From the NCBI GenBank assembly GCA_965223905.1, contig CBDCXV010000011.1:1696001-1760000 (forward strand): a stretch of DNA of 64,000 nt, given 5' to 3'. Every line of letters starts with the position of its first letter. Positions within the stretch are counted from its first letter, which is position 1. The translations under genes were made by a program, and so were the position numbers. Source of the DNA: Candidatus Latescibacterota bacterium. GTDB taxonomy: Bacteria; Latescibacterota; UBA2968; UBA8231. The notes under the pieces were generated by a model that was not told where the DNA came from, searched no databases, and saw nothing but the letters and a program-made list of their open reading frames with translations. Positions 1 through 64,000 of this stretch are shown here, in pieces.

Positions 1-1574
1 GGGGGCGGAATGGTAGCAGGTTGACTATTAACGAATGGGGGAGTGGGTTGAAGGCAGCAGCGAGGGCGCCGGCTGCTTAGACACGGCGGCGTCACAGGCC
101 ATCCTGAGATAGTCGAGGACGTTGCGCTGCTGCTGGCGCAGGGTATCGCGCACCGTGAGCAGGCGCTCTACGAAACGGCTGCCTTCGGCACTGTGGGTGC
201 CGAAGCTGGTGTGACGCCACAACACGCCATGGCGAAGGGCTCGTTCGGCGTCGTTGTTGGTCGGCTCGACGCCGGGCCGGCGTGCGAAGGTCCACAGGGC
301 CGGCCCGAGGTCGAGGAGATTGGCGCAGGTGGCCGCCGTCTTGGCGTCGGCGAACTGCTGCCCATAGCACAAATGAAACCGAAAGCGCAGACACAAATCG
401 TCGATATAGTCCTGGAAGCGGGCGCGGGACAGGGTACCGTCGCGGACTTGATGCCACCAGGTAAACAGCTGCTCGCTGCGGTCCAACAGGTGTTGACCGA
501 CGCGCTCGGCCTCTCCGCCCCGGGCCACGAACTCCTCGAAGGCGCGCCGCAGGTGAGCCCAGCAGACTTGCCGGCGTCGCAGCGGCAGATGCGCGTAGGC
601 CGAATAGCGATCGCAGCCGACCACCGCCCGGTTATCCGCACCCAGCATCTCATCGACCCCGTCGCGGTTACGTCTTTTGCGGATGGAGAACACGGTGACG
701 CCGTCCGTCACCGCGGTCCACAACCAGGCCTTGGCGCGGCGCTGGCGCCAGCCGGTCTCGTCGACGTTGACGATGCCCTGTCGGCGAACGAAGGCGCGCG
801 CCTCCTCGACCGCACCCGCCAGGGCCGTGGCCACTTCCTGTTCCAGCCGGCTGACGGTACCCAGCGACACCTCCAGGCCGAAGGCGTCGGACAACAGCGC
901 CCGGATGTTGCGCTTGCTCAGCCGGTAGGCCCCGGCCAACAGGCCGACCCAGGCTTGCACGCTGGGACCGAAGGTGTGCCGCGATACGCCCTCGGGCCAA
1001 CCGGCTTCGGTCAGGCGGTCGCAGTGACCGCAGCGCAGGGTGTGCAACTGATACTCGATGACCTCGGCCCGCACCGGCGGGATGACGACTGCCTGGTGAC
1101 GCTGCGGATGGGGATCGTCTCCCGTCAACAGGTGCCCGCATCCGTGGCACGTACTCGGCTTGACCGGGATCCGTTCGTCCACCTGCTCCACCGATACCCA
1201 CGAGCGGCCGTGTCCTTCGTGCCCGGGCTGTCCGCCCGGCGAGCGCCCCGAGGATCGGCGTCGGGAGGCGTCGGTGCGAGGCGAGGAGGAAGCGCCCGAT
1301 TCCGACGAGGCGGCCCGGGCACCGCGGCGGGCCAATTCCCGCTCCAGCTCGGCGATCCGCGCCGTCTGTTGTTCCACGATTTGCTCGAGCTGGACAATGC
1401 GCTGACGCAAGTCGCCTTCGGAAATCGCACTCTCAGGGGGTCTCTTCATGGGGTCGCCGTATCCAGGGAAATCTGCAACACACAACCGATTCCCGAAGAT
1501 ACCGACGAACCCCAAAACCCGCGTAGGTATTTCTTTATATGCTCAAACTACTGCAGGGGGGACTGAACGGTTAC
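1..1574 (-). mobile_element. IS66 family element, single-ORF ISBst12-like group; other end outside the window
   Basis: Contains an IS66 transposase. Terminal sequence ctgaacggttac at 1563-1574 reads GTAACCGTTCAG on the minus strand, a typical IS66 GTAA end. Host gene sequence resumes at 1575. Confidence 0.88.
28..1449 (-). CDS. IS66 family DDE transposase (TnpC-like)
   Basis: N-terminal coiled coil, GGQPGHEG, CxxC zinc finger, VDETGW, CDRYSAY, QVCWAHLRR, EPTNNDAERALR. ATG at 1449. Confidence 0.95.
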   Translation of the reverse strand: MKRPPESAISEGDLRQRIVQLEQIVEQQTARIAELERELARRGARAASSESGASSSPRTDASRRRSSGRSPGGQPGHEGHGRSWVSVEQVDERIPVKPSTCHGCGHLLTGDDPHPQRHQAVVIPPVRAEVIEYQLHTLRCGHCDRLTEAGWPEGVSRHTFGPSVQAWVGLLAGAYRLSKRNIRALLSDAFGLEVSLGTVSRLEQEVATALAGAVEEARAFVRRQGIVNVDETGWRQRRAKAWLWTAVTDGVTVFSIRKRRNRDGVDEMLGADNRAVVGCDRYSAYAHLPLRRRQVCWAHLRRAFEEFVARGGEAERVGQHLLDRSEQLFTWWHQVRDGTLSRARFQDYIDDLCLRFRFHLCYGQQFADAKTAATCANLLDLGPALWTFARRPGVEPTNNDAERALRHGVLWRHTSFGTHSAEGSRFVERLLTVRDTLRQQQRNVLDYLRMACDAAVSKQPAPSLLPSTHSPIR

Positions 1575-2378
1575 GATCTGACTGATGGCTCAATCGAGGA
1601 TTGGAATGAGGTGGGGCCGCCCACTTTGACGCTGCTGGATTTCTTTGTGTGGGAAAACCCAAATTTTTCCAACACATCACAGCGCAATCCCAGTGATCTG
1701 GATATCCAAATCTGGCTGGGTTGGATGAAGTCTCCCCCAAGGATCTACTTGGCCGCTATCCGAGCGGACAACAATTACGTGAACGAGTATCCGGATATTA
1801 TCGGGCAGATGTGGATCCATGACTCCATCACCCTGGGGATCGACGGCGATCACAGCGGCGGACAGCTGTTCTCTGGCGGAGGTGGGGGTACAGAGGAAGA
1901 TCTGTTGATTCACAACAAGCAGGCGCAACTTTACTTCGCCCTGCCCGAGGTGCCAGAGGGAAGCAATGTCCAGTTGCTTTTCTCGACGCAGTGGGAGGGG
2001 GTCATATGGCCAACAGAGGCGCCGTTCAGCGTTGGCGGCGGGGCAGTCGCAGGAGAGAATCCGTTCGTGTCGATAACCGAATTCTACGTGACGCCATTCG
2101 ATCTCTTCGTATATAGCAGCCCGGAGGAGAGCGTGGAATCGGAGTTGTACGCGGGAAAGACGATCGGTTTCAGACTCTATGTGGACGATATAGAGCCGAA
2201 ACCAGGCAGACACCAGGCGATATATGATCTACAATCCGATCCGTCCTCGGGGCCTTATATGGAGTTCAGCGACGGAATATTACTTGGGGCGGACGATCTG
2301 AGCGGGCCAGACGCACGTGACGGTTCTGTGGTGAGGGTCGACTCGTGGGCACGGATCAAGGCGTCGTTCTCGGAGTGA
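1575..2378 (+). pseudogene. 5'-truncated (IS66-interrupted) secreted CBM9/DOMON-like protein with SWARIK C-terminal motif
   Basis: From DLTDGSIEDW onward it is colinear with the intact paralog 3642-4571. The first 12 codons of ORF 1539-2378 are IS sequence and there is no signal peptide. Confidence 0.8.
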
Positions 2379-2556
2379 AGCCCAACGGGCGGCACATCTG
2401 CTTCCCAGGGTAACTCCTCTTTGTAATACAGCAAGGCCTTCGCATCACTCACCCTCCTTTTCCGCTCTCATTCATCGAGAGATTCGCCGCTCATCAATGA
2501 CCACGAGCCCCTTCCCGTCCGCGTGTCATTTGGTCGGGAGTCCGGGGAAGCGCCTC
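2376..2556 (+). repeat. Non-coding copy 1 of the duplicated 3' flank (copy 2 at 4569-4752)
   Basis: tgaagccc...ctgcttccc...aactcctct...ccttcgcatc.ctcaccctc...atcaatgaccacgagcccc occurs after both paralogous genes. Confidence 0.8.
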
Positions 2557-2639
2557 CCAAGCTCGGATTACGAGAGGAAAACGCGAGCCTATTATTAATT
2601 CTTGCCACACAGATCGAAATGTCTGATATAGGCAACTTG

Positions 2640-3610
2640 ATGCGAACTACCTCCGTCACGATAGTCGTCGTTCTATCAGTGATTCTGTGGTCGCGTCCCG
2701 TCGCAGGTCACACGCCCCTCGGATACAAGATCTACTACGTTCAGAAGGACGGCTCCAATCTGACGAGGGTGTCCGATGAGGCGATAGGCTCCGCGTTCAG
2801 TCCAGTGTGGTCTCCGGACGGGCGCAATATTCTCTATGGTGCATCCAACGGTCAACTCTATGTTGCGTCCATTCCCGGTTTGGTGTCTCGGAGGGTCAAG
2901 GTGCCTTTGGAAGTACAGATACGGGATCTTGCGTGGTCCCCAAAGGGTACGCACGTTGCATTTCGCGGCAGCCCGTTGCCGGTGCGGACACAAGGGACGC
3001 CGTTTGTGGCGACCTTTGTGACGACCTTTATCTCATGAAGTTCGAAGGCGCGGACGACGTGATGAATCTTACGGACACCCCTTCTGCCCGTGAAAGTACG
3101 CCTAGCTGGTCTCCCGACGGCGGTCGCATAGCATTCACAACCGTTGCAGCCGGGCCAGAGGGGAATATGGAGATCTACGTGATGGGCACTGACGGACTCA
3201 GCGCATACAATCTGACAAGCCATGACAGTCTTGACAAACGTCCTTCGTGGTCGCCTGACGGAACTCGAATCGCTTTCGAGAGCAGACGCTACGGTAATAG
3301 TGAGATATTCGTGGCCAATGTAAACGGCGGTGAGGTAGTGAATGTGAGCAATCACCCCGCTGAGGATCAGGATCCAGCGTGGTCGCCGGACGGGAAGGAG
3401 ATTGCGTTCGTATCGAATCGGGACGGGAATCGGGAGATCTACCGCATTGACCTGAACGGATCAAGGGTGATCAGAGTGACCTTCGACGAGGCCGATGACC
3501 TCGAACCAGGCTGGTCGCCCGATGGCGAGAGGATTTGTTTCACATCAAACCGCGGCGAAGCGGCGTTTGAGACCTTTACGCGGTGGATCAAGCGCACATG
3601 GGGCGACTGA
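2640..3610 (+). pseudogene. TolB-like/PD40 beta-propeller secreted protein, frameshifted
   Basis: Signal peptide at 2640. Repeated P-x-W-S-P-D-G motifs are split between two frames (shift near 2970-3000), and there is a second shift near 3560 where DLYAVD continues in another frame. Confidence 0.8.
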
Positions 3611-3641
3611 ACCCTGAGATATAAAGGTAGGAGGCGGTGAC

Positions 3642-4571
3642 ATGGGAGCACACTGGCTGCTCGCAGCAACAGCAGGGTTTTGTCTGGTTGGTATCAGCGT
3701 GGCGCTGGGACACACTGGCGACCGGGTGTATCCATTTTACGAAATCACCGAGGAGCTGCAGGAGACGATCGATCTGACTGACGGCTCAATCGAGGATTGG
3801 TTAGGGGTGGGGCCGCCCAGTCTGACGCTGCTGGATTTCTTTGTTGCAGATGATCCCAATTTCTCAAACACATCACAGCGCCATCCCGGCGATCTGGATA
3901 TCCAGATCTGGTTGGGCTGGATGAAGTCTCCCCCCAGGATCTACGTGGCCGCTGTCCGAGCCGACGACGCGTACGTAAACGAGTATCCGGATGCCTGGGA
4001 GCATATGGAGTTCTACGACTCGATCGCTCTGGGGATCGATGGCGACCACAGTGGTGGGGAGCTATACGGCACAGTGGGTTACGAATCAGAGGAGGGATTT
4101 TTGAGTCACAACAAGCAAGCGCAACTTTACCACGCCCTGCCGGAGGTGCCATACGGACGCAATGTCCAAATGATGTGGTCGTTTCTGTGGGAATGGGAGC
4201 GATGGCTGGAAGAGCCGCCGTTCAGCCTTGGCGGCGGGGCTGTCGCAGGAGAAAATCCGACCGTGTCGATAACCGAATTCTACGTGACGCCGTTTGATCT
4301 CTTCGTGTATAACAGCCCGGAGGAGAGCGTGAAATCGGAGTTGTACGCGGGCAAGACGATCGGCTTCAGATTCGTCGTGCACGATGTGGATTGGAAATCG
4401 CGCATGGTCTCGTATCAAGCGGTCTACGATCTGCAAGCCGAACTGGTAGGGACATTGTTTAATGATGGCATACTGCTTGGGGCGGACGATCTGAGCGGTC
4501 AAGACGCCGGTGACGGGTCTGTGGTGCAGGCGGATTCGTGGGCGCGGATCAAGGCGTCGTTGGCGGAGTGA
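3642..4571 (+). CDS. Secreted acidic CBM9/DOMON-like protein with C-terminal SVVQADSWARIKAS motif
   Basis: RBS aggagg, signal peptide, IDLTDGSIEDW, DSIALGIDGDHSGG, C-terminal tail motif. Confidence 0.8.
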   Translation: MGAHWLLAATAGFCLVGISVALGHTGDRVYPFYEITEELQETIDLTDGSIEDWLGVGPPSLTLLDFFVADDPNFSNTSQRHPGDLDIQIWLGWMKSPPRIYVAAVRADDAYVNEYPDAWEHMEFYDSIALGIDGDHSGGELYGTVGYESEEGFLSHNKQAQLYHALPEVPYGRNVQMMWSFLWEWERWLEEPPFSLGGGAVAGENPTVSITEFYVTPFDLFVYNSPEESVKSELYAGKTIGFRFVVHDVDWKSRMVSYQAVYDLQAELVGTLFNDGILLGADDLSGQDAGDGSVVQADSWARIKASLAE

Positions 4572-4752
4572 AGCCCGACAGGGGGCAAAGCTGCTTCCCG
4601 CGGAAACTCCTCTTCGTATTACGACAAGCCCTTCGCATCCCTCACCCTCTTTTCCACTCGCACTCATCGAAAAGTCCGCCGCTTATCAATGACCACGAGC
4701 CCCCCCCCCCCCACGCATCAATCTGCTCGGGGGTCCCGGAAAGCGCCCTTCC
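4569..4752 (+). repeat. Non-coding copy 2 of the duplicated 3' flank, containing a C13 tract
   Basis: Aligns by eye with 2376-2556. Poly-C at 4700-4712. Confidence 0.8.
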
Positions 4753-4769
4753 GGTATTCCAGACCTTTA

Positions 4770-5076
4770 CGCGGTGGATTCTCGCCGGTCAGCTGGTCGA
4801 TCTTGCGTGGAGCGCCTTCACCTCCATCTTATGGTCGGCCGCGCCCCGAGAGGTCTTGCGGGCGAAGACCTCGGGCGGGCTCTCCCTGGCCTGCTGTTTC
4901 CAACTAACGCAATCATGTTCGGATGGCGGTTTATGCTTGGCAGCGAGTTCGGCCTCCAAGGTGGCTTTGGCCTTGAATTGGGCTGAAAAGCTATGTCGTT
5001 TTTCCCATGTCTCCATTCCTTCCGTAGAGGGTTGGAGCCACCAAACGTACCTGTCCGAATTTCGGGGTCCACCTCT
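4770..5076 (-). mobile_element. IS3 family remnant (left end plus decayed orfA)
   Basis: Fragments KRHSFSAQFKAKATLEA, ELAAKH, HPNMI, WKQQA and KIDQLTGEN lie in shifting frames and resemble the IS3 OrfA HTH. IR-like AGAGGTGGACCCCGAAATTCGGACAG at 5076-5051. Confidence 0.7.
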
Positions 5077-5106
5077 TTCGAATATGTCTCTATCCGGAGT
5101 GGTTCG

Positions 5107-6798
5107 GTGACCGCTGCCCGCTTTTTGAGTTCCATCTCGCTTTTAGCCTACTTCCTACTGGGCTGCCACGCACAGGTGGACGAGCCCATCGACGCCCGGG
5201 TCCTCGCCAGAGTAGGGGAGAAGGAGTTTACCACTGAGAGCCTCGAGACTGCCCTTGATGTGCTCTACCGCCCCGGCGTCCCCCGTCCCGAAGGCGTGGA
5301 GCGCCGGGTCCTTCAACGCCTGATCGACACGGAGCTGCTGGTTATCGAGGCCAGATCCCGAGGTCTCCAACACGATTGGAAAGTGACGACAAGGGTAACT
5401 GATCGCGAGCGCCAACTGCTCGTAGAGGAGCTCTTCCGCCGGGGCATCCTGGAGGAATCGACCAAGGTGACCAGGGAAGAGGCCCTGTTTTTCTACGACA
5501 GGAATCATATCGGTGAACAGCGCCGCCTTCGACGCATCCTCGTGGGCGACCCCGATACCGCGAAGGAAGTCAAGAGACGCGTTGAGTCCGGCGAGGTATT
5601 CGCCGAACTCGCCCGGGAGCTGTCGGATGACGGGGAAACCGCACAAAAAGGGGGGGACATGGGCTGGATGAGCCGTCTGTCCTTCACGTCCCCCAAATTG
5701 GTTCGCGCGGTTTTCAAAGCCGGCGAGGGAGAGCTCATCGGACCCATCCCGGAAGGGAGAGGCGAGTTCACCTGGCTCATGGTTACCGACAGGCGCCACG
5801 TCCCCTTCGATTCCGTTGCCGTTCAGGTCGAGATGGTCGTGCGCGACCACAACCGGGCTGTCAAAACGGCCAGGTTTCTCGAGGATCTGGCCGATCGCGC
5901 GGGGGTGGAGGATCACGGCGAGGCGCTTCAGCAGCTCTTCGCCCGACTGACCGAATCCGGGGATGATAAGCCGAAGCTCCAAAAAAGCGAAAAGAGCAAA
6001 CTTCTGTTGAGCGCGGACGGGAAGAGCTGGACGGTCGGTCAGTTCATGTCGGCCATGCTCAGCGAGCCCAACCAGCAGGTCGAGATCAGGACGGTCGAGG
6101 ATCTGCGTTTTTACGCCCGCCGCCTGTTCGCTCACAAAAGCCTGCTGACAGAATGGGCGGATGAGCTTGGCTTGCGCGACACCGAGTACGTCGAAAAGGG
6201 GGTGGAGAAGACTCTGCGGGCTGCCCTCGTGGACCGCCTCCGGGAATTGGAGGTCGAGGAGAGGATCGACCCGTCCGAAAGCGAGATTCGACGGCATTTC
6301 GATGAACACCGAGACGACTACGTCATCGACGACCACGTCAGCATCCAGGAAGTGCTGGTGAAGACGCGGGGAGAAGCCGATTCCCTGCTGCGTCTGGTCG
6401 AAGATGGCGCGGATTTCGACGACATCGCCAGACGGAATTCCATACGCAGCCCAAAGGTTCGCAGGGCCGGTGGACGCGTTCGTCTGTTGAAGCGCCATAC
6501 CTACGAACGACTCGGCTACGAAGCCGCGGACGCCGAGGTGGGGGAGCTCGTCGGCCCGGTCAAGACGTACCGTGGATACTCCGTGTTCCGGGTCCTCGGG
6601 AAGACCCCGGGCTATCGACTTCCTTTCGAGAAGGGGAGGTTCCGCGCGGCCAGGCAGCTTCGCCACGAGCTCTCCACCAGGAAGTTTGAAAAGTTGCTGG
6701 GGCATCTGAACGAGAGGTACGACGATCGAGTCACCGTCTACGAGGACCACCTGCGGGCCTACGTTTCGCGGGGCGATGTGGCTGCGAAGGCCGGGTAG
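5107..6798 (+). CDS. Parvulin (PpiC-type) peptidyl-prolyl isomerase lipoprotein with two rotamase domains, SurA/PrsA-like
   Basis: Lipobox LLGC, SurA-N-like LQRLIDTELLVIEA, FAELARELSDD..AQKGGDMGW, GADFDDIARRNS, VGPVKTYRGYSVF. GTG start inferred. Confidence 0.85.
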   Translation: MTAARFLSSISLLAYFLLGCHAQVDEPIDARVLARVGEKEFTTESLETALDVLYRPGVPRPEGVERRVLQRLIDTELLVIEARSRGLQHDWKVTTRVTDRERQLLVEELFRRGILEESTKVTREEALFFYDRNHIGEQRRLRRILVGDPDTAKEVKRRVESGEVFAELARELSDDGETAQKGGDMGWMSRLSFTSPKLVRAVFKAGEGELIGPIPEGRGEFTWLMVTDRRHVPFDSVAVQVEMVVRDHNRAVKTARFLEDLADRAGVEDHGEALQQLFARLTESGDDKPKLQKSEKSKLLLSADGKSWTVGQFMSAMLSEPNQQVEIRTVEDLRFYARRLFAHKSLLTEWADELGLRDTEYVEKGVEKTLRAALVDRLRELEVEERIDPSESEIRRHFDEHRDDYVIDDHVSIQEVLVKTRGEADSLLRLVEDGADFDDIARRNSIRSPKVRRAGGRVRLLKRHTYERLGYEAADAEVGELVGPVKTYRGYSVFRVLGKTPGYRLPFEKGRFRAARQLRHELSTRKFEKLLGHLNERYDDRVTVYEDHLRAYVSRGDVAAKAG

Positions 6799-6817
6799 GA
6801 GGGCAAGGAGAAACTGC

Positions 6818-6845
6818 TTGACTTTGAAATTGCTCTAATTACCTT
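6818..6845 (+). promoter_or_regulatory. Putative sigma70 promoter of operon A
   Basis: TTGACT-N16-TACCTT in an AT-rich intergenic region. Confidence 0.4.
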
Positions 6846-6872
6846 TGGTATGAAGCTGCGATATAAAATTAG

Positions 6873-6904
6873 CGTTAAGTTGTTGTTTTTAATGCAACTA
6901 AGCG
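6873..6904. promoter_or_regulatory. IHF-like site / imperfect palindrome
   Basis: cgtTAAGTTGTTGTTTttaatgCAACTAAgcg matches YAANNNNTTGATW with one mismatch. Confidence 0.4.
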
Positions 6905-6972
6905 ATGAATCCTCATAACCGGTTGAACCTTTCACTCGATGTTGGACCTTTTCCTTAGATAAGGAGAGACTC

Positions 6973-7875
6973 ATGCGCGCGCTTTTCTCAGCTCTTGCAG
7001 CACTCCTGGTTGCGACGCTTGCCGTGGCCCAGGAACCGGCAGAGGTCCCGCTGTACTCTGCCATCGGGATTCCTCCAGGCGGCACTCCTACCATCGACGG
7101 CAACGCCGGTGATTGGGCCTGGGCTGACAGGACGGGCTTCGAAATCACCTCCGATGAGATGTTCGTCCTCAAGGGAGAAGCGACCGACGCGGACGACTTC
7201 TTCGCCCAGATCCTCTACGGCTGGGATCCCGCGACCAACAAACTGGCGGGCATATGCGAGGTCCACGATGATGTCGAAATCGTCGATTTCGGCTCGGATA
7301 TCTGCCCCTTCTTCGAGGATTCCTCCGGGTTGACCTTCGACCCGGACAACATGGGCAACGGCCCGCACGGCCAGGATGCGGAGGAGCTCGATCGCGTAAC
7401 CATCCAGGTCAGCTTCGGGAACCGCAAGGATCCGGCCTTCTTTCCGCTGATCACCAGCTTTCGCGGCGAATGCAGCGGGAACTGCCCCGACCACTGGTGG
7501 GCGTCCCAGGATTTCTTCCGCAGGGCCATCACTCGAATCGGTGAGGAGACCACCTACGAATGGGATGCCTCCCTGTTCGACCCCTGGCATGCCACCGATG
7601 GTCCGGACGCCAGCACGCCTTTTACTCTGACGGCCGGTTTCACCACCGGTTTGTCGCAGAGTATCTCCGACGCCGACCCCGGCATCAACCAGGGTGGCCA
7701 GGAAGGCGGAGTGGAAGGCGCGAACTACTGGCAGCTCGCGATGTCCACCGCGGAGAATTTCACCAATGACGGCGGCATCCCCGACCTCTTCCTGACTCCT
7801 GTTCCAGAGGGAGCCACCGCGGTCGAGGCCTCGTCCTGGGGCCAGATCAAGGCCCTGTCCGGGGAAGAGTTGTAA
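6973..7875 (+). CDS. Operon A leader: secreted acidic CBM9/DOMON-like protein with TAVEASSWGQIK tail
   Basis: RBS aaggag, signal peptide, PTIDGNAGDW, EVHDD, FEDSSGLTFDPD, C-terminal motif. Confidence 0.8.
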   Translation: MRALFSALAALLVATLAVAQEPAEVPLYSAIGIPPGGTPTIDGNAGDWAWADRTGFEITSDEMFVLKGEATDADDFFAQILYGWDPATNKLAGICEVHDDVEIVDFGSDICPFFEDSSGLTFDPDNMGNGPHGQDAEELDRVTIQVSFGNRKDPAFFPLITSFRGECSGNCPDHWWASQDFFRRAITRIGEETTYEWDASLFDPWHATDGPDASTPFTLTAGFTTGLSQSISDADPGINQGGQEGGVEGANYWQLAMSTAENFTNDGGIPDLFLTPVPEGATAVEASSWGQIKALSGEEL

Positions 7876-7964
7876 AGAAAGAAGGTTCGGTCGGTCTGCC
7901 GTCCTGATCTGACGTCAGTCATTACGACGCCTGTCGCCATCGGCGGCAGTTGCGCTTGATCCCG

Positions 7965-7997
7965 AAGGGGAGGGGAGCCATTCCCCTCCCCTTTTTC
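7965..7997 (+). terminator. Intrinsic terminator after the operon A leader gene
   Basis: aaggggagggga-gccat-tcccctcccctt followed by a T-rich tail. Confidence 0.85.
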
Positions 7998-8021
7998 TCT
8001 TGGTAGCTGCTTGGTGCAGAG

Positions 8022-10091
8022 ATGAACCGCCTCAGTCACCGCTGTCACATTGCGATGATCCCGTCGGCTTTGGTCTGCCTTCTTTTGTGGACCGCCCCTG
8101 CGGCGGCCGTCGACACCTTGCGCGTCGGCGTCGGCGGCGATGAGTGGGAAGATACCGGCAAGCTCGAGGGGGTCTCCACGGAGAACGGCGTCCTGCAATT
8201 GTCGCGAGTGGACCCTGCCAGGGATGCGCTGGCGGACCTCAGAAAGCGGGGTGGAGACATCTTCTCTCCACAGGATAAGCACGCCGGTCTCACAGGCCTG
8301 CTGGCCGATGATAGCCGCACAACCTTCTGGCAGCCCCCGCCGAGACGGACGGACTTTACCGGGTTCTCGCTGCGCATCGACCTGGGAGCGATTCTGCCGA
8401 TCGAGCGCATCCGCGTCTTCGGCCAGGAGGACAACTTCATCAGGGCGTGGGAACTGTTTCTCCACGACGGCGATCCAGAGCGGCTCCGCGACGACCTCCC
8501 GATAACCTTCGGGGATCCGGTGCTCTCGAAAACCGATCAGGATTCATCGGTCATCGATGTGACCTTCCCCCTGCAGTTCGTGAGGTTCATCAAGCTGGAA
8601 AACCGCGCCGAGAATATCTTCGCCGTCACCGAGATCGAAGTCTTCGGAGACGGCTTTGCGCCCACCGGTCAGTTCACCTCAGAGATCATCGATCTGAACG
8701 AACCGGCGAACTTCGGTGACCTGCTGGCGTCGGTGGTGCGGGATTCCCAGGCCGACGTCGTCCTGCAGACCCGCACCGGTTCGGTGCCCGATCCCCGCCT
8801 CTTCTACCGGAAGGTCGAGGATGTAGAGGCGGGGGGAATAACCGAGGAACCGATCGAACCGGTGGGGTACCCACAAGCCGCCCTGGAATTCGATGGACTC
8901 CACGCCAATGACCGGGGCGCACTCCAGGACAACCGGCGGGACTGGAGTCGTTGGACCGCCCCCTCCGGCGACCTGGTCGATGAATTCCGGGCTCCGGGCA
9001 ACAGGCAGTACGTTCAGTATCGGCTGCTGTTTACGTCGGGTCACGTTCGGCAGACAGCGCAGGTGGAGTCCTTCGGGATTGAATACTCCACTCCGTCGCT
9101 GGCCGGGGGAGGAGTGCTGGGAGAGATTGTCCCCGCCACCGTCGTTCTCGGGCAGGAGCACTCCTTCGACTACTACATCCGCTCGCAGTTCGCCATACCG
9201 ACGACCCTGCTCGAAGCCGAGGTCGGCACCCAAGGCGACGCGGCGAGGTTGCTGTGGAGGCGATTCTCCGGCAGGCGCTTCGACGGATATCGAGTCGAGA
9301 GGCGGGGTGCGGGTGACGAATTCGAGGCTATTTCGAGGCTCGAGGCGGTGAGCGATACATCCTTCGTCGACTCCGATCTGGAGACGGGGGTGTCGTACGA
9401 ATACCGGGTTCTGGTGGAACCGGCCGGCCGTCGCGGTCTGGACGCCGTGCGCATCCAGACCCCCTTCCCGGCATCCCTCGAATCCGTCGAGCTGAACGGA
9501 GAGACTCTGAGTGCAGATCGAATCGAGGAGATCGGACTCGACGATTCCACCAGCTTGACCCTGCAGCTTCTGGAAGACCGGATCGAGAACTCAGACCAGG
9601 TTTTGACAGTCCGCTTCCGCAGCCTCGTCACCATCTTCGGGACGTCATTCTCCGGCAGGGTCTTCGACCTGGCGGAGAGCGAACTGGGCCAGGACGTCAT
9701 CCCCGGCGACGTCACCGCGCTCTCCGAGGCCAACACACTTTCCATCCGCGGAAAGTTGGAGAAGACCTTGCTTCAGGATCTTCGGGTCGAGCCGGCCGTA
9801 TTTACCCCGAACGGAGATGGAATCAACGACGAGCTGGCAGTCACCTACGTCCTCATGAAAGCGTTGGACGCCGTACCCGTCGAATTGACTCTGTTCGATT
9901 TGAGCGGCCGGCGGGTACGCCGCTTGCGGGCAGGTCAGCGCCACGGGCCCGCGTCGACGGCGCTGAGTTCCTGGGACGGCCGCGATGACCGGCAGCGGCT
10001 CGTGCCTCCCGGACTCTACCTGCTGCAACTCTCGGTTGTGACGGATACGGTTTCGGAAAAACAGACGCAACTCGTGCACCTGGCCTATTGA
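8022..10091 (+). CDS. Secreted protein: discoidin-like domain, FN3-like insertion, C-terminal FlgD-Ig/CHU_C-like domain
   Basis: Signal peptide, IDLGAILPIERIR, FTSEIIDL, WSRW, FTPNGDGIND, WDGRDD..LVPPGLY. Confidence 0.85.
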   Translation: MNRLSHRCHIAMIPSALVCLLLWTAPAAAVDTLRVGVGGDEWEDTGKLEGVSTENGVLQLSRVDPARDALADLRKRGGDIFSPQDKHAGLTGLLADDSRTTFWQPPPRRTDFTGFSLRIDLGAILPIERIRVFGQEDNFIRAWELFLHDGDPERLRDDLPITFGDPVLSKTDQDSSVIDVTFPLQFVRFIKLENRAENIFAVTEIEVFGDGFAPTGQFTSEIIDLNEPANFGDLLASVVRDSQADVVLQTRTGSVPDPRLFYRKVEDVEAGGITEEPIEPVGYPQAALEFDGLHANDRGALQDNRRDWSRWTAPSGDLVDEFRAPGNRQYVQYRLLFTSGHVRQTAQVESFGIEYSTPSLAGGGVLGEIVPATVVLGQEHSFDYYIRSQFAIPTTLLEAEVGTQGDAARLLWRRFSGRRFDGYRVERRGAGDEFEAISRLEAVSDTSFVDSDLETGVSYEYRVLVEPAGRRGLDAVRIQTPFPASLESVELNGETLSADRIEEIGLDDSTSLTLQLLEDRIENSDQVLTVRFRSLVTIFGTSFSGRVFDLAESELGQDVIPGDVTALSEANTLSIRGKLEKTLLQDLRVEPAVFTPNGDGINDELAVTYVLMKALDAVPVELTLFDLSGRRVRRLRAGQRHGPASTALSSWDGRDDRQRLVPPGLYLLQLSVVTDTVSEKQTQLVHLAY

Positions 10092-11884
10092 TGATGAGAA
10101 TCCCGCTTCTGATTCTGCTGGTTGCCTCGGCGACCTTCCCGGTCGCTGTTCCGGCAAGAGTCGAAACCCTCAAATTCGGCGGGCCCGGGCGCAATTGGTC
10201 CGATCACGATCTCGTCATCCGCGGCTTGTTGACATCGGGCAATCGCCTGTCTCCCGTGGAGGTGGACAGCACCGATAACCTCTTGCCCGGCACCGGCGGA
10301 ACCGCCGTGACCTCGGTGACCGCGGCGGTGGACTCGAGATCCATCATGGCCGATCTCACCGACGGCGACTACGCAACCGGATGGCGGGTGTACGTCCACC
10401 CCAGGGGCGCAGAGCTCGAAATCGACCTGAGGGGAGTCTACTATCTGCAGCGCCTACGCCTGCTGCGCGGCACCGACCCGAACGAAAGCGAGACCTACAG
10501 GGATCTGGGCACCTTGTCCCTGCGGGGCTACGAACTGTACGTCAGCGACGGCGGGAGTTTTCGAGGTCCGGACCCTGTGTACTCCCTGCTCGCCGCCGAC
10601 CCCAATCACTCGGAAATAGAGCTGGATCTGCGGTTTCCCCTGCGGCGAATCCGGTTCCTCAAGTTCCGCAGCGTCGGGGATCACACCTTCGTCATGGGCG
10701 ACATGGAGATCTACGGCGTCGGCGTGACGCGTTCCGGCCGCTATGTGAGCGAAGTCATCGATCTGGGAGAAGCGGCCAATTTCGGACCGATCCAGGTCCA
10801 TTCCCGCATCGATCCCGCCGCCGGCCTGCGGCTGCGCACCAAGTCCGGAACCGCACTCGACGACTCCCTCTTCTTCCTGCCCACCGGTATTGCCGGGCAG
10901 GTGAAGGAAATCACCAGGGAGGAGGTACCGAAGAGTCAGCTGCGCTCGTTCCGCAGCTTCAGTGTAGTAAACACCCGGGATTGGAGCCGGTGGAGTCCCC
11001 CGTACACGGAGCTGCAGGGGCCGTTCGACTCGCCGGAGGCGAGGCGCTATGTGCAGTTCGATCTCAACTTCAGGTCGAGCGGGGTTCGCGACCGGGCCAT
11101 CGTCGACTCATTGGTTTTTCAGTACTCGATCCCGGTGCTCGCAGATTCCATTGTCGGCGAAATCTCGCCTGCGGAGGCCGTCCTCGGCGACACCACCGCT
11201 TTTACCTACCACCTGCGGCCGGTGCTTTCCTCTCGTCAACCTGGCTTCGATACCGTCTTCATCACAACCCCTTTCGAGGCCATCGCGACGGCGGTGCGCA
11301 TAGACGATGCCCAGGTCGAATTCGATTCTGCCTGGATTGCCACCTCGAACCAGCTCGCCGTCGTGTTAAAGGACGACCGGGTGGATGCCTCGGGCCAGGG
11401 GGTGGAAGTGGACTTCCTGTCACTGCTCACCGTGGCTGGCACCGAGTTTCGAGGCGAGGTGGGCGACAGCCGATCCGATTCGTTTCCGCAGCGCGTTATC
11501 GCCGGCGACGCCAGTGAAGCCGTGGACGGCGATGCCCTCGCAGTGAGGGCGGACGCCGAGGAGCCCCTCATCGCTCGTGTTCATCTTTCCTCTCCGGTTC
11601 TGACTCCGAACGGGGATGGGACGAACGATACAGTTAGCCTGCAGTACATTCTGCTGAAGGCGACGAGGAGCGTCAGGGCGAGAGCCACGGCGCACGATCT
11701 GGCGGGACAGCGAATCCGCCAGATATACGATGACCGGGATCTGTCCGGACCCAATACGTTGACATGGGACGGAAAGGACGACGCAGGGCGGCTCGCAGTT
11801 CCGGGTTTGTACCTGCTCCGGGTTGAAATCGAGACCGACGAAGGCGACATGAGATTCGTCCGCCTGGTCGCCGTGGCCTATTGA
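10091..11884 (+). CDS. Secreted protein, paralog of 8022-10091, with C-terminal FlgD-Ig/CHU_C-like domain
   Basis: Translationally coupled (TGATG), signal peptide, YVSEVIDLG, WSRWSPPY, LTPNGDGTND, WDGKDDAG..AVPGLY. Confidence 0.85.
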   Translation: MMRIPLLILLVASATFPVAVPARVETLKFGGPGRNWSDHDLVIRGLLTSGNRLSPVEVDSTDNLLPGTGGTAVTSVTAAVDSRSIMADLTDGDYATGWRVYVHPRGAELEIDLRGVYYLQRLRLLRGTDPNESETYRDLGTLSLRGYELYVSDGGSFRGPDPVYSLLAADPNHSEIELDLRFPLRRIRFLKFRSVGDHTFVMGDMEIYGVGVTRSGRYVSEVIDLGEAANFGPIQVHSRIDPAAGLRLRTKSGTALDDSLFFLPTGIAGQVKEITREEVPKSQLRSFRSFSVVNTRDWSRWSPPYTELQGPFDSPEARRYVQFDLNFRSSGVRDRAIVDSLVFQYSIPVLADSIVGEISPAEAVLGDTTAFTYHLRPVLSSRQPGFDTVFITTPFEAIATAVRIDDAQVEFDSAWIATSNQLAVVLKDDRVDASGQGVEVDFLSLLTVAGTEFRGEVGDSRSDSFPQRVIAGDASEAVDGDALAVRADAEEPLIARVHLSSPVLTPNGDGTNDTVSLQYILLKATRSVRARATAHDLAGQRIRQIYDDRDLSGPNTLTWDGKDDAGRLAVPGLYLLRVEIETDEGDMRFVRLVAVAY

Positions 11885-11899
11885 GAAAGAGAAAAGTCA

Positions 11900-14514
11900 T
11901 GCGCCACCTGACGATATGCGGATCCGTTTTGATCTTGATCACCTGCACGACCTCCGACCTGCTGGCGGCGACGCCGGGAAGGGAAAGGGGAGCCACTTCG
12001 CAGGTGCGGATCGAGGGATTCGACCCGCTCATTCCCACGCTGCGAAAATGGTACGTGCCCCAGGATCTCTTCTACTATTACCAGTGGGGCGGCTACAAAT
12101 ACACGAACTACGCCCGCAACACCTTCGAGCGTTACGTCAGTACCGAGCTTGAGGGCAGGGGAAAGTACGACATCTTCGGAAACTGGCTCACCCGCGGTTG
12201 GCAGATCTACGAATGGCGCCAGCAGCAGCCGCGCTCCTTTGGCAGCACGGTGCTCAAGGAAGCCCGGTACAACAACTGGTTCAGCAAGGTCATAGTGGCC
12301 TCGGATTCGAAGGGCCAGTACCATTCGGCCCTCACCATCGGAGACGAGATCCGCACCACCCTCACGCCACTGACCTTCAGTCGTGCCCGGTTCAACGGTG
12401 TCCAGTGGGATATCGCTTCCGACAAGTACAATTCGACGCTCTTGCTCTCGCGCGTCAGCCGGCCGATTCTCGCCGCGAGTGAAACCAGGCTCGACCCGCG
12501 CCAGGATTACACCAACCTGATCGGACTGCGGAGCACGGCCCAACTCGGGGACTTCGTCGAGCTCGGCGTCGCCTTCGTCAACACCCACTTCGGCTCCAGC
12601 CGCAGCGAATTCGCCGAGACATCGCTGGCCGGATTGCTGCCCGCCAAGCTGAACTCCGGCAACGTGACCGAAGTCATCATCCGTATTACCGACGATTCGC
12701 CCGGAGACGGTTCCGGTGCGCTGTATTTCTTCTCCGAGATGATCGTCGATGGGGAACCATCTGCAGTGGAACCGTTCGTCTCGGGGGGCCGCCTCAGGCG
12801 GGGCTTCCTGGAAGCCGTTGCGGAAGCCCCGATCGAGCTGAGGTTCCCGGTACCCGAGCCCCTGGGCGTCGAGAAAGTCCGCTTCGACCTCGTGCTGTCC
12901 AACGACTACCGGGTCGACGTCACCTCCAATCTGCAGGTAAACGCGGCGCTCCAGCCCATTTTTCTGCCGGTTACCCGTGCCAACGGCAACGTGCAGGACA
13001 ACACCAACCAGCGTCTGGTGAGCTTCCACTACGCTATACCGTCGGCCAACCAGATCGGCAGCCTGACCCTCGAGGTCGATGACGTGCTCGGGTTCCAGGT
13101 GCGCGGCGAATTCGCCAGAAACACCCAGTACTATCGATATCCGAACATCAATTTTGCCAAGTTGAGCGATCTGCATAAGAGCGACCGTACCGCGGACGCC
13201 TTCTTCCTCAACGTCACCAAGCGCAGCGGTCGATTTTTCGGGTACGGGGAAGCGTTTGGCATGGACCACGACTATTCGACCCGCGGGTATATCACGAACG
13301 CCTTGAATAACTTCGTCGACTACGAGGACTCCCGCAGGAATTGGTACGAGTACGTCGATGACAACGACGACCAGGATCGCGAAGTGGACTGGGCTCGAGC
13401 CGGTGGCGGCACAGCCGACATCAGCATCTTCCCAGGTCTCGACGAAAACAACGACCTGATTTCCGACTTCAACGAGAATCAGAATCTCACACCGGATTAC
13501 GACGAGCCGTTTCTGCGACACTATGTGGATCCACCAGAGTTCCTCTTCGGCGTGGACATGAACAACAACACGGTGGTAGATCGGTTTGAAAACGACGAGG
13601 AGCCGGACTACCCCTACAAGAAGGGCCACCAGGGCTACAACCTGTACGGAGGGGGGGAGATCTACCCCGGCCTCAACGTTACGATCGGCCGCTCTCGCGA
13701 ATGGCTCCCCGCAGGCAACGAGCGCAGCGAGATGTGGTACTCCCTCCTCACCCTGTCCCGGGATCACCCGCGCCTGGGTCGGGTCGAGCTGTTTCACATG
13801 CTCAAGTTTGTGACCGATGACATCGCGGATCCCGTGGTGCTGTGGATCCAGAGGCCCGGCTCGTCCGGAGGTCTCAGGCCCAAAAGCGATCCTTTGATCG
13901 CCGGGGACACCGTCGTAAATGAAGGCTTTGCAGGCCACACCTACGTGGCGGGCAACCTGACGGTGAGGAACAAGCTGCGCATCGATCACTTCCGTCAGCG
14001 GGGCGACGCCGCGGAGAAACTCGGCAACAGCCTTTTTCTCGGTCTGATCAACAAGGCGGATCGACCTTTCGAAGTCGGCGACGGCATCATCGTGACCCCG
14101 AGATGGAAGAGCATGTGGCGGCGGCGGACCCAGGGCCGGGAGTCGGATCTCGACAACAACTTCAGCCAGATCTTGTCGCTGAGCGGCATGTTCCCCTTGC
14201 TCAGCCACAGCAGCATCGAAGTGGGCGTGGAAGGTGTCCTCTTCTGGAACTCCGAACCGATCCCCGACCCCCTGCCGCCGGAGTATACCGACGACTTTGT
14301 CGGCAAGGTCTTCACCGCTCAGCATTCCAACCGCGTCGAGTACCTGGGATACGATATCATCGCCAACGTCGGGTTCCAGGTGAACGACATCAATTTCGAT
14401 ACTCTCACGGAACTCGATGTGAGCAATACCATCGCCTTCGTACAGGTCTTTGCGGGGCTCGAACAGGAGCGGCAGGGCGGCAGGCCAACCCAGCGCCGGG
14501 GGTATCTCTACTGA
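11900..14514 (+). CDS. Conserved large exported protein, putative outer-membrane beta-barrel with Asp-rich Ca-binding-like region
   Basis: Signal peptide, RKWYVP..YTNYAR, YVDDNDDQD, DENND.ISDFN, DMNNN..DRFEND, alternating beta-strand C-terminus VQVFAGLE. Paralog of 39914-42634. Confidence 0.75.
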
Positions 14515-15938
14515 ACGACTCCCGTCCCCAAAGAGGAATTACCCGCGAGCGGCTCCTCGGGCCGCTCGTAGCAGCCGCTGCGGCGCTGCTGTCAGCGGGG
14601 TGTGGCGGGAACACGGCTGATCAGCCACAGCGACCGCTCCCGCTCGCCCGCGTCGACACGGTCGAGATCACCGATGCGGACTTCGAGACGGCCCTGAAGA
14701 AGATGGAAGGGATGGACTCCTCGGCCTGGACCCTCCAGAAATGGCGAGCCCGGTTTCAGCTTCTCGTCGACAGGCAGCTATTGCTCCTGGAGGCCCGCAG
14801 GCGGAACCTGTACGACGACCCGGAGGTAGTGAGGGAGGTCGAGGCGTGGGAAACCTCCCGCCTGACCGACCTCCTCATCGAACTGGAGATGGGCGCCTCG
14901 CTTCAGTGGGGGGAAGAGGAGCTCGGGGAATTCTTTTCGCAATCCGGTGCGGGCCGCGAATTGCGCATTGGCCGCCTGATCTTCACAGACCGCACGGAGG
15001 CCGCCCTGGCCCTCGACCGGGCGCGCAACGGGATGAGCTACGCACAGCTCCACAGTCTCCATTCCACCCCCTCCGGGCACCCCGGTGCAGGGGGCGGCGA
15101 CCTGCGCTGGCTCAATCCGCTCACTGTGAGGGAACCGCGTCTTCTCTCCCTTTTTCAGCATGAGGTCGGAGCGGCCGAACTCATCGAGATCGAGGGGCGC
15201 TACCACCTGGTTGTCGCCCTCGAAGAGCGCACCGTGCCGCTGCAGGAGCGCCGCGGCCTCGCCGAACTTGCTATCGAACGGCAGAGACTCTTCGAAGCAA
15301 ACCTCGCGTACCTCGAATCGCTCATGAGAAAATACGAGGTGGTGCTCGACAGCTCGACTTTCGATCTGTTGCTGGCGGCGGGCGCACCCTCAGACGTGGA
15401 TCCCGGTTTGCCGCTGGTCCGCAGCACCCTCAGCGAGTGGACGGTCGGCGACTACCTCCGGCACCCGGCTGAGGAATTGGGGGTTTCCGACGCTGCGACC
15501 ACACTCGATTTGCGCATCCGACGCACCTACTTCCTGGATCGCCTCCTCGACAGGGAGGCCCGGGAAAAGGGCCTGCACACCCTCCTGGCGGAGCAGCGGC
15601 GAGCCGTGAGGGAACAGAAGGCGATCGACGCCATGTGGACCCGTGATGGTCTCAGCCAGGTTCCGGTGACGAGAGCGGAAATACAGGATCACTTCGAGCG
15701 CAACCGGGATCGTTACGCCGGGGAGCTGTTCGACCCCAGGGGACCGGCGCGGGTGCGGTCGAGGGTGATTCGCGACCTCAAGGAACAGCGAGCCGCCCCT
15801 CTGTTCGAGACCTACCTCGAGGACTTGCGAGCCAGGCACGAGCAGCTCGTGACAGTGGACGAGGACCGTTTTCACGCTTTCGTAGCGCGCAAGAGAAGAG
15901 AGAGCGACCCCGTCGGGCACGGCGGCGTCGATCGCTGA
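14511..15938 (+). CDS. Degenerate parvulin/SurA-like lipoprotein chaperone
   Basis: Lipobox LSAGC, LLVDRQLLLLEARRR, GGDLRWL, homologous to 5107-6798. Start uncertain (in-frame CTG overlapping the upstream stop). Confidence 0.7.
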   Translation: MNDSRPQRGITRERLLGPLVAAAAALLSAGCGGNTADQPQRPLPLARVDTVEITDADFETALKKMEGMDSSAWTLQKWRARFQLLVDRQLLLLEARRRNLYDDPEVVREVEAWETSRLTDLLIELEMGASLQWGEEELGEFFSQSGAGRELRIGRLIFTDRTEAALALDRARNGMSYAQLHSLHSTPSGHPGAGGGDLRWLNPLTVREPRLLSLFQHEVGAAELIEIEGRYHLVVALEERTVPLQERRGLAELAIERQRLFEANLAYLESLMRKYEVVLDSSTFDLLLAAGAPSDVDPGLPLVRSTLSEWTVGDYLRHPAEELGVSDAATTLDLRIRRTYFLDRLLDREAREKGLHTLLAEQRRAVREQKAIDAMWTRDGLSQVPVTRAEIQDHFERNRDRYAGELFDPRGPARVRSRVIRDLKEQRAAPLFETYLEDLRARHEQLVTVDEDRFHAFVARKRRESDPVGHGGVDR

Positions 15939-15962
15939 CGGCGGCGCTGCAGGAGAACGACC

Positions 15963-16739
15963 ATGGCTACGCGGATACATCAAAACCTGTTTCTCACGGC
16001 TCAGGCTGCCCTTCTGCTTGTATTTGGTTGCGGCTACCACTTGGTGCCAGGCCACTTCAAGCCTTTCGACGCCGAGATGCAGCCGGAGCCCGGAGCCGCG
16101 GCTGTGATCGAAGTCCACGACGACGGCACCGCCGCCTACATCCGCAACCGGCTCGAGATATCAGTCCGGCCAATGACCGACGAAGAGCTCAATCGCCAGT
16201 TCGGATCGTTCTCCAAAGATGGCGGCGGACCGGGGGGCGAGCTGCCGACGAACCCCATGACCCTGGGCGACTGGGAGGACCCGCGCTCCGGTCATCCTCC
16301 GCAGCGCTTCTCCATCTTCAAGGTCAGCGTCAAGAACTACGAATATCCCAAGGTGAAGCTCGATCCCCTGCTGGCGACCGTCGTATCCGACAACGGCCGC
16401 ACCTATCATCCGTGGGGAGATTTCGACATGGTGGAGTATTTCCGTCGCTTCGCAATCGGGTATACTGGCCTGGCCTATCAGCGCTTCATCGAACGCCAGG
16501 ATATGATAACCCGTACATCCTACCCCGCCGACGAATTCGTTTTTTCAGGCCAGACCGTCGAGGGCTTTCTCCTTTTCCCTCGCATACATGACGACGTCAG
16601 GGCAATAACCTTCCGTCTCCCCGGCGTGGGCACGAGGTACGACTTCCGCGACGAGCCCCTCGAATCCCTCGATCTCCGTTTTCGTTTCGAGCGCGACGTG
16701 CGCAAGGTGAAATCCCGCGAGCTGGTTTCACGGAAATAG
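15963..16739 (+). CDS. Hypothetical lipoprotein (DUF4352-like beta-sandwich?)
   Basis: RBS aggag, lipobox VFGC, FKVSVKN, GQTVEGFLLFP. Confidence 0.7.
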   Translation: MATRIHQNLFLTAQAALLLVFGCGYHLVPGHFKPFDAEMQPEPGAAAVIEVHDDGTAAYIRNRLEISVRPMTDEELNRQFGSFSKDGGGPGGELPTNPMTLGDWEDPRSGHPPQRFSIFKVSVKNYEYPKVKLDPLLATVVSDNGRTYHPWGDFDMVEYFRRFAIGYTGLAYQRFIERQDMITRTSYPADEFVFSGQTVEGFLLFPRIHDDVRAITFRLPGVGTRYDFRDEPLESLDLRFRFERDVRKVKSRELVSRK

Positions 16740-16787
16740 CTCTCTCTTCTTCTCTCCACCGCAGCGCCATTACCGGGGCACTCATCC

Positions 16788-18188
16788 ATGGACTACATCG
16801 ACGAAGTAGAGGCGTTCGACTGCGAACTCGTTGCTGATCTCAAGGCAGGCCAGGCGCGTATCCTGGAAGAGGGGCTGGCCGCCAATCTGGTCATTCGCGA
16901 TGTCCGCACCTGGCCCGTCATCATGCCCTGGACAGGCACGAAACGGTGGGACGAGTCCGCCGTCCATTTCTGCTTCGGGGAGTTCGAAACAGACCAGGGC
17001 CTGGTAGGCCTTTGCGACAGGGCTCCGGGCGATCTCGAAGCGCTGAAGGAACGAACTGTCGGCAGGAATCCGTTCGATCCGGCCATTCGAGCCGATCTGG
17101 GCTCGGCCTATTGGGACCTGGCGGGCAAGGTCGCCGGCAAGCCCTTGTTCCGCTACCTGCGCGACGTCTTCGAGCTCGAGGAGCCCGCGGTTCAGGGAGT
17201 ACCCGTCGACTACAGCCACATTCCCGTGGCGTCATACACGTGGGCTCGATTCCCGGACGTGAACGGCAAAAACCAGGTCACTTTCGACACCTACCCGCAG
17301 TACCTGCAGGAGTCGATCCGGGAGCACGGCTTTCAGGTCATCAAGCTGTCCGCGTGCGACTTCGAGCCGTTGCGCTACATCGAACTGGTTCACAACATCC
17401 GCGCCGCTCTTGGACCGGAGGTGGAGCTTCGCCTCGATCCCCACGCCTCCTGGAGCGAGTCCCAGGCCCTCAGGTTCATGCGAGGAGTGGAGGACTGTAA
17501 CCTCGAATGGATCGAGGAACCGGTGGGGGGCCGCTTCGAAAACATATGGCGCGCCGGACACCGGCTGCGCCGGATGACCAGCGTCCCCATCTCGTCCCAT
17601 GCCTGGTTGCCGCCCCTCGCCCAATCACCGGCCGCGGCCGGCCGCTACGTCGACGCCGCGCTCGACATACCGCTGAACCTGGAGGCGATGCGGCGCTACC
17701 AACCGGCCGACGTCTCCGCGCCCGACGCGAGTTGCGGCCCCCTGGCGCTCAAGCGTTTCTACGATACGGCGAGGTTCATGGGCATGGAGATCGGCATGCA
17801 CAGCGGCTACGAGCTGGGACCGGACACCGCCATTCGCCTCCACTTCGCCGCCTTTGCGTTTCCCTACTCCCTCAATCACCACATAAACTGGGGCGCCCCC
17901 CGGGCACCGTTCGCCCTCCACGCCCTGGATTCACACTACGACCAGTTCAGTGGAGACGTGATTCGCGGCGGCCATATGAAATACCGCCAGGGCATGCTCG
18001 AGGTTCCGAGCGGCCCCGGGCTCGGTGTCGAGCTGGACCCCGAGCTGCTGGAAGAGTACCGGCTCACGCCCGAAAAAGCCGAGCTGCACCGCCTTCACAT
18101 CGAAGCGGTCCGCGCCCGCCACATGGACGAACTGGGGTGGCGTCACAACCGCATGGGGTGGCACCGGCTTCTGAAAGAACCTGCTTGA
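16788..18188 (+). CDS. Enolase superfamily (mandelate racemase/glucarate dehydratase-like) protein
   Basis: AYWDLAGKVAGKPLF, RLDPH, WIEEP, GMHS, VPSGPGLGVELD. Confidence 0.85.
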   Translation: MDYIDEVEAFDCELVADLKAGQARILEEGLAANLVIRDVRTWPVIMPWTGTKRWDESAVHFCFGEFETDQGLVGLCDRAPGDLEALKERTVGRNPFDPAIRADLGSAYWDLAGKVAGKPLFRYLRDVFELEEPAVQGVPVDYSHIPVASYTWARFPDVNGKNQVTFDTYPQYLQESIREHGFQVIKLSACDFEPLRYIELVHNIRAALGPEVELRLDPHASWSESQALRFMRGVEDCNLEWIEEPVGGRFENIWRAGHRLRRMTSVPISSHAWLPPLAQSPAAAGRYVDAALDIPLNLEAMRRYQPADVSAPDASCGPLALKRFYDTARFMGMEIGMHSGYELGPDTAIRLHFAAFAFPYSLNHHINWGAPRAPFALHALDSHYDQFSGDVIRGGHMKYRQGMLEVPSGPGLGVELDPELLEEYRLTPEKAELHRLHIEAVRARHMDELGWRHNRMGWHRLLKEPA

Positions 18189-18226
18189 GGCTTCGCCTTT
18201 CTCCACGGTGCGCCATCGGATCGGCG

Positions 18227-20506
18227 GTGCACTCGTTTCTGTCTCCGTCCCGCCCGCTGGGTTCACTGGTACCGGCGTTGTTCACAGTCATATGGCTCGA
18301 TCTGTCACCCGTGTCCGAGGGATCCATTCCGGCTCACGCGGCGCCTCCTTCGGCGGCGGACGCGGCCTCCAGCCACGCGAGGATGGTGGACGCCCTGGAA
18401 GCGATCCGCCGGCACAGCCTCGAGAGCAATCCGTTTCTCGGCGAGGCAGAGGCGCGCCGATTGCGGTCTGAACTGGCGGCGCTTCCCGGGGCTGCGCCCC
18501 TGCAGAAGCGCGCCAACCTGCGCTACCGGCTCGGACTGGAGGAGCTCTTTCTCGGCAATGAACGCCAGGCTATCGATCTGCTCTCGAGCGCCCGCGCCCT
18601 GGTCTCCGCCTCGGCAGCGCATCCAGCCGGCGCTGCCGAACTCGCTTTTCGACTAGGCCTCGCCTATATGCGCATGGGCGAGACGCAGAACTGCTGCCTT
18701 CGCCATACCCCCGAAAGCTGCATTCTGCCCATCCAGGGCGACGGGATATACAAGGCGCAGGAAGAATCGAAGCGGGCGATCGAGTGCTTCACCGAGGTGC
18801 TCCACGCGGTGTCCGCGCACGAACCCCTGCATCTGCGCGCCCGCTGGCTGCTCAACATCGCGTACATGACGATCGGCCAATACCCGCACGATGTGCCCGA
18901 GCCCCACCTCATTCCTCCCGAAGCGTTCGAATCTGACCACCCTTTTCCCCGCTTCACCAACATTGCCCCTGTCCTGGGTCTCGACACCTTCAGTCTTTCC
19001 GGGGGAGCCGTGGCGGACGATTTCGACAACGACGGCTATCTCGATCTCCTCGTCTCGACCTGGGATACCTCGGGGCAGATCCGCTTCTTCCTGAATGAGC
19101 GCAACGGCGAATTCGCCGACCGCACCTCCCAGGCAGGGTTGCTGGGCATCTACGGCGGCCTCAACCTCGTCCAGGCCGACTACGACAACGACGGCAACCT
19201 CGATGCCCTCGTCCTCCGCGGAGCCTGGTGCGGCGAAGCCGGGCGGCATCCCAACTCCCTCCTGCGCAACCGCGGCGACGGCACTTTCACCGACATGGCG
19301 TTCGCCGCCGGACTGGCGGAGGTGTCCTACCCGACCCAGACCGCGGCCTGGGCGGACTACGACAACGACGGCGACCTCGATCTGTACGTCGGCAACGAGT
19401 CCACCGCCGAGCTGCTGGCGCCGGGTCAGCTGTTCCGCAATGCGGGTGACGGGACCTTCGTGGATGTCGCCGCGCCGGCCGGAGTCGAGAACTACTACCT
19501 CGCCAAGGCGGTGGTGTGGGGCGATTACGACGGCGACCGTTTCCCCGATCTGTACGTGTCCAACCTGAACGGGTTCAATCGGCTCTACCGCAACCAACGC
19601 GACGGCACCTTCGCGGACGTGGCCGGCGATCTCTCTGTCTCCGCTCCCCTGAGGAGCTTCCCCGCCTGGTTCTGGGACTTCGACAACGACGGCGTCCTCG
19701 ACCTGTACGTCTCCTCCTATGCCGCCGATATCGGTGCATTGGCGGCCGCGTACCTGGGTCGGCCCGTCGAGGTGGAGCTCGCCCATCTCTATCGTGGCGA
19801 TGGCCGCGGCGGCTTCGACGATGTCACCCGTCAACGCGGCCTGGTGCACCCGGCCTCGCCGATGGGATCGAACTTCGGCGACATCGACAACGACGGGTTT
19901 CTCGACTTCTACCTGGGAACGGGGGACGTCACCTACGAAAGCCTCATGCCGAACCTGCTCTACCACAACCGGGGAGGAGAGCGCTTTGCAGACGTCACCA
20001 CCGCGGGCGGGTTCGGACACCTTCAGAAGGGCCACGCCGTCGTATTTGCCGACTTCGACAACGACGGCGACCAGGACGTCTTCGAGCAGATGGGCGGCGC
20101 CTATCCCGGGGACAGGTTCGGGGACAGTCTGTACGAAAATCCGGGATTCGGCATGCATTGGATTGCGGTAAAGGTCGTCGGGGCGAGCTCGAATCGCTCC
20201 GCCATCGGGGCGCGGATCCGCGTCGAGGTGGTGGACGAAACCGGTCGCAAGCGCTCCATCTACAGACACGTCAACAGCGGTGGAACGTTTGGGGCCAATC
20301 CGCTGCGCCAGACCATCGGGCTGGGCAAGGCCGCTCGCATCGAGCGTTTGGAGGTGTTCTGGCCGAAGACGGGCAAGCGGCAGGCCTTCGCCAAAATGCC
20401 GATGGACTCCGCAGTCGAAATCGTGGAAGGAGAGGAACAATTCACCCTCCTGCCGCTCCGCCGGTACAGGCTCGGAGGGGCGCGCTCCCGAACGGAAGAC
20501 CTGTAG
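18227..20506 (+). CDS. CRTAC1-family protein (TPR-like N-terminus, FG-GAP repeats, ASPIC/UnbV C-terminus)
   Basis: Many D-[FY]-D-N-D-G repeats, GFGHLQKGH, SNRSAIGARI, IGLG..EVFWP. Start approximate. Confidence 0.9.
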   Translation: MHSFLSPSRPLGSLVPALFTVIWLDLSPVSEGSIPAHAAPPSAADAASSHARMVDALEAIRRHSLESNPFLGEAEARRLRSELAALPGAAPLQKRANLRYRLGLEELFLGNERQAIDLLSSARALVSASAAHPAGAAELAFRLGLAYMRMGETQNCCLRHTPESCILPIQGDGIYKAQEESKRAIECFTEVLHAVSAHEPLHLRARWLLNIAYMTIGQYPHDVPEPHLIPPEAFESDHPFPRFTNIAPVLGLDTFSLSGGAVADDFDNDGYLDLLVSTWDTSGQIRFFLNERNGEFADRTSQAGLLGIYGGLNLVQADYDNDGNLDALVLRGAWCGEAGRHPNSLLRNRGDGTFTDMAFAAGLAEVSYPTQTAAWADYDNDGDLDLYVGNESTAELLAPGQLFRNAGDGTFVDVAAPAGVENYYLAKAVVWGDYDGDRFPDLYVSNLNGFNRLYRNQRDGTFADVAGDLSVSAPLRSFPAWFWDFDNDGVLDLYVSSYAADIGALAAAYLGRPVEVELAHLYRGDGRGGFDDVTRQRGLVHPASPMGSNFGDIDNDGFLDFYLGTGDVTYESLMPNLLYHNRGGERFADVTTAGGFGHLQKGHAVVFADFDNDGDQDVFEQMGGAYPGDRFGDSLYENPGFGMHWIAVKVVGASSNRSAIGARIRVEVVDETGRKRSIYRHVNSGGTFGANPLRQTIGLGKAARIERLEVFWPKTGKRQAFAKMPMDSAVEIVEGEEQFTLLPLRRYRLGGARSRTEDL

Positions 20507-20508
20507 CC

Positions 20509-22092
20509 GTGCGACGCGTCCGAGCGCACGCCCGCAGCCTGTTCGCCGCACCCTGGCTGTGTTCGGGTCTGCTGTCAGCGGAGATCGGATGCACCGATCC
20601 GGACCCGGGACCGAACGCACGGCCGTGCGGCCGTCCCTGGTGTCAGGAGGCGGAGGGGGCGGGGCTGCAAGCGGCCGGACCGATGCATGGCCGCGGCGCC
20701 GCCTTCGTCGACGTGGACGGGGACGGGTGGGAGGACCTGTGGCAGTCGGATACGACAGGAGGGTCCTGCCTGTACCGGAATCGGGGAGACGGCACCTTCG
20801 AGCTATTCGACACCGGGATCGCCCCCTCGGCTCTCGCTTCCAACTGGGCAGGGGTCTGGGGCGACATCGACAACGACGGCGACCCGGATCTCTTCCTCGT
20901 CAACGGCGGGTACGAGGGGGAGCTGCCATGCGCCCTGTACCGCAACGACGTTCCGGATGGCGGGTCGTTCGTCGACGTGACGACCGCAGCGCGCCTGAAA
21001 ACCCTCGACGGAGATTGGTGGGGTGCGAGCTTCGCGGACTTCGACCGCGATTCGCTTCTCGACCTCGTGGTAACCAGAATCGGGCTCACCGGGGCTGCGC
21101 CGATGCTGCTGCTCTACCACAACAGGGGAGACGGCACCTTCGAGGAGATATCGGAGTCGGTCGGCCTCGTTCCGCCCGCCGGCCTGCTGAAGAATCCGGT
21201 CTGGCTCGACTACGACCGGGACGGCGATCCGGACCTCTACATCGCCATGGGCGAATACGGCGAACATGCCCTGTATCGGAACGACGGGAGCAGGTTTGCA
21301 CGCGTACCGTTCGACCTCGATCCGGAGCTGCCTGTCGACAATTCTTTCGAGATTTTTCACGCCTTCTGCGCCGCCGCGGACGACTTCAACCAGGATGGCT
21401 GGGACGATCTCTATCTCGGACGCTGGTCCTACCAGGACTACGTCTTTCTCAACAAAGGTGACGGTACCTTCGGCGCGGTCGGAGCCGAAGCCGGGCTCGA
21501 CATGGCGGTCCATCCGATGGAGGAGGAGAACACGATGGGACTCGCCGTCGGCGACCTCGATGACGACGGCTGGCCCGACTTGCTCATTGGAACCGGAGCA
21601 CCCTTTGCCGCCCGGGTCCCCCTCGCCTACTGCAGCAATGGCGACTCCTTCGGCTTTCACCGCTGCAGCGACGACTTCCTGGAAGGACACGGCATCTCCT
21701 GGCACCACGGAGCCGCACTCGGGGACCCCGACCACGACGGCGATACCGATATCTTCTGGAGTCTCGGAGGCCACCGGGGCGGCGGCGAAGCCGAGGACGA
21801 ACTCGCCGCCTACTACGTCCGCTATCCGGAGAAGGCCCCGTCCACCGCGGTCGTGCACCTGGTGGGAACTGCCTCGAACCGGTCCGCGGTGGGGGCGCGC
21901 CTCGAAGTAACGGGCAGCCGGACCCACTACTACACCGTCCGCAGCAGCCAGGGGTTCGCGAGCCAGAACAGCGACTGGCTGCCGGTCTCGCTTTCCGGGT
22001 CCGGCCGGGCGACTGTGCGCGTCTTCTGGCCCTCCGGAAGGGAAACCGAGGTTTTTGTGAGTCCCGGAGACCGCATCGAGATCGTGGAATGA
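20509..22092 (+). CDS. CRTAC1-family FG-GAP/ASPIC-UnbV protein, possible lipoprotein
   Basis: DVDGDG, DIDNDGDPDL, DYDRDGD, SNRSAVGARL, GFASQN, RVFWPSG. GTG at 20509. Confidence 0.85.
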   Translation: MRRVRAHARSLFAAPWLCSGLLSAEIGCTDPDPGPNARPCGRPWCQEAEGAGLQAAGPMHGRGAAFVDVDGDGWEDLWQSDTTGGSCLYRNRGDGTFELFDTGIAPSALASNWAGVWGDIDNDGDPDLFLVNGGYEGELPCALYRNDVPDGGSFVDVTTAARLKTLDGDWWGASFADFDRDSLLDLVVTRIGLTGAAPMLLLYHNRGDGTFEEISESVGLVPPAGLLKNPVWLDYDRDGDPDLYIAMGEYGEHALYRNDGSRFARVPFDLDPELPVDNSFEIFHAFCAAADDFNQDGWDDLYLGRWSYQDYVFLNKGDGTFGAVGAEAGLDMAVHPMEEENTMGLAVGDLDDDGWPDLLIGTGAPFAARVPLAYCSNGDSFGFHRCSDDFLEGHGISWHHGAALGDPDHDGDTDIFWSLGGHRGGGEAEDELAAYYVRYPEKAPSTAVVHLVGTASNRSAVGARLEVTGSRTHYYTVRSSQGFASQNSDWLPVSLSGSGRATVRVFWPSGRETEVFVSPGDRIEIVE

Positions 22093-22197
22093 TCCCACCC
22101 GCTTCCCGGCTACGGCCCCCGCGCCGAAGGCAACCGTCCACACAGGTTCCCGGCCTTCAGGCGGCAGCCGGGGCGTCGCACATCTGCAGCGAGCCGG

Positions 22198-23230
22198 TCA
22201 AGGTGATGATGCCACCGTACCCTGAAGCTGACGGGCCGTTTCGAAGTGGTGCCGCGCCAGCTCTTTCAGGCGGAGCTTCAGGTAGAGTGCAGCGCCCGTT
22301 CGTACTCCTGACGCTGCAGGTAGACCAGCCCGAGTTGGTAGTTGACCTCGTAGCGGGCTTCCTTCCGCGAGTCGTGAGGCAGAGCTTCTTGCAGGGTCGC
22401 CAGCGCTTCGTCGAGGCGCTGCCGGCGAAAGTAGAGCTTGCCCAGGTTGATGCGGGCGCGAGTGTGATCCGGTGCGTACTGAAGAGCCCGCCCAAAGGCT
22501 GCTTCCGCTTTTTGCGGAAGGTCCTGATGCTCGTAGACGACTCCAAGGCTGTTGAAAACGTCCGGGTCGTCGGGGTAGGCATGCAAGGCTGGCAGCAGGG
22601 CCTGATGCGCCAGATCGTGCTGCTGTTGGCGCAGGTAGACATGGCGACGCGACGTTTTGACGCGGTACAGCCACCAGCCGGCCACGGGCAACAGCAGCAG
22701 GGTGTTGCTGCGCGTCAGCACCAGGAGCCCAAGCAGCAGGCCGGCGGCCGCGGCGTTGCCTGCCGAGGGGCGTTTCCGGCATCGCAACAGGGCCAGGACC
22801 AGCGCCAGTTCGAGAAACAGGACGAGGCCCGTGGCGAGCAGCTCTCCGCTGAAAAAGATGAAGGGCCAGTAAAGGGCGGCGAAGAGACCGGCTACCAGGG
22901 GTACCGGTGCCGGGAAGAAGGCTGCCGCGACGCGGCAGAGGAGAACGCAGGAGCCGGCGTCGAGAAGGGCCTGGAAGAAGCGGATTCCCGCATGGTTCGC
23001 GCCGGCGAGCTTGAGCAACGCCAGCAGGTAGGGATACAGCGGACCGTGGACGTAGCCGCCGTCGTCGACCAGAAACCAGTTTCCCCGCAGGAGCTGGTTG
23101 GAGAGCCCGTCGTACTCGTACGCGTCGAGGACCAGGGTGTCGAAGTACGGAGTGTCCCCTGTCTCTGCCAGGTGAAGCAGGCGTATGCCGAGGGCCAGGA
23201 CGAAGAGAGCCAGAGTCGTCCGGGGTTCAC
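22198..23230 (-). pseudogene. Decayed GT39/PMT-like glycosyltransferase plus TPR gene
   Basis: LVLDAYEY, GPLYPYLLA, YWPFIFFSGELL followed directly by TPR repeats. Frameshifts near 23225 and 22290 and a large internal deletion relative to paralog 34674-36854. Confidence 0.75.
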
Positions 23231-23315
23231 GGCCGCTTCACTGCCGGGGCGGCTTCCATACCGATGCGGATCCCCCCGCTCTTGGACCGTGCACAAGAGC
23301 CCACCCCGGCTTCAA

Positions 23316-24371
23316 CTACCAGCTCCAGACCCAGCGGTCTCGATTGGGCACGGGAGGAATCACTGCGGTTCCCCCCCGCAAATGAGATTCGTACAGCCCG
23401 AAGCCGATCTCCTGACTGATCATCGCCACCCGCAGGTTGCTCCTGCGCCCGGGATTGCCGGTCTCGATGGCCTCTACCAGATCCCGAATAATGTGCATGG
23501 TGCCGCTGCGGGGCTCCGCTTGCTCGACAGGCACGACATCGAGCGCATCCGACACGGAACTTCGTCGCCGCAGCTGTATCGCTTCGCCGTCGTTGACCAC
23601 GCGGATACTCCCTTCTGAACAGACCAGTTCGACCTCCCGCCCTACTCCCGTTCGCGCCACGTGGGCGAAGGTCCCGTTGTCGAACTCGATCAGTGCCGAA
23701 AGCACAGGGGTGTCGTTGATGAATTTCATGCCCGTGGCGTCGTCTTCGGCCGGGTTGAGCTGGGAAATCCTTCCCTGAACGGACACCGGCTCCGGGTCGC
23801 CGAGCAGGTACAGGAGCAGGTCGATGAAGTGCCCCTCGAGCGCCTTTCCCTCGAAGCCCAGCACCGCCTGGATCTCCCCCAGGTCGCCGCTCTCCGCGAT
23901 GGTCCGCGCCTGTTCGTACGCCGCCCAGTGGCGGTAGATGCATCCGTACTCCAGGTGCGTGCCGTTGCGCTCGAAAGCTTCTCTTATGGCGTCGGTTTCA
24001 GTCAGCGTCATGCACAGGGGCTTTTCCGCGTATACCCCCGCAACGCCGCGGTTGGCCGCGAAAATCAGTTGTTCGGCATGCTGCTCCGGACGAGTGGCCA
24101 CGCTCACGATATCGAGATCCTCCAGCTCTACCATCTCGCGATAGTCTTCGTAGGCCCTGACCTTCCAGCGATCGACAAAGGCCTGCAGGCGTGACGCGTC
24201 GATATCGCATGCGGCGACGACCTGCGTCTCCTCTACCGCGGCGTAGCCGGCGGCATGCGAATAAGGGAGTTCCAATCCGCTCCGATTGGGACGCTCTTTC
24301 CTTCTTGCTATCTGCTCGTCTTCGATGGTGTTGGCCATGCGACCACAGCCGATGATGCCGACGCGAAACAT
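23316..24371 (-). CDS. Gfo/Idh/MocA family oxidoreductase
   Basis: RVGIIGCGRMA Rossmann motif, DIVSVAT..H, AEKP. Confidence 0.92.
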   Translation of the reverse strand: MFRVGIIGCGRMANTIEDEQIARRKERPNRSGLELPYSHAAGYAAVEETQVVAACDIDASRLQAFVDRWKVRAYEDYREMVELEDLDIVSVATRPEQHAEQLIFAANRGVAGVYAEKPLCMTLTETDAIREAFERNGTHLEYGCIYRHWAAYEQARTIAESGDLGEIQAVLGFEGKALEGHFIDLLLYLLGDPEPVSVQGRISQLNPAEDDATGMKFINDTPVLSALIEFDNGTFAHVARTGVGREVELVCSEGSIRVVNDGEAIQLRRRSSVSDALDVVPVEQAEPRSGTMHIIRDLVEAIETGNPGRRSNLRVAMISQEIGFGLYESHLRGGTAVIPPVPNRDRWVWSW

Positions 24372-24380
24372 CGCGGTCTC

Positions 24381-25001
24381 CTACTGCATGGGGGAAAACG
24401 GGGCGGGATAGAGGATCTTGTTCTCTTGTCTCACGGGCTTGACCGGGGTCCGCGGAGGCCAGTAACCCTGCTCCCGGGCCTGCTCGCGCACGCGCTGTCG
24501 TTCCTCGAAACTCTCATAGGCCCACATGTGAACGAAGTTGTCGAGTCCGCCGCTGTCGGAATACCAGCAGCCGGCCAGGGGCGAAAGACCCTCTCGCTTC
24601 TCCATCTGTTTCCCCCAGGCGTCCAGCACCGCAGGAAGGGCCTCGGCCGGATAGGTATACAGCCGCATTTCGTATAGAGGACCGATACGCCGTTCGCCGA
24701 GAGGTGGCATGAATGGCGCCGGCAGATAGATCCGGGACACCATGTCCACGATGAGTTCGCCCGAGTCGGGGGGCCAGGCGGGGTCGGGGCCAGCCTCGGC
24801 TCGCTGGCGGATCTCCGCTCTCTGCTCCATGTCCTCGTATGGCCAGACGGCAACCATCTGATTTAGCGGACCGACCTCGGTGTACCAATGGCCCCCGAGT
24901 TTGGAGAACTCCTGGCGGCGAGGAAGCTTTTCGCCGAAACGCTTCCAGTATTCCTGCAGATTATGCGTTCTGAGATTGTAGGTCCGTATCTCGTAGATCA
25001 T
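24381..25001 (-). CDS. NIPSNAP family protein (two domains)
   Basis: YEIRTY / YEMRLY, G.LN..V.VW.YE..EQR duplicated. Confidence 0.92.
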   Translation of the reverse strand: MIYEIRTYNLRTHNLQEYWKRFGEKLPRRQEFSKLGGHWYTEVGPLNQMVAVWPYEDMEQRAEIRQRAEAGPDPAWPPDSGELIVDMVSRIYLPAPFMPPLGERRIGPLYEMRLYTYPAEALPAVLDAWGKQMEKREGLSPLAGCWYSDSGGLDNFVHMWAYESFEERQRVREQAREQGYWPPRTPVKPVRQENKILYPAPFSPMQ

Positions 25002-25459
25002 TGCAGAACTCCTTGTCGATTCAGTTCCACTTGACGAAGCCGCCGTCCACGAAGCAGGAATGCGATTCCTGCCATGGCGATTCCGAAGGGGGGTTGACTG
25101 GAATTGCGCGGCACGAAATCCGGCTTACTCCAGGTACATCATGGCTGGAATCCTTGAAATTGACGACGATCCCGTTTGGCGGCAACCTCCGGCGCATTCA
25201 AAAAGCGATCGCGGACAAGGGAAGGAGGCGGATGCCCTCGCTCTACCGTCCAGCGGCTCACCGCATTCTTTTATGCGTGAAGGGCGTGGCCTGCACCTCC
25301 CGCCAAGTCGTAGCAAAGCTGCGGATTCCTCGGGCGCTTTATCTGGTGAACGCGTCTCAGCGGGGACCGCGTGGTGATGGAATTCACCTGACCGTCATCC
25401 CGGAGTATGAGCGATGGCACGAGCCGCCCCTGTTTGGGTACCTTATGGAGGGACCACCA

Positions 25460-25710
25460 AGTACGAGCACCTTCACACCCAAGAGGCGAAAATGAACACC
25501 ACGCTCGACCTCATGCAGCTGCGCTCGCCCCCGGGCCCCACCCACGTAGTCATCCAGCTTCTGCAGCAACTGCTTGCCCTGCTCCCACTGCCACTCGTGG
25601 CCGCCGATTCCGCCTTTTTGCACCCCACGGCCCCCCATGGCTTCTCGAGGGGGGAGAGACAACCAGTGCCGCGGGGATGGAGACGTTTTGCGCGCAAGAA
25701 CTCTACCCTT
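25460..25710 (-). mobile_element. Possible ISKra4-family transposase 5' remnant
   Basis: LQKLDDYVGG.....LHEVERGV.FRLL resembles ISKra4 N-termini. IR-like GGGTAGAGTTCTTGCG lies at the GC boundary. Confidence 0.4.
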
Positions 25711-25899
25711 TGGCGGCGGCTTTGTAAATTCCCAGGCGGTTGAATTCGTGGATATGGAGACACACTCTTTTTTTGTTTTGTCGTGACAAAAGATAATATT
25801 GATGAATATATACTGCCTCATTCTTTTACCATACCGCAGTGTAAATTGGTTTCTCCTGTTTCCCCAGGTTACCGACTAATAAATCCTCCAAAAATCAAT

Positions 25900-27282
25900 A
25901 TGAATTGCACTCCATTTTTCTCCTCATTTTTCAAACCGGCCGATATATCCTCTCTGGTCTTTTTTCGCATAGTCTATGGTTTAATGATGATCTTGACTTT
26001 TTCCCTTTTTCTGGACCAATTTGACATTAAAGCAAACTGGATCGATCCTCAGTTTCATTTCCACTATATAGGCTTCGAATGGGTCAATCCTCTGCCCGGC
26101 CCATACATGTACCTGTTTTTTGCGCTACTTATTTTGCTGGCTTTCTCTATTTGTATCGGCTATCGTTATACCATAAGCTGCTCCCTCTTCTTCCTGGGCT
26201 TGACCTATTTTTTGCTCATCAATCAGATTGTCTGGGACACCTACTTCTATTTGGCTTGGTGGATCAGTCTAGTCCTGATATTCGTTCCTGCTCATAAGAA
26301 GTTTTCCTATGACGCCTGCAAGGATCCAAGTTATTGCACTGAAACGATTCCCGCATGGACTGTTTGGATATTACGATTTCAGATCGCCATGCCTTATTTG
26401 TTTGGAGGAACAACAAAATTAAATAACGATTGGTTGAGAGGTTTTGTCACCAAAGGTCTCTTCTCATCGAAAACTCATCTCCCTTTTTTTGGGCCATTTT
26501 GTCAAGAACCCTGGTTTATTTTTGGTACGGCTTACGGTGGCCTCCTTCTCGATTTGTTCCTCGTCCCCATGGTGATATTCCGACCTCTTCGCAAGGTAGG
26601 ACTGATCTCATTATTTTCCTTCCACATCTTCAATTTCTTCATCACCAATGTCGGTTTCTTCGCCTTGTTCATGCTTGCAACAACGCTGATTTTGCTGCCT
26701 CCATCCTGGCCTCGAGCAATACTTGACAAATTACAAAAGACGCCTTTTCAAAATCTAAACACGTCAAAACCGGAAAGAACCCCGGTAAAAAAGCTTAACA
26801 AGCTGCAGAGGCTGACCATTTCTCTTATCAGCATGTATGTGATCGTGCAACTATTCATCCCCCTGCGTCATCATCTGATAGAAGGAAACGTCCATTGGAC
26901 CGAAGAAGGGATTGTTTTCAGCTGGGCGATGCGATCCAGCATCAAAAGGTATAAATTGGATTTCCATCTTTACGACAAGGAGAATGACAAAAAGTCATTG
27001 ATCAGAAACCGTGACTTTTTCACACCACTTCAAATTGAAGTTATGGCCACGGATCCTGATAAAATCCTGCAGGCGGCGCATTACATTGGGAAAAGATACC
27101 TGGAGATGCACAAGTCCGACCAGATAGCTGTGATGGTTCAATCACGCCTTAGGCTCAACGGCAGAAAATCTCAATTCCTCGTTGACCCTGAAATTGATTT
27201 GCTGACAAAGCGTCGTACTTTCGGACACAAAGATTGGATCATGCCCCTTGTAGAACCCTTGCCTGCCACTTTGATCGACTGA
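25900..27282 (+). CDS. HTTM domain / vitamin K-dependent gamma-carboxylase-like membrane protein (low-GC insert)
   Basis: FFRIVYG, FHFHYIGFEWV.PLP, LRFQ...YLFGG..KLNNDWLRG, PLRH..G.VHWTEEG..FSW.M, LNGR..Q..VDP. Confidence 0.9.
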   Translation: MNCTPFFSSFFKPADISSLVFFRIVYGLMMILTFSLFLDQFDIKANWIDPQFHFHYIGFEWVNPLPGPYMYLFFALLILLAFSICIGYRYTISCSLFFLGLTYFLLINQIVWDTYFYLAWWISLVLIFVPAHKKFSYDACKDPSYCTETIPAWTVWILRFQIAMPYLFGGTTKLNNDWLRGFVTKGLFSSKTHLPFFGPFCQEPWFIFGTAYGGLLLDLFLVPMVIFRPLRKVGLISLFSFHIFNFFITNVGFFALFMLATTLILLPPSWPRAILDKLQKTPFQNLNTSKPERTPVKKLNKLQRLTISLISMYVIVQLFIPLRHHLIEGNVHWTEEGIVFSWAMRSSIKRYKLDFHLYDKENDKKSLIRNRDFFTPLQIEVMATDPDKILQAAHYIGKRYLEMHKSDQIAVMVQSRLRLNGRKSQFLVDPEIDLLTKRRTFGHKDWIMPLVEPLPATLID

Positions 27283-27398
27283 TTCCCCGCACATCGTGCA
27301 GGGATCACACGACTTTTCGAATAGTATTTCGCCACGGGACACTGGCCGTTGAAACAGAATCGCCTCGCTTCGGGAATTCCTCGCTGACGGGCGCCGTC

Positions 27399-30060
27399 AT
27401 GACCGGCGCAGTCTACTTCCTCTTCTTCTTCTCCGGCGCCGCCGGGTTGATCTACCAGGTCGTCTGGGTCCGCCAGTTCGGTAACGTCTTCGGCAATACG
27501 GTCTACTCCGCATCCCTCGTCATCGCCGTGTTCATGTGCGGGCTCGGAGTCGGCAGCTACCTGGCCGGTATCTGGGCCGACCGGCGCTACGCCTCGGCTC
27601 CCTCCTCACTTCTCAAGGCCTTCGGATACTCCGAACTGGCCATCGGCGGAATGGGTTGCCTGATCGCGCTGATCCTGCCCCGGCTTGGATGGCTCTCGGC
27701 GGCCATCTCCTCCTACGTCCCGGGCTCCAACGGCTGGTACTTCCTCTCCACCGGCTCCCATCTGGGGCGCTACGGCATCGCCGTCCTCCTGCTCTTGCCG
27801 ATCACCCTCCTGATGGGAGCGACACTCTCCCTTCTGATTCGGTACCTGGTTCAGCGCGACGTGGCCGCAGCTGGATGGAAGATCGGCGCGCTCTACGGGA
27901 TCAACACCGCCGGCGCCGCCGCGGGCGCCTTTCTCACCGACTTCGCCTTCATTCCCGCGGCGGGCTTGCTCGGCACCCAGATCATCGCCGTGATCTGCAA
28001 CGCCATAGCCGCTACGGGCGCACTCTGCCTGGCGGCTACCCGCTCCTCGCCGCACGCCGAAAGGGCCATCGCCGGCGACACGGCCCTCGACGCTGGGAAG
28101 GTGAAAACCGGGATGACGGAGGCGAAGGGCAGCCAAGCCATCGTCGTCCTGAGCGGGCTCGCCCTTCTGCTGGCAGGTTTCGCCGCCATGGGCATGGAGA
28201 TCGTCTGGTTCCGCCACATCGCACATACCGTCGGCAGCTTCCGGTCGGTGTACTCGCTGCTTCTCACGGTCATTCTGATCGGAATCTGGCTGGGCGCCAT
28301 GGCCGGCGGATTCTTCCACCGTCGCTTCGGCCATCCGCTCCCCTCGTTCATGGCGACGCAGGCACTTTTTGCGGCTTTTGCGTTGCTGGGCGTGGCGAAT
28401 GCCGACGTCGATCAGCTCGTGGCGGCGGGGAGCGCGGGCGCCGCCAGCTTCCTCGCCTCCTCGGGATTGAAGCGATCGGCCATCGAGGTCTGGATCAACC
28501 TGCAGCCGGTGCTCCGCGAGGTGGCCATCCCGGCATTCTTCATGGGCTTTGCCTTTCCGCTGGCCAACGCGACGGTCCAGCGCGCCGAGGAGGTCGTAGG
28601 CCGACGTGCCGGTCCTGCTCTATCTGGCAAACACCGTCGGCGCGGTCCTGGGATCTCTGGTAACGGGGTTTGTCTTCCTGCCCGCGTTCGGCATGCAGCA
28701 GAGCGTGACGGCGCTGGCCGGCGTTGCTGCACTCGGGATCGTTCCGCTCTACCTGGCGGCCAGGCCGGTGACCCCGTGGAGTCCCGGGAAGCCCCCGGCA
28801 ACGGCGGCGTTCGTCGCCTCGATGGCCCTGTCGGGCACGGTTCTGACGCTGTGGATGGGCCTCCCATCGAATCACGTGATCGCCAAGAGCCTCAAACCCA
28901 TGTCTCCGGGCGAGAAACGGCTGGTGGTCAGCGAGGGCATCACCGAGATGCTCGCCGTCACCGAGCACCCGAGGGAAGGCCGGCGCCTGCTGACCAATGG
29001 GTTCTTCATGTCCGCCACCAACTGGAAGGGACAGCGCTACATGCGGGCCTTCGCGCACATCCCGCTCCTCTCCATGGAGGCCCCGGAAACCGTGCTCGTG
29101 ATCGCCTTCGGCGTGGGCAACACGGCACACGCCGCCGCTCAGCACGAATCAGTCCGCCGCCTGGAGGTTGCCGAACTGTCCGCACACATCCTCGACCATG
29201 CCGGCTATTTCTCCGCGACCAACGGCAACGTGCTCGAGAGCCCCAACATCTCCGTCTTCGTCAACGACGGCCGCCAGCATCTCCGGATGCAGCCGGCAGC
29301 GACCTACGATCTGGTGACCCTGGAGCCCCCTCCCATCGCCCACGCCGGCATGGCCTCGCTGTATTCGCGCGAGTTCTTCGAGCTGGTCCGCTCCCGTCTC
29401 AAACCGGGAGGCTATCTCACCATATGGCTGCCCGCCTACCAGGTCCCCGGGGAAACGGCGCTTTCGATGGTGCGTACGTTTGTCGACGTATTCCCGAGCG
29501 CCGTGCTCCTGTCGGGGGTATACTCCGAGCTCATCCTGATGGGGGTCAGGGATTCGAAGCTGGAAATCGACCCGGCGCTCGTGAAGCCCAGGCTCGAGTC
29601 GATGCCCGCGGTCCGCGAGGATTTGGAGGGAATCCACCTGGGCACATTGACCGAGATCATCGGCAGCTTTGCCGCCTCGGGCGAGACACTCGCTCGAGCG
29701 AGCAAGCTGTCACCACCCGTGACGGATGACCGTCCGATTCCCGATTACGCCAGGAAGTCCCAGCTGCGGGATCATCGAATCCCATCCCAACTCTTCGACG
29801 TCAGGGACGTCGGCACCTGGTGCCCCAATTGTTTCATGGATGGCCAGCCGCTCCCGGAGCTCGAGCAGATCGGTACTTACCTGAGCCTCCTCGAGCGCCT
29901 CTACCAAGCCCCCCGATTCCTCAACTCCAGCACGATCAAGCGCGCCCATCAGCGGAGAGCCCGCATCGGGATTCGGCCCGATGCGGCGACTCGGAGAGCC
30001 ATCGCAGAGCACCGATACCTCGGCTACGTGATGGAGGGCTATTTCCACGAATTGAGGTGA
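27399..30060 (+). pseudogene. Fused multi-TM/spermidine synthase-like SAM-binding protein, single frameshift near 28614
   Basis: SGAAGLIYQVVW.R, LMGATL, LYGINTAG, MGFAFP, then in the next frame LYLANTVG, VLVIAFGVGNT, NDGRQHL, YDLVTLEPP, SLYSREFF. May be intact in vivo. Confidence 0.85.
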
Positions 30061-30106
30061 AGTGGCGGGTGTGTCCTGACCCCGTTCGGGAAACTGTGCT
30101 TGTCTC

Positions 30107-32719
30107 TCAGCGAAAAACCGCTTCCCTCGGCACCAGGAGTTCGTCCGGTCGCTCAGCCACATAGGGAGGAATGCCCAGCAGTTTTACGGTTGAGCGGACG
30201 CTGTTGAGGCAAAAAGCCCATATCCGGTTGTCGGCTCCCGCAGGCACGATCACGGAGATGTCGTGGCCAAAGGTCAACGGCGTGTGTCCCCTGCCGGCGG
30301 TGTCCCGGCCGGCCAGGTCCCTGCCGGACACGAGCCCGGCATTGTCGGAGACAATCTGTCCGTCAGGGCCGTAGATGCGGATGTCGCTTTCAAAGCTGCC
30401 GGCACTGTGAACCCGCAGTACGAACGATTCGGTACCCCGGGGCACGAAGAAGTAGAGCGGCTCGCTTATCCTCGGGCGCAGTAGCGTGAACTCGCTCGAG
30501 CGGGAGGCCTCGGCCACTGCGGGCCGGCTGCCGAACTCGAGCCGCCCGCCCTTCAAGTAGCTGGTTCCCGGGTCGAGCATGTAGAGGCCCGGACGCGGAA
30601 TCCGCAGCTGGATCCGGGCGCTCTCGTTCCGCTGCTTGTTGATGGAGTCTTCCAGCACGACCGCGCCCGTCACGACATCCTTGAGCGTCCAACCTACGTC
30701 CAGGGTGTGGCCGGGGTAGGGATCGAAGGGCAGAACCACGGACTCACCCGCCTCGGCGGGGAAGAAATACGTGGCCCTCTCGCAGAAGAGGGGTGACTCC
30801 TCGCGGTTTCGCAGCAGTGCCAGCAGGGCGTCAGAGGGGCCGACGTCGACGCGAACGAGGTCCCGCGACCACTCGGTCGGCATCACGTCCACCGCGGTCA
30901 GCCCGCCGTATGCCCCGAGGCCCTCGTCGAAGAGGCGGGCGACCTCGGCGTGGACAGGGATGTCCGTCCTCTCCGTTTTCCAGGCCTCCACCATCTCATC
31001 GGTCACGGACTCCAATTCGGTCAGCTTCCGGAACCCGTGATCGATGCCGGCCATGTCGAACCAGTCCCAAGAATGGAGCACCGCATAGGTGTGGATGAGA
31101 CCCGTATCCATGATCCGGCGCGAAAACTGGACAAGCTCGTGACCCCTTGTGAGGATCACCGCCGGATCCCGCTCTCTCTCGAACTCCCATCGCAGGCGGA
31201 GCCAATGCAGGTACATCATGAGATGGTCCAGGCGTGTCTCGATGTCCGGGGTTGCCGCTACCTTGCGAGCCGAGTCCAGGTCCCGGTACGAAAGCACCAG
31301 CGTCCTCTCGTTCACCTCGTTCAATTCCGGTCGGTCATTGCGCCGGTTCCAGCGTTCGTAGAATCGACGAACCGGCCCCGCGGCTTCCCCGAGGGCCTTG
31401 TCGTAGAAGTCGTCGATGATGGCGTCGGCGTCCGCCTCCGCGTCCCAGAACAACTGGGCCGCGAGGTAGTATCCCAAACCGTTGGCGCCCCAGTTGATGT
31501 TCGACTCCGGGACGTATGTGGTAGCGCCGAGGCTGTGGTAGTAGGGAATCATCGTGCGCAGGTAGTCCAGGTCGCCTGCCCTGGCCTTCCCCGGCAGGCC
31601 CCAGTCCCACTGGTAGATGGAGAAGTAGTCGTAGATGCCGAAGTTACCGGCCTTGTCGGAGAAGCCGGCTATCTGCTCCTCGAACGTCATTTCCGTCCTG
31701 CGCATACCTGTCGTGAGTTGCACGTACACGTTCGGGTGCAGTTTGAAGGACGGCGGCTCCGCGTGATGGGCGTAGGCCAACAGTCCAACGTACTTGTCGG
31801 GAAACCTCCGGGTCACGGCCTCCGCAACCTGATTGGCGAACAGGAAGACGCGGTCGCTGATCGTTCCCACGGCCACGCATCGTTCGCCTTCGCAGAACCC
31901 GCCGCCGTCGTTCGGCTCCATCGACACCATGATAGCTTCCGGGTTGTCGATATCCCGTTCGAACGCGTTCAAAGCGTAGTCTATTGCCAGTTGGATGACT
32001 TCAGGATTGGTCGTGCAGATTTGATTCCCGCCGCGTTTGCCGTCGACGAGGGCGAAATACTCCGGGTGGTCCTCGAAGAGGCTGCGCGGGACGAACCCGG
32101 CATAGGCATGTCCGGTGGCAGTATTGAACCATCCGCGCTGTCTGTTGTGCCGGTACCAGGCCTGGAGGTCCGAGTGAAGCTTCTCGGTGTGCGACCCGTA
32201 GGCGTACCAGATGTAACGGTAGTCGTAGTCCGGGCTGTCGATGGCACTGACGTCAATCTGCAGCGTGTCCCGCTCAGGGATGACGGTCCAGGCCTCGTGG
32301 GGGAAGAACCACCGGCAGCCCAGCTGCCGAAGGAGCGTAAAGATCCCCTGCTGTGCGCCGACGTCGCTGTTGCCGATGACGTAGAGCCTGTCGGCGGTGC
32401 TGTGCAACACAAAGGCTTCCGGGTTCTCGCCCTTCAGTTCATCCACGCGAGGCGAGTCTGGAAACTCGCCCGATGTGCCGACCACGATGGCCCGTTGCGC
32501 AGGCACGCCGGTCGTGACGGCGGGAAGACTGCCGCACATCTGTTCGATGACCTGCGCGAGTACTTGCGAGTATTTCCGCGTGATTTCGGACGCCGTCGGT
32601 GCGATGACGACGTGAGCAGCACCCGAGTCGGGATCGGCAATTGTAAAGGGTTCTGAAGCCACGGCTGCGCCTCCCAGCAGAGCCGCCCCGAAAAAGGCAG
32701 TTGGCCGACAGGGCGACAT
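30107..32719 (-). CDS. Secreted DUF4838 domain protein (GH20b/GH67N-like N-terminus plus TIM barrel)
   Basis: Signal peptide, LGCRWFFP, HPEYFAL, QICTTNPEV, SMEPNDGGGFC, LAYA, FYDKALG. Paralog of 57212-59779. Confidence 0.88.
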   Translation of the reverse strand: MSPCRPTAFFGAALLGGAAVASEPFTIADPDSGAAHVVIAPTASEITRKYSQVLAQVIEQMCGSLPAVTTGVPAQRAIVVGTSGEFPDSPRVDELKGENPEAFVLHSTADRLYVIGNSDVGAQQGIFTLLRQLGCRWFFPHEAWTVIPERDTLQIDVSAIDSPDYDYRYIWYAYGSHTEKLHSDLQAWYRHNRQRGWFNTATGHAYAGFVPRSLFEDHPEYFALVDGKRGGNQICTTNPEVIQLAIDYALNAFERDIDNPEAIMVSMEPNDGGGFCEGERCVAVGTISDRVFLFANQVAEAVTRRFPDKYVGLLAYAHHAEPPSFKLHPNVYVQLTTGMRRTEMTFEEQIAGFSDKAGNFGIYDYFSIYQWDWGLPGKARAGDLDYLRTMIPYYHSLGATTYVPESNINWGANGLGYYLAAQLFWDAEADADAIIDDFYDKALGEAAGPVRRFYERWNRRNDRPELNEVNERTLVLSYRDLDSARKVAATPDIETRLDHLMMYLHWLRLRWEFERERDPAVILTRGHELVQFSRRIMDTGLIHTYAVLHSWDWFDMAGIDHGFRKLTELESVTDEMVEAWKTERTDIPVHAEVARLFDEGLGAYGGLTAVDVMPTEWSRDLVRVDVGPSDALLALLRNREESPLFCERATYFFPAEAGESVVLPFDPYPGHTLDVGWTLKDVVTGAVVLEDSINKQRNESARIQLRIPRPGLYMLDPGTSYLKGGRLEFGSRPAVAEASRSSEFTLLRPRISEPLYFFVPRGTESFVLRVHSAGSFESDIRIYGPDGQIVSDNAGLVSGRDLAGRDTAGRGHTPLTFGHDISVIVPAGADNRIWAFCLNSVRSTVKLLGIPPYVAERPDELLVPREAVFR

Positions 32720-32967
32720 CAGCGGCGCGGCACGATGCCGTCGAGGTTGGTGCGGCGGTACTGGTACCGCCAGAGGCGCGACTTCGGCGAGCGCGTCAGG
32801 CTCATGCGCACGATCCAGCCGCACCTCGCATGAACCGGATCGAGTCGACCGTCGCCGCCGTTCTCCTGCACGTGCTGCACGTGGCCCCTCGCATCCTGAA
32901 TGAAGAGGTTCGTTGGGATATGTTTGCGAGACGAGAAAGAAACGGCCGGCAACCTTGCCATCTTTCT

Positions 32968-34545
32968 TTATTTAACCGGTTTATTCTCCAAAATAATCAC
33001 CCGTGTTTTTGGGCCTGTTTCATCCCCCAAACCAGTTTCTGGATCTTTTAACACATTCATCAGCAGGTCTACCCGGAATACCCCGGCAATGATATCCAGC
33101 CGCTTGTCATTATTGACATCACGCAGTTCCAAAGAAACTACACTTTGCGGACGGCTGGCGATATTATGGCGCTTGAAGTTCTGCGAGCCGTCATTTTCAA
33201 ACCAGATCAGGCTCTGGCGCTTGGGGTCATCCCAGTAATTGGACCAGCTGCTGGCGACAATATCCATATCCCCATCGTTGTCCATATCTCCAACCACCGC
33301 ATCCACAGCACCGTAAAAGCGGTCGATATTCTGATGCTGAATGGCGTAGAATACCTCACGCGCGGAGCTGCCCCCGGTGGCTTCAGTCAATTTCAACTGA
33401 CCGAAATTTTCCAGCCACTGCACGCCGTGATAGGGTTTGGGATCCCACTGAAGGTCGAAGTTGTCGCCGTTGGTGAAAACGATATCCTGGTCGCCGTCAC
33501 TGTCCAGGTCGGCCAGGCTCATGCCGGTGGAACCGAACATGGGGTGCGGTGCTTGAGTCAAGGTGTTTGATGTAAACTCGCCTCCGCCCAGATTGACGAT
33601 TCCGATAATGGCCTCGTTCTCCTGGGAGACAAAACTGATAAAATCCACCAGGTCATCCCCGTTGAGGTCTGTCGACGTTATGTTCAGACCGCCGCGAGCA
33701 TTCACCATGGTGTGTTTTTGATACTGACCCTTGCCGCGATTTTCAAGCCAGGCCAGTTCCCCCACGATATTCCCGCCGAAAATGGCCACGGCAACATCCA
33801 GGTCGCCGTCCTTGTCTATATCACCGCTGCGAACATCGGTGATGCGACCCACCCCCTCCAGCAGCACTTTTTTCTCGAATTGATTGGGTCTGGTCTGTTC
33901 CAATACCACCACCCTGCCGGCCAGCTTGTCTGAAGGAGGGTAGTAACCCAACGCCGCCACCAGGATATCCTTGTCGCCATCCGCGTCATAGTCCACCACC
34001 TCGGTGTTCACTGGAATAGCGACATTCGCCAGTTTGGATTCCTGCCACTGGCCCTCGACCTGTTGCAACAGGTTTACCTGATTGCTCTCGCCGTCACACA
34101 GAAGGAATTCCAATTCGTCATCGCTGTTCAAATCGGTGCTGCTGATTTTGATCACCGAAGGCAACACCGATTTCTCGCCGATCTCTTTCAAGTGGAAAGC
34201 AACGGGGCTGTCAGTGTTGTCGAAATAGGGCAGCCTGGGCAGCTCTGCCGGAGCACTGCGGTAGTAGAAGGCGGTGAGATCCCTGAGCACATCGTCGGGG
34301 AAGAAGGGGTGGCCATTGCGCTCTATGGCCAGGTCCTGCATGGCTTGAATCACCCTGGGCCAGTCTTTTTTAGGCATTAGATTCGCCGGAGGGGGAGAAT
34401 GGCAGCCACCGCAGTACTGTTTCTTGAGGGCCGCAATTTCCTGGGTTGTTCGCTGAGGCTTGGCTTGGGCCTGCAGGCCTGTGCTCAGGGCAAGTCCCAA
34501 CAATCCGGAAAGGAGTCCGTGTGCCAAACGGGCTGTAGCTTTCAT
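32968..34545 (-). CDS. Secreted FG-GAP/VCBS repeat protein with N-terminal c-type haem motif
   Basis: Signal peptide, YCGGCH..P.....PK..W, repeats DYDADGD, DIDKDGD, DLNGD, DLDSDGD, DMDNDGD. Visibly lower GC than the flanks. Confidence 0.88.
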   Translation of the reverse strand: MKATARLAHGLLSGLLGLALSTGLQAQAKPQRTTQEIAALKKQYCGGCHSPPPANLMPKKDWPRVIQAMQDLAIERNGHPFFPDDVLRDLTAFYYRSAPAELPRLPYFDNTDSPVAFHLKEIGEKSVLPSVIKISSTDLNSDDELEFLLCDGESNQVNLLQQVEGQWQESKLANVAIPVNTEVVDYDADGDKDILVAALGYYPPSDKLAGRVVVLEQTRPNQFEKKVLLEGVGRITDVRSGDIDKDGDLDVAVAIFGGNIVGELAWLENRGKGQYQKHTMVNARGGLNITSTDLNGDDLVDFISFVSQENEAIIGIVNLGGGEFTSNTLTQAPHPMFGSTGMSLADLDSDGDQDIVFTNGDNFDLQWDPKPYHGVQWLENFGQLKLTEATGGSSAREVFYAIQHQNIDRFYGAVDAVVGDMDNDGDMDIVASSWSNYWDDPKRQSLIWFENDGSQNFKRHNIASRPQSVVSLELRDVNNDKRLDIIAGVFRVDLLMNVLKDPETGLGDETGPKTRVIILENKPVK

Positions 34546-34673
34546 CGTCAACTGCCTTTTGCAGGGATTCCACCTGTCTGCGCTGTCAAGGCACATCCAC
34601 CTTCGCGCACCCCGCGATCTGGCGTCCGGCGCCATCCTTGAGGGAGAAATCCCTGAATCGGAGCGGCACAGTT

Positions 34674-36854
34674 TCAACGGGCTCCTATGGCTCCCTCGAA
34701 CATCTGCTCCGTCCGCTCGCGCAACTTTCCGAAAATCTCCTCGCGACGCAGCACCATCCGGTGCTTCCGCCGTGCCTCCTCGGCTTTTTCCGTTTGCCCC
34801 ATCTTGCCGTAGAGACGGCCCAGGTGATTGTACACCTGGATCTCTTCCCCCTGTTGAATGAGACGCTCGTACTCCCGCACCGCCTCGCGGTTGCGTTCCA
34901 GCCCTTCGTAGGCGAGGGCCAGATTCCGGCGAGCAAGCACGTGATCCGGGTTCCTGTCCAGAACATGGGAAAACTCCGCAGCAGCCGCCGGGAATTCCCG
35001 CCGTCTCAGGTAGCTGTATCCCAGATTGTTGCGCACGTCGTCATGCCCGGGCTGCTGCTCCAGGAGCAGCAGGTACAGGTGCTCCGCTTCCCGCCACCGT
35101 TTCTCCTGCTGGTAGAGGACTGCCAGATGGTACCCGGCATCAAAATGATCGGGGTCCAGTTCCAGGGCCTTCAGGAAGGAATCCCTGGCTGCCTCCAGGC
35201 GTCCCGCCAGACGCAGGGCCCCTGCCAGGCCAAAGTGGGAACGCGCAGCTGTCGGTTCCAGTTCGACAATCTCCTCCAAGAGGACCACGGCCTCTTCGAT
35301 TCTCTCCTCTTCGAGATAGAGATTGGCCAGATTGCGCCGGGGATCCGCCCGTAGCGGAAACCGTTGGGCCAACAGCCGGAATTGTTCTCGAGCCTCGGCG
35401 GGGTTATCGAGATCGACCAGGAACTCACCCAACTTCAGGCGTGCATCGTAGTGACTCTCATCCAGATCGAGGGCTCTTCGCAGCTCCAAGGTCGCCCTCG
35501 CCGGCATACCTTTGCGGGCGTAGGCCAGCCCGGCGTAGTAGCGGTCCTGGGCGTCGTTCGCCGGGGTGATGGCTCTTGCGTTCAGCGGCCACGCGACAAG
35601 GAGGAGGAGACCTGCCGCCGGCAACAGGCTTCGCCACTGCCCGGCCGACACCCGGTCCTTCAACCACGCGCCCGCGTAGCAGGCCAGCAGAATCAACAGC
35701 GGCACCGCGGGGAGACGGTAGCGGGCGGTCACCGAGAAGGCGACGACCGCTCCTGCATAACACAGGACAAACAATACGATTAGACCCGCCCGTCTTTCGA
35801 CGATGGCCAGCACCAGGCCGACCAGCGCCAACGGGCCCACGACGCCGAACGGGAAGGCGAGCCAACGATGCCACACCAGCCCGGCCAGCAAGGGGGAATG
35901 GGCGCGGGCAAAATAGATATCGGTATGACCCCGAATCTCGCCTCCCTGCCAGAAGTCGAACGCTTTCCCGGCCAAAGATCGCATATAGGCTGCCGGCTCC
36001 TCTCTGACGAACGAGGTCGCCGCCCGCCAGAAATAGGCCGATTGTTCGGAGGGTTTTTCCAATCCCTGCCGGACCGGCTGCCGGATCAGCTCATCCCGAT
36101 CCGCGCCCGGTCCCAACCTGACCGTTCGCGCGTAATCCGGGTTGTTGCCCAGATAAAAACTCAAGCCCGAGTCCGATGAGAGAAGCACCAGGTCCCCACC
36201 CTTGTGGTAGTTTCGCCACGTCGTGCCGCCGATGACGAGAAGCATCCCCAGCGCCAGCAACAGGACGCGGCCGAGCCGGGCAGGCAGCCCCGGATCTCTG
36301 CGCCACATTATCCATCCGGCCACCCCCAGGCCGAAGAGGAACACGTGGGCAACGGCGAGGCCGGCCAGGCCCAGCAGGAGTCCGGCAGCAAGACAGGACC
36401 AGGGATGTCTGACGGTACCTGGGCGGAGGAGAAAGAGTACGAGGCCCAAATTGAGGAGGATGGCCAGCACCGGGGGAAGGAATTCCCCCTCGAAGTAGAT
36501 CAGCGGTCCGTACACCGCAGCCACGGCCCCGGCGGCAAGACCGATGCCCGGGGAAAATACCCCCCGGCCGACCAGGTAGAGCAGTACGACGCCGAGCGCG
36601 CCCAGGCTGAGCTGGATCAGGCGGCAGGCGAAATAATCAGCCCCGAAGAGCCAGTAGAGAATGCCCAGGAAGGCGGGATAGAGCGGCGGCCATGTGAACG
36701 GCCCGTCTCCCAGGCTGAAGGTCGCGGCGAGCTGTTCCGCTTGCTGGAAGTAGGCCTGTGCGTCCACCATGGGTGCATCGAAGAATGGGCTCCGAGCCGC
36801 CATCTGGTGGAGGTAGAGAGCGCGCCAGAGGAAAGCGAATGAGAACAGGAACAC
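34674..36854 (-). CDS. GT39/PMT_2-like (GT-C) membrane glycosyltransferase with C-terminal TPR array
   Basis: VDAQAY, PPLYPAFL, YGPLIYFEG, WRNY..G....LS..SG.SFYLGNNP, ARYRLP, followed by multiple TPRs. Confidence 0.88.
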   Translation of the reverse strand: MFLFSFAFLWRALYLHQMAARSPFFDAPMVDAQAYFQQAEQLAATFSLGDGPFTWPPLYPAFLGILYWLFGADYFACRLIQLSLGALGVVLLYLVGRGVFSPGIGLAAGAVAAVYGPLIYFEGEFLPPVLAILLNLGLVLFLLRPGTVRHPWSCLAAGLLLGLAGLAVAHVFLFGLGVAGWIMWRRDPGLPARLGRVLLLALGMLLVIGGTTWRNYHKGGDLVLLSSDSGLSFYLGNNPDYARTVRLGPGADRDELIRQPVRQGLEKPSEQSAYFWRAATSFVREEPAAYMRSLAGKAFDFWQGGEIRGHTDIYFARAHSPLLAGLVWHRWLAFPFGVVGPLALVGLVLAIVERRAGLIVLFVLCYAGAVVAFSVTARYRLPAVPLLILLACYAGAWLKDRVSAGQWRSLLPAAGLLLLVAWPLNARAITPANDAQDRYYAGLAYARKGMPARATLELRRALDLDESHYDARLKLGEFLVDLDNPAEAREQFRLLAQRFPLRADPRRNLANLYLEEERIEEAVVLLEEIVELEPTAARSHFGLAGALRLAGRLEAARDSFLKALELDPDHFDAGYHLAVLYQQEKRWREAEHLYLLLLEQQPGHDDVRNNLGYSYLRRREFPAAAAEFSHVLDRNPDHVLARRNLALAYEGLERNREAVREYERLIQQGEEIQVYNHLGRLYGKMGQTEKAEEARRKHRMVLRREEIFGKLRERTEQMFEGAIGAR

Positions 36855-36945
36855 GGCGGCGCACCACGTTCCGCGCGAGCACTCCTGGTAAAGCCGTTTC
36901 GTCTTTCTGGTCAGCCGCTCGACCAGGTTCGGGGAGGTTTTGATG

Positions 36946-37173
36946 TCAGTGCCTGCGCGCGAAATCTAAGCGTACGAACGAGGGCCGCCGATGCGCCCCG
37001 CTCGCAAGGCGCATGAGCGAGTCGTACCGGGGGTGTACGGCGAACGAAGGCAACGCCGCGAGCCGGGATTGAGGGAAAAATCGCACAGATGAAGGGTTTG
37101 GATTGAACCGCGATTTTTCCCTCAAGATGCAGCGGCGAACGAATTCACGCGGAATGGCGCAAGCAGGCGCTAA
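36946..37173. mobile_element. MITE-like structured non-coding element
   Basis: Imperfect terminal IR tcagtgcctgc / gcaggcgctaa, nested stems, and a perfect 16-bp IR at 37069-37084 / 37110-37125. Confidence 0.55.
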
Positions 37174-37190
37174 TCCTGAGCGTCACTTTG

Positions 37191-37583
37191 TCAGAACACG
37201 ACCTCGATGGAAACCCGACCCGCACCCAGCTCCCCGCCGGTGGTGGTGCCCGCCTCGAAGGAAATGCGGACCGTCTCCCCCGGCTTGACCCCGAACAGCG
37301 TTTTTCGCACCTCGCCGACCTCGCCCTCGATCTTCTCCATATTGACGTTGTAGCCGGGATGGTCTTCTTCCACTGGAACTTTTACGGCCTTGCGGGAAGA
37401 GGCTCTGAGGGTGAAGTCCGCAGTGGTGCCCACCACCTCGATCCGGTAAACGTTCTCAGGGGTTTCGTTCAGAAACAGGATTTCGTCGTCACCCCCTCCA
37501 CCGCTGTCGACCAGCTTTCTTCCGCCGCAGTCGGACAAAACGAACGCCGCGAGCAGCACGATCAGGAATATCAGAACTCTCAT
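37191..37583 (-). CDS. Small putative lipoprotein (last gene of operon B)
   Basis: MRVLIFLIVLLAAFVLSDC, RBS ggagg, beta-rich mature part. Confidence 0.7.
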   Translation of the reverse strand: MRVLIFLIVLLAAFVLSDCGGRKLVDSGGGGDDEILFLNETPENVYRIEVVGTTADFTLRASSRKAVKVPVEEDHPGYNVNMEKIEGEVGEVRKTLFGVKPGETVRISFEAGTTTGGELGAGRVSIEVVF

Positions 37584-37600
37584 GGCACGGTCCTCCATAC

Positions 37601-39901
37601 TTACCTTGTCGGGCTGCCGGACAGGCTCTCGAAACGCTTTAGCATGGCCGTTGCGTCCTCCGCCTGGCCCTGCGCCGAGCGCAGTTGGGACAGGTTGTAG
37701 TAGGCCTGCGCATAGCCCGAATCGATTGCAACCGCCCGCTTCAAGGCTCTGTCTGCTTCGTCGTGGCGTCCCGCGTTCGTATACAGTCCGCCGAGCTCAT
37801 TCCACGCTTCCTTGTAGGCTGGATTGAGCCTCAAAGCCCGCATGAGCGAACTTTCCGCCTCCCCGGGCCGTCCTTGTTTGTTGTACAGGACTCCGAGTTC
37901 GTAGCGCGCTTCCGCGCCGCTCGAATCGACTTCGATGGCCTGCCACAGGGCTTTCTCCGCCTCCTCGTAACGTCCCTGATTGGAATGGAAAAAGGCCAAC
38001 AGGCGGTGCGTGTAGGCGGATCCTTCCCCCCCCACGCGAACGGCGTTTCCCATTTCGGCGTAAGCAGCCCCAAAGTCTCCCTCGGCCGCGTGCGCGAGCG
38101 CGAGGTCATGGTAGGAAGGGAGAAACGTCGAATCGATGCGAATGGCCGCCCGAAAAGCCTCGATAGCCTCGGCTGTGCGGCCCTTCCGAACGTGGGCGAT
38201 GCCGAGACCGTAGACGCTGTCCCGCGCTGCCAACTGCCTCCAGTCATCCCCGGGAAGCTCCATGGCGCGGAGTTCCGGCTCGAAGATGCGGACCTGATCC
38301 GCGTACTTCTCCCGCACCTCGGCGACCAGGCTGTTGAACAGCTCCTCCTCTCTCATCACCCGAAGGGAGGCCGTCGCCCTTCTTTCAGCCGCGGCGAAAG
38401 GTTGCAATTGGCCCACCCTCCTGTCCTGCACACGGAAGACGGAATAGCCCTGCGGGACTTGCACCGGACCGACGAACTGACCCACATCCGCGGCGAGCGC
38501 CCGGTCCACCAGCTCCCCGTACCGGGCCCGCTGATGCCCGTGCAAGTGCAGATTCCCGTCCTCGGTACCCGATCGCTCGGTCAGATGTGCCAGGTCCTCG
38601 AACGGTTCCCCCGACTCCAACCGTTGACGCACGGCGGTGGCCGCGTCCGGATCATCCACGAGAATCTCCTGGATCCAGATCTGGGAGGACTCGACGAACA
38701 GGCCGGAGTGATCGAGATAGAACTGCCTGGCATCCTCCTCGCTGACCTCCACCTGGTCGCGGACCGTCCGGCGCAGAGCCATCAGCAGGAGCTCGACTTC
38801 CTTGCGTTTTTTCCACCCGAGCACTGAGGGGGTCTGGTGATACCCCAGCTTCCGGGCCGCCTCCCGGATCATGATGTCGGGCAGTACCCAGACCCGGGCG
38901 GCCTCCACCACGGCGACACTGTCCCCAAGCCCGGGCTTGCGTCCGAGATGGCGAAACGCCCAGTCGTAGTCACCGACGGTTATTTCTCCCCCTTCGTAGG
39001 TAAAGAGCGTGGCGGCCGCCTCGGCAGGCGTGAGCTGTGGCCGCGACGTTCCACCAGGCTCCTTGCCCACCAGGATCGCCAGTCCCTCCGGTTTCAGCGA
39101 AAGGCCTGATTCGTAGGCCAATTCCTCGACCAGCGCCCGCCTTTCGACCGCCAGTTTCTCCTTCCCGAGATCGGCGCGCGCCCTGCGGCGGTTCCTGGGT
39201 GAGATCTCTTCCCGCTCCCGGGTAAAGCGGACCAGGAGATAAGCTCCGCGCGATGACAGCAGCTCCGAGACTTCGCCCGATTCCAGCTCGCGGAAAAGCT
39301 CGACGGGAATACCCGCCCGGCCAGCCACGGATCCGTCGACAAAACCGACTTCCCCACCCGTGTCGACAAACCGCTCATCGATCGAGTGGAGCCGCGCCAG
39401 CTCGGCGAAATCGGCCCCCTCTTCCAGGCGCCGGCGAAGACGGGCGGCCTGCTCTTCGGTCTCCACAACTATCCAGCTCAGGAGCCTCTCGCGGTCGAGT
39501 CCGTCCCTGGCGAGACGCGCCCGCACCTCCTGCCCGGTGATGCTGACGAGAGGGTGGAGGTGGCGTCTCTCGTACTGATCGACTACGTGCCTGCGAACCG
39601 CGTACTGGTAGCCGGCCTGAAACGCGCTGGTGGTGTCGATTCCCCGACGGCGGGCTTCGAGTACCAGCAGCTTTTCGTCGATGAGCGTCTGCAGGTAGTC
39701 GCGTCGGGCGGCATCCCCGCCCTTCTCAGGGCGCAGTCCCGGCAACAGCGAAGCGGCGAACTCCTCGACTTCGCGCCTGTCGATGGACTCCTCACCGACC
39801 CGGGCAATGACTGCCGAGGGGGCGTCGGCCTGTTCGCCGGGAGGGGTGTCGGCGCAGGCGACGACGAAGAGGAGACAACCCGGAACTATTCTTCGAATCA
39901 A
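37601..39901 (-). CDS. Parvulin PPIase lipoprotein (two rotamase domains) with C-terminal TPR repeats
   Basis: Lipobox VVAC, LQTLIDEKLLVLEA, GADFAELARLHS, VGPVQVPQGYSVF, TPR tail. Confidence 0.88.
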   Translation of the reverse strand: MIRRIVPGCLLFVVACADTPPGEQADAPSAVIARVGEESIDRREVEEFAASLLPGLRPEKGGDAARRDYLQTLIDEKLLVLEARRRGIDTTSAFQAGYQYAVRRHVVDQYERRHLHPLVSITGQEVRARLARDGLDRERLLSWIVVETEEQAARLRRRLEEGADFAELARLHSIDERFVDTGGEVGFVDGSVAGRAGIPVELFRELESGEVSELLSSRGAYLLVRFTREREEISPRNRRRARADLGKEKLAVERRALVEELAYESGLSLKPEGLAILVGKEPGGTSRPQLTPAEAAATLFTYEGGEITVGDYDWAFRHLGRKPGLGDSVAVVEAARVWVLPDIMIREAARKLGYHQTPSVLGWKKRKEVELLLMALRRTVRDQVEVSEEDARQFYLDHSGLFVESSQIWIQEILVDDPDAATAVRQRLESGEPFEDLAHLTERSGTEDGNLHLHGHQRARYGELVDRALAADVGQFVGPVQVPQGYSVFRVQDRRVGQLQPFAAAERRATASLRVMREEELFNSLVAEVREKYADQVRIFEPELRAMELPGDDWRQLAARDSVYGLGIAHVRKGRTAEAIEAFRAAIRIDSTFLPSYHDLALAHAAEGDFGAAYAEMGNAVRVGGEGSAYTHRLLAFFHSNQGRYEEAEKALWQAIEVDSSGAEARYELGVLYNKQGRPGEAESSLMRALRLNPAYKEAWNELGGLYTNAGRHDEADRALKRAVAIDSGYAQAYYNLSQLRSAQGQAEDATAMLKRFESLSGSPTR

Positions 39902-39913
39902 ATATCCCTCAAT

Positions 39914-42634
39914 TCACTCCAGCCCGGCGAAAACGCTGATGAAGCTGCTCTGCAGGCTCCTGGCCGGCCCGTTTTCGGGGTCGCGCCGGTCGAACTTGAC
40001 CCCCATCTGAGTGCTGAGCTTGTAGCCCAGATAGTCCCTCGTGTTGGTGAACTGCACGGCCAGGACCCGACTGTTCTGATCGTTGAGATCCTGCCGCAGA
40101 TCCCTCAACTGGATGTACTCCACCCCCGCTTCGACATACGTGCTTGTCAGGATCGGGAAGCGAGCGAGCACGGAGAACAGCTCCGTGAGCTCTTCGCGCT
40201 CGCCGACACCGGCATGACCGCGCGTCTGGTTCCGGTACTCGCTCTTCCATCGCGGCTCCAGTTCCAACAGGCCCAGACTGAACTCGTAGCCGACCTTGTT
40301 GATGACGCCGAAGAAATGCTCGTTCTGCAGCTGGCCGCGAATCCTGCGATCCTCCCTGCCGAGCTGGGTGTGGGTCAGGTCGTACTTGACCTTGTTGATG
40401 AAACGCAGCCTCGACATTCCGGTGTAGTCGAAATTCAACCACAGGCTGTTGTGCCAGGCATCCTCGAGCAGGAGCGGATCGGTGATGTTGACTGGTTGCC
40501 CTTCGGACTCGGCGGTCTGGTATGCCCACTGCAGCAGGTTCTCGCGAATGTCGTCCCGGGCGCGCTTGACCATGTCGTAGACGCGCAGACGACCGAATCC
40601 CGGATAGTCGCGGTCGAAAGTGGCGAGCAGGTAGTTGGTCTCGTTGTGGCGGTCCTCCGAGAGGAGACGTTCGTCCATGCGGCCGGCGATCGCTCGAATC
40701 TCCGGAGTGATGTTGGCGCCGGCATATGCATTGTAGCCGCGGTGATCCCGCCGGTAGGGGTAATCGGGCTCGTTGTCGTTCTCGAACCGGTCTATCCAGC
40801 CGTTGTTGTTCATGTCGGGACCGAAGAGGAATTCCGGCCGGTCGACGTTGAAGCGGAGGAAGGGCTCTTCGTAGTCGGGAAACTCGTTGCGTCGTGCGCT
40901 GCGGCGGTTGTCGTTCTGGTTGAAGTCGGAGATGAAGTCGTTGTTTTCGTCCCATCCGGGGAATATGTCGAAGTCGCCGCTGCCCGCCCCTTTGCGCGCG
41001 AGGTCCGGGATCGCGTCCTGGTCGTCGTTGTCGTCGACGAATTCGTAGAAGGAGCGCGGGTTGCCGTAGTCGACGAACCCCGTCCGTGGGTGGGTGCTCG
41101 TGGTGACCGTGGTGGTGGAGTAATCGTGGTCCATGCTGAACGCTTCACCAAAGAGGAAAAACGGATAAGCCTGCTTGGAAAGGTTCACCATCCAGGCGTC
41201 GGCGCGGCGATCACCCCTGACGCCGGAGAAGGAGTCATGGGTGATCAGGTTGGCGTTGGGGTACATCCTGTAGCTGTAGGACACGTCGTACTCGCCATAG
41301 AGGCTGACGCCCAACACATCCGTCACCTCGATAGTAGCGCCGGCGACCTGGGTGGCCGTGGGCAGGCCGTAGTCGAAGCTGAGCAGGCGCAGATTGGAGT
41401 TGTCCTGGACGTTGCCCTCGGCCCGGGCCACGAGCAGGGGGGTGGTTTGCCCGGCAGTTGCTCTCCCCCCGCCCACATGGGTGGTCTGGCGATTGGAATT
41501 CACCCAGACCTGGTAGTCGTTGCCGACCGGCAGTTGGAAGCGGACCCGTTCGATCTCCGATTTGTCTCCGCGGGCATTGTCCACAAAGCCTGCAGGGCCC
41601 GTGCTGTCGAAATCGTATCTCACGCTGATCTCCTCACTGCCGTCGGCGGCCCTGAAGCCGGTGCGCTCGAACCCGCCCTGGACCACCGGCTCGAACCCGA
41701 TCTGCCTGGCAGCCTCCTGCTCCCCGTCGATGTAGGTGATGATGAGATCGGAGCCTCCCTCGAAAAAGGAGGCCCCTCCCTCGCCGTCTTCCGGCGAGTC
41801 GTCCCTCAGGATGAGCTCGACCCACTCGACCGGGGACCCGTTCTGATCCTGGGTCAATTCCCCCTTTATGAGACCGCCTTCGAAACTCTCCAGGTCGGTG
41901 TGGGACTGATGCGCGTTGACGAAATTGGCGCCGAGCTTGACGAAATCGCCCACCTGGGCGGTCACCCTGCCGCCGAACAGGGAGGTGTTGTTGGTGAGCT
42001 CGATAGCCGTCGGGGTCCTCTCGCCGCCAGGCAGGTTGATGCGGGAATAGATGACGGTGGCCTCGTACTTGTCGGAGGAGAAGTCCCACTGCAGACCGTC
42101 GAAGTCGGGCTTGGAAAAGGTCATCGGCGTGAGAACGGTGCGCAGCGAGCTCCCGATGCTCAACGACGTGTGATACTGGCCCTTGTGGTCGGATGCGATC
42201 ACGAGACTGGAAAACCAACTTTTGAACTTGTCGTCCTTGAAGAGTGAATTGCCCAACTGGGCCCGGGGCTGATTCTGGCGGTGGTCGTAGATCAGCCAGC
42301 CCCTGGAGATGAAGTTGCCGTATAGATCGTAGAAATAGTCACCCTCGTGATTGATGTTGATGTAGCGTTGGAAGGGTTCGCGGGCGTAGTTGGTGTACTC
42401 CCACTGGCGCCAGCGGTATTCCTGGTAGAGCTCGCCCGGCACGTACCATTTGCGCATGGCCGGATCGAGAGTGCCCGTGAGCACACTGGTCCCCTGGGGT
42501 TGGTAGCTCCAGACATCCGCCTTGCGCGTGCCCAGGCGCGAGCCGTAGTCCTGCTGCCCGAGAACGGGAACGGAAGCCGCGATGACGGTCAAGGCGAACA
42601 GAGCAGCACGGTTGGAAAAAGCCGGTCTTTTCAC
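39914..42634 (-). CDS. Conserved large exported protein, putative outer-membrane barrel; paralog of 11900-14514
   Basis: RBS gaggagg, signal peptide, RKWYVP, YTNYAR, FVDDNDDQD, DMNNN..DRFEND, ends FISVFAGLE. Confidence 0.75.
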   Translation of the reverse strand: MKRPAFSNRAALFALTVIAASVPVLGQQDYGSRLGTRKADVWSYQPQGTSVLTGTLDPAMRKWYVPGELYQEYRWRQWEYTNYAREPFQRYININHEGDYFYDLYGNFISRGWLIYDHRQNQPRAQLGNSLFKDDKFKSWFSSLVIASDHKGQYHTSLSIGSSLRTVLTPMTFSKPDFDGLQWDFSSDKYEATVIYSRINLPGGERTPTAIELTNNTSLFGGRVTAQVGDFVKLGANFVNAHQSHTDLESFEGGLIKGELTQDQNGSPVEWVELILRDDSPEDGEGGASFFEGGSDLIITYIDGEQEAARQIGFEPVVQGGFERTGFRAADGSEEISVRYDFDSTGPAGFVDNARGDKSEIERVRFQLPVGNDYQVWVNSNRQTTHVGGGRATAGQTTPLLVARAEGNVQDNSNLRLLSFDYGLPTATQVAGATIEVTDVLGVSLYGEYDVSYSYRMYPNANLITHDSFSGVRGDRRADAWMVNLSKQAYPFFLFGEAFSMDHDYSTTTVTTSTHPRTGFVDYGNPRSFYEFVDDNDDQDAIPDLARKGAGSGDFDIFPGWDENNDFISDFNQNDNRRSARRNEFPDYEEPFLRFNVDRPEFLFGPDMNNNGWIDRFENDNEPDYPYRRDHRGYNAYAGANITPEIRAIAGRMDERLLSEDRHNETNYLLATFDRDYPGFGRLRVYDMVKRARDDIRENLLQWAYQTAESEGQPVNITDPLLLEDAWHNSLWLNFDYTGMSRLRFINKVKYDLTHTQLGREDRRIRGQLQNEHFFGVINKVGYEFSLGLLELEPRWKSEYRNQTRGHAGVGEREELTELFSVLARFPILTSTYVEAGVEYIQLRDLRQDLNDQNSRVLAVQFTNTRDYLGYKLSTQMGVKFDRRDPENGPARSLQSSFISVFAGLE

Positions 42635-42697
42635 GACAAACCCTCCTCTGGATACCCTCAAAACTCTGCTGTGCACGACCGGGGATGGAGGTTTTCG

Positions 42698-44495
42698 TCA
42701 ATAGACGACGACGACCGTTCCCAGGACCTCTTCTGATTTGGCGTCCGCTTTTACCTCGAGCTTGAGCAGATAGAGTCCGGGCGGCACGAGCCGATCGTCA
42801 GCGCCGGTGCCGTCCCACGGTACGGAGTGGCGGCCGCTCTCGAGCTCGCCCGCGAACAGGGCGGCGATGCGGCGGCCGGAAAGATCGTAGACGACGACCT
42901 CGACTGGCGTCGCCTTGGTGAGCTTGAAGACGTCGGAGCGGATCTCGGCGCTGTCGTTGATGCCGTCGCCGTTGGGGGTGAAGGGGTTGGGCACAACCTC
43001 CACGGCACCCAGCAGAGCCACCCCCTCGATGTCGGTGAGAACGGTCAGGTTCGAGCGCTTGTCCTCATCCAGGAGGTTCAGCCCGGGAAAGTCGCCGGTG
43101 AGATCCATGGCGTTGCCGGGAACCGCGGGCTGCGGCAGCTCTTCGGATCCCTCGTTCAACCCCCATCCGTCGAAGATGATGCCGTAGCGCAGAACCGATG
43201 TGACGAAGCGGAGTTTCAGCACGGAACCATCTTCCGTGACGGGCGGAAAACGCACCTTGAAAGGATGCGGGGATACCAGGTGTTCGTCCGCATCCGCACC
43301 CTGTTTGTTCAGGAGCAGGTCCCCCTCCTGATTGAGGATCTGAATCTCTTCGAGCCGCTCGATGGGGGCCGAGGTCCGGATCTCGAAGGTGTCGAAGCCC
43401 CTGTCGGAAGGCTCGGAGGCGCGCACGGCATAGACGAATTCCTCGCCCTCGCCGATCTGCGCCTGACGCGGGAAGATCTCCGCGACGAGTTCCTGGGCAA
43501 CCGGCGGGGAGTGCTCGAAGGAGAGGGAATCGACCTTCTGGGCCGCCTCCAGGTCCTCGCTGGCAAAGCGGATCTCGAATTGAAAGAACCGACGGGGGGC
43601 CGGTGAGGTGATCTGGATACCGCGGTCTTCGGCCAGCCGATAAGGCTCCGACCAGGGGCTCCAATCCTGCGCATCCCGGCCGCTTCGGGTGCGCACGGTA
43701 ATGCCGGAACGAAAGGGATCGCCGATGGCCGCGGCAGACCAGTTTATCCGGCCCCACAGTGAGCCCTGCTCCCCCAGGTCGAAGGGATTGGACAGGTAGC
43801 TGCCGTCCGACACGTAGCCGCGACCGTAAAGCTCGATCTCGTCGATCTCGAATCCCCCGTGGTACTGGGATGTCAGGCGCAGGTAGCGGACGAACTGGAG
43901 CGGTATCCGCATCTCGGCCCGGGTCCTGGTATTCTGCCGTTCGTGGAATCTGCCGATCGCGTTCCATTCGGGGTTGCCGGACTCTGCGAGATTGCTTCTG
44001 CCGTCGTTGACCTGGACGTAAAAGGCCTTGAGATACTCGCGGGGAAAAAGGGAACTGGGATAGAAGACGATGCGATCCATGCCGAGGGGAGCACCCAGAT
44101 CGATGTCGACGTGCTCGCCGAAGGTCGAATTGGCGATCTTGCGGTCGTAGACCTCCGAAATCGTGCCATTCGTGATGTTTTCCAGGGATTCTTGCAGTAT
44201 CTCCTCGCCCTGCGTTCTGCGGATCGGGCTGTTGGGAGAATCGATTTCGACCGTCCCTCCCCGGTCGCGGACCTGCTGAATGAGATTGACGTCGGGGTCG
44301 ATCTGGATGGGCACGATCCAGCCGGGCTCGGTGGCGAAATCGATGACGTTTCCGGGGGCAGTGCCGAAGTCGGACCAAGTGTTCTCCACGCCGCCGACGA
44401 CGAGGGTGTCCAGCGCCAGGCTCCCATGGACGAAGAAAATGATCGACCCGATGAAGCATGAGCCCGCGATGCTGCGGTGACGGGGAGTCCGCCAC
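42698..44495 (-). CDS. Secreted discoidin-like plus FlgD-Ig/CHU_C-like protein; apparent 1-nt frameshift just after the start
   Basis: RBS plus GTG at 44495 is out of frame by one C (tcccc). YLSNPFDLG, WSPWSEPY, SPAPRRFFQ, PFTPNGDGIND. Confidence 0.8.
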
Positions 44496-44501
44496 GAGCT
44501 C

Positions 44502-46496
44502 CTAGTAGGCCACGTAGACGATGCCGCTATGGTCTTCATTCCTCTCGTCCGTCTCGATCGATATCCGGTAGATGTAAATTCCCGGAGGGGCGAGCCTGCC
44601 ATCATCGTCGCGCCCGTTCCAATTCTCACCGTGAATGCCGCTGACCAGCGATTCGCTCCCCAACTGCCTCACCCGGCGGCCGGTCAGATCGTAGATGGCC
44701 ACGTCGGCGGCAGCTGCGTCGGTCAGGTTGAGCAGCGCATAGGAGAGCTTAATCTCGTCGTTGATCCCATCCCCGTTGGGCGTGAACGGGCTCGGCTGCA
44801 CCCGCACCTGACTGATCAGCTCCTCGCTCAAGGGGATGGTCACCACGACCCCGCCTGCGCTGTAGCGATCGATGGCATCCCCGCCGTCGACAAGCTGTCG
44901 CACTTCGTCGCTGCCATCGATGAATATGCGACCCTTGAACTCCGTGCCGAACTTCACCACGGAGGCGTCGAACACCACCTGCACCCGCTTCCCGGCATCG
45001 GCGACTCCCTTGAGAGTGTCGAAGTGCACGACGAGACGATCGTCCAGGATCTCGGCGTTCGGGTGGGTGTCGTCCGGCTGAAGAAGGCACGGTTCGCAGA
45101 TGATCTTTTCAGTGCCGGCGCCGTCAATCCGCACCAAGCGCACCGCCGAAGGCTCCACGAACGTCTCGATCTCCAGGCTGTCGAAGCCGCGATCGGTGTC
45201 TGCCAGTTCGGGCAGGAGGGTGTAGGTGAAGGTGGTGTCGACCGCCGCCGGCACCTCCTTCGGGAAGATCTCGGCGACGGCCCTGCTGGCGCTGGGCGGC
45301 TTGGAAAAGTCGAAACCGATCGCCTCCAGGCGGCTCCCGTCGGTGATCGTGGGAAAGAAGTCGATGCGAAACTGGATATAGCGCCGCGGCCCCGGCGAAA
45401 CCACGGGCACCCCCTCGGCGCCCTTGTCGAAATCGTAGGGCGTCGACCAGAAGCTCCAGTTTTCGATATCGTAGGTGATGGCAGCTTGCTGGGGGGCATA
45501 GTCCAGACTGCTGTAGTCGGCCAGGGTCAATGGCTCGCCGTCAACCGTCAAAGTCGACAATTCGTCACCCCGCCCGGTGAACACGGAGTAGACACTGGGG
45601 TCGGGAAAATCGCCGTCGTTGGGCGTGTCCCCGGCGCGGCCGGTGCGGGTGCGGATGACGGTCCGGGCATCCGGGTCCCGGGTGCCGGTCCAGTAGAGCC
45701 GGCCCCAGCTGGCCTGCTCCCCGGACCCCAGGGGCGCCACCTGCTCGATGTCGATGATCTCGGAGATATAGGAGGCTTTGGGCACGTAGCCGTCGCCGTA
45801 GATCTCGAACTCGGCGAGCTGCCAGGTTTTGGGGGGGATCGAGATGCCAGCCTTGTTTCTTCGGATTATGGGCTCTATGGCGACGACTTGCCCGTGCCGC
45901 ATTGGAAAGGTGACTTCCACGCTGTCCTTCTTGTTGTCCAGCTCCTCGCGGACCAGCGCCCCGTCGACGTACAGTCTGAAAACATCGGCGTACTTTTCGC
46001 TGGAGTCCGGGTGGGTGAAGAAGACGATCCGGTTGATGGGGAAAATGCCTCCCAGGTCCACGGTCGGCCGGGGTGTTCCCTCCGGGCCCCCGAAATCGCC
46101 CCGGTAATTGTAGACGGTGGTGATGTCTCCATCCAAAGCCCGTTCGAAATACCCCGGGACGCGCTGAAAAACCCGCTCTCGCTGCCAGCCTCCCCGCTCC
46201 TCATAGCCCAGGGAAAGATTGAAGTCCGGGGTCACCCTGATCGGCATCACGTGTGTGGCGGAAGTGTCCAGATTGATGATTCCCAGGGCTGTCTCGTTGT
46301 AGTCCGGGTAGAGGCCCTCCTCTCTTTCAGCCCTGGCCTCGCCCCAGGTGCGGTGCTCCACCGACATTCCGGGGTCGGATGACCACGGATTGTCGGGTTC
46401 ACCGATCACCAGCATGCTGCGCGAATGCACGCTTGTGGAGGCGGTGAGGCCGATGAGAAGGCCGGCCAACCCGTAGACGAAACCCCTGGCACGCAT
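44502..46496 (-). CDS. Secreted discoidin-like plus FlgD-Ig/CHU_C-like protein
   Basis: RBS aaggaa, signal peptide, YISEIIDI, WSFWSTPY, SPGPRRYIQF, PFTPNGDGIND. Confidence 0.85.
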   Translation of the reverse strand: MRARGFVYGLAGLLIGLTASTSVHSRSMLVIGEPDNPWSSDPGMSVEHRTWGEARAEREEGLYPDYNETALGIINLDTSATHVMPIRVTPDFNLSLGYEERGGWQRERVFQRVPGYFERALDGDITTVYNYRGDFGGPEGTPRPTVDLGGIFPINRIVFFTHPDSSEKYADVFRLYVDGALVREELDNKKDSVEVTFPMRHGQVVAIEPIIRRNKAGISIPPKTWQLAEFEIYGDGYVPKASYISEIIDIEQVAPLGSGEQASWGRLYWTGTRDPDARTVIRTRTGRAGDTPNDGDFPDPSVYSVFTGRGDELSTLTVDGEPLTLADYSSLDYAPQQAAITYDIENWSFWSTPYDFDKGAEGVPVVSPGPRRYIQFRIDFFPTITDGSRLEAIGFDFSKPPSASRAVAEIFPKEVPAAVDTTFTYTLLPELADTDRGFDSLEIETFVEPSAVRLVRIDGAGTEKIICEPCLLQPDDTHPNAEILDDRLVVHFDTLKGVADAGKRVQVVFDASVVKFGTEFKGRIFIDGSDEVRQLVDGGDAIDRYSAGGVVVTIPLSEELISQVRVQPSPFTPNGDGINDEIKLSYALLNLTDAAAADVAIYDLTGRRVRQLGSESLVSGIHGENWNGRDDDGRLAPPGIYIYRISIETDERNEDHSGIVYVAY

Positions 46497-46512
46497 GGTG
46501 GTGGATTCCTTC

Positions 46513-49500
46513 TCAAAATGCCAGGCTGACGAGGCGGACCAGCGTGTTTCCAGAGCCCGCGTCGCTGTCCACGTGAACGCGGCACAGATAGAGCCCGGGC
46601 GCCACGAGCTCCCCGGCGTTGTCGCGACCGCTGCGACCCTGCCATTCCAGCACCCGTTCTCCGCCCGCTGCCATACTCGAAACCACGGCGACCTCGACGC
46701 CGGCCAGGGTGAAGAACCGGGCTTCGATCCGGCGGGGCGCATCGACATTCGACACCGAAAGCAGGAGCCTCACCCGGTCGTTGATGCCGTCGCCGTTGGG
46801 AGTGAAGGGATTCGGCCCGATCTCCAGAGCGGACAGCGCCGGCTGGTCGCCTATGGGGGTAATGACGGCCGTCCCTTGACCGTCGATCTCCTCCATGGCG
46901 TTGCCGGGGTCCGCTTTCTGCCAGAGTTCGGGGATCCTCGTGTCAGCTTCCTTCGAGTTGGCCACCTCGGCGGAGAAGGTCGTGCCGCTCACGAAGATGC
47001 GGGAACGGAAGCGCAGCTCCACCACCTCGCCTTCGCGCAAGACCGGCCCTTTCTGGCTGCTGGACAGCTGGTTGTAGCTGGTCCGGGTCAAGGACTCTCC
47101 GTCGTTGCCGATTGCCACCTCTTCGCCATCGAAAAGTGCGCGATAGTAGCGCACCGGCCCCTGGGATTCAAAGGGAAGTTCGTTGTAGTCGCCCTCATTC
47201 ACCAGGCGCAGAGTCTGGGCGCCCGTCTCGGGATCGGTCGCCGTGACCTCGAAATAGTCGATGCGGCCCTGCTCGTTGAGCGGCTCCGTCGGCAACCGGC
47301 TCCAAGCCGCCTCGGTGAGCACGCCACCGGATTTGTCGAGGGGGGCTTCATCCCGCGCCACTGCGATGCGGTAGTAAGCCGGGGGGCTGTCGGCGTCGTA
47401 GTCCACGAAGCCCGGCAGCCTTATCCACAAGGTGTCGGCGCGGGTCGAGATGATCTCGAGGCGATCTCCCGCTGAATTGACGAAACCACCCTGGCCATCG
47501 TCTCCGAATTCTTCAACTTCGGCTTCTTCGCCTGCCAGGAGCGCGTCCTGTCCGCCTACACGCACCTCTATCAATTCCATTTCCGTTCGATGCGAAGCCA
47601 GCACCCGTATTTCGTCGAAACGGGTGCTGGTATCCGGCTCGTCGGCTCGGAAGATCGGCCGCACGAAGACGGAGAAGGTGTCCGGCACGCCACTGGCGAC
47701 ATCGATCTGGGGGGTTACCTCCGCCAGGACCTGGCTGGCGAAGGGATCGGTGAAGTGGACGATGATCGAGTCCAGGGTGGCGACGGCATCCGGCCAGTCT
47801 GAATCCAGCGTAGCCTGCAGTCTGAGGAACCGACGCGGCGAGGGCGAAATAAATCGGTCCCCGGAATGCTCGTAGGCCCTGCTCCAGGCGCTCCAATCCA
47901 CCCCTTGGGAAAAGGTCGCGAGGGAATCGCCTCTGTCTTTTGGTTTCGTCCTCCTGTTCCAGTACTTGTCGCGGGTCACCTCTGTTCCATTGGTGAGGAA
48001 GAACCGCCATTTCGGAATGACCTCGTTGCCGGTCTGGGTGCGGACTTCGATACGGGTCCCGGGCGGGGTCTCGCCGACCCATTCCACCCGGGTCAGGGCG
48101 TGCGCCTGGCGCCGGTTACTCCTGTCCTTGAACTCGATCAGGGGGGAGGTGAGAACCACCCCGGCGACACGGCCCTCGCCGAACACCTGCATTGCGCGCA
48201 CGCCGACATGCGTGGGCGGCGCCGTGTTGGAGCCGTCGAGGTGGACGAATTCGATGAAACGGGTTCGAAGCGGTTCGAAACGGTCCTCCGCATAGATGAA
48301 CTTGTTCGTGGTCGCGTTGCGTTCCCGTTCAGGCGGCGAGACCATGTTCCAGATCGGGGTACCGTCCGAGGCCGTGGAACCGTCTGAAACCCGGACCGTC
48401 CACCCCCAGAGCGGGTATTGGGCCGCTCTCGGGTCGCCCAGGATGCGGAAGGCGTCCACCCAGAACAAGGCCCCCAGATCGATGATGAGCGGCCCCCCGC
48501 CCCCGTCGCTTGTCCCGGATTGTCCGGGTGGCATGACCAGTCTGGCACGCCATTCGTCCAGGAAGCTGCCGTTGAAAGCATTGGCCAGGACACCCGGCGA
48601 CGTGCCCTGGTAGGTGAGTTTGCCACCCCTTTCAAAAATCCCGAGAGCTATATTGTCGCCTGCGGTGATAACTTGCACGTCCGCCAGGCGCGGACGTTCC
48701 CTGCGATAGTAGCGCACCGGACCCAGGCGGTCGGGCTCTTCTGTCTCGATGGTCTCGTACGCTTCCCTCGTCGTTGGCACCACGTCGCCGTCAAAGCTCT
48801 TGAGATGGTACTCGATTCTCCCCCGGCTCTCCGGCGACAGGTCATTCTCATAGGCATCCCGGGTTACTTCCTCGGCCCGGTCCAGGTTGCTGTCGGTCAC
48901 CACGATGCGGACGTACTGCAAGGGCGTTCCGGTGAAATCGGGGTCGGCCTTCACGTCCGGTTCGAGGTCGAACGTGAACTCCCGCTGATCCCGAATCCCC
49001 CGGGTGGTGCCGCCGACGGTGCGGTAGTCCAGGGGCCGCACACTGCTGTCAAACTTGAGCAATCCGGTAGAGACCAGAACCCGGAACTGCAGGAACGGAT
49101 CCCCCAGCTCTTCGTCGACGAAGCGCAGGATGATCTTTTCGGCCGAAACCAACCGGCCCATGTCGAATTCGATCCACCACTTGAACGACGGCTCGTCCAG
49201 GTCCGGCTCCCAGTAGGTCTCTAACCGGTCGTCACCCCGGTCGATGGCACCGTCTGCCAGCGCCAGGTTGGAGCCGGCGTTCTTGATGCCGCCGGGCGCG
49301 CGCGGTCCCCCTTCCTCGAAGACGGAGATGAACTGCGCCTTGTCCTTGGCGTCGATGACGTGGCTGAAGCCGGGCGCGTCGGTCAGCGCGTCAACCTGCC
49401 TGCGGAACTCGCGAGGGACGATCAGGGCATCCCGGCCGCCGTTCTTCATCCGCATTTCCAGGACGTCCTGGCTGACCGAATCGAGCGGTTGCTCCAGATC

Positions 49501-49647
49501 CCCCAGGAGCCACTGGCCCCAGTGCTTGTCCGTGTTGACGGTGATCTGCCGCTTCTGGGTATCGATCCGGTAACCCGGCTGTTCCTGGGTAAAACCCGGA
49601 TTCGACCAGAGCAGCAGGATCGCGGCCCAGAGGGGCGCCCTCGTCAT
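46513..49647 (-). CDS. Large secreted protein with two discoidin-like domains plus FlgD-Ig/CHU_C-like domain
   Basis: Signal peptide, FDMGRLV / IDLGALFWV, WSAWSRAY, SPSPRRFL, PNPFTPNGDGIND. Confidence 0.85.
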   Translation of the reverse strand: MTRAPLWAAILLLWSNPGFTQEQPGYRIDTQKRQITVNTDKHWGQWLLGDLEQPLDSVSQDVLEMRMKNGGRDALIVPREFRRQVDALTDAPGFSHVIDAKDKAQFISVFEEGGPRAPGGIKNAGSNLALADGAIDRGDDRLETYWEPDLDEPSFKWWIEFDMGRLVSAEKIILRFVDEELGDPFLQFRVLVSTGLLKFDSSVRPLDYRTVGGTTRGIRDQREFTFDLEPDVKADPDFTGTPLQYVRIVVTDSNLDRAEEVTRDAYENDLSPESRGRIEYHLKSFDGDVVPTTREAYETIETEEPDRLGPVRYYRRERPRLADVQVITAGDNIALGIFERGGKLTYQGTSPGVLANAFNGSFLDEWRARLVMPPGQSGTSDGGGGPLIIDLGALFWVDAFRILGDPRAAQYPLWGWTVRVSDGSTASDGTPIWNMVSPPERERNATTNKFIYAEDRFEPLRTRFIEFVHLDGSNTAPPTHVGVRAMQVFGEGRVAGVVLTSPLIEFKDRSNRRQAHALTRVEWVGETPPGTRIEVRTQTGNEVIPKWRFFLTNGTEVTRDKYWNRRTKPKDRGDSLATFSQGVDWSAWSRAYEHSGDRFISPSPRRFLRLQATLDSDWPDAVATLDSIIVHFTDPFASQVLAEVTPQIDVASGVPDTFSVFVRPIFRADEPDTSTRFDEIRVLASHRTEMELIEVRVGGQDALLAGEEAEVEEFGDDGQGGFVNSAGDRLEIISTRADTLWIRLPGFVDYDADSPPAYYRIAVARDEAPLDKSGGVLTEAAWSRLPTEPLNEQGRIDYFEVTATDPETGAQTLRLVNEGDYNELPFESQGPVRYYRALFDGEEVAIGNDGESLTRTSYNQLSSSQKGPVLREGEVVELRFRSRIFVSGTTFSAEVANSKEADTRIPELWQKADPGNAMEEIDGQGTAVITPIGDQPALSALEIGPNPFTPNGDGINDRVRLLLSVSNVDAPRRIEARFFTLAGVEVAVVSSMAAGGERVLEWQGRSGRDNAGELVAPGLYLCRVHVDSDAGSGNTLVRLVSLAF

Positions 49648-49696
49648 GGAGAGAGATCCGTACATATGAGGTCTCCCGACTCTCTGGCAGGGCATG

Positions 49697-49736
49697 AAAA
49701 CAAAAACGAGGGAGGTAATCGAACCCCTCCCTCGTT
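49697..49736 (-). terminator. Intrinsic terminator after the operon B leader gene
   Basis: Minus strand aacgagggagg...cctccctcgtt followed by tttgtttt. Confidence 0.85.
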
Positions 49737-49790
49737 CAGTATCCTCAAAAAAGATTGCGCCTGATCGTATTGATCGGCTCAATCCGAAGA

Positions 49791-50669
49791 CTAGCGGAAC
49801 CGGGACTTCAAGCGGCCCCAGGTCTTGCTCTCCACCGCCGTGGCCATGGCGCTGGTGACATCGGTGTCCAGCTCCCAGTCAGGAGCCGTATTGCTGTGGG
49901 CAGCTCCTACTCCGAGGGACCACCAGCCGTCGTTCTTCCACCGGCCATTGGGGTACTGCTCGGCTCGGTCGCTCAATTCGGCGTCGTCGTCCGTCATGAT
50001 CATCTCCCAATGGATGGTCTCGCCCGGATCGAGCGTGGACTGGACAGAGCCGTTGTCGTTTCCGTCGCCATCCAGCGCCAATACGTCAAAAGGAGCGAAT
50101 TCCACTTCGTAGTAATAAGTGCTCTCGCCGAACTCCTCGCCCTCGAAAGTGACGGCGTAATTCAAGTACTCCGGATCATGATGGAACCCGGGTTGGGGTC
50201 CGCCGCCAGCATGGGACACACCATTCACTGGAGGCCACGTGATATTCCACCAGCCGAAACCGTAGTCCCCGCCAGTGTCGACACTGTGATCGGCGTCCGT
50301 GAAGAACTCGTAGCTGTCGTCATTGCAGGCGCAGTCCGTGCCGTCGGGGTCATCTCTCACGTGAATGTCGTCGAACGCCCAGGCGGCCGCGTACAACTTA
50401 TCGTTGCTGGCGTTGTAGCCCCCCCAATAACCAAAGTCCAGGTCCGCCTTGTCGATTTCAGTGTTCCAGTCGGCTGGGGGCCCATTACCATCCTCGATCA
50501 GAACCTGGAAATAATCGGGAAGCGCTTGCCACTCGCCTATGTCCCCATCGATCGTGGGCAACCCATCGTCGGGAAACTGAACGGCCAGAAACGGGCCGGA
50601 GCCTTGGTGTGCAGACGCCGGTATGGCCATTATGGCCACGGCCAGCGGCAGCAAAAGCAGCTTTCGCAT
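49791..50669 (-). CDS. Operon B leader: secreted acidic CBM9/DOMON-like protein with TAVESKTWGRLK tail
   Basis: RBS aggagg, signal peptide, PTIDGDIGEW, DDSYEFFTDADHS, C-terminal motif. Confidence 0.82.
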   Translation of the reverse strand: MRKLLLLPLAVAIMAIPASAHQGSGPFLAVQFPDDGLPTIDGDIGEWQALPDYFQVLIEDGNGPPADWNTEIDKADLDFGYWGGYNASNDKLYAAAWAFDDIHVRDDPDGTDCACNDDSYEFFTDADHSVDTGGDYGFGWWNITWPPVNGVSHAGGGPQPGFHHDPEYLNYAVTFEGEEFGESTYYYEVEFAPFDVLALDGDGNDNGSVQSTLDPGETIHWEMIMTDDDAELSDRAEQYPNGRWKNDGWWSLGVGAAHSNTAPDWELDTDVTSAMATAVESKTWGRLKSRFR

Positions 50670-50741
50670 GGTTCCAATCCTCCTGAGAGAGAGTATCTGT
50701 TGCTGCACTTAAGTGCACCTGCATTCTGCAGGGAGGCATAT

Positions 50742-50769
50742 ATCATAAAAAAAATCAAGCTTGTGTCAA
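50742..50769 (-). promoter_or_regulatory. Sigma70 promoter of operon B
   Basis: TTGACA-N16-TATGAT on the minus strand, with a T8 run spanning the spacer and the start of the -10 box. Confidence 0.7.
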
Positions 50770-50888
50770 GAACAATTTTCATACAGGGATATTGCCTTAA
50801 CATATTATTTTACAATGAGATATGGCGAAATAGGGCATTTATCACAGCTCGTTCTCGAACCGCTCTCGCGCGAGGGGGGGGGGATTCG

Positions 50889-50917
50889 TTGACAGTTTCC
50901 ACCAATCCGGGTACCCT
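50889..50917 (+). promoter_or_regulatory. Divergent sigma70 promoter
   Basis: TTGACA-N17-TACCCT, preceded by a G10 tract. Confidence 0.55.
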
Positions 50918-50958
50918 CAACGCCCTTCCGCGGCCATCCTTCCTGCCCGAGGCCCGTC

Positions 50959-52908
50959 CTGAACACGAAAACCCCCTCCCTCAAACCTACCTGTCGCGCA
51001 CTGATCCTCGGCGCCCTGGGAGCGGCCGCCATCGGCAGCGCGGTGCCCTACTGCAACATGGTCCTCCACGGCTCCCGCATCGCCTCCTATTTCAACACCC
51101 CCGCCGCCATCATCCTCTTTTTCTTCCTGGTCCTGTTCTTCAACCCTCTCCTGGGCCTGCTGCGCCGCTCCTGGATGCTGAGCCGAGCCGAGCTGGCCCT
51201 CGTCTACATCATGTGGATCGTCGCCACCGCCATTCCCGAATGGGGATTCACCTCCTTCCTGCTCCCCGACATCACCGGCGTCGTCTACTACGCATCGCCC
51301 GAAAACGAGTGGAGCAAGCTGCTGTTGCCGCACATACCGCAGTGGATCATGCCGTTCCGGGAATTCAACGAGGTACAGGATTTCTACGAGGGCGCGCCCC
51401 TGGGACAGGGTATTCCGTGGGGGATGTGGTGGCCGCCATTGCTCTACTGGCTCTCCTTCATCACCGCCGTGTACCTGGCCATGATCTCGATCACCGTCAT
51501 CCTGCGCAGGCAGTGGGTCGAGCGCGAGCGCCTCGTCTATCCCCTGGTGCAGTTGCCCATCGCCATGATTCAGGACGACGACGAGCGGCCAGGCATCATC
51601 AGGCCGTTCTTCAAAAGCCCGGTAATGTGGGTCGGCTTCGCCGTTCCCGCCGTCCTGCAGAGCCTCAACGGCCTGCATCACTACTTTCCCCACATCCCGG
51701 GAGTCTCTCTGTACGGCATCTCGATTCCCCTCTTCCGCGACTCGGTGCACGTGCCCCTGAACGTGAGTTTCCAGATGCTCGGCTTCTCCTACTTCATCAA
51801 CAGGGAGATAGCCTTCGGCCTCTGTTTCTTCTACCTGCTCAACACCGTCGAGCAGGGCGTCCTCAACGTGCTCGGCGTTCAGGAATTCGATCCGCTCCTG
51901 GGCAACTACAGCGCCTACACGGGCAGCATCGTCGTGCACCAGGGCTTCGGCGCCGTCATCATGCTCGTCCTGTTCGGCCTGTGGACGGGCCGCGGCCACC
52001 TGCGCCAGGTTTTCGGCAAGGCCCTTTCTTCCGCAAGCGAGGTCGACGACTCGGGCGAGATCCTCTCCTACCGGGCAGCCGTACTCCTGCTGATCGGCAG
52101 CCTGCTCTTCGTCGGCGTCTGGTTGTGGCAGTCGGGGCTGCCGGGCTGGGTTACGCCGATCTACCTGTTTTTCGCCTTCGTCCTCTTCATCGGCATCACC
52201 CGCGTGGTCGCCGAAGGCGGGCTGGCCTTCATCTTCGCCCCGATGATCGCCTCCGATTTCGTCACGGGCGGCTTCGGCACGCGCGTCCTGGGTGCCCCCG
52301 GCATCATGGCCTTCGCCTTCACCTACATCTGGGCCAGCGATATTCTGACCTTCGTGATGGCCTCCTCTGCCAATGCCCTGAAACTTGCGGCGGAAACCAT
52401 ACGCAAGGGCATGCGCCTGATCTTCTGGGCAATGCTGGTGGCGATCGTGGTGACCCTTTGCAGCTCGGTCTGGGCGATACTGGAGTTGAGCTACCGCTAC
52501 GGCGGCGTCAACGCGGACGTGTTTTTCCGGGGGTCGGCCCAACTCCCCTTCCAGATCGCCGCGGCCAGGCTCGAGACCATCCAAGGTCCTCACTGGCAGA
52601 ACTGGGGCTACACCGCCATCGGCGCCGCCGTCATGGGCCTGCTGATGCTGGGCCGCCAGCGCTTTTCCTGGTGGCCCATCCACCCGTTGGGCTTTCCCAC
52701 CAGCGCCGTTTTCGGCATGATGTTCTTCAGCGTCTTCCTGGCATGGGTCATCAAGTCCGTGGTGATGAAATACGGTGGAATCCAACTCTACCTGCGCAGC
52801 CGCCCCTTCTTCATGGGGTTGATCCTGGGCCAGTTCGTCACCGCCGGCATCTGGTACGGGATCGACTACCTGGTGGGAGGAAGCTTCAACCCGGTGATGA
52901 TGTTTTGA
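50959..52908 (+). CDS. DUF6785-like polytopic membrane protein (OPT-like putative transporter)
   Basis: Many TM helices, LSRAELALVY, LRRQWVERERLVYPLVQLP, WWPIHPLG, RPFFMGLILG. The frame is open upstream of 51043 to a CTG at 50959. Confidence 0.8.
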   Translation: MNTKTPSLKPTCRALILGALGAAAIGSAVPYCNMVLHGSRIASYFNTPAAIILFFFLVLFFNPLLGLLRRSWMLSRAELALVYIMWIVATAIPEWGFTSFLLPDITGVVYYASPENEWSKLLLPHIPQWIMPFREFNEVQDFYEGAPLGQGIPWGMWWPPLLYWLSFITAVYLAMISITVILRRQWVERERLVYPLVQLPIAMIQDDDERPGIIRPFFKSPVMWVGFAVPAVLQSLNGLHHYFPHIPGVSLYGISIPLFRDSVHVPLNVSFQMLGFSYFINREIAFGLCFFYLLNTVEQGVLNVLGVQEFDPLLGNYSAYTGSIVVHQGFGAVIMLVLFGLWTGRGHLRQVFGKALSSASEVDDSGEILSYRAAVLLLIGSLLFVGVWLWQSGLPGWVTPIYLFFAFVLFIGITRVVAEGGLAFIFAPMIASDFVTGGFGTRVLGAPGIMAFAFTYIWASDILTFVMASSANALKLAAETIRKGMRLIFWAMLVAIVVTLCSSVWAILELSYRYGGVNADVFFRGSAQLPFQIAAARLETIQGPHWQNWGYTAIGAAVMGLLMLGRQRFSWWPIHPLGFPTSAVFGMMFFSVFLAWVIKSVVMKYGGIQLYLRSRPFFMGLILGQFVTAGIWYGIDYLVGGSFNPVMMF

Positions 52909-52974
52909 CAGCTTTTCCCGAACCGAATGATTTGTCGCTTAACCGGATCATTTCTCGCTTCCGAGGTTAGAAGA

Positions 52975-54621
52975 ATGACGAGTTCCGAAGGTTTGAAACC
53001 GCGCGGCAGCCGCCGCATCCTGTACGTCAGCGATCCTTCCAGCGTCGCCTCCCGTTACCTCCCGGATCCGGTTCGGGAAGAGGATCTGAGAGGCTGGATC
53101 GACGCCGTCGCTGCCGCCGAAATCGATACGTTCGTCCAGGAGGTGTATACCCAGGGATGGTCCGTGTACTGGCGAGGAGACGATTTCGAGTACGACGCGC
53201 GGCCTCAACACCGGCGATTCCTGCCCTTGCTCGACTCCGGCGTGCAGCCCTTCGAGGTCCTCGTCGACCAATGCCATCGCCGCGGCATCGAGTGTTTTGC
53301 CGGTTTTCGCGTCAACGACAACCACGGCGCCGTCTCCACCGCCCAGGGGGTCGGGGCCGGGGCCGGATTCATCGTCGACAACCCCCGGTTCCTGATCGCG
53401 GAGTGTCCGCCGGAGGGTGAGCATTATCACGAAAGCACGCCCCTGGACTTCACCCACGACGAGGTACGTGACTTCATCGTCTCGGTGGTGACCGATGTGG
53501 CGCGGCGCTTCGCCGTCGACGGGGTCGAGCTGTGCTACCGCGACCACCGCTACTTTCCACCGGACCCCGGGAACGACCGCCGCGATCTGATGACCAGCAT
53601 GCTGGGGCGGATCCGCGCCGTCCTCGACGAACCTTCCCGGCACTCGGGCAAGCCGAGGGTGTTCGGGGCGCGCGTGTTTTCCTCGCTGGAGGAATGCCGC
53701 AACATGGGCCTCGACGTCGAGGAGTGGATTCGCGGCGCCACGGTCGATTACATCGCGCCGGCCGATATCATGCACGCCGATTTCAACGTCGCCTACGAGG
53801 AGTTCGCCGAGCTCACCCGGTCATCCGACTGCATGCTCTACCCCGGAATAATGCCCTGGACCAGCGTCGGGGCCCGCCGCCGCCTGAAACAGGAGCCGAT
53901 TTCCCACGATACCCGGCGCGCGCTGGCCCGGAACATGTACGGCGCCGGGGCGGACGGCATCTCTTTGTACAACCACTTCGAGTGCATGCATGGAGGGTAC
54001 GACTGGGGTGAGGCACACGCTCCCTTCTACCCCTTTGCCCTGTTCGATGCCTGCGACCTGAAGCCGGAACGGGTCCTTCAGGGTCGCCGGCACTACATAT
54101 TCGACGCCACCTGGGGAGGGTACATGGGATTCGGGCGGGACCGCACCTCCACTGGTGCCGTCAAGGCGCAGCGAGTCGTTCTCCACCGGACTTCGCTTCC
54201 GTCATCCGGGACCTATCGCTTTGCAGTTCGTGAGCACCTGAACGAGGCCAAGGCCGCCATGCTGCTCTTCCGCTGCGCCCACATGACGCTCCGCGATCAC
54301 CTGAAAGTTGCCGTCAACGGCACCGCGATTCCCCCCGCCGACCTGCGGATTCGCGACAACGAAGTGCGCGTCGATTTTCGCGGGCCCCTCGACGAAGAAA
54401 AGGTCGCGGCACAAATGCGTGAGGGGTATTCGCGGGAAGTGGCCGAGAGCCTTCAGCCCGCCCCCGATCCTCCGTTTGCGACCTGCTGGATGGCGCTTAG
54501 CGCTCCCCCGGCGGTCTGGGGCTGGAACGAGCTGCTGGTCGAGCTGGTCGCCGCCGACCCGGAGGCAGATGGAGACATCGTCATCGAGGAAGTGGAAGTC
54601 TTCGTGGTACCGAAGGCGTGA
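52975..54621 (+). CDS. Glycoside hydrolase-like 10 (DUF187-type) TIM-barrel protein
   Basis: VDQCHRRGIE..AGFRVNDNH, LDFTHDEVRD, DGVELCY, GLDVEEWI, GADGISLYN. Confidence 0.75.
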   Translation: MTSSEGLKPRGSRRILYVSDPSSVASRYLPDPVREEDLRGWIDAVAAAEIDTFVQEVYTQGWSVYWRGDDFEYDARPQHRRFLPLLDSGVQPFEVLVDQCHRRGIECFAGFRVNDNHGAVSTAQGVGAGAGFIVDNPRFLIAECPPEGEHYHESTPLDFTHDEVRDFIVSVVTDVARRFAVDGVELCYRDHRYFPPDPGNDRRDLMTSMLGRIRAVLDEPSRHSGKPRVFGARVFSSLEECRNMGLDVEEWIRGATVDYIAPADIMHADFNVAYEEFAELTRSSDCMLYPGIMPWTSVGARRRLKQEPISHDTRRALARNMYGAGADGISLYNHFECMHGGYDWGEAHAPFYPFALFDACDLKPERVLQGRRHYIFDATWGGYMGFGRDRTSTGAVKAQRVVLHRTSLPSSGTYRFAVREHLNEAKAAMLLFRCAHMTLRDHLKVAVNGTAIPPADLRIRDNEVRVDFRGPLDEEKVAAQMREGYSREVAESLQPAPDPPFATCWMALSAPPAVWGWNELLVELVAADPEADGDIVIEEVEVFVVPKA

Positions 54622-54808
54622 GCGGGTACCGGCGAGCCTGCGTCCCGGACTGCCGAGGCATGTCGGTGTCGCGGCATGAAACTTGGCTCTGCCCCAAGCA
54701 GGCCGGTCCGGGGAAAGGGGACGCCGCCAACGATTTCGTCTATCGGGTGAGTATCGGACACGTCAGTATGGCCAATCAGCAGTTCTCGCAATCCTGGAGC
54801 AGGAGGTC

Positions 54809-56131
54809 ATGGATATGGTGCTCATGCGGGCGGGGCTTGTCGTGGTATTGAGCGTTTCCGCGTGGGGAAAACCACCCCCACCGGTCGAGCGGGTCGAAAT
54901 CCGCGACGAAGGGCTCTACGTGAATGGGGCGCCTTTCTTCCCGGTCGGCATCGCCTGGGCGGCGCACTGGCATTTCTCTCTGCCCGAGGCGGGAGAAAAA
55001 GGCTTCAACATGGTAAACACCCACGGGCACCGAACCGACCCGGGAAGCTTTCGCGCCGATGTCGACGACGCCTACGCCAACGGCATGTACGCGGCGGTTC
55101 ATCTGGGCAACGGCATCTGCCGCAACCTCGAGCAGGTCGAACAGATAGTTCGGGCGGTTCGCGATGCCCCCGGCCTGCTGGTGTGGGATCTGGAAGACGA
55201 GCCGAATATCCGCAACCCCGGACCAGATGACGAAGGCAAGCCGCATCTCGATCTGCCTTACACGATGCCGCCGGAGGAGCTTCTGCCGGCATACGAGTTG
55301 ATCAAGAGGCTGGATCCCGACCACCCGGTGTGGCTCAACCTGGCCTACGGCTACGAGAAGGACCACCGCGAATACCGGCATGTGGCCGACATCCACTCCG
55401 ACGACGTCTATCCCGTTCCGCTGTTTCCGCTGACCCACATGGCCCAATTCTCCGACGCCGTCGTCAAGGGTGCCGGTGCGGGTACAGAAGGCAAGCTGGG
55501 ATGGATGTACGTGCAGATGGCGCCGATCCAGGGGGGAGAAGGGGATCGGCCCCCGACCATGACGGAGGTCCGCTGCATGACCTACATGGCCGTCGCCCAC
55601 GGCATCAGCGGCGTCGCCTACTTCAGCTTCCACTACGGGACCGGCGACGAGGAGTGGTGGGTGAACGAATCGTCCCCGGGCTACTGGGCGCAGTGGGCGG
55701 ACCTGACGGCGGAGTTGCGCACCCTGGCCCCCTACCTGGTGACGCCGGAGGCGAGTGAGCCATTCGAGGTCGAAATCATCGAGGGCCCCGGCGACGCCGA
55801 CGAGATCAAAACCGACATGCATGCGGAGGAACTGGCTTACAGGGCCCTGCACCTGTCCCTGCGGCAAACCCCCGGCGGTTACTTCCTGATCGCCGTCAAC
55901 GGCCTCGACGAGCCGGTTCGGGCCCGCTTCACACTGCCGGTAGCGGACGCCGGACTGGCGCCGCGCGCCTCCGTGCGCTTCGAAAACCGGCTGGTCGATG
56001 TCGCAGGAGGGGTGTTCGAAGATTCATTCGCGGGGTATGCCGTGCACCTGTACGAAATTCCCTTCGAGACGGAGATCGATCGCGAAAACGTGCGCTGGCC
56101 GCGGTGGCAGCGCCGGGAGAGCGGGTATTGA
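54809..56131 (+). CDS. Secreted glycoside hydrolase-like (GH-A clan-like) protein
   Basis: RBS aggagg, signal peptide, VNGAPFFPVG, GFNMV, WDLEDEP, DIHSDDVYP, R.MTYMAVAHG..G. Confidence 0.7.
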   Translation: MDMVLMRAGLVVVLSVSAWGKPPPPVERVEIRDEGLYVNGAPFFPVGIAWAAHWHFSLPEAGEKGFNMVNTHGHRTDPGSFRADVDDAYANGMYAAVHLGNGICRNLEQVEQIVRAVRDAPGLLVWDLEDEPNIRNPGPDDEGKPHLDLPYTMPPEELLPAYELIKRLDPDHPVWLNLAYGYEKDHREYRHVADIHSDDVYPVPLFPLTHMAQFSDAVVKGAGAGTEGKLGWMYVQMAPIQGGEGDRPPTMTEVRCMTYMAVAHGISGVAYFSFHYGTGDEEWWVNESSPGYWAQWADLTAELRTLAPYLVTPEASEPFEVEIIEGPGDADEIKTDMHAEELAYRALHLSLRQTPGGYFLIAVNGLDEPVRARFTLPVADAGLAPRASVRFENRLVDVAGGVFEDSFAGYAVHLYEIPFETEIDRENVRWPRWQRRESGY

Positions 56132-56330
56132 CGCCCGCTAATCCTCGACGCGTTCTCTCGGCCACGGTTGCCCCCGGCAGAACCTCGCCCAGACGGAGAA
56201 CCCCCTGCCCCTGAACCGGGTCGTGCAGCGAGTCGGCATGGTTCTTTCGCCGGATCACCGGCATGCTCCGACAGCGGGGGAGGGTCGTTTCATCCCCCGC
56301 TTTTGCGGTTCGATCCCATGAGGAGTCGTC

Positions 56331-57035
56331 ATGAGACCGCTTGACTACGGCCATTCGTTCCTGCTCGGCAAGGGACCGGACAACGAAGTACGCATGTGGG
56401 TGGAATCCCGCACGCGGATAACGGACGAGAGCACAGGCGTGAGCGAAGACTACGTCCAGACCGGCTCCTGCAAGAGCGAAGAGGTCTTTGTCGAACGGAA
56501 TCTTTTCAAGGAGCCAAACTACGATTTCATGGCGATCTACGGACCGGATCAATCCATCGTCTTCCGGCGCCTGGCACACGCGCACGAGCACTACAAAAGC
56601 TGCGTGCCGTCGCGCGACTTCTTCGGTGGACAGAAATACCTCCTGGTCGCAGGCGGCGAAGTGGTCGAGCTCGAGGATGGCCGGGCGATCTGCGCCGCAA
56701 CCTACGCTGGCGATCCGCTCGTTGCCCAGACGGAGGTCTGGAACGACGAGACCGGGCTTCGGGCAGTCATCGAGTACCCGGTCAAGTCGATGAACACCAA
56801 CCGCGAGCAGAGCGCTTACCAGGTGGATACCGGACCTGTTGCATTTCCCGACCTGAGTGCACGGCGCCAACGGCATGCCGACGGGATCTCACTGGCCTTC
56901 GTCGCCTTCAATGCCCCGCACTTCGCCGAGTTCGTCCTCGAGGTGCCGACGGAGGTGGGAAGCGAGGAGGTTCATCACTATTCGCAGGTGCTCCGCCTGC
57001 CGGCGAACAACCGGCTCTATTCGGTGTCCGGATGA
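56331..57035 (+). CDS. Conserved hypothetical protein
   Basis: RBS gaggag, consistent codon usage, SCKSE motif. Function unknown. Confidence 0.7.
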   Translation: MRPLDYGHSFLLGKGPDNEVRMWVESRTRITDESTGVSEDYVQTGSCKSEEVFVERNLFKEPNYDFMAIYGPDQSIVFRRLAHAHEHYKSCVPSRDFFGGQKYLLVAGGEVVELEDGRAICAATYAGDPLVAQTEVWNDETGLRAVIEYPVKSMNTNREQSAYQVDTGPVAFPDLSARRQRHADGISLAFVAFNAPHFAEFVLEVPTEVGSEEVHHYSQVLRLPANNRLYSVSG

Positions 57036-57211
57036 ACTCTCGAACCATCCCCCGGAGACTCCGGATGAACCGGCCCGGTTGAACACGGATCGGCCTTCCC
57101 CCCTCCGATCTGCCATTCGCCAACACATCATCGCCTTGGGTACGGTCATCGGCGGCAAGGTGGCCTCGCCGAACGGGGTTTGCCGGTGGGTGGCGCTCGC
57201 CTTCCGATGCG

Positions 57212-59779
57212 TCAGCGAACGAGCGCTTCTCTCGACGTCAGCAGCTCCTCCGGATGGCGGGCGAGATAGGGAGGAACCCCCCGCAGTTGGATGGTGGCGC
57301 GGGGACTGCGGCTGATGGTGAAGGCCCAGATCCCGTGGTCGGCTCCTGCCGGCACCGTTACCGGGACATCCACGGGCAGGGAAAGGTCCGAGCCGGTTAC
57401 CAGCCTGAGGTGTTCGGAAACGAGCCTGCCGTCCGGTCCGAAAAAGCGAACGTCGCTTTCGTGGCTGGTGGAAGCGTGGACCCGAAGCACGAACATTTCG
57501 GTGTCTTCCGGCACGAAGAAGAACAGCGGTTCGACCTCGGGGGGAGTCCCCGGGTACAGGGTCGTGAATTCGCTCCGAGGGGACGCCTCCACCACCAGGT
57601 GCCGCCGGCCGAATCCGAGCCGGCCGGCCCTCTTGTAGCCGGCGCCCGGGTCGAGGAGGTAGAGACCCTTGCGCGGAATCCGCAGCCTGACTTCCGCGCT
57701 CTCATTCTGCTGTTCGCGGACGTCGCCTTCCTCCACAACTTCGCCGGTTTCCGCGTTCCTGAGCCTCCAATGACCATCGAGGGTGTGATCCGGGAAGACG
57801 ATGAAGGGAAGCGCCAGCGATTCGCCGGCCCCGGCGGCGAAGTAGTGGAGGGCCTTCTCGAAAAAGAACCGCGACTCCGCGCGGCCTTCCAGCAGTTGCA
57901 GCAACGGCTCTGACGGCTGACTCGCGACCGGAACGAGGTCTCGCGACCACTGCACCCGCAGCTCCTCCGGCACTTCCCGGCCGCCGTAGATCTTCAGCCC
58001 CTCGTCGAAGAGCCGGACGACCTCCGCATGTGCGGGGATGTCGGTCCTCTCCGTTTTCCAGCTTTCCACCATCTCGTCGGTCACGCCCTCCAACCCGGTG
58101 ACCTTCTCGTATCCATGGGCGCCGCGGACCCTCTTGTAGTAATCCCAGCCGAGGACGATCGCCTGGGAGTGGATGAGGCCCGTGTCCATGATCCTCCGCG
58201 AGTACCGGATAAGCTCCCGGCCCAGCGGCAGGATCGCCTCCGGATCCCGCGCCATCGCGAACTCGTGCCTGAGACGCAGCCAGTGCAGGTACATCATCAG
58301 GTGATCCAGGCGCCCCTCGACACCGGGGTCTTCGGCCAGCTTGCGCGCCGCATCCAGATCCCGGTACGCCAGCACCAGCGTTCTCTCGCTCATCTCGTTG
58401 CTGTCCTGCCAGCGTTCGTAGAACCGCCGCACCGGCGCCGCGGCCTCGGCGAAGGCCGCGGCGTAGAAGTCGTCGACGATGGCGTCGACGTCGCCCTCGA
58501 CGTTCCACGTCAACTGTGCCGTCAGGTAATAGCCGAGACCGTTGGGGCCCCAGTTGCAGCCCGACTGCCCGTCCAGGGTAGTGGCGCCGAGGCTGTAGTA
58601 GTGGGGAATGTTCCTGCGCAGGTATTCGACGTTGCCGCCCTTGGCCTTGCCCGGCATGCTGCCGTCCCATTCGTGCAGGGAGAAGTAGTCGTAGACGCCG
58701 AAGGCACCGGCCTTGTCGGACCAGGCCTCGATCTGCTCCTCCCAGGTCATCTTCGTCCGGCGCAAACCCCTGGTGAGCTGCACGTAGACATTGGGGTGCA
58801 GCGCGAAGGACGGCGGATCGGTGTGCCAGGCGTATGCCAACAGTCCCAGGTACTTGTCGGGGAATCGGGAAGCAAGGCCCTCGGCAACCGTGTTGGCAAA
58901 CAGAAAGACGCGGTCGCTGACGGTGCCGACCGCCAGGCAGCGGTCGCCTTCGCAGAACTCGCCGTTGTCGTTCGGATCGAAGGGCGCCATGTTGCGCTGC
59001 GGCTCCTCTTCAAAGGTTTTGATCACGTGCTCCGTCGCCAGCCGGATCACATCCGGATGGGTCGTGCAGGGCTGATGGCCCTGCCGCGCGCCGCCCCTGA
59101 GCGCGAAGTACTCTGGGTGCTCCTCGAGGAGGCTGCCCGGGGCGAACTGGGCCCACGCGTGGCTGCAGGCGATGCCGAACCACCCGGGCATCCGGTTGTG
59201 CCGATTCCACGCCGAATAGTCGGCGGCGAGCTTTTCGGTACGCGCGCCCCAGCCGTACCAGATGCGCCGGTAGTCGAAGTCCGGGCTCTCGGTGCGGTCG
59301 AGCTCGATCCGCACCGTTTCCCGCTCGGGGATGACCGTCCAGGCCTCGTGGGGGAAGAACCAGCGACAGCCCAACTCTCGCAGCAGCGTGAAGACCCCCA
59401 CCTGCACACCCAGGTCGCTGTTGCCGACGACGTGGAGCCGGTCGGCCGTGCTGTGCAACAGGAAGGCCTCGGGGCTCCTGCCTTTCAGCTCCCCCACCCG
59501 CGGCGTGTCGGGAAACTCTGCTGCCGTGCCGACGACGACGGCCCGTTTCTCCGGCGCTTCCGTCGTGACGGCGGGCAGATGGCCGGACATCTGCTCGATG
59601 ATCCGGGCCAGCTCTTCCGCGTTCGTCCGGGTGAGAGCTGACGCGGCCGGCGCGATGACGACAGGCGCAGCGCCCGACTCGGGATCGGCGATTGTGAAGG
59701 GTTGTGAAGCTGCCATGGCGGAGAGCGATCCCAGCAAGGTGGATCCAAGTGCTATGAGGTGTCCGGGGCTGTTGATCAT
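57212..59779 (-). CDS. Secreted DUF4838 domain protein; paralog of 30107-32719
   Basis: Signal peptide, LGCRWFFPHEAW, HPEYFAL, PNDNGEFC, colinear with the paralog. Confidence 0.88.
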   Translation of the reverse strand: MINSPGHLIALGSTLLGSLSAMAASQPFTIADPESGAAPVVIAPAASALTRTNAEELARIIEQMSGHLPAVTTEAPEKRAVVVGTAAEFPDTPRVGELKGRSPEAFLLHSTADRLHVVGNSDLGVQVGVFTLLRELGCRWFFPHEAWTVIPERETVRIELDRTESPDFDYRRIWYGWGARTEKLAADYSAWNRHNRMPGWFGIACSHAWAQFAPGSLLEEHPEYFALRGGARQGHQPCTTHPDVIRLATEHVIKTFEEEPQRNMAPFDPNDNGEFCEGDRCLAVGTVSDRVFLFANTVAEGLASRFPDKYLGLLAYAWHTDPPSFALHPNVYVQLTRGLRRTKMTWEEQIEAWSDKAGAFGVYDYFSLHEWDGSMPGKAKGGNVEYLRRNIPHYYSLGATTLDGQSGCNWGPNGLGYYLTAQLTWNVEGDVDAIVDDFYAAAFAEAAAPVRRFYERWQDSNEMSERTLVLAYRDLDAARKLAEDPGVEGRLDHLMMYLHWLRLRHEFAMARDPEAILPLGRELIRYSRRIMDTGLIHSQAIVLGWDYYKRVRGAHGYEKVTGLEGVTDEMVESWKTERTDIPAHAEVVRLFDEGLKIYGGREVPEELRVQWSRDLVPVASQPSEPLLQLLEGRAESRFFFEKALHYFAAGAGESLALPFIVFPDHTLDGHWRLRNAETGEVVEEGDVREQQNESAEVRLRIPRKGLYLLDPGAGYKRAGRLGFGRRHLVVEASPRSEFTTLYPGTPPEVEPLFFFVPEDTEMFVLRVHASTSHESDVRFFGPDGRLVSEHLRLVTGSDLSLPVDVPVTVPAGADHGIWAFTISRSPRATIQLRGVPPYLARHPEELLTSREALVR

Positions 59780-60078
59780 GATGGTCCGATCACGCGACAT
59801 GCCTCGATGGGTTTGCAAACGCGGGGGACGGCCGATCTGACGGACATCGACGGCCCGGCGATTCCGTGGGGATCGGGCGTCTCAATGGTGGGACCTCCTG
59901 CCGCACTCCGGCTGCAGTCGCCGCGGTCTCATGGGCACTGACTCCCCGGACAGTCCGGTGACAGAGGGCGCATCCGCGGTAATTCGGCCGCCGCTTCTCT
60001 GAGCACTGCCGTTGCCGCCCCGTCGATTTGCGCCATAACGCCATAAGTTGTTTATGAGGGAGCCCTAAGTTCAATCGA

Positions 60079-61422
60079 TCACTCGAACAGGAGCCAGCCA
60101 CCAAATTCCTGCTCCTTTCCACCGGGGAAGGTGCGAGTCCACTGACTCCATTGGTTACCGCGATAGCTCCGTGACATGCGGCAGCTCCACAGAGTGCCCG
60201 GGTGTGGTTTGGGAAATTCGGTCTTTCCCAGGACAAGCTCATACTCCATTGACCAGAAATCCTCGCCGACATATGCAGCCGCATCGGACTCGGTGCTCCA
60301 AGTGAAGTCCCGTTTCCAGCTGGGGACTCCAGGAGCGCAATCGGCAATGGCTCCGACGGTGTTGATGGTTATTTTGTAGCTCGTGTCAAGGTCGAAGTTC
60401 GTATCCAGAAAGAACTCGATCATATCCTGATTCCACTCGTCTGCATGATCGCGCTCGTGACTCTGTACTTTCAGGCTTTCCGTGTGAGCTTCTTCGCAGT
60501 AGGCACCAAAATACAGTGCCTGGTCTGTATACATGACGTACACCTCGGTGAGACGCTCGGCTATCATGTCGGCGTTATGCAGTTTGCCCCATGTAAAAAA
60601 CGGACTGGCCTTAGCGGCTTGACGCCAAATCTCGTCATCCAGGCGACCGTCCAATTTGGGTGCTTTGCGTACGTGGGGCACGTCCAGGAGCCAACCACTC
60701 TCACGCAGTACTTGCAGTCCGCGATCTCGCTGGCCGTTGTAATAAAAAAATCGCCCCAATCTGAGATTCGCCTTCTTGCTCCTGGGTGAATAGGCCAGGG
60801 CTTCGTGGAACAGAGATTCGGCCACGACTACCTGCCCTTTGAGCTCTTCCGTGCGAGCCTCGGTCAACCACTCCTGGACCCGGTCAGCCACGAGTATCCT
60901 GGCTTCGATGCGGGTGTTCCGGTCCTCGTGGTCCTGCAGGAGCCTGGCCATCTCGTACAGAACCTCCTTTTTATCGGCGTCCAGCTTGTCTTTAATCAGT
61001 CCGACGGCCTTCATCACCTCGCCGCGCACACCCTCGTCTGACGTGTCCTGTAGGGCCTGTATGAAAGCGTCCGCGAATTCCACCCGCTTGTACAGCCCCA
61101 ATTCACGGGCAATCCGGGCCCGCACCCGGGGGTCGGGGTCGGTGAGCAGGTGCCGCTTGAGCGCCGTGGCAATTCTGGGATCCTCGGCGCGGGTCATCAA
61201 GCCAACGAGCACCTCCCCGAGCTCGGGTCGAGCCGCAGTATGTCGACGATCATCAAAAGCTTTCAACAAAACGGGGACGGCATCGCCCTTGGACAGGAGA
61301 AGCTCCTGCTTTGCCCTGTCCAGTTCCTCACCGCTGGAGTCAAGCCGCTCGATGAGATCCTCCACCGATGGTCCGCAAGTCAGCAGGAAGAAACCTGCCA
61401 ATAGCAGGATTGGTCCGAACAT
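60079..61422 (-). CDS. Lipoprotein with HEAT/TPR-like helical region and C-terminal CBM9-like sugar-binding domain
   Basis: Lipobox LLTC, DPDPRVR..IARELG, PKLDGRLDD.IW, QDMIEFFLD, WSMEY. Confidence 0.8.
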   Translation of the reverse strand: MFGPILLLAGFFLLTCGPSVEDLIERLDSSGEELDRAKQELLLSKGDAVPVLLKAFDDRRHTAARPELGEVLVGLMTRAEDPRIATALKRHLLTDPDPRVRARIARELGLYKRVEFADAFIQALQDTSDEGVRGEVMKAVGLIKDKLDADKKEVLYEMARLLQDHEDRNTRIEARILVADRVQEWLTEARTEELKGQVVVAESLFHEALAYSPRSKKANLRLGRFFYYNGQRDRGLQVLRESGWLLDVPHVRKAPKLDGRLDDEIWRQAAKASPFFTWGKLHNADMIAERLTEVYVMYTDQALYFGAYCEEAHTESLKVQSHERDHADEWNQDMIEFFLDTNFDLDTSYKITINTVGAIADCAPGVPSWKRDFTWSTESDAAAYVGEDFWSMEYELVLGKTEFPKPHPGTLWSCRMSRSYRGNQWSQWTRTFPGGKEQEFGGWLLFE

Positions 61423-61526
61423 AGCAGTGATTCCTCCTAATTGTGTCGAGGAAATATCTTCACAAACCTATCGAGCCGGCCGGATCTCGGTTGTCTTTTT
61501 CCGGAGCAGTTCTCCATCTGCTGCGA

Positions 61527-61823
61527 TTATGAGGCGGAACGTCGATAATTCTTCCCGGTAACAGGTCCATACCCAACCTCCACTTCGTAAATCCCTCGAC
61601 CGTCACGGTTGTAGAGCTCCTCGAACTTGACAAGCCGCAAGTAGATGACTTCGAAAAGGAGTTTGTCGAGCACCCTGGACTTCACGGCCTCCGGAGCCGC
61701 CCTCAGCCCCTTTTCGCCGGCGTCAAGCTTTTTTGCCTTCTCAGAGGCGATGGAGAACGTCTGAAATCCGAATCCGACTACACCGAACAGCATGAGAATC
61801 AAGGTGAATCGACTCATCTTCAT
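61527..61823 (-). CDS. Small secreted hypothetical protein, possibly truncated
   Basis: RBS ggaagg and a signal peptide. Confidence 0.45.
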   Translation of the reverse strand: MKMSRFTLILMLFGVVGFGFQTFSIASEKAKKLDAGEKGLRAAPEAVKSRVLDKLLFEVIYLRLVKFEELYNRDGRGIYEVEVGYGPVTGKNYRRSAS

Positions 61824-62007
61824 TAGCAGTACACCCTTCCTTCGGCAGGTTACTCACCCGAGGCTGGGCTGCCGCACCGCCGCTCCGTGGAAGACTACCT
61901 GGGCATTCCCCGGATGGTCACTCCGGCACTGCCGGCGGTGAACCGGACAACGACTCGGCGTTGAGCGCTATCTGCAGACGGATCGACACCGAGGCCGAGC
62001 CCTGGCT

Positions 62008-62116
62008 TGTGAAGGGTTGAGATGTCGCCGTGGCGGAAAGCGCTCCCGGCAAGGCGGCTCCCGGCGCCAGGAGGTGCCGCACCTCGGCTGCAGTCACTGC
62101 GGTCTCATGGGCAATG
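62008..62116 (-). pseudogene. Remnant of a DUF4838 gene 5' end plus its upstream sequence
   Basis: HLLAPGAALPGALSATATSQPFT resembles HLIALGSTLLGSLSAMAASQPFT (59692-59761) and is joined to a copy of 59899-59937. Confidence 0.7.
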
Positions 62117-62293
62117 CTTTCCCCCTGAAATCCCGTGCCCGCGCGGGCCATCCCGTGCATTCGGACGCCGCTGTATTCGAGAGGAAAATGGCGGTTCGAT
62201 CCACAACATCATCCCTGCGATTCTTGCCTCACGTCTCCGCCCCTGCCGCTGCGCACTCGGACCGGCACGCCAAGGCAACAAGCCGGGCAGGGC

Positions 62294-64000
62294 CTACTCG
62301 CGGGCCGCGGTCCCGTAATCCCACGGGAAGGCGAAGGTTGGCTGCCTGGCGTAGCGCTCCATCTCTATCTCAATGCGGGCTCCCGCTCCCGGTGCCAGCC
62401 GCACCCGGAAACTGGAGCCATCGAGCTCCACTTCGTCCTCCCCGGCCGCGGCGCGAACGAACCGGTGCTCTCCGTAGGCTCCTCCCTGCACGACGAGGGC
62501 GCGCTCCTCGCTCTGGTCGAGATTTACCAGCCGCAGCGTCATCGAGTCCGGCCCCAGTTTCTCCACCAGGGCGCCGACATCCTCGGGCAGACCGGCCCGC
62601 TGCCGGACCGGGTCGAAGTAGCGCACGCGGCAGTGCAGCGGGCCGCTGTGTTCGGTAGGCAGACCGCCCAGCATCAGGTGAACGAGGTTGGATACGATGG
62701 CCGGATTGAACGGGTTGGTGTTGTCGGAAAGCCGGGTGTCCGGCGTCGAGGGATCCTGGAGTATGTGCTCCATCCTGCGGCGCAACGTCTCGAAGTCCTC
62801 GCCCAGGGCGGTCACCGGAAAATCCGCATTGCTGCCCTCGAGGAAGCCGGTCCAACCGGAGGTGGTCGAGAGCCGCGACAGGTCCGCCGGGTCCATGGAC
62901 CAGTAGTAGACCTCGAGCGCCCCGTGTGAATACGGCTGCGGCGAGAAGGCGTACCAGCCTTCGTCGCCGTGCATGTGCGGGTACATCTCCCGCCCATCCA
63001 CGACCTTCTTGTTCGACTTGATCTCGTCGAGCATCCCACGCCAGACGTCGACGTAGCGCTGGTCCCCGGTCAGCAACAGGGCGTTGCCGAACCCGGTGAT
63101 GCTCCGGAAGACCGAGTTTCGATGGCTCGGCTCGTAGGACGGAGGAACGGTCACGGTGAAAGCCCAGCCGTAGCAGCCGCCGTACCACTTGCCGTCGCAG
63201 GCCCCGCCGATAGTGCCGTCGAGACCGATGTTGGACGGGATGACGCCGCCGTTCTCCCTGGTGCGGTCGCACCAGGCGTCGACGTATTCGAGCACCCAGT
63301 CCCTGTACCTGGGCTCCCCGGTCAGGGCGTAGGCGTTGAACGCCAGCGCCGTGGCCACCATGTTCTGCGGGTGGTCGCCGACGATGTCGGTGTAGTCCGC
63401 GAAATGTTCGAGCATCTCCTCGAAACTGCGCTCTCCGTGCAGGGCGACGAACCGCCCCTCCACCTCCGCGAGCGGATCGCCTGCCCAGTCGATGGCCGTC
63501 GCCTTGCGCAACAGGGGCCCGCGGCTGCCGTTGAATAGACTGCGGATGATCTTGTGCTCCGGGTCGTAGTTGGGAGCCTGCGGGTCTTCGTTCATGTAGA
63601 AGCCGGCAAAGCGGCGGACCCGGTCCTGAAGGCTGCGCTCGTACGGATCGAAGAGGCCGTGATGGTTGAACGTCGTCAGGCCCTCGGCGTTGTGAACCCA
63701 GTCGAACATGACCGGGAATTCCTTGTAGTACATGCCGTCCCGGGCGAACGGCACCTCGGTGGTCTTTGCCTCCGTGTACTGACGGAGGTGCCCTTCCCAG
63801 GCCAGCTTGCACATCTCCATGAGTGAATCGGAGCCCCCGAGAAGGTAGAGGGTGGGCCAGTGGACGAGGTTCTCGATGGCGTCGTCGGGGCCGTCGTTTC
63901 CACCCCAGCGGGGGATGCATTTCAGGTATCCCCGCTCGTCGAAGTACTTGGCGAAGAAAACCTCGCAGGCCCGGGTCTGGGCGCGAATCAGCTCGCGCTC
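62294..64000 (-). CDS. Conserved hypothetical protein, possible alpha/alpha-toroid glycosidase-like; 5' end beyond the window
   Basis: Frame is open to the window edge. RWGGNDGPDD, DWVHNAEG, IPSNIGLDG, KWYGG.YGW. Confidence 0.75.
   Translation of the reverse strand, partial: ERELIRAQTRACEVFFAKYFDERGYLKCIPRWGGNDGPDDAIENLVHWPTLYLLGGSDSLMEMCKLAWEGHLRQYTEAKTTEVPFARDGMYYKEFPVMFDWVHNAEGLTTFNHHGLFDPYERSLQDRVRRFAGFYMNEDPQAPNYDPEHKIIRSLFNGSRGPLLRKATAIDWAGDPLAEVEGRFVALHGERSFEEMLEHFADYTDIVGDHPQNMVATALAFNAYALTGEPRYRDWVLEYVDAWCDRTRENGGVIPSNIGLDGTIGGACDGKWYGGCYGWAFTVTVPPSYEPSHRNSVFRSITGFGNALLLTGDQRYVDVWRGMLDEIKSNKKVVDGREMYPHMHGDEGWYAFSPQPYSHGALEVYYWSMDPADLSRLSTTSGWTGFLEGSNADFPVTALGEDFETLRRRMEHILQDPSTPDTRLSDNTNPFNPAIVSNLVHLMLGGLPTEHSGPLHCRVRYFDPVRQRAGLPEDVGALVEKLGPDSMTLRLVNLDQSEERALVVQGGAYGEHRFVRAAAGEDEVELDGSSFRVRLAPGAGARIEIEMERYARQPTFAFPWDYGTAARE

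Follow-up and report, generated by a model that had tools for sequence, protein, structure and literature searches.

What does a large protein of no recognizable family do when it is encoded, many times over in one genome, directly behind genes for surface proteins? The question is raised by a 64,000-nucleotide stretch of Latescibacterota DNA (the window), which holds two copies of such a protein, here termed the core, each in a cassette with the following members (P, Q and L denote recurrent partner families).

Cassette 1:
3642..4571, forward strand: second Q-family protein, 309 aa
4993..6798, forward strand: PPIC-type peptidyl-prolyl isomerase, 601 aa, SurA-like
6973..7875, forward strand: Q protein, 300 aa, with signal peptide; CBM9-like by language-model neighbours only (0.97)
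8022..10091, forward strand: P protein, 689 aa; its C-terminal tail is CHU_C / type-B-like, with VHLAY as the last residues
10088..11884, forward strand: P protein, 598 aa, all-β and multidomain, directly upstream of core copy 1
11881..14514, forward strand: core, copy 1, predicted barrel; 877 aa from TTG 11881, likely start ATG 11899
14571..15938, forward strand: SurA/EpsD-like lipoprotein directly downstream of core copy 1, with lipobox LLSAGC near its N terminus
15963..16739, forward strand: L lipoprotein, 258 aa, cassette-specific

Cassette 2:
49791..50708, reverse strand: Q-family protein, 305 aa, head of the cassette
46513..49782, reverse strand: P protein, 1089 aa; F5/8 type C and CHU_C matches weak
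44502..46748, reverse strand: P protein; ORF of 748 aa, probably over-extended at the start; CHU_C 40.3 bits
42698..44629, reverse strand: P protein directly upstream of core copy 2; ORF of 643 aa, probably over-extended at the start; CHU_C 35.8 bits
39914..42676, reverse strand: core, copy 2, predicted barrel; 920-aa ORF, start possibly GTG 42634
37601..39901, reverse strand: lipoprotein with two PPIC-type isomerase domains and TPR repeats, directly downstream of core copy 2
34674..36854, reverse strand: GT-C (PMT_2-like) membrane glycosyltransferase with TPR repeats

Judged from their sequences, the P proteins appear to combine a discoidin domain, domains of Ig-like type and a type-B-like C-terminal tail of the T9SS (type IX secretion system), and may be described as lectin-like; orthologues of the 598-aa P protein show F5/8 type C, CHU_C and FlgD_ig domains. 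The GT-C/TPR glycosyltransferase is a loose cassette member, which tblastn detects in 32 of the 80 related loci (jackhmmer match sets for this family and for Q may contain drift). GHL10, GH42-like and DUF4838/GH67N genes flank cassette 2 in the window.

The two cores are paralogues whose likeness lies far beyond chance: BLASTP aligns them collinearly from residue 50 to a common VFAGLE motif, with 348 of 864 residues identical (40%, E = 0). An earlier, sequence-only reading of this DNA had begun copy 1 at 11900, in agreement with the ATG at 11899, from which the N terminus reads MRHLTICGSVLILI. It had placed copy 2 at 39914-42634, where the paralogue indeed lies, but 42634 is an internal GTG and the ORF extends to 42676. 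The motifs it had named (RKWYVP...YTNYAR, [YF]VDDNDDQD, FPGxDENNDxISDFNxN, PDYxEPFL and DMNNN...DRFENDxEPDYPY) are present in both copies; of the VFAGLE terminus ascribed to both, copy 2 bears it out, but copy 1 runs on for 17 more residues. The core is also, as had been judged by eye, the best-conserved part of the cassette in the window (40% identity between copies versus 28-33% between P paralogues). Both copies show a signal peptide; in copy 1 it is followed by an aromatic segment that is conserved near the N terminus (aa 47-87), then by a small β domain (88-135) and the predicted barrel (about 137-860).

Searches with the core in Pfam (E ≤ 1), NCBIfam and PDB sequences give no match. At that Pfam threshold neither Plug (PF07715), TonB_dep_Rec (PF00593) nor any other profile of a TonB receptor, Omp85 protein or usher is listed for either copy, as the sequence-only reading had anticipated in recognizing no such motif; usher (PF00577), Omp85/BamA/TpsB, LptD and SprA profiles are all missing from the core's results, and PorP/SprF (PF11751) and PorV profiles do not match it. 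A profile of the core family finds only two chance-level matches among PDB sequences (E 0.039 and 0.045). The nearest named language-model cluster is DUF6029 (PF19494, Atlas score 0.89), which is a lead only and is not among the Pfam results at E ≤ 1. The family itself is large: 1131 homologues at E ≤ 1e-3 among 7998 scored candidates, forming 638 clusters at 50% identity in an exhaustive search and found in 94 of the 151 genomes of the phylum. The source genome has 34 full-length paralogues, genome G060 has 61 matches, and first-look candidates in G123 number up to 93. No core was found in 49 SprA-bearing genomes of two sister families, so that the core is not a general T9SS part. Literature searches on Latescibacteria/Latescibacterota with outer membrane and type IX secretion found no paper, and one on Latescibacter with β-barrel found nothing related, judged by title and abstract; the core family is undescribed, unnamed and centred on Latescibacterota.

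Between residues 137 and 860, the AF2 model of the core (pLDDT 81.2, pTM 0.82) folds into about 23 long strands, antiparallel and 8-18 residues in length. Turns of 2-3 residues alternate with long loops and, unlike in ushers with their C-terminal domains, no domain follows the last strand. On this model the core is a predicted Sec-exported outer-membrane β-barrel, in the general sense of the class, of about 23-24 strands. A β-barrel-like C terminus had been proposed; the barrel stands, although it runs from about residue 137 to 860 and is not confined to the C terminus. Structural comparison, which had been suggested as a check, points the same way. Foldseek returns 37 matches at E ≤ 1e-3, those listed being almost all outer-membrane barrels (SlpA/SDBC, MtrB, LptD, FimD and TonB-dependent transporters, TBDTs) and none of them close, and all 50 entries listed by VIA-align are membrane β-barrels (Z 8.8-13.8). 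FimD aligns as a generic barrel only (Z 9.9-10.6), and the alignments with BtuB, FyuA and TbpA cover 357-387 residues from model residues 42-50 onwards. With neither a soluble fold nor a confident match to a known family, the proposal that the core is machinery rather than cargo is supported. Odd/even hydropathy alternation was tried as a sign of membrane embedding and discarded, the barrel strands (mean 1.39) showing no separation from the soluble insertion (2.76). Two insertions interrupt the predicted barrel of copy 1:

12598..13011, forward strand: β-sandwich insertion, aa 240-377, between two barrel strands (DSSP of the model)
13348..13629, forward strand: acidic block, aa 490-583, bearing three Ca-binding-like loops, between barrel strands (model and alignment)

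The β-sandwich would sit in a long loop of extracellular type, a topology that is read from loop lengths only. No region of the family is better conserved than the acidic block, whose mean top-residue frequency is 0.63 (versus 0.39-0.48 for the barrel). D494, P518, D521, G557 and D559 never vary in a 63-sequence alignment, and most of the block's remaining positions are at least 90% conserved. Its three loops, of the form DxDxDGxxD or DxNxNGxIDxxE, resemble DxDxDG and EF-hand-type calcium loops, and simple patterns of these two kinds match 50 and 44 of the 63 members, the former as single DxDxDG-like loops. The likeness to thrombospondin type-3 repeats that had been suggested thus holds for the kind of motif but not for the family: TSP_3 (PF02412) consists of tandem DxDxDGxxDxxD, and neither it nor EF-hand gives a Pfam match in the core. 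The block probably binds Ca2+, as its residue pattern suggests. A further parallel would be the calcium sites in the loops of BtuB.

The cassette is specific for one class of tail. In the source genome, a tail-bearing ORF ends directly upstream of 19 of the 34 cores on the same strand, and 9 more cores follow another core in tandem. P-family tail ORFs, with ends VAY/VVY and the motif NGDGxND in 42, lie less than 10 kb from a core in 46 of 53 cases, versus 4 of 104 for other tail-bearing ORFs, which end in LLR/LLK; the 10-kb neighbourhood of cores makes up 6.5% of the genome. Eight of ten L lipoprotein paralogues and 13 of 26 isomerase paralogues lie within the same distance. Elsewhere, P-type genes flank cores of 40-46% identity in 76-77 of 80 related loci, the order core, SurA-like gene, L lipoprotein is kept in 17 of 17 orthologous loci (core identity 65-68%), and the pairing of P with core persists across families of the phylum. 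The stoichiometry of the genes varies, with 1-3 P per core or 2-3 tandem cores behind one P. Contigs from four RNA libraries of one study, labelled sponge metagenome, contain near-identical stretches of P, core and downstream gene; gaps in their cover of the locus carry no meaning, and the contigs hint at expression of the locus rather than prove it.

Taken together, these observations suggest that the barrel is probably the membrane core of a cell-surface capture device. We give an even chance to its being, more specifically, the outer-membrane dock, perhaps the conduit, of the P proteins encoded upstream within a cassette that has been duplicated many times; P and the barrel would then be in physical contact, and something might pass through the barrel. 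The source genome has its own T9SS (SprA_N 98 bits, PorU 617 bits, PorV adjoining PorU), as do 143 of the 151 genomes of the phylum, in which the ordinary system is complete. By this ordinary route (SprA, PorU, PorV) the P proteins would cross the outer membrane, whereupon the barrel would receive them and hold them at the cell surface. The conserved, probably Ca2+-binding acidic loops and the variable β-sandwich loop would form its outer cap, the cassette-encoded SurA-like isomerase would aid folding of the barrel or of the P proteins, and the small L lipoprotein would be a periplasmic accessory. When the upstream P protein's tail (residues 495-598) was paired with the core (residues 40-865), the complex prediction scored 0.00, a result that is weighed neither way. 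The variable ratio of P to core fits a simple one-to-one anchor poorly. In two cassettes of this genome and in others of other families (loci L082 and L084), a PorV/PorP-like small barrel is encoded between P and core. The big barrel is therefore not simply a PorP substitute and, where this usual type of type-B receptor is present, must do something else. Such small barrels are easily overlooked: a Pfam PorP_SprF search of the genome was empty, but phmmer with foreign PorP-like ORFs found three homologues as well as PorV, so that phylum-wide PorP_SprF tallies are lower bounds. A 24-strand barrel that has its own chaperone and lipoprotein, and in some cassettes an ExbBD motor as well, also exceeds the needs of known anchors, which counts against a dock.

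A possible, if doubtful, alternative is that the barrel works in the manner of SusC, as the gated uptake channel of a glycan-capture cassette in which P (discoidin lectins) and Q (CBM9-like) would catch polymers. Oligomers would then enter through a barrel closed by the small N-terminal domain, the loop insertions or both, driven in some cassettes by ExbB/ExbD through a TonB_C-like domain. The copy numbers here, in G060 and in G123 resemble those of PULs, and the partners look carbohydrate-binding, with F5/8 type C on P orthologues and the language-model assignment of Q. Signs that the process may be energised come from divergent cassettes, which hold ExbB, two ExbD, a YbgF-like TPR protein and DUF4159 and account for 8 of the 13 ExbD matches of the genome, as well as from an ExbD pair found 4-6 kb from tandem cores in four of five further genomes (three families). 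Of the ten L paralogues, three carry a fused TonB_C-like domain (26.6, 18.5 and 15.9 bits; cut-off 24.6), although the bearer of this domain is a lipoprotein and not a membrane-anchored TonB. The structural alignments with BtuB, FyuA and TbpA speak for this reading as well. However, ExbBD is missing from the two cassettes of the window and present in only 1 of 84 related loci fetched, and the core has neither a Plug or TonB-dependent receptor domain in Pfam nor an identified TonB box. The genome already has 26 ordinary TBDT barrel matches (PF00593), all elsewhere than the core. The hydrolase-type genes that flank cassette 2 would suit glycan uptake, but glycoside hydrolases, tried as regular neighbours, were rejected as such (1 of 8 GHL10 genes near a core), and the polytopic membrane protein DUF6785 is only mildly enriched (10 of 60 jackhmmer matches within 10 kb of a core).

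Unlikely is an autonomous, hitherto unrecognized outer-membrane machine of Latescibacterota in which the barrel of about 24 strands with a cap stabilized by calcium, a PorV-like shuttle, the SurA-like isomerase and the L lipoprotein, which can carry a TonB_C-like domain, are driven by ExbB-ExbD of Ton/Tol type. It would import lectin-captured material, as a SusC analogue lacking the TBDT fold, or display or move the lectins themselves. Dozens of cassettes that have no motor, such as the two in the window, would depend on one or a few 'master' cassettes per genome that do have one.

We consider it quite improbable that the cassette forms an independent counterpart of the T9SS translocon, or of an usher, its barrel passing its own P proteins or threading their tails. 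The parts can be set against those of the extended SprA translocon with its PPI subunit, PorV and SprE (PDB 8gl8 title), the isomerase, PorV-like barrel, PorW-like TPR protein, PorK-like FGE-sulfatase protein and ExbBD standing for PPI, PorV, SprE, GldK and GldLM; the association is strictly with one tail class, and large barrels usually conduct something. All these scores nevertheless fall under curated cut-offs: the small barrel reaches 50.2 bits to PorV_fam (cut-off 90), the TPR protein 118.8 bits to PorW/SprE (cut-off 250) and the FGE-sulfatase protein 79 bits to GldK, its best NCBIfam match (cut-off 350). Moreover, the complete ordinary T9SS has tail-bearing cargo that includes the P tail type (Pfam CHU_C), and similarity of the core to SprA and ushers does not go beyond that of generic barrels (TM ≤ 0.27). 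The plug of ushers sits in a periplasmic turn, unlike the β-sandwich of the core with its extracellular-type loop. That the barrel is an ordinary structural outer-membrane protein or porin, merely co-duplicated with surface-protein genes and functionally unconnected to them, is highly improbable: block duplication alone would keep neighbours together and the structural matches are generic, but 17 loci of other genomes, whose cores are 65-68% identical, retain the order P, core, isomerase, L, P still flanks cores at 40-46% identity, and synteny that survives such divergence argues for co-function of P and core.

Latescibacterota are widespread uncultured bacteria, for which a 2015 genome analysis assumed unspecific porins (PMC4454575). 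The core family, which has no annotation, can occupy as many as dozens of loci in a genome; its ties are to one T9SS-type tail class and partly to Ton/Tol-type motors. If the barrel is a receptor, channel or pore for the lectin-like P proteins, it would constitute a new outer-membrane device with a genomic weight like that of SusC/SusD in Bacteroidota. Its best structural neighbours are MtrB, LptD, the FimD/PapC ushers and Deinococcus SlpA (Foldseek E 2.7e-8 to 1e-4), which have a similar number of strands (MtrB, VIA Z 11.1 over 414 aligned residues; SlpA, Z 11.8 over 380). Given TM-scores of at most 0.27 on the query, an identity of 5-12% and the lack of a family match, the likeness to these large conduit barrels is one of fold class only. 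LptD and MtrB work with a lipoprotein or a sheathed partner. With SusC-type PULs the core shares a large barrel in dozens of copies, each next to carbohydrate-binding-like surface proteins, and in some cassettes an ExbB/ExbD/TonB_C-like motor; it differs from them in having no Plug/TBDT domain (Pfam), no SusD and only irregular hydrolases, and in partners that carry a T9SS tail anchor instead of a lipid. With PorP/SprF (PF11751) it shares a gene position beside type-B-CTD cargo and many cognate pairs per genome. In Bacteroidota, according to two papers (PMC9143113; PMC12618676), the PorP/SprF-like barrel binds the tail and keeps the cargo at the surface, and the first of these gives 14 strands for PorP/SprF and PorV, which are FadL-type barrels about 300-400 aa long. 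The core, in contrast, has about 23-24 predicted strands, 880-1000 aa and two large loop insertions, lacks a PF11751 match, and in some cassettes stands beside a PorV/PorP-like small barrel. Should the barrel indeed act on the P proteins, type-B T9SS cargo would be able to use partners besides PorP/SprF.

The window encodes two copies of a large protein, termed here the core, which represents a new family of outer-membrane barrels; each lies in a gene cassette of its own:

11881-14514 (+): core copy 1 (cassette 1), 877 aa counted from TTG, with an alternative ATG start at 11899 (MRHLTICGSVLILI...) and a plausible signal peptide
39914-42676 (-): core copy 2 (cassette 2), 920 aa

The copies share 40% identity over 864 aligned residues (E = 0) and are collinear from the aromatic N-terminal motif through the shared VFAGLE, and all motifs quoted for them in the sequence-only reading are found in both. 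Because the window has a G+C content of ~60-65%, long spurious opposite-strand ORFs overlap the core genes; third-position G+C is high in the chosen frames (0.80 and 0.83). Pfam (E <= 1) yields a sub-threshold CBM-like_2 match for copy 1 (E 0.18) and none for copy 2, NCBIfam and PDB sequence searches with the core yield none, and PDB sequences scored against the profile of a 63-sequence family alignment give two matches, both at chance level. A word-indexed search retrieves 1131 homologues (E <= 1e-3, of 7998 candidates scored), for which the sole name supplied is 'hypothetical protein', from Latescibacteria/Latescibacterota and Handelsmanbacteria MAGs, and an exhaustive search of 50%-identity representatives finds 638 clusters, of which 421 reach E <= 1e-10 and 164 reach E <= 1e-30. 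The 30 nearest clusters in language-model space are all unnamed, and the closest named one, DUF6029 (score 0.89), is a lead only.

An AlphaFold2 model built from the 63-sequence alignment (mean pLDDT 81.2, pTM 0.82) shows the following regions:

residues 1-22: signal helix
residues 24-87: low-confidence segment including the conserved aromatic motif
residues 93-132: small domain of four short strands and a helix
residues 137-860: 23 strands of 8-18 residues each, in three blocks (137-239, 378-461 and 584-860) separated by two insertions
residues ~240-377: insertion 1, a beta-sandwich
residues 490-583: insertion 2, an Asp-rich block in coil conformation (pLDDT 80-90 from residue 520)

Strand connections measure 2-3 residues after strands 1, 3, 5 and so on, and are long after strands 4, 6, 8, 10, 14, 16, 20 and 22. 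Outer-membrane barrels have short periplasmic turns and long outer loops, and by this rule both insertions would be outer loops; one further short N-terminal strand would close the modelled core as a 24-strand barrel. The beta-barrel-like character first proposed from sequence for the C-terminus is supported by a Foldseek search of the PDB, in which the listed matches are almost exclusively outer-membrane barrels, headed by Deinococcus SlpA/SDBC (E 2.7e-8) and MtrB (E 7.7e-8, TM 0.27/0.35) and followed by LptD, FimD and TBDTs (query TM <= 0.27). An independent structure search lists 50 entries, all membrane beta-barrels (Z 8.8-13.8), with the longest alignments to MtrB (414 residues), BtuB3 (390), TbpA (387) and SlpA (380). 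The fold class of the model is thus clear, and no single family stands out.

The best-conserved region of the alignment is the acidic block (mean top-residue frequency 0.63, against 0.39-0.48 in the barrel blocks and 0.38 in the aromatic motif), with D494, P518, D521, G557 and D559 invariant. A simple DxDxDG-loop pattern fits 50 of 63 members and an EF-hand-like one fits 44, and calcium binding by this block is a reasonable prediction from its sequence. As a curiosity beside this calcium-loop theme, a bacterial homologue of vitamin K-dependent gamma-carboxylase lies between both cassettes (25783-27282 (+), 499 aa; HTTM domain 221.8 bits, lumenal domain 133.5 bits).

Of 151 genomes sampled from the phylum, 94 contain a match to the family profile, among them every one of the 63 in the family to which the window belongs, as well as 13/13 and 5/6 in two others; two families of the same class give 0/30 and 0/19. 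These core-less families possess SprA (29/30 and 19/19; 143/151 phylum-wide), so that the core is a lineage-specific addition and not a basal part of the T9SS. Among related loci in species-representative genomes, the top 80 of 478 are titled Latescibacterota, with some 'Gemmatimonadetes' MAGs and one 'Planctomycetota' MAG.

The organism's own genome (7.9 Mb, 11 contigs) holds 34 full-length core paralogues, which pair tightly and specifically with one family of lectin-like surface proteins, the P proteins, bearing type-B-like C-terminal tails. A tail-bearing ORF ends directly upstream on the same strand in 19 of the 34 and another core precedes in tandem in nine; the remaining six include two with an intervening small barrel gene and one over-extended ORF. 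A search with a P-tail profile identifies 157 ORFs whose C-terminus carries such a tail, and these split sharply into two classes: P-family tails (53) end in VAY, VVY or LVY, carry NGDGxND in 42 cases and are no more than 10 kb from a core in 46, whereas the other 104 end in LLR, LLK or LVR, lack NGDGxND and lie within this distance, which covers 6.5% of the genome, in only four. P tails end in an aromatic residue, reminiscent of an outer-membrane beta-signal, whereas most cores end in a non-aromatic residue. P tails of three of the five window proteins pass the Pfam CHU_C threshold; their NCBIfam scores fall below the cut-off for both type B (25.7 and 23.4 bits, cut-off 35) and type A (21.2 and 19 bits, cut-off 23). 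Orthologues of a 598-aa P protein combine F5/8 type C, CHU_C and FlgD_ig domains, and its model (pLDDT 84.9) is all-beta and multidomain, best matching galactose oxidase and Ig-like domain chains at a TM kept low by the many domains.

The cassette also has a dedicated isomerase and lipoprotein. Paralogues within 10 kb of a core number 13 of 26 for the SurA-like isomerase, 8 of 10 for the lipoprotein L (258 aa) and, in a looser association, 25 of 91 for the ~300-aa Q proteins, CBM9-like by language-model neighbours only. At 17 loci of other genomes whose core shares 65-68% identity with copy 1, the genes always run P genes, core, SurA-like gene, L, with P genes missing only at contig ends.

Other genes adjoin the cassettes. 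Two genes downstream of core copy 2, 34674-36854 (-) encodes a fusion of a GT-C (PMT_2-like) membrane glycosyltransferase with TPRs; it is matched by tblastn at 32 of 80 related loci and, speculatively, might glycosylate the Ig-like P proteins. FG-GAP/ASPIC-UnbV repeat proteins (CRTAC1-like) adjoin both cassettes (17507-20506 (+), 19516-22092 (+) and 32968-34677 (-)); the overlap of the first two means that one of them has an incorrect start or frame. The neighbourhood of cassette 2 is carbohydrate-flavoured, a trait not general to cassettes: 51043-52908 (+), 52927-54621 (+), 54683-56131 (+), 57212-59818 (-), 30107-32824 (-) and 60079-61422 (-) encode a polytopic membrane protein (DUF6785 and DUF6784, nine hydrophobic segments), GHL10-like, GH42-like, two DUF4838 plus GH67N, and HEAT plus CBM9 proteins. 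An IS66-family transposase occupies the window edge (28-1515 (-)).

Some cassettes contain PorV/PorP-like small barrels of ~300 aa with a canonical ...GYKF end signal (50.2 bits against NCBIfam PorV_fam, below the cut-off of 90). The order P, small barrel, core(s) occurs at two loci of other families (L082, L084) and in two cassettes of the own genome (small barrels at C2:294808-295746 and C11:911074-911958, contig names referring to this assembly); at a further locus (L081) the small barrel is downstream of the core. Besides the PorV adjoining PorU, the own genome has only three such barrels. PorU itself (617 bits) lies at C2:228589-232724, immediately followed by PorV, and a second, partial PorU-like gene at C1:111635-116458. 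At C2:360753-362641, with no core nearby, an orphan L directly precedes an orphan PorV/PorP-like barrel, with ExbD 4 kb on (C2:366710); this pair may be a shared shuttle unit.

A Ton/Tol-type motor belongs to a conserved subset of cassettes, divergent same-strand arrays of ~20 kb:

C2:278001-298000 (locus L085)
C11:~901000-918000
C10:~2094000-2120000
C1:~1488000-1507000
small contig C3

These contain P, a PorV/PorP-like small barrel, two to three tandem cores, a ~1080-aa YbgF-like TPR protein, ExbB, two ExbD, DUF4159 and an L lipoprotein fused to a C-terminal TonB_C-like domain. One array carries an FGE-sulfatase protein between its ExbD genes (best NCBIfam match GldK, 79 bits, far under cut-off). 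The arrays account for 8 of the 13 ExbD matches in the genome. Tandem cores have an ExbD pair at a distance of 4-6 kb in four of five additional genomes, which represent three families, and in one of these genomes no other ExbD pair was found. The TonB_C-like fusion occurs in 3 of 10 L paralogues, all in motor-bearing cassettes, as the sole Pfam match in each (26.6, 18.5 and 15.9 bits, cut-off 24.6). The window's two cassettes lack small barrel, ExbB/ExbD and fusion, and of the 84 related loci retrieved just one has motor parts.

That the core is a dock for P proteins, possibly also a conduit, is in our estimate an even call. It is supported by the association following tail class, and by the presence of ~53 P cargo proteins and 34 cores with only three small barrels beyond the PorU-adjacent PorV. 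Contact between P proteins and barrel, like the role of the barrel, is an inference. A SusC-like energised channel, which would account for core size, motor, TonB_C fusion and carbohydrate-binding partners, seems rather unlikely: no plug or TonB box has been identified in the core, and hydrolases are not regular neighbours (one of eight GHL10 genes is near a core). A self-contained export pore parallel to the SprA translocon appears improbable, and an unrelated structural porin very improbable.

RNA-library contigs from a single study with the label sponge metagenome (four libraries) contain near-identical stretches of the two P genes, the core and the gene downstream of it in cassette 1, and three of these contigs span the core stop codon; since DNA carry-over is possible, this is a hint of expression only. 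Apart from the likely source, four coded studies have runs with near-identical DNA of 8000-16800, and together these matches suggest that such a habitat repeatedly harbours this organism or close strains of it.

Literature searches, supplements outside their scope, found nothing on the core family; the passages covered of a 2015 Latescibacteria genome analysis assume porin-mediated uptake and do not mention it (PMC4454575). In known systems, PorP/SprF and PorV are described as 14-stranded barrels binding type-B or type-A tails (PMC9143113), SprF is reported to be disulfide-linked to GldK (PMC12635249), and type-B cargo of Flavobacterium johnsoniae is reported to require cognate PorP/SprF shuttles (PMC12618676).
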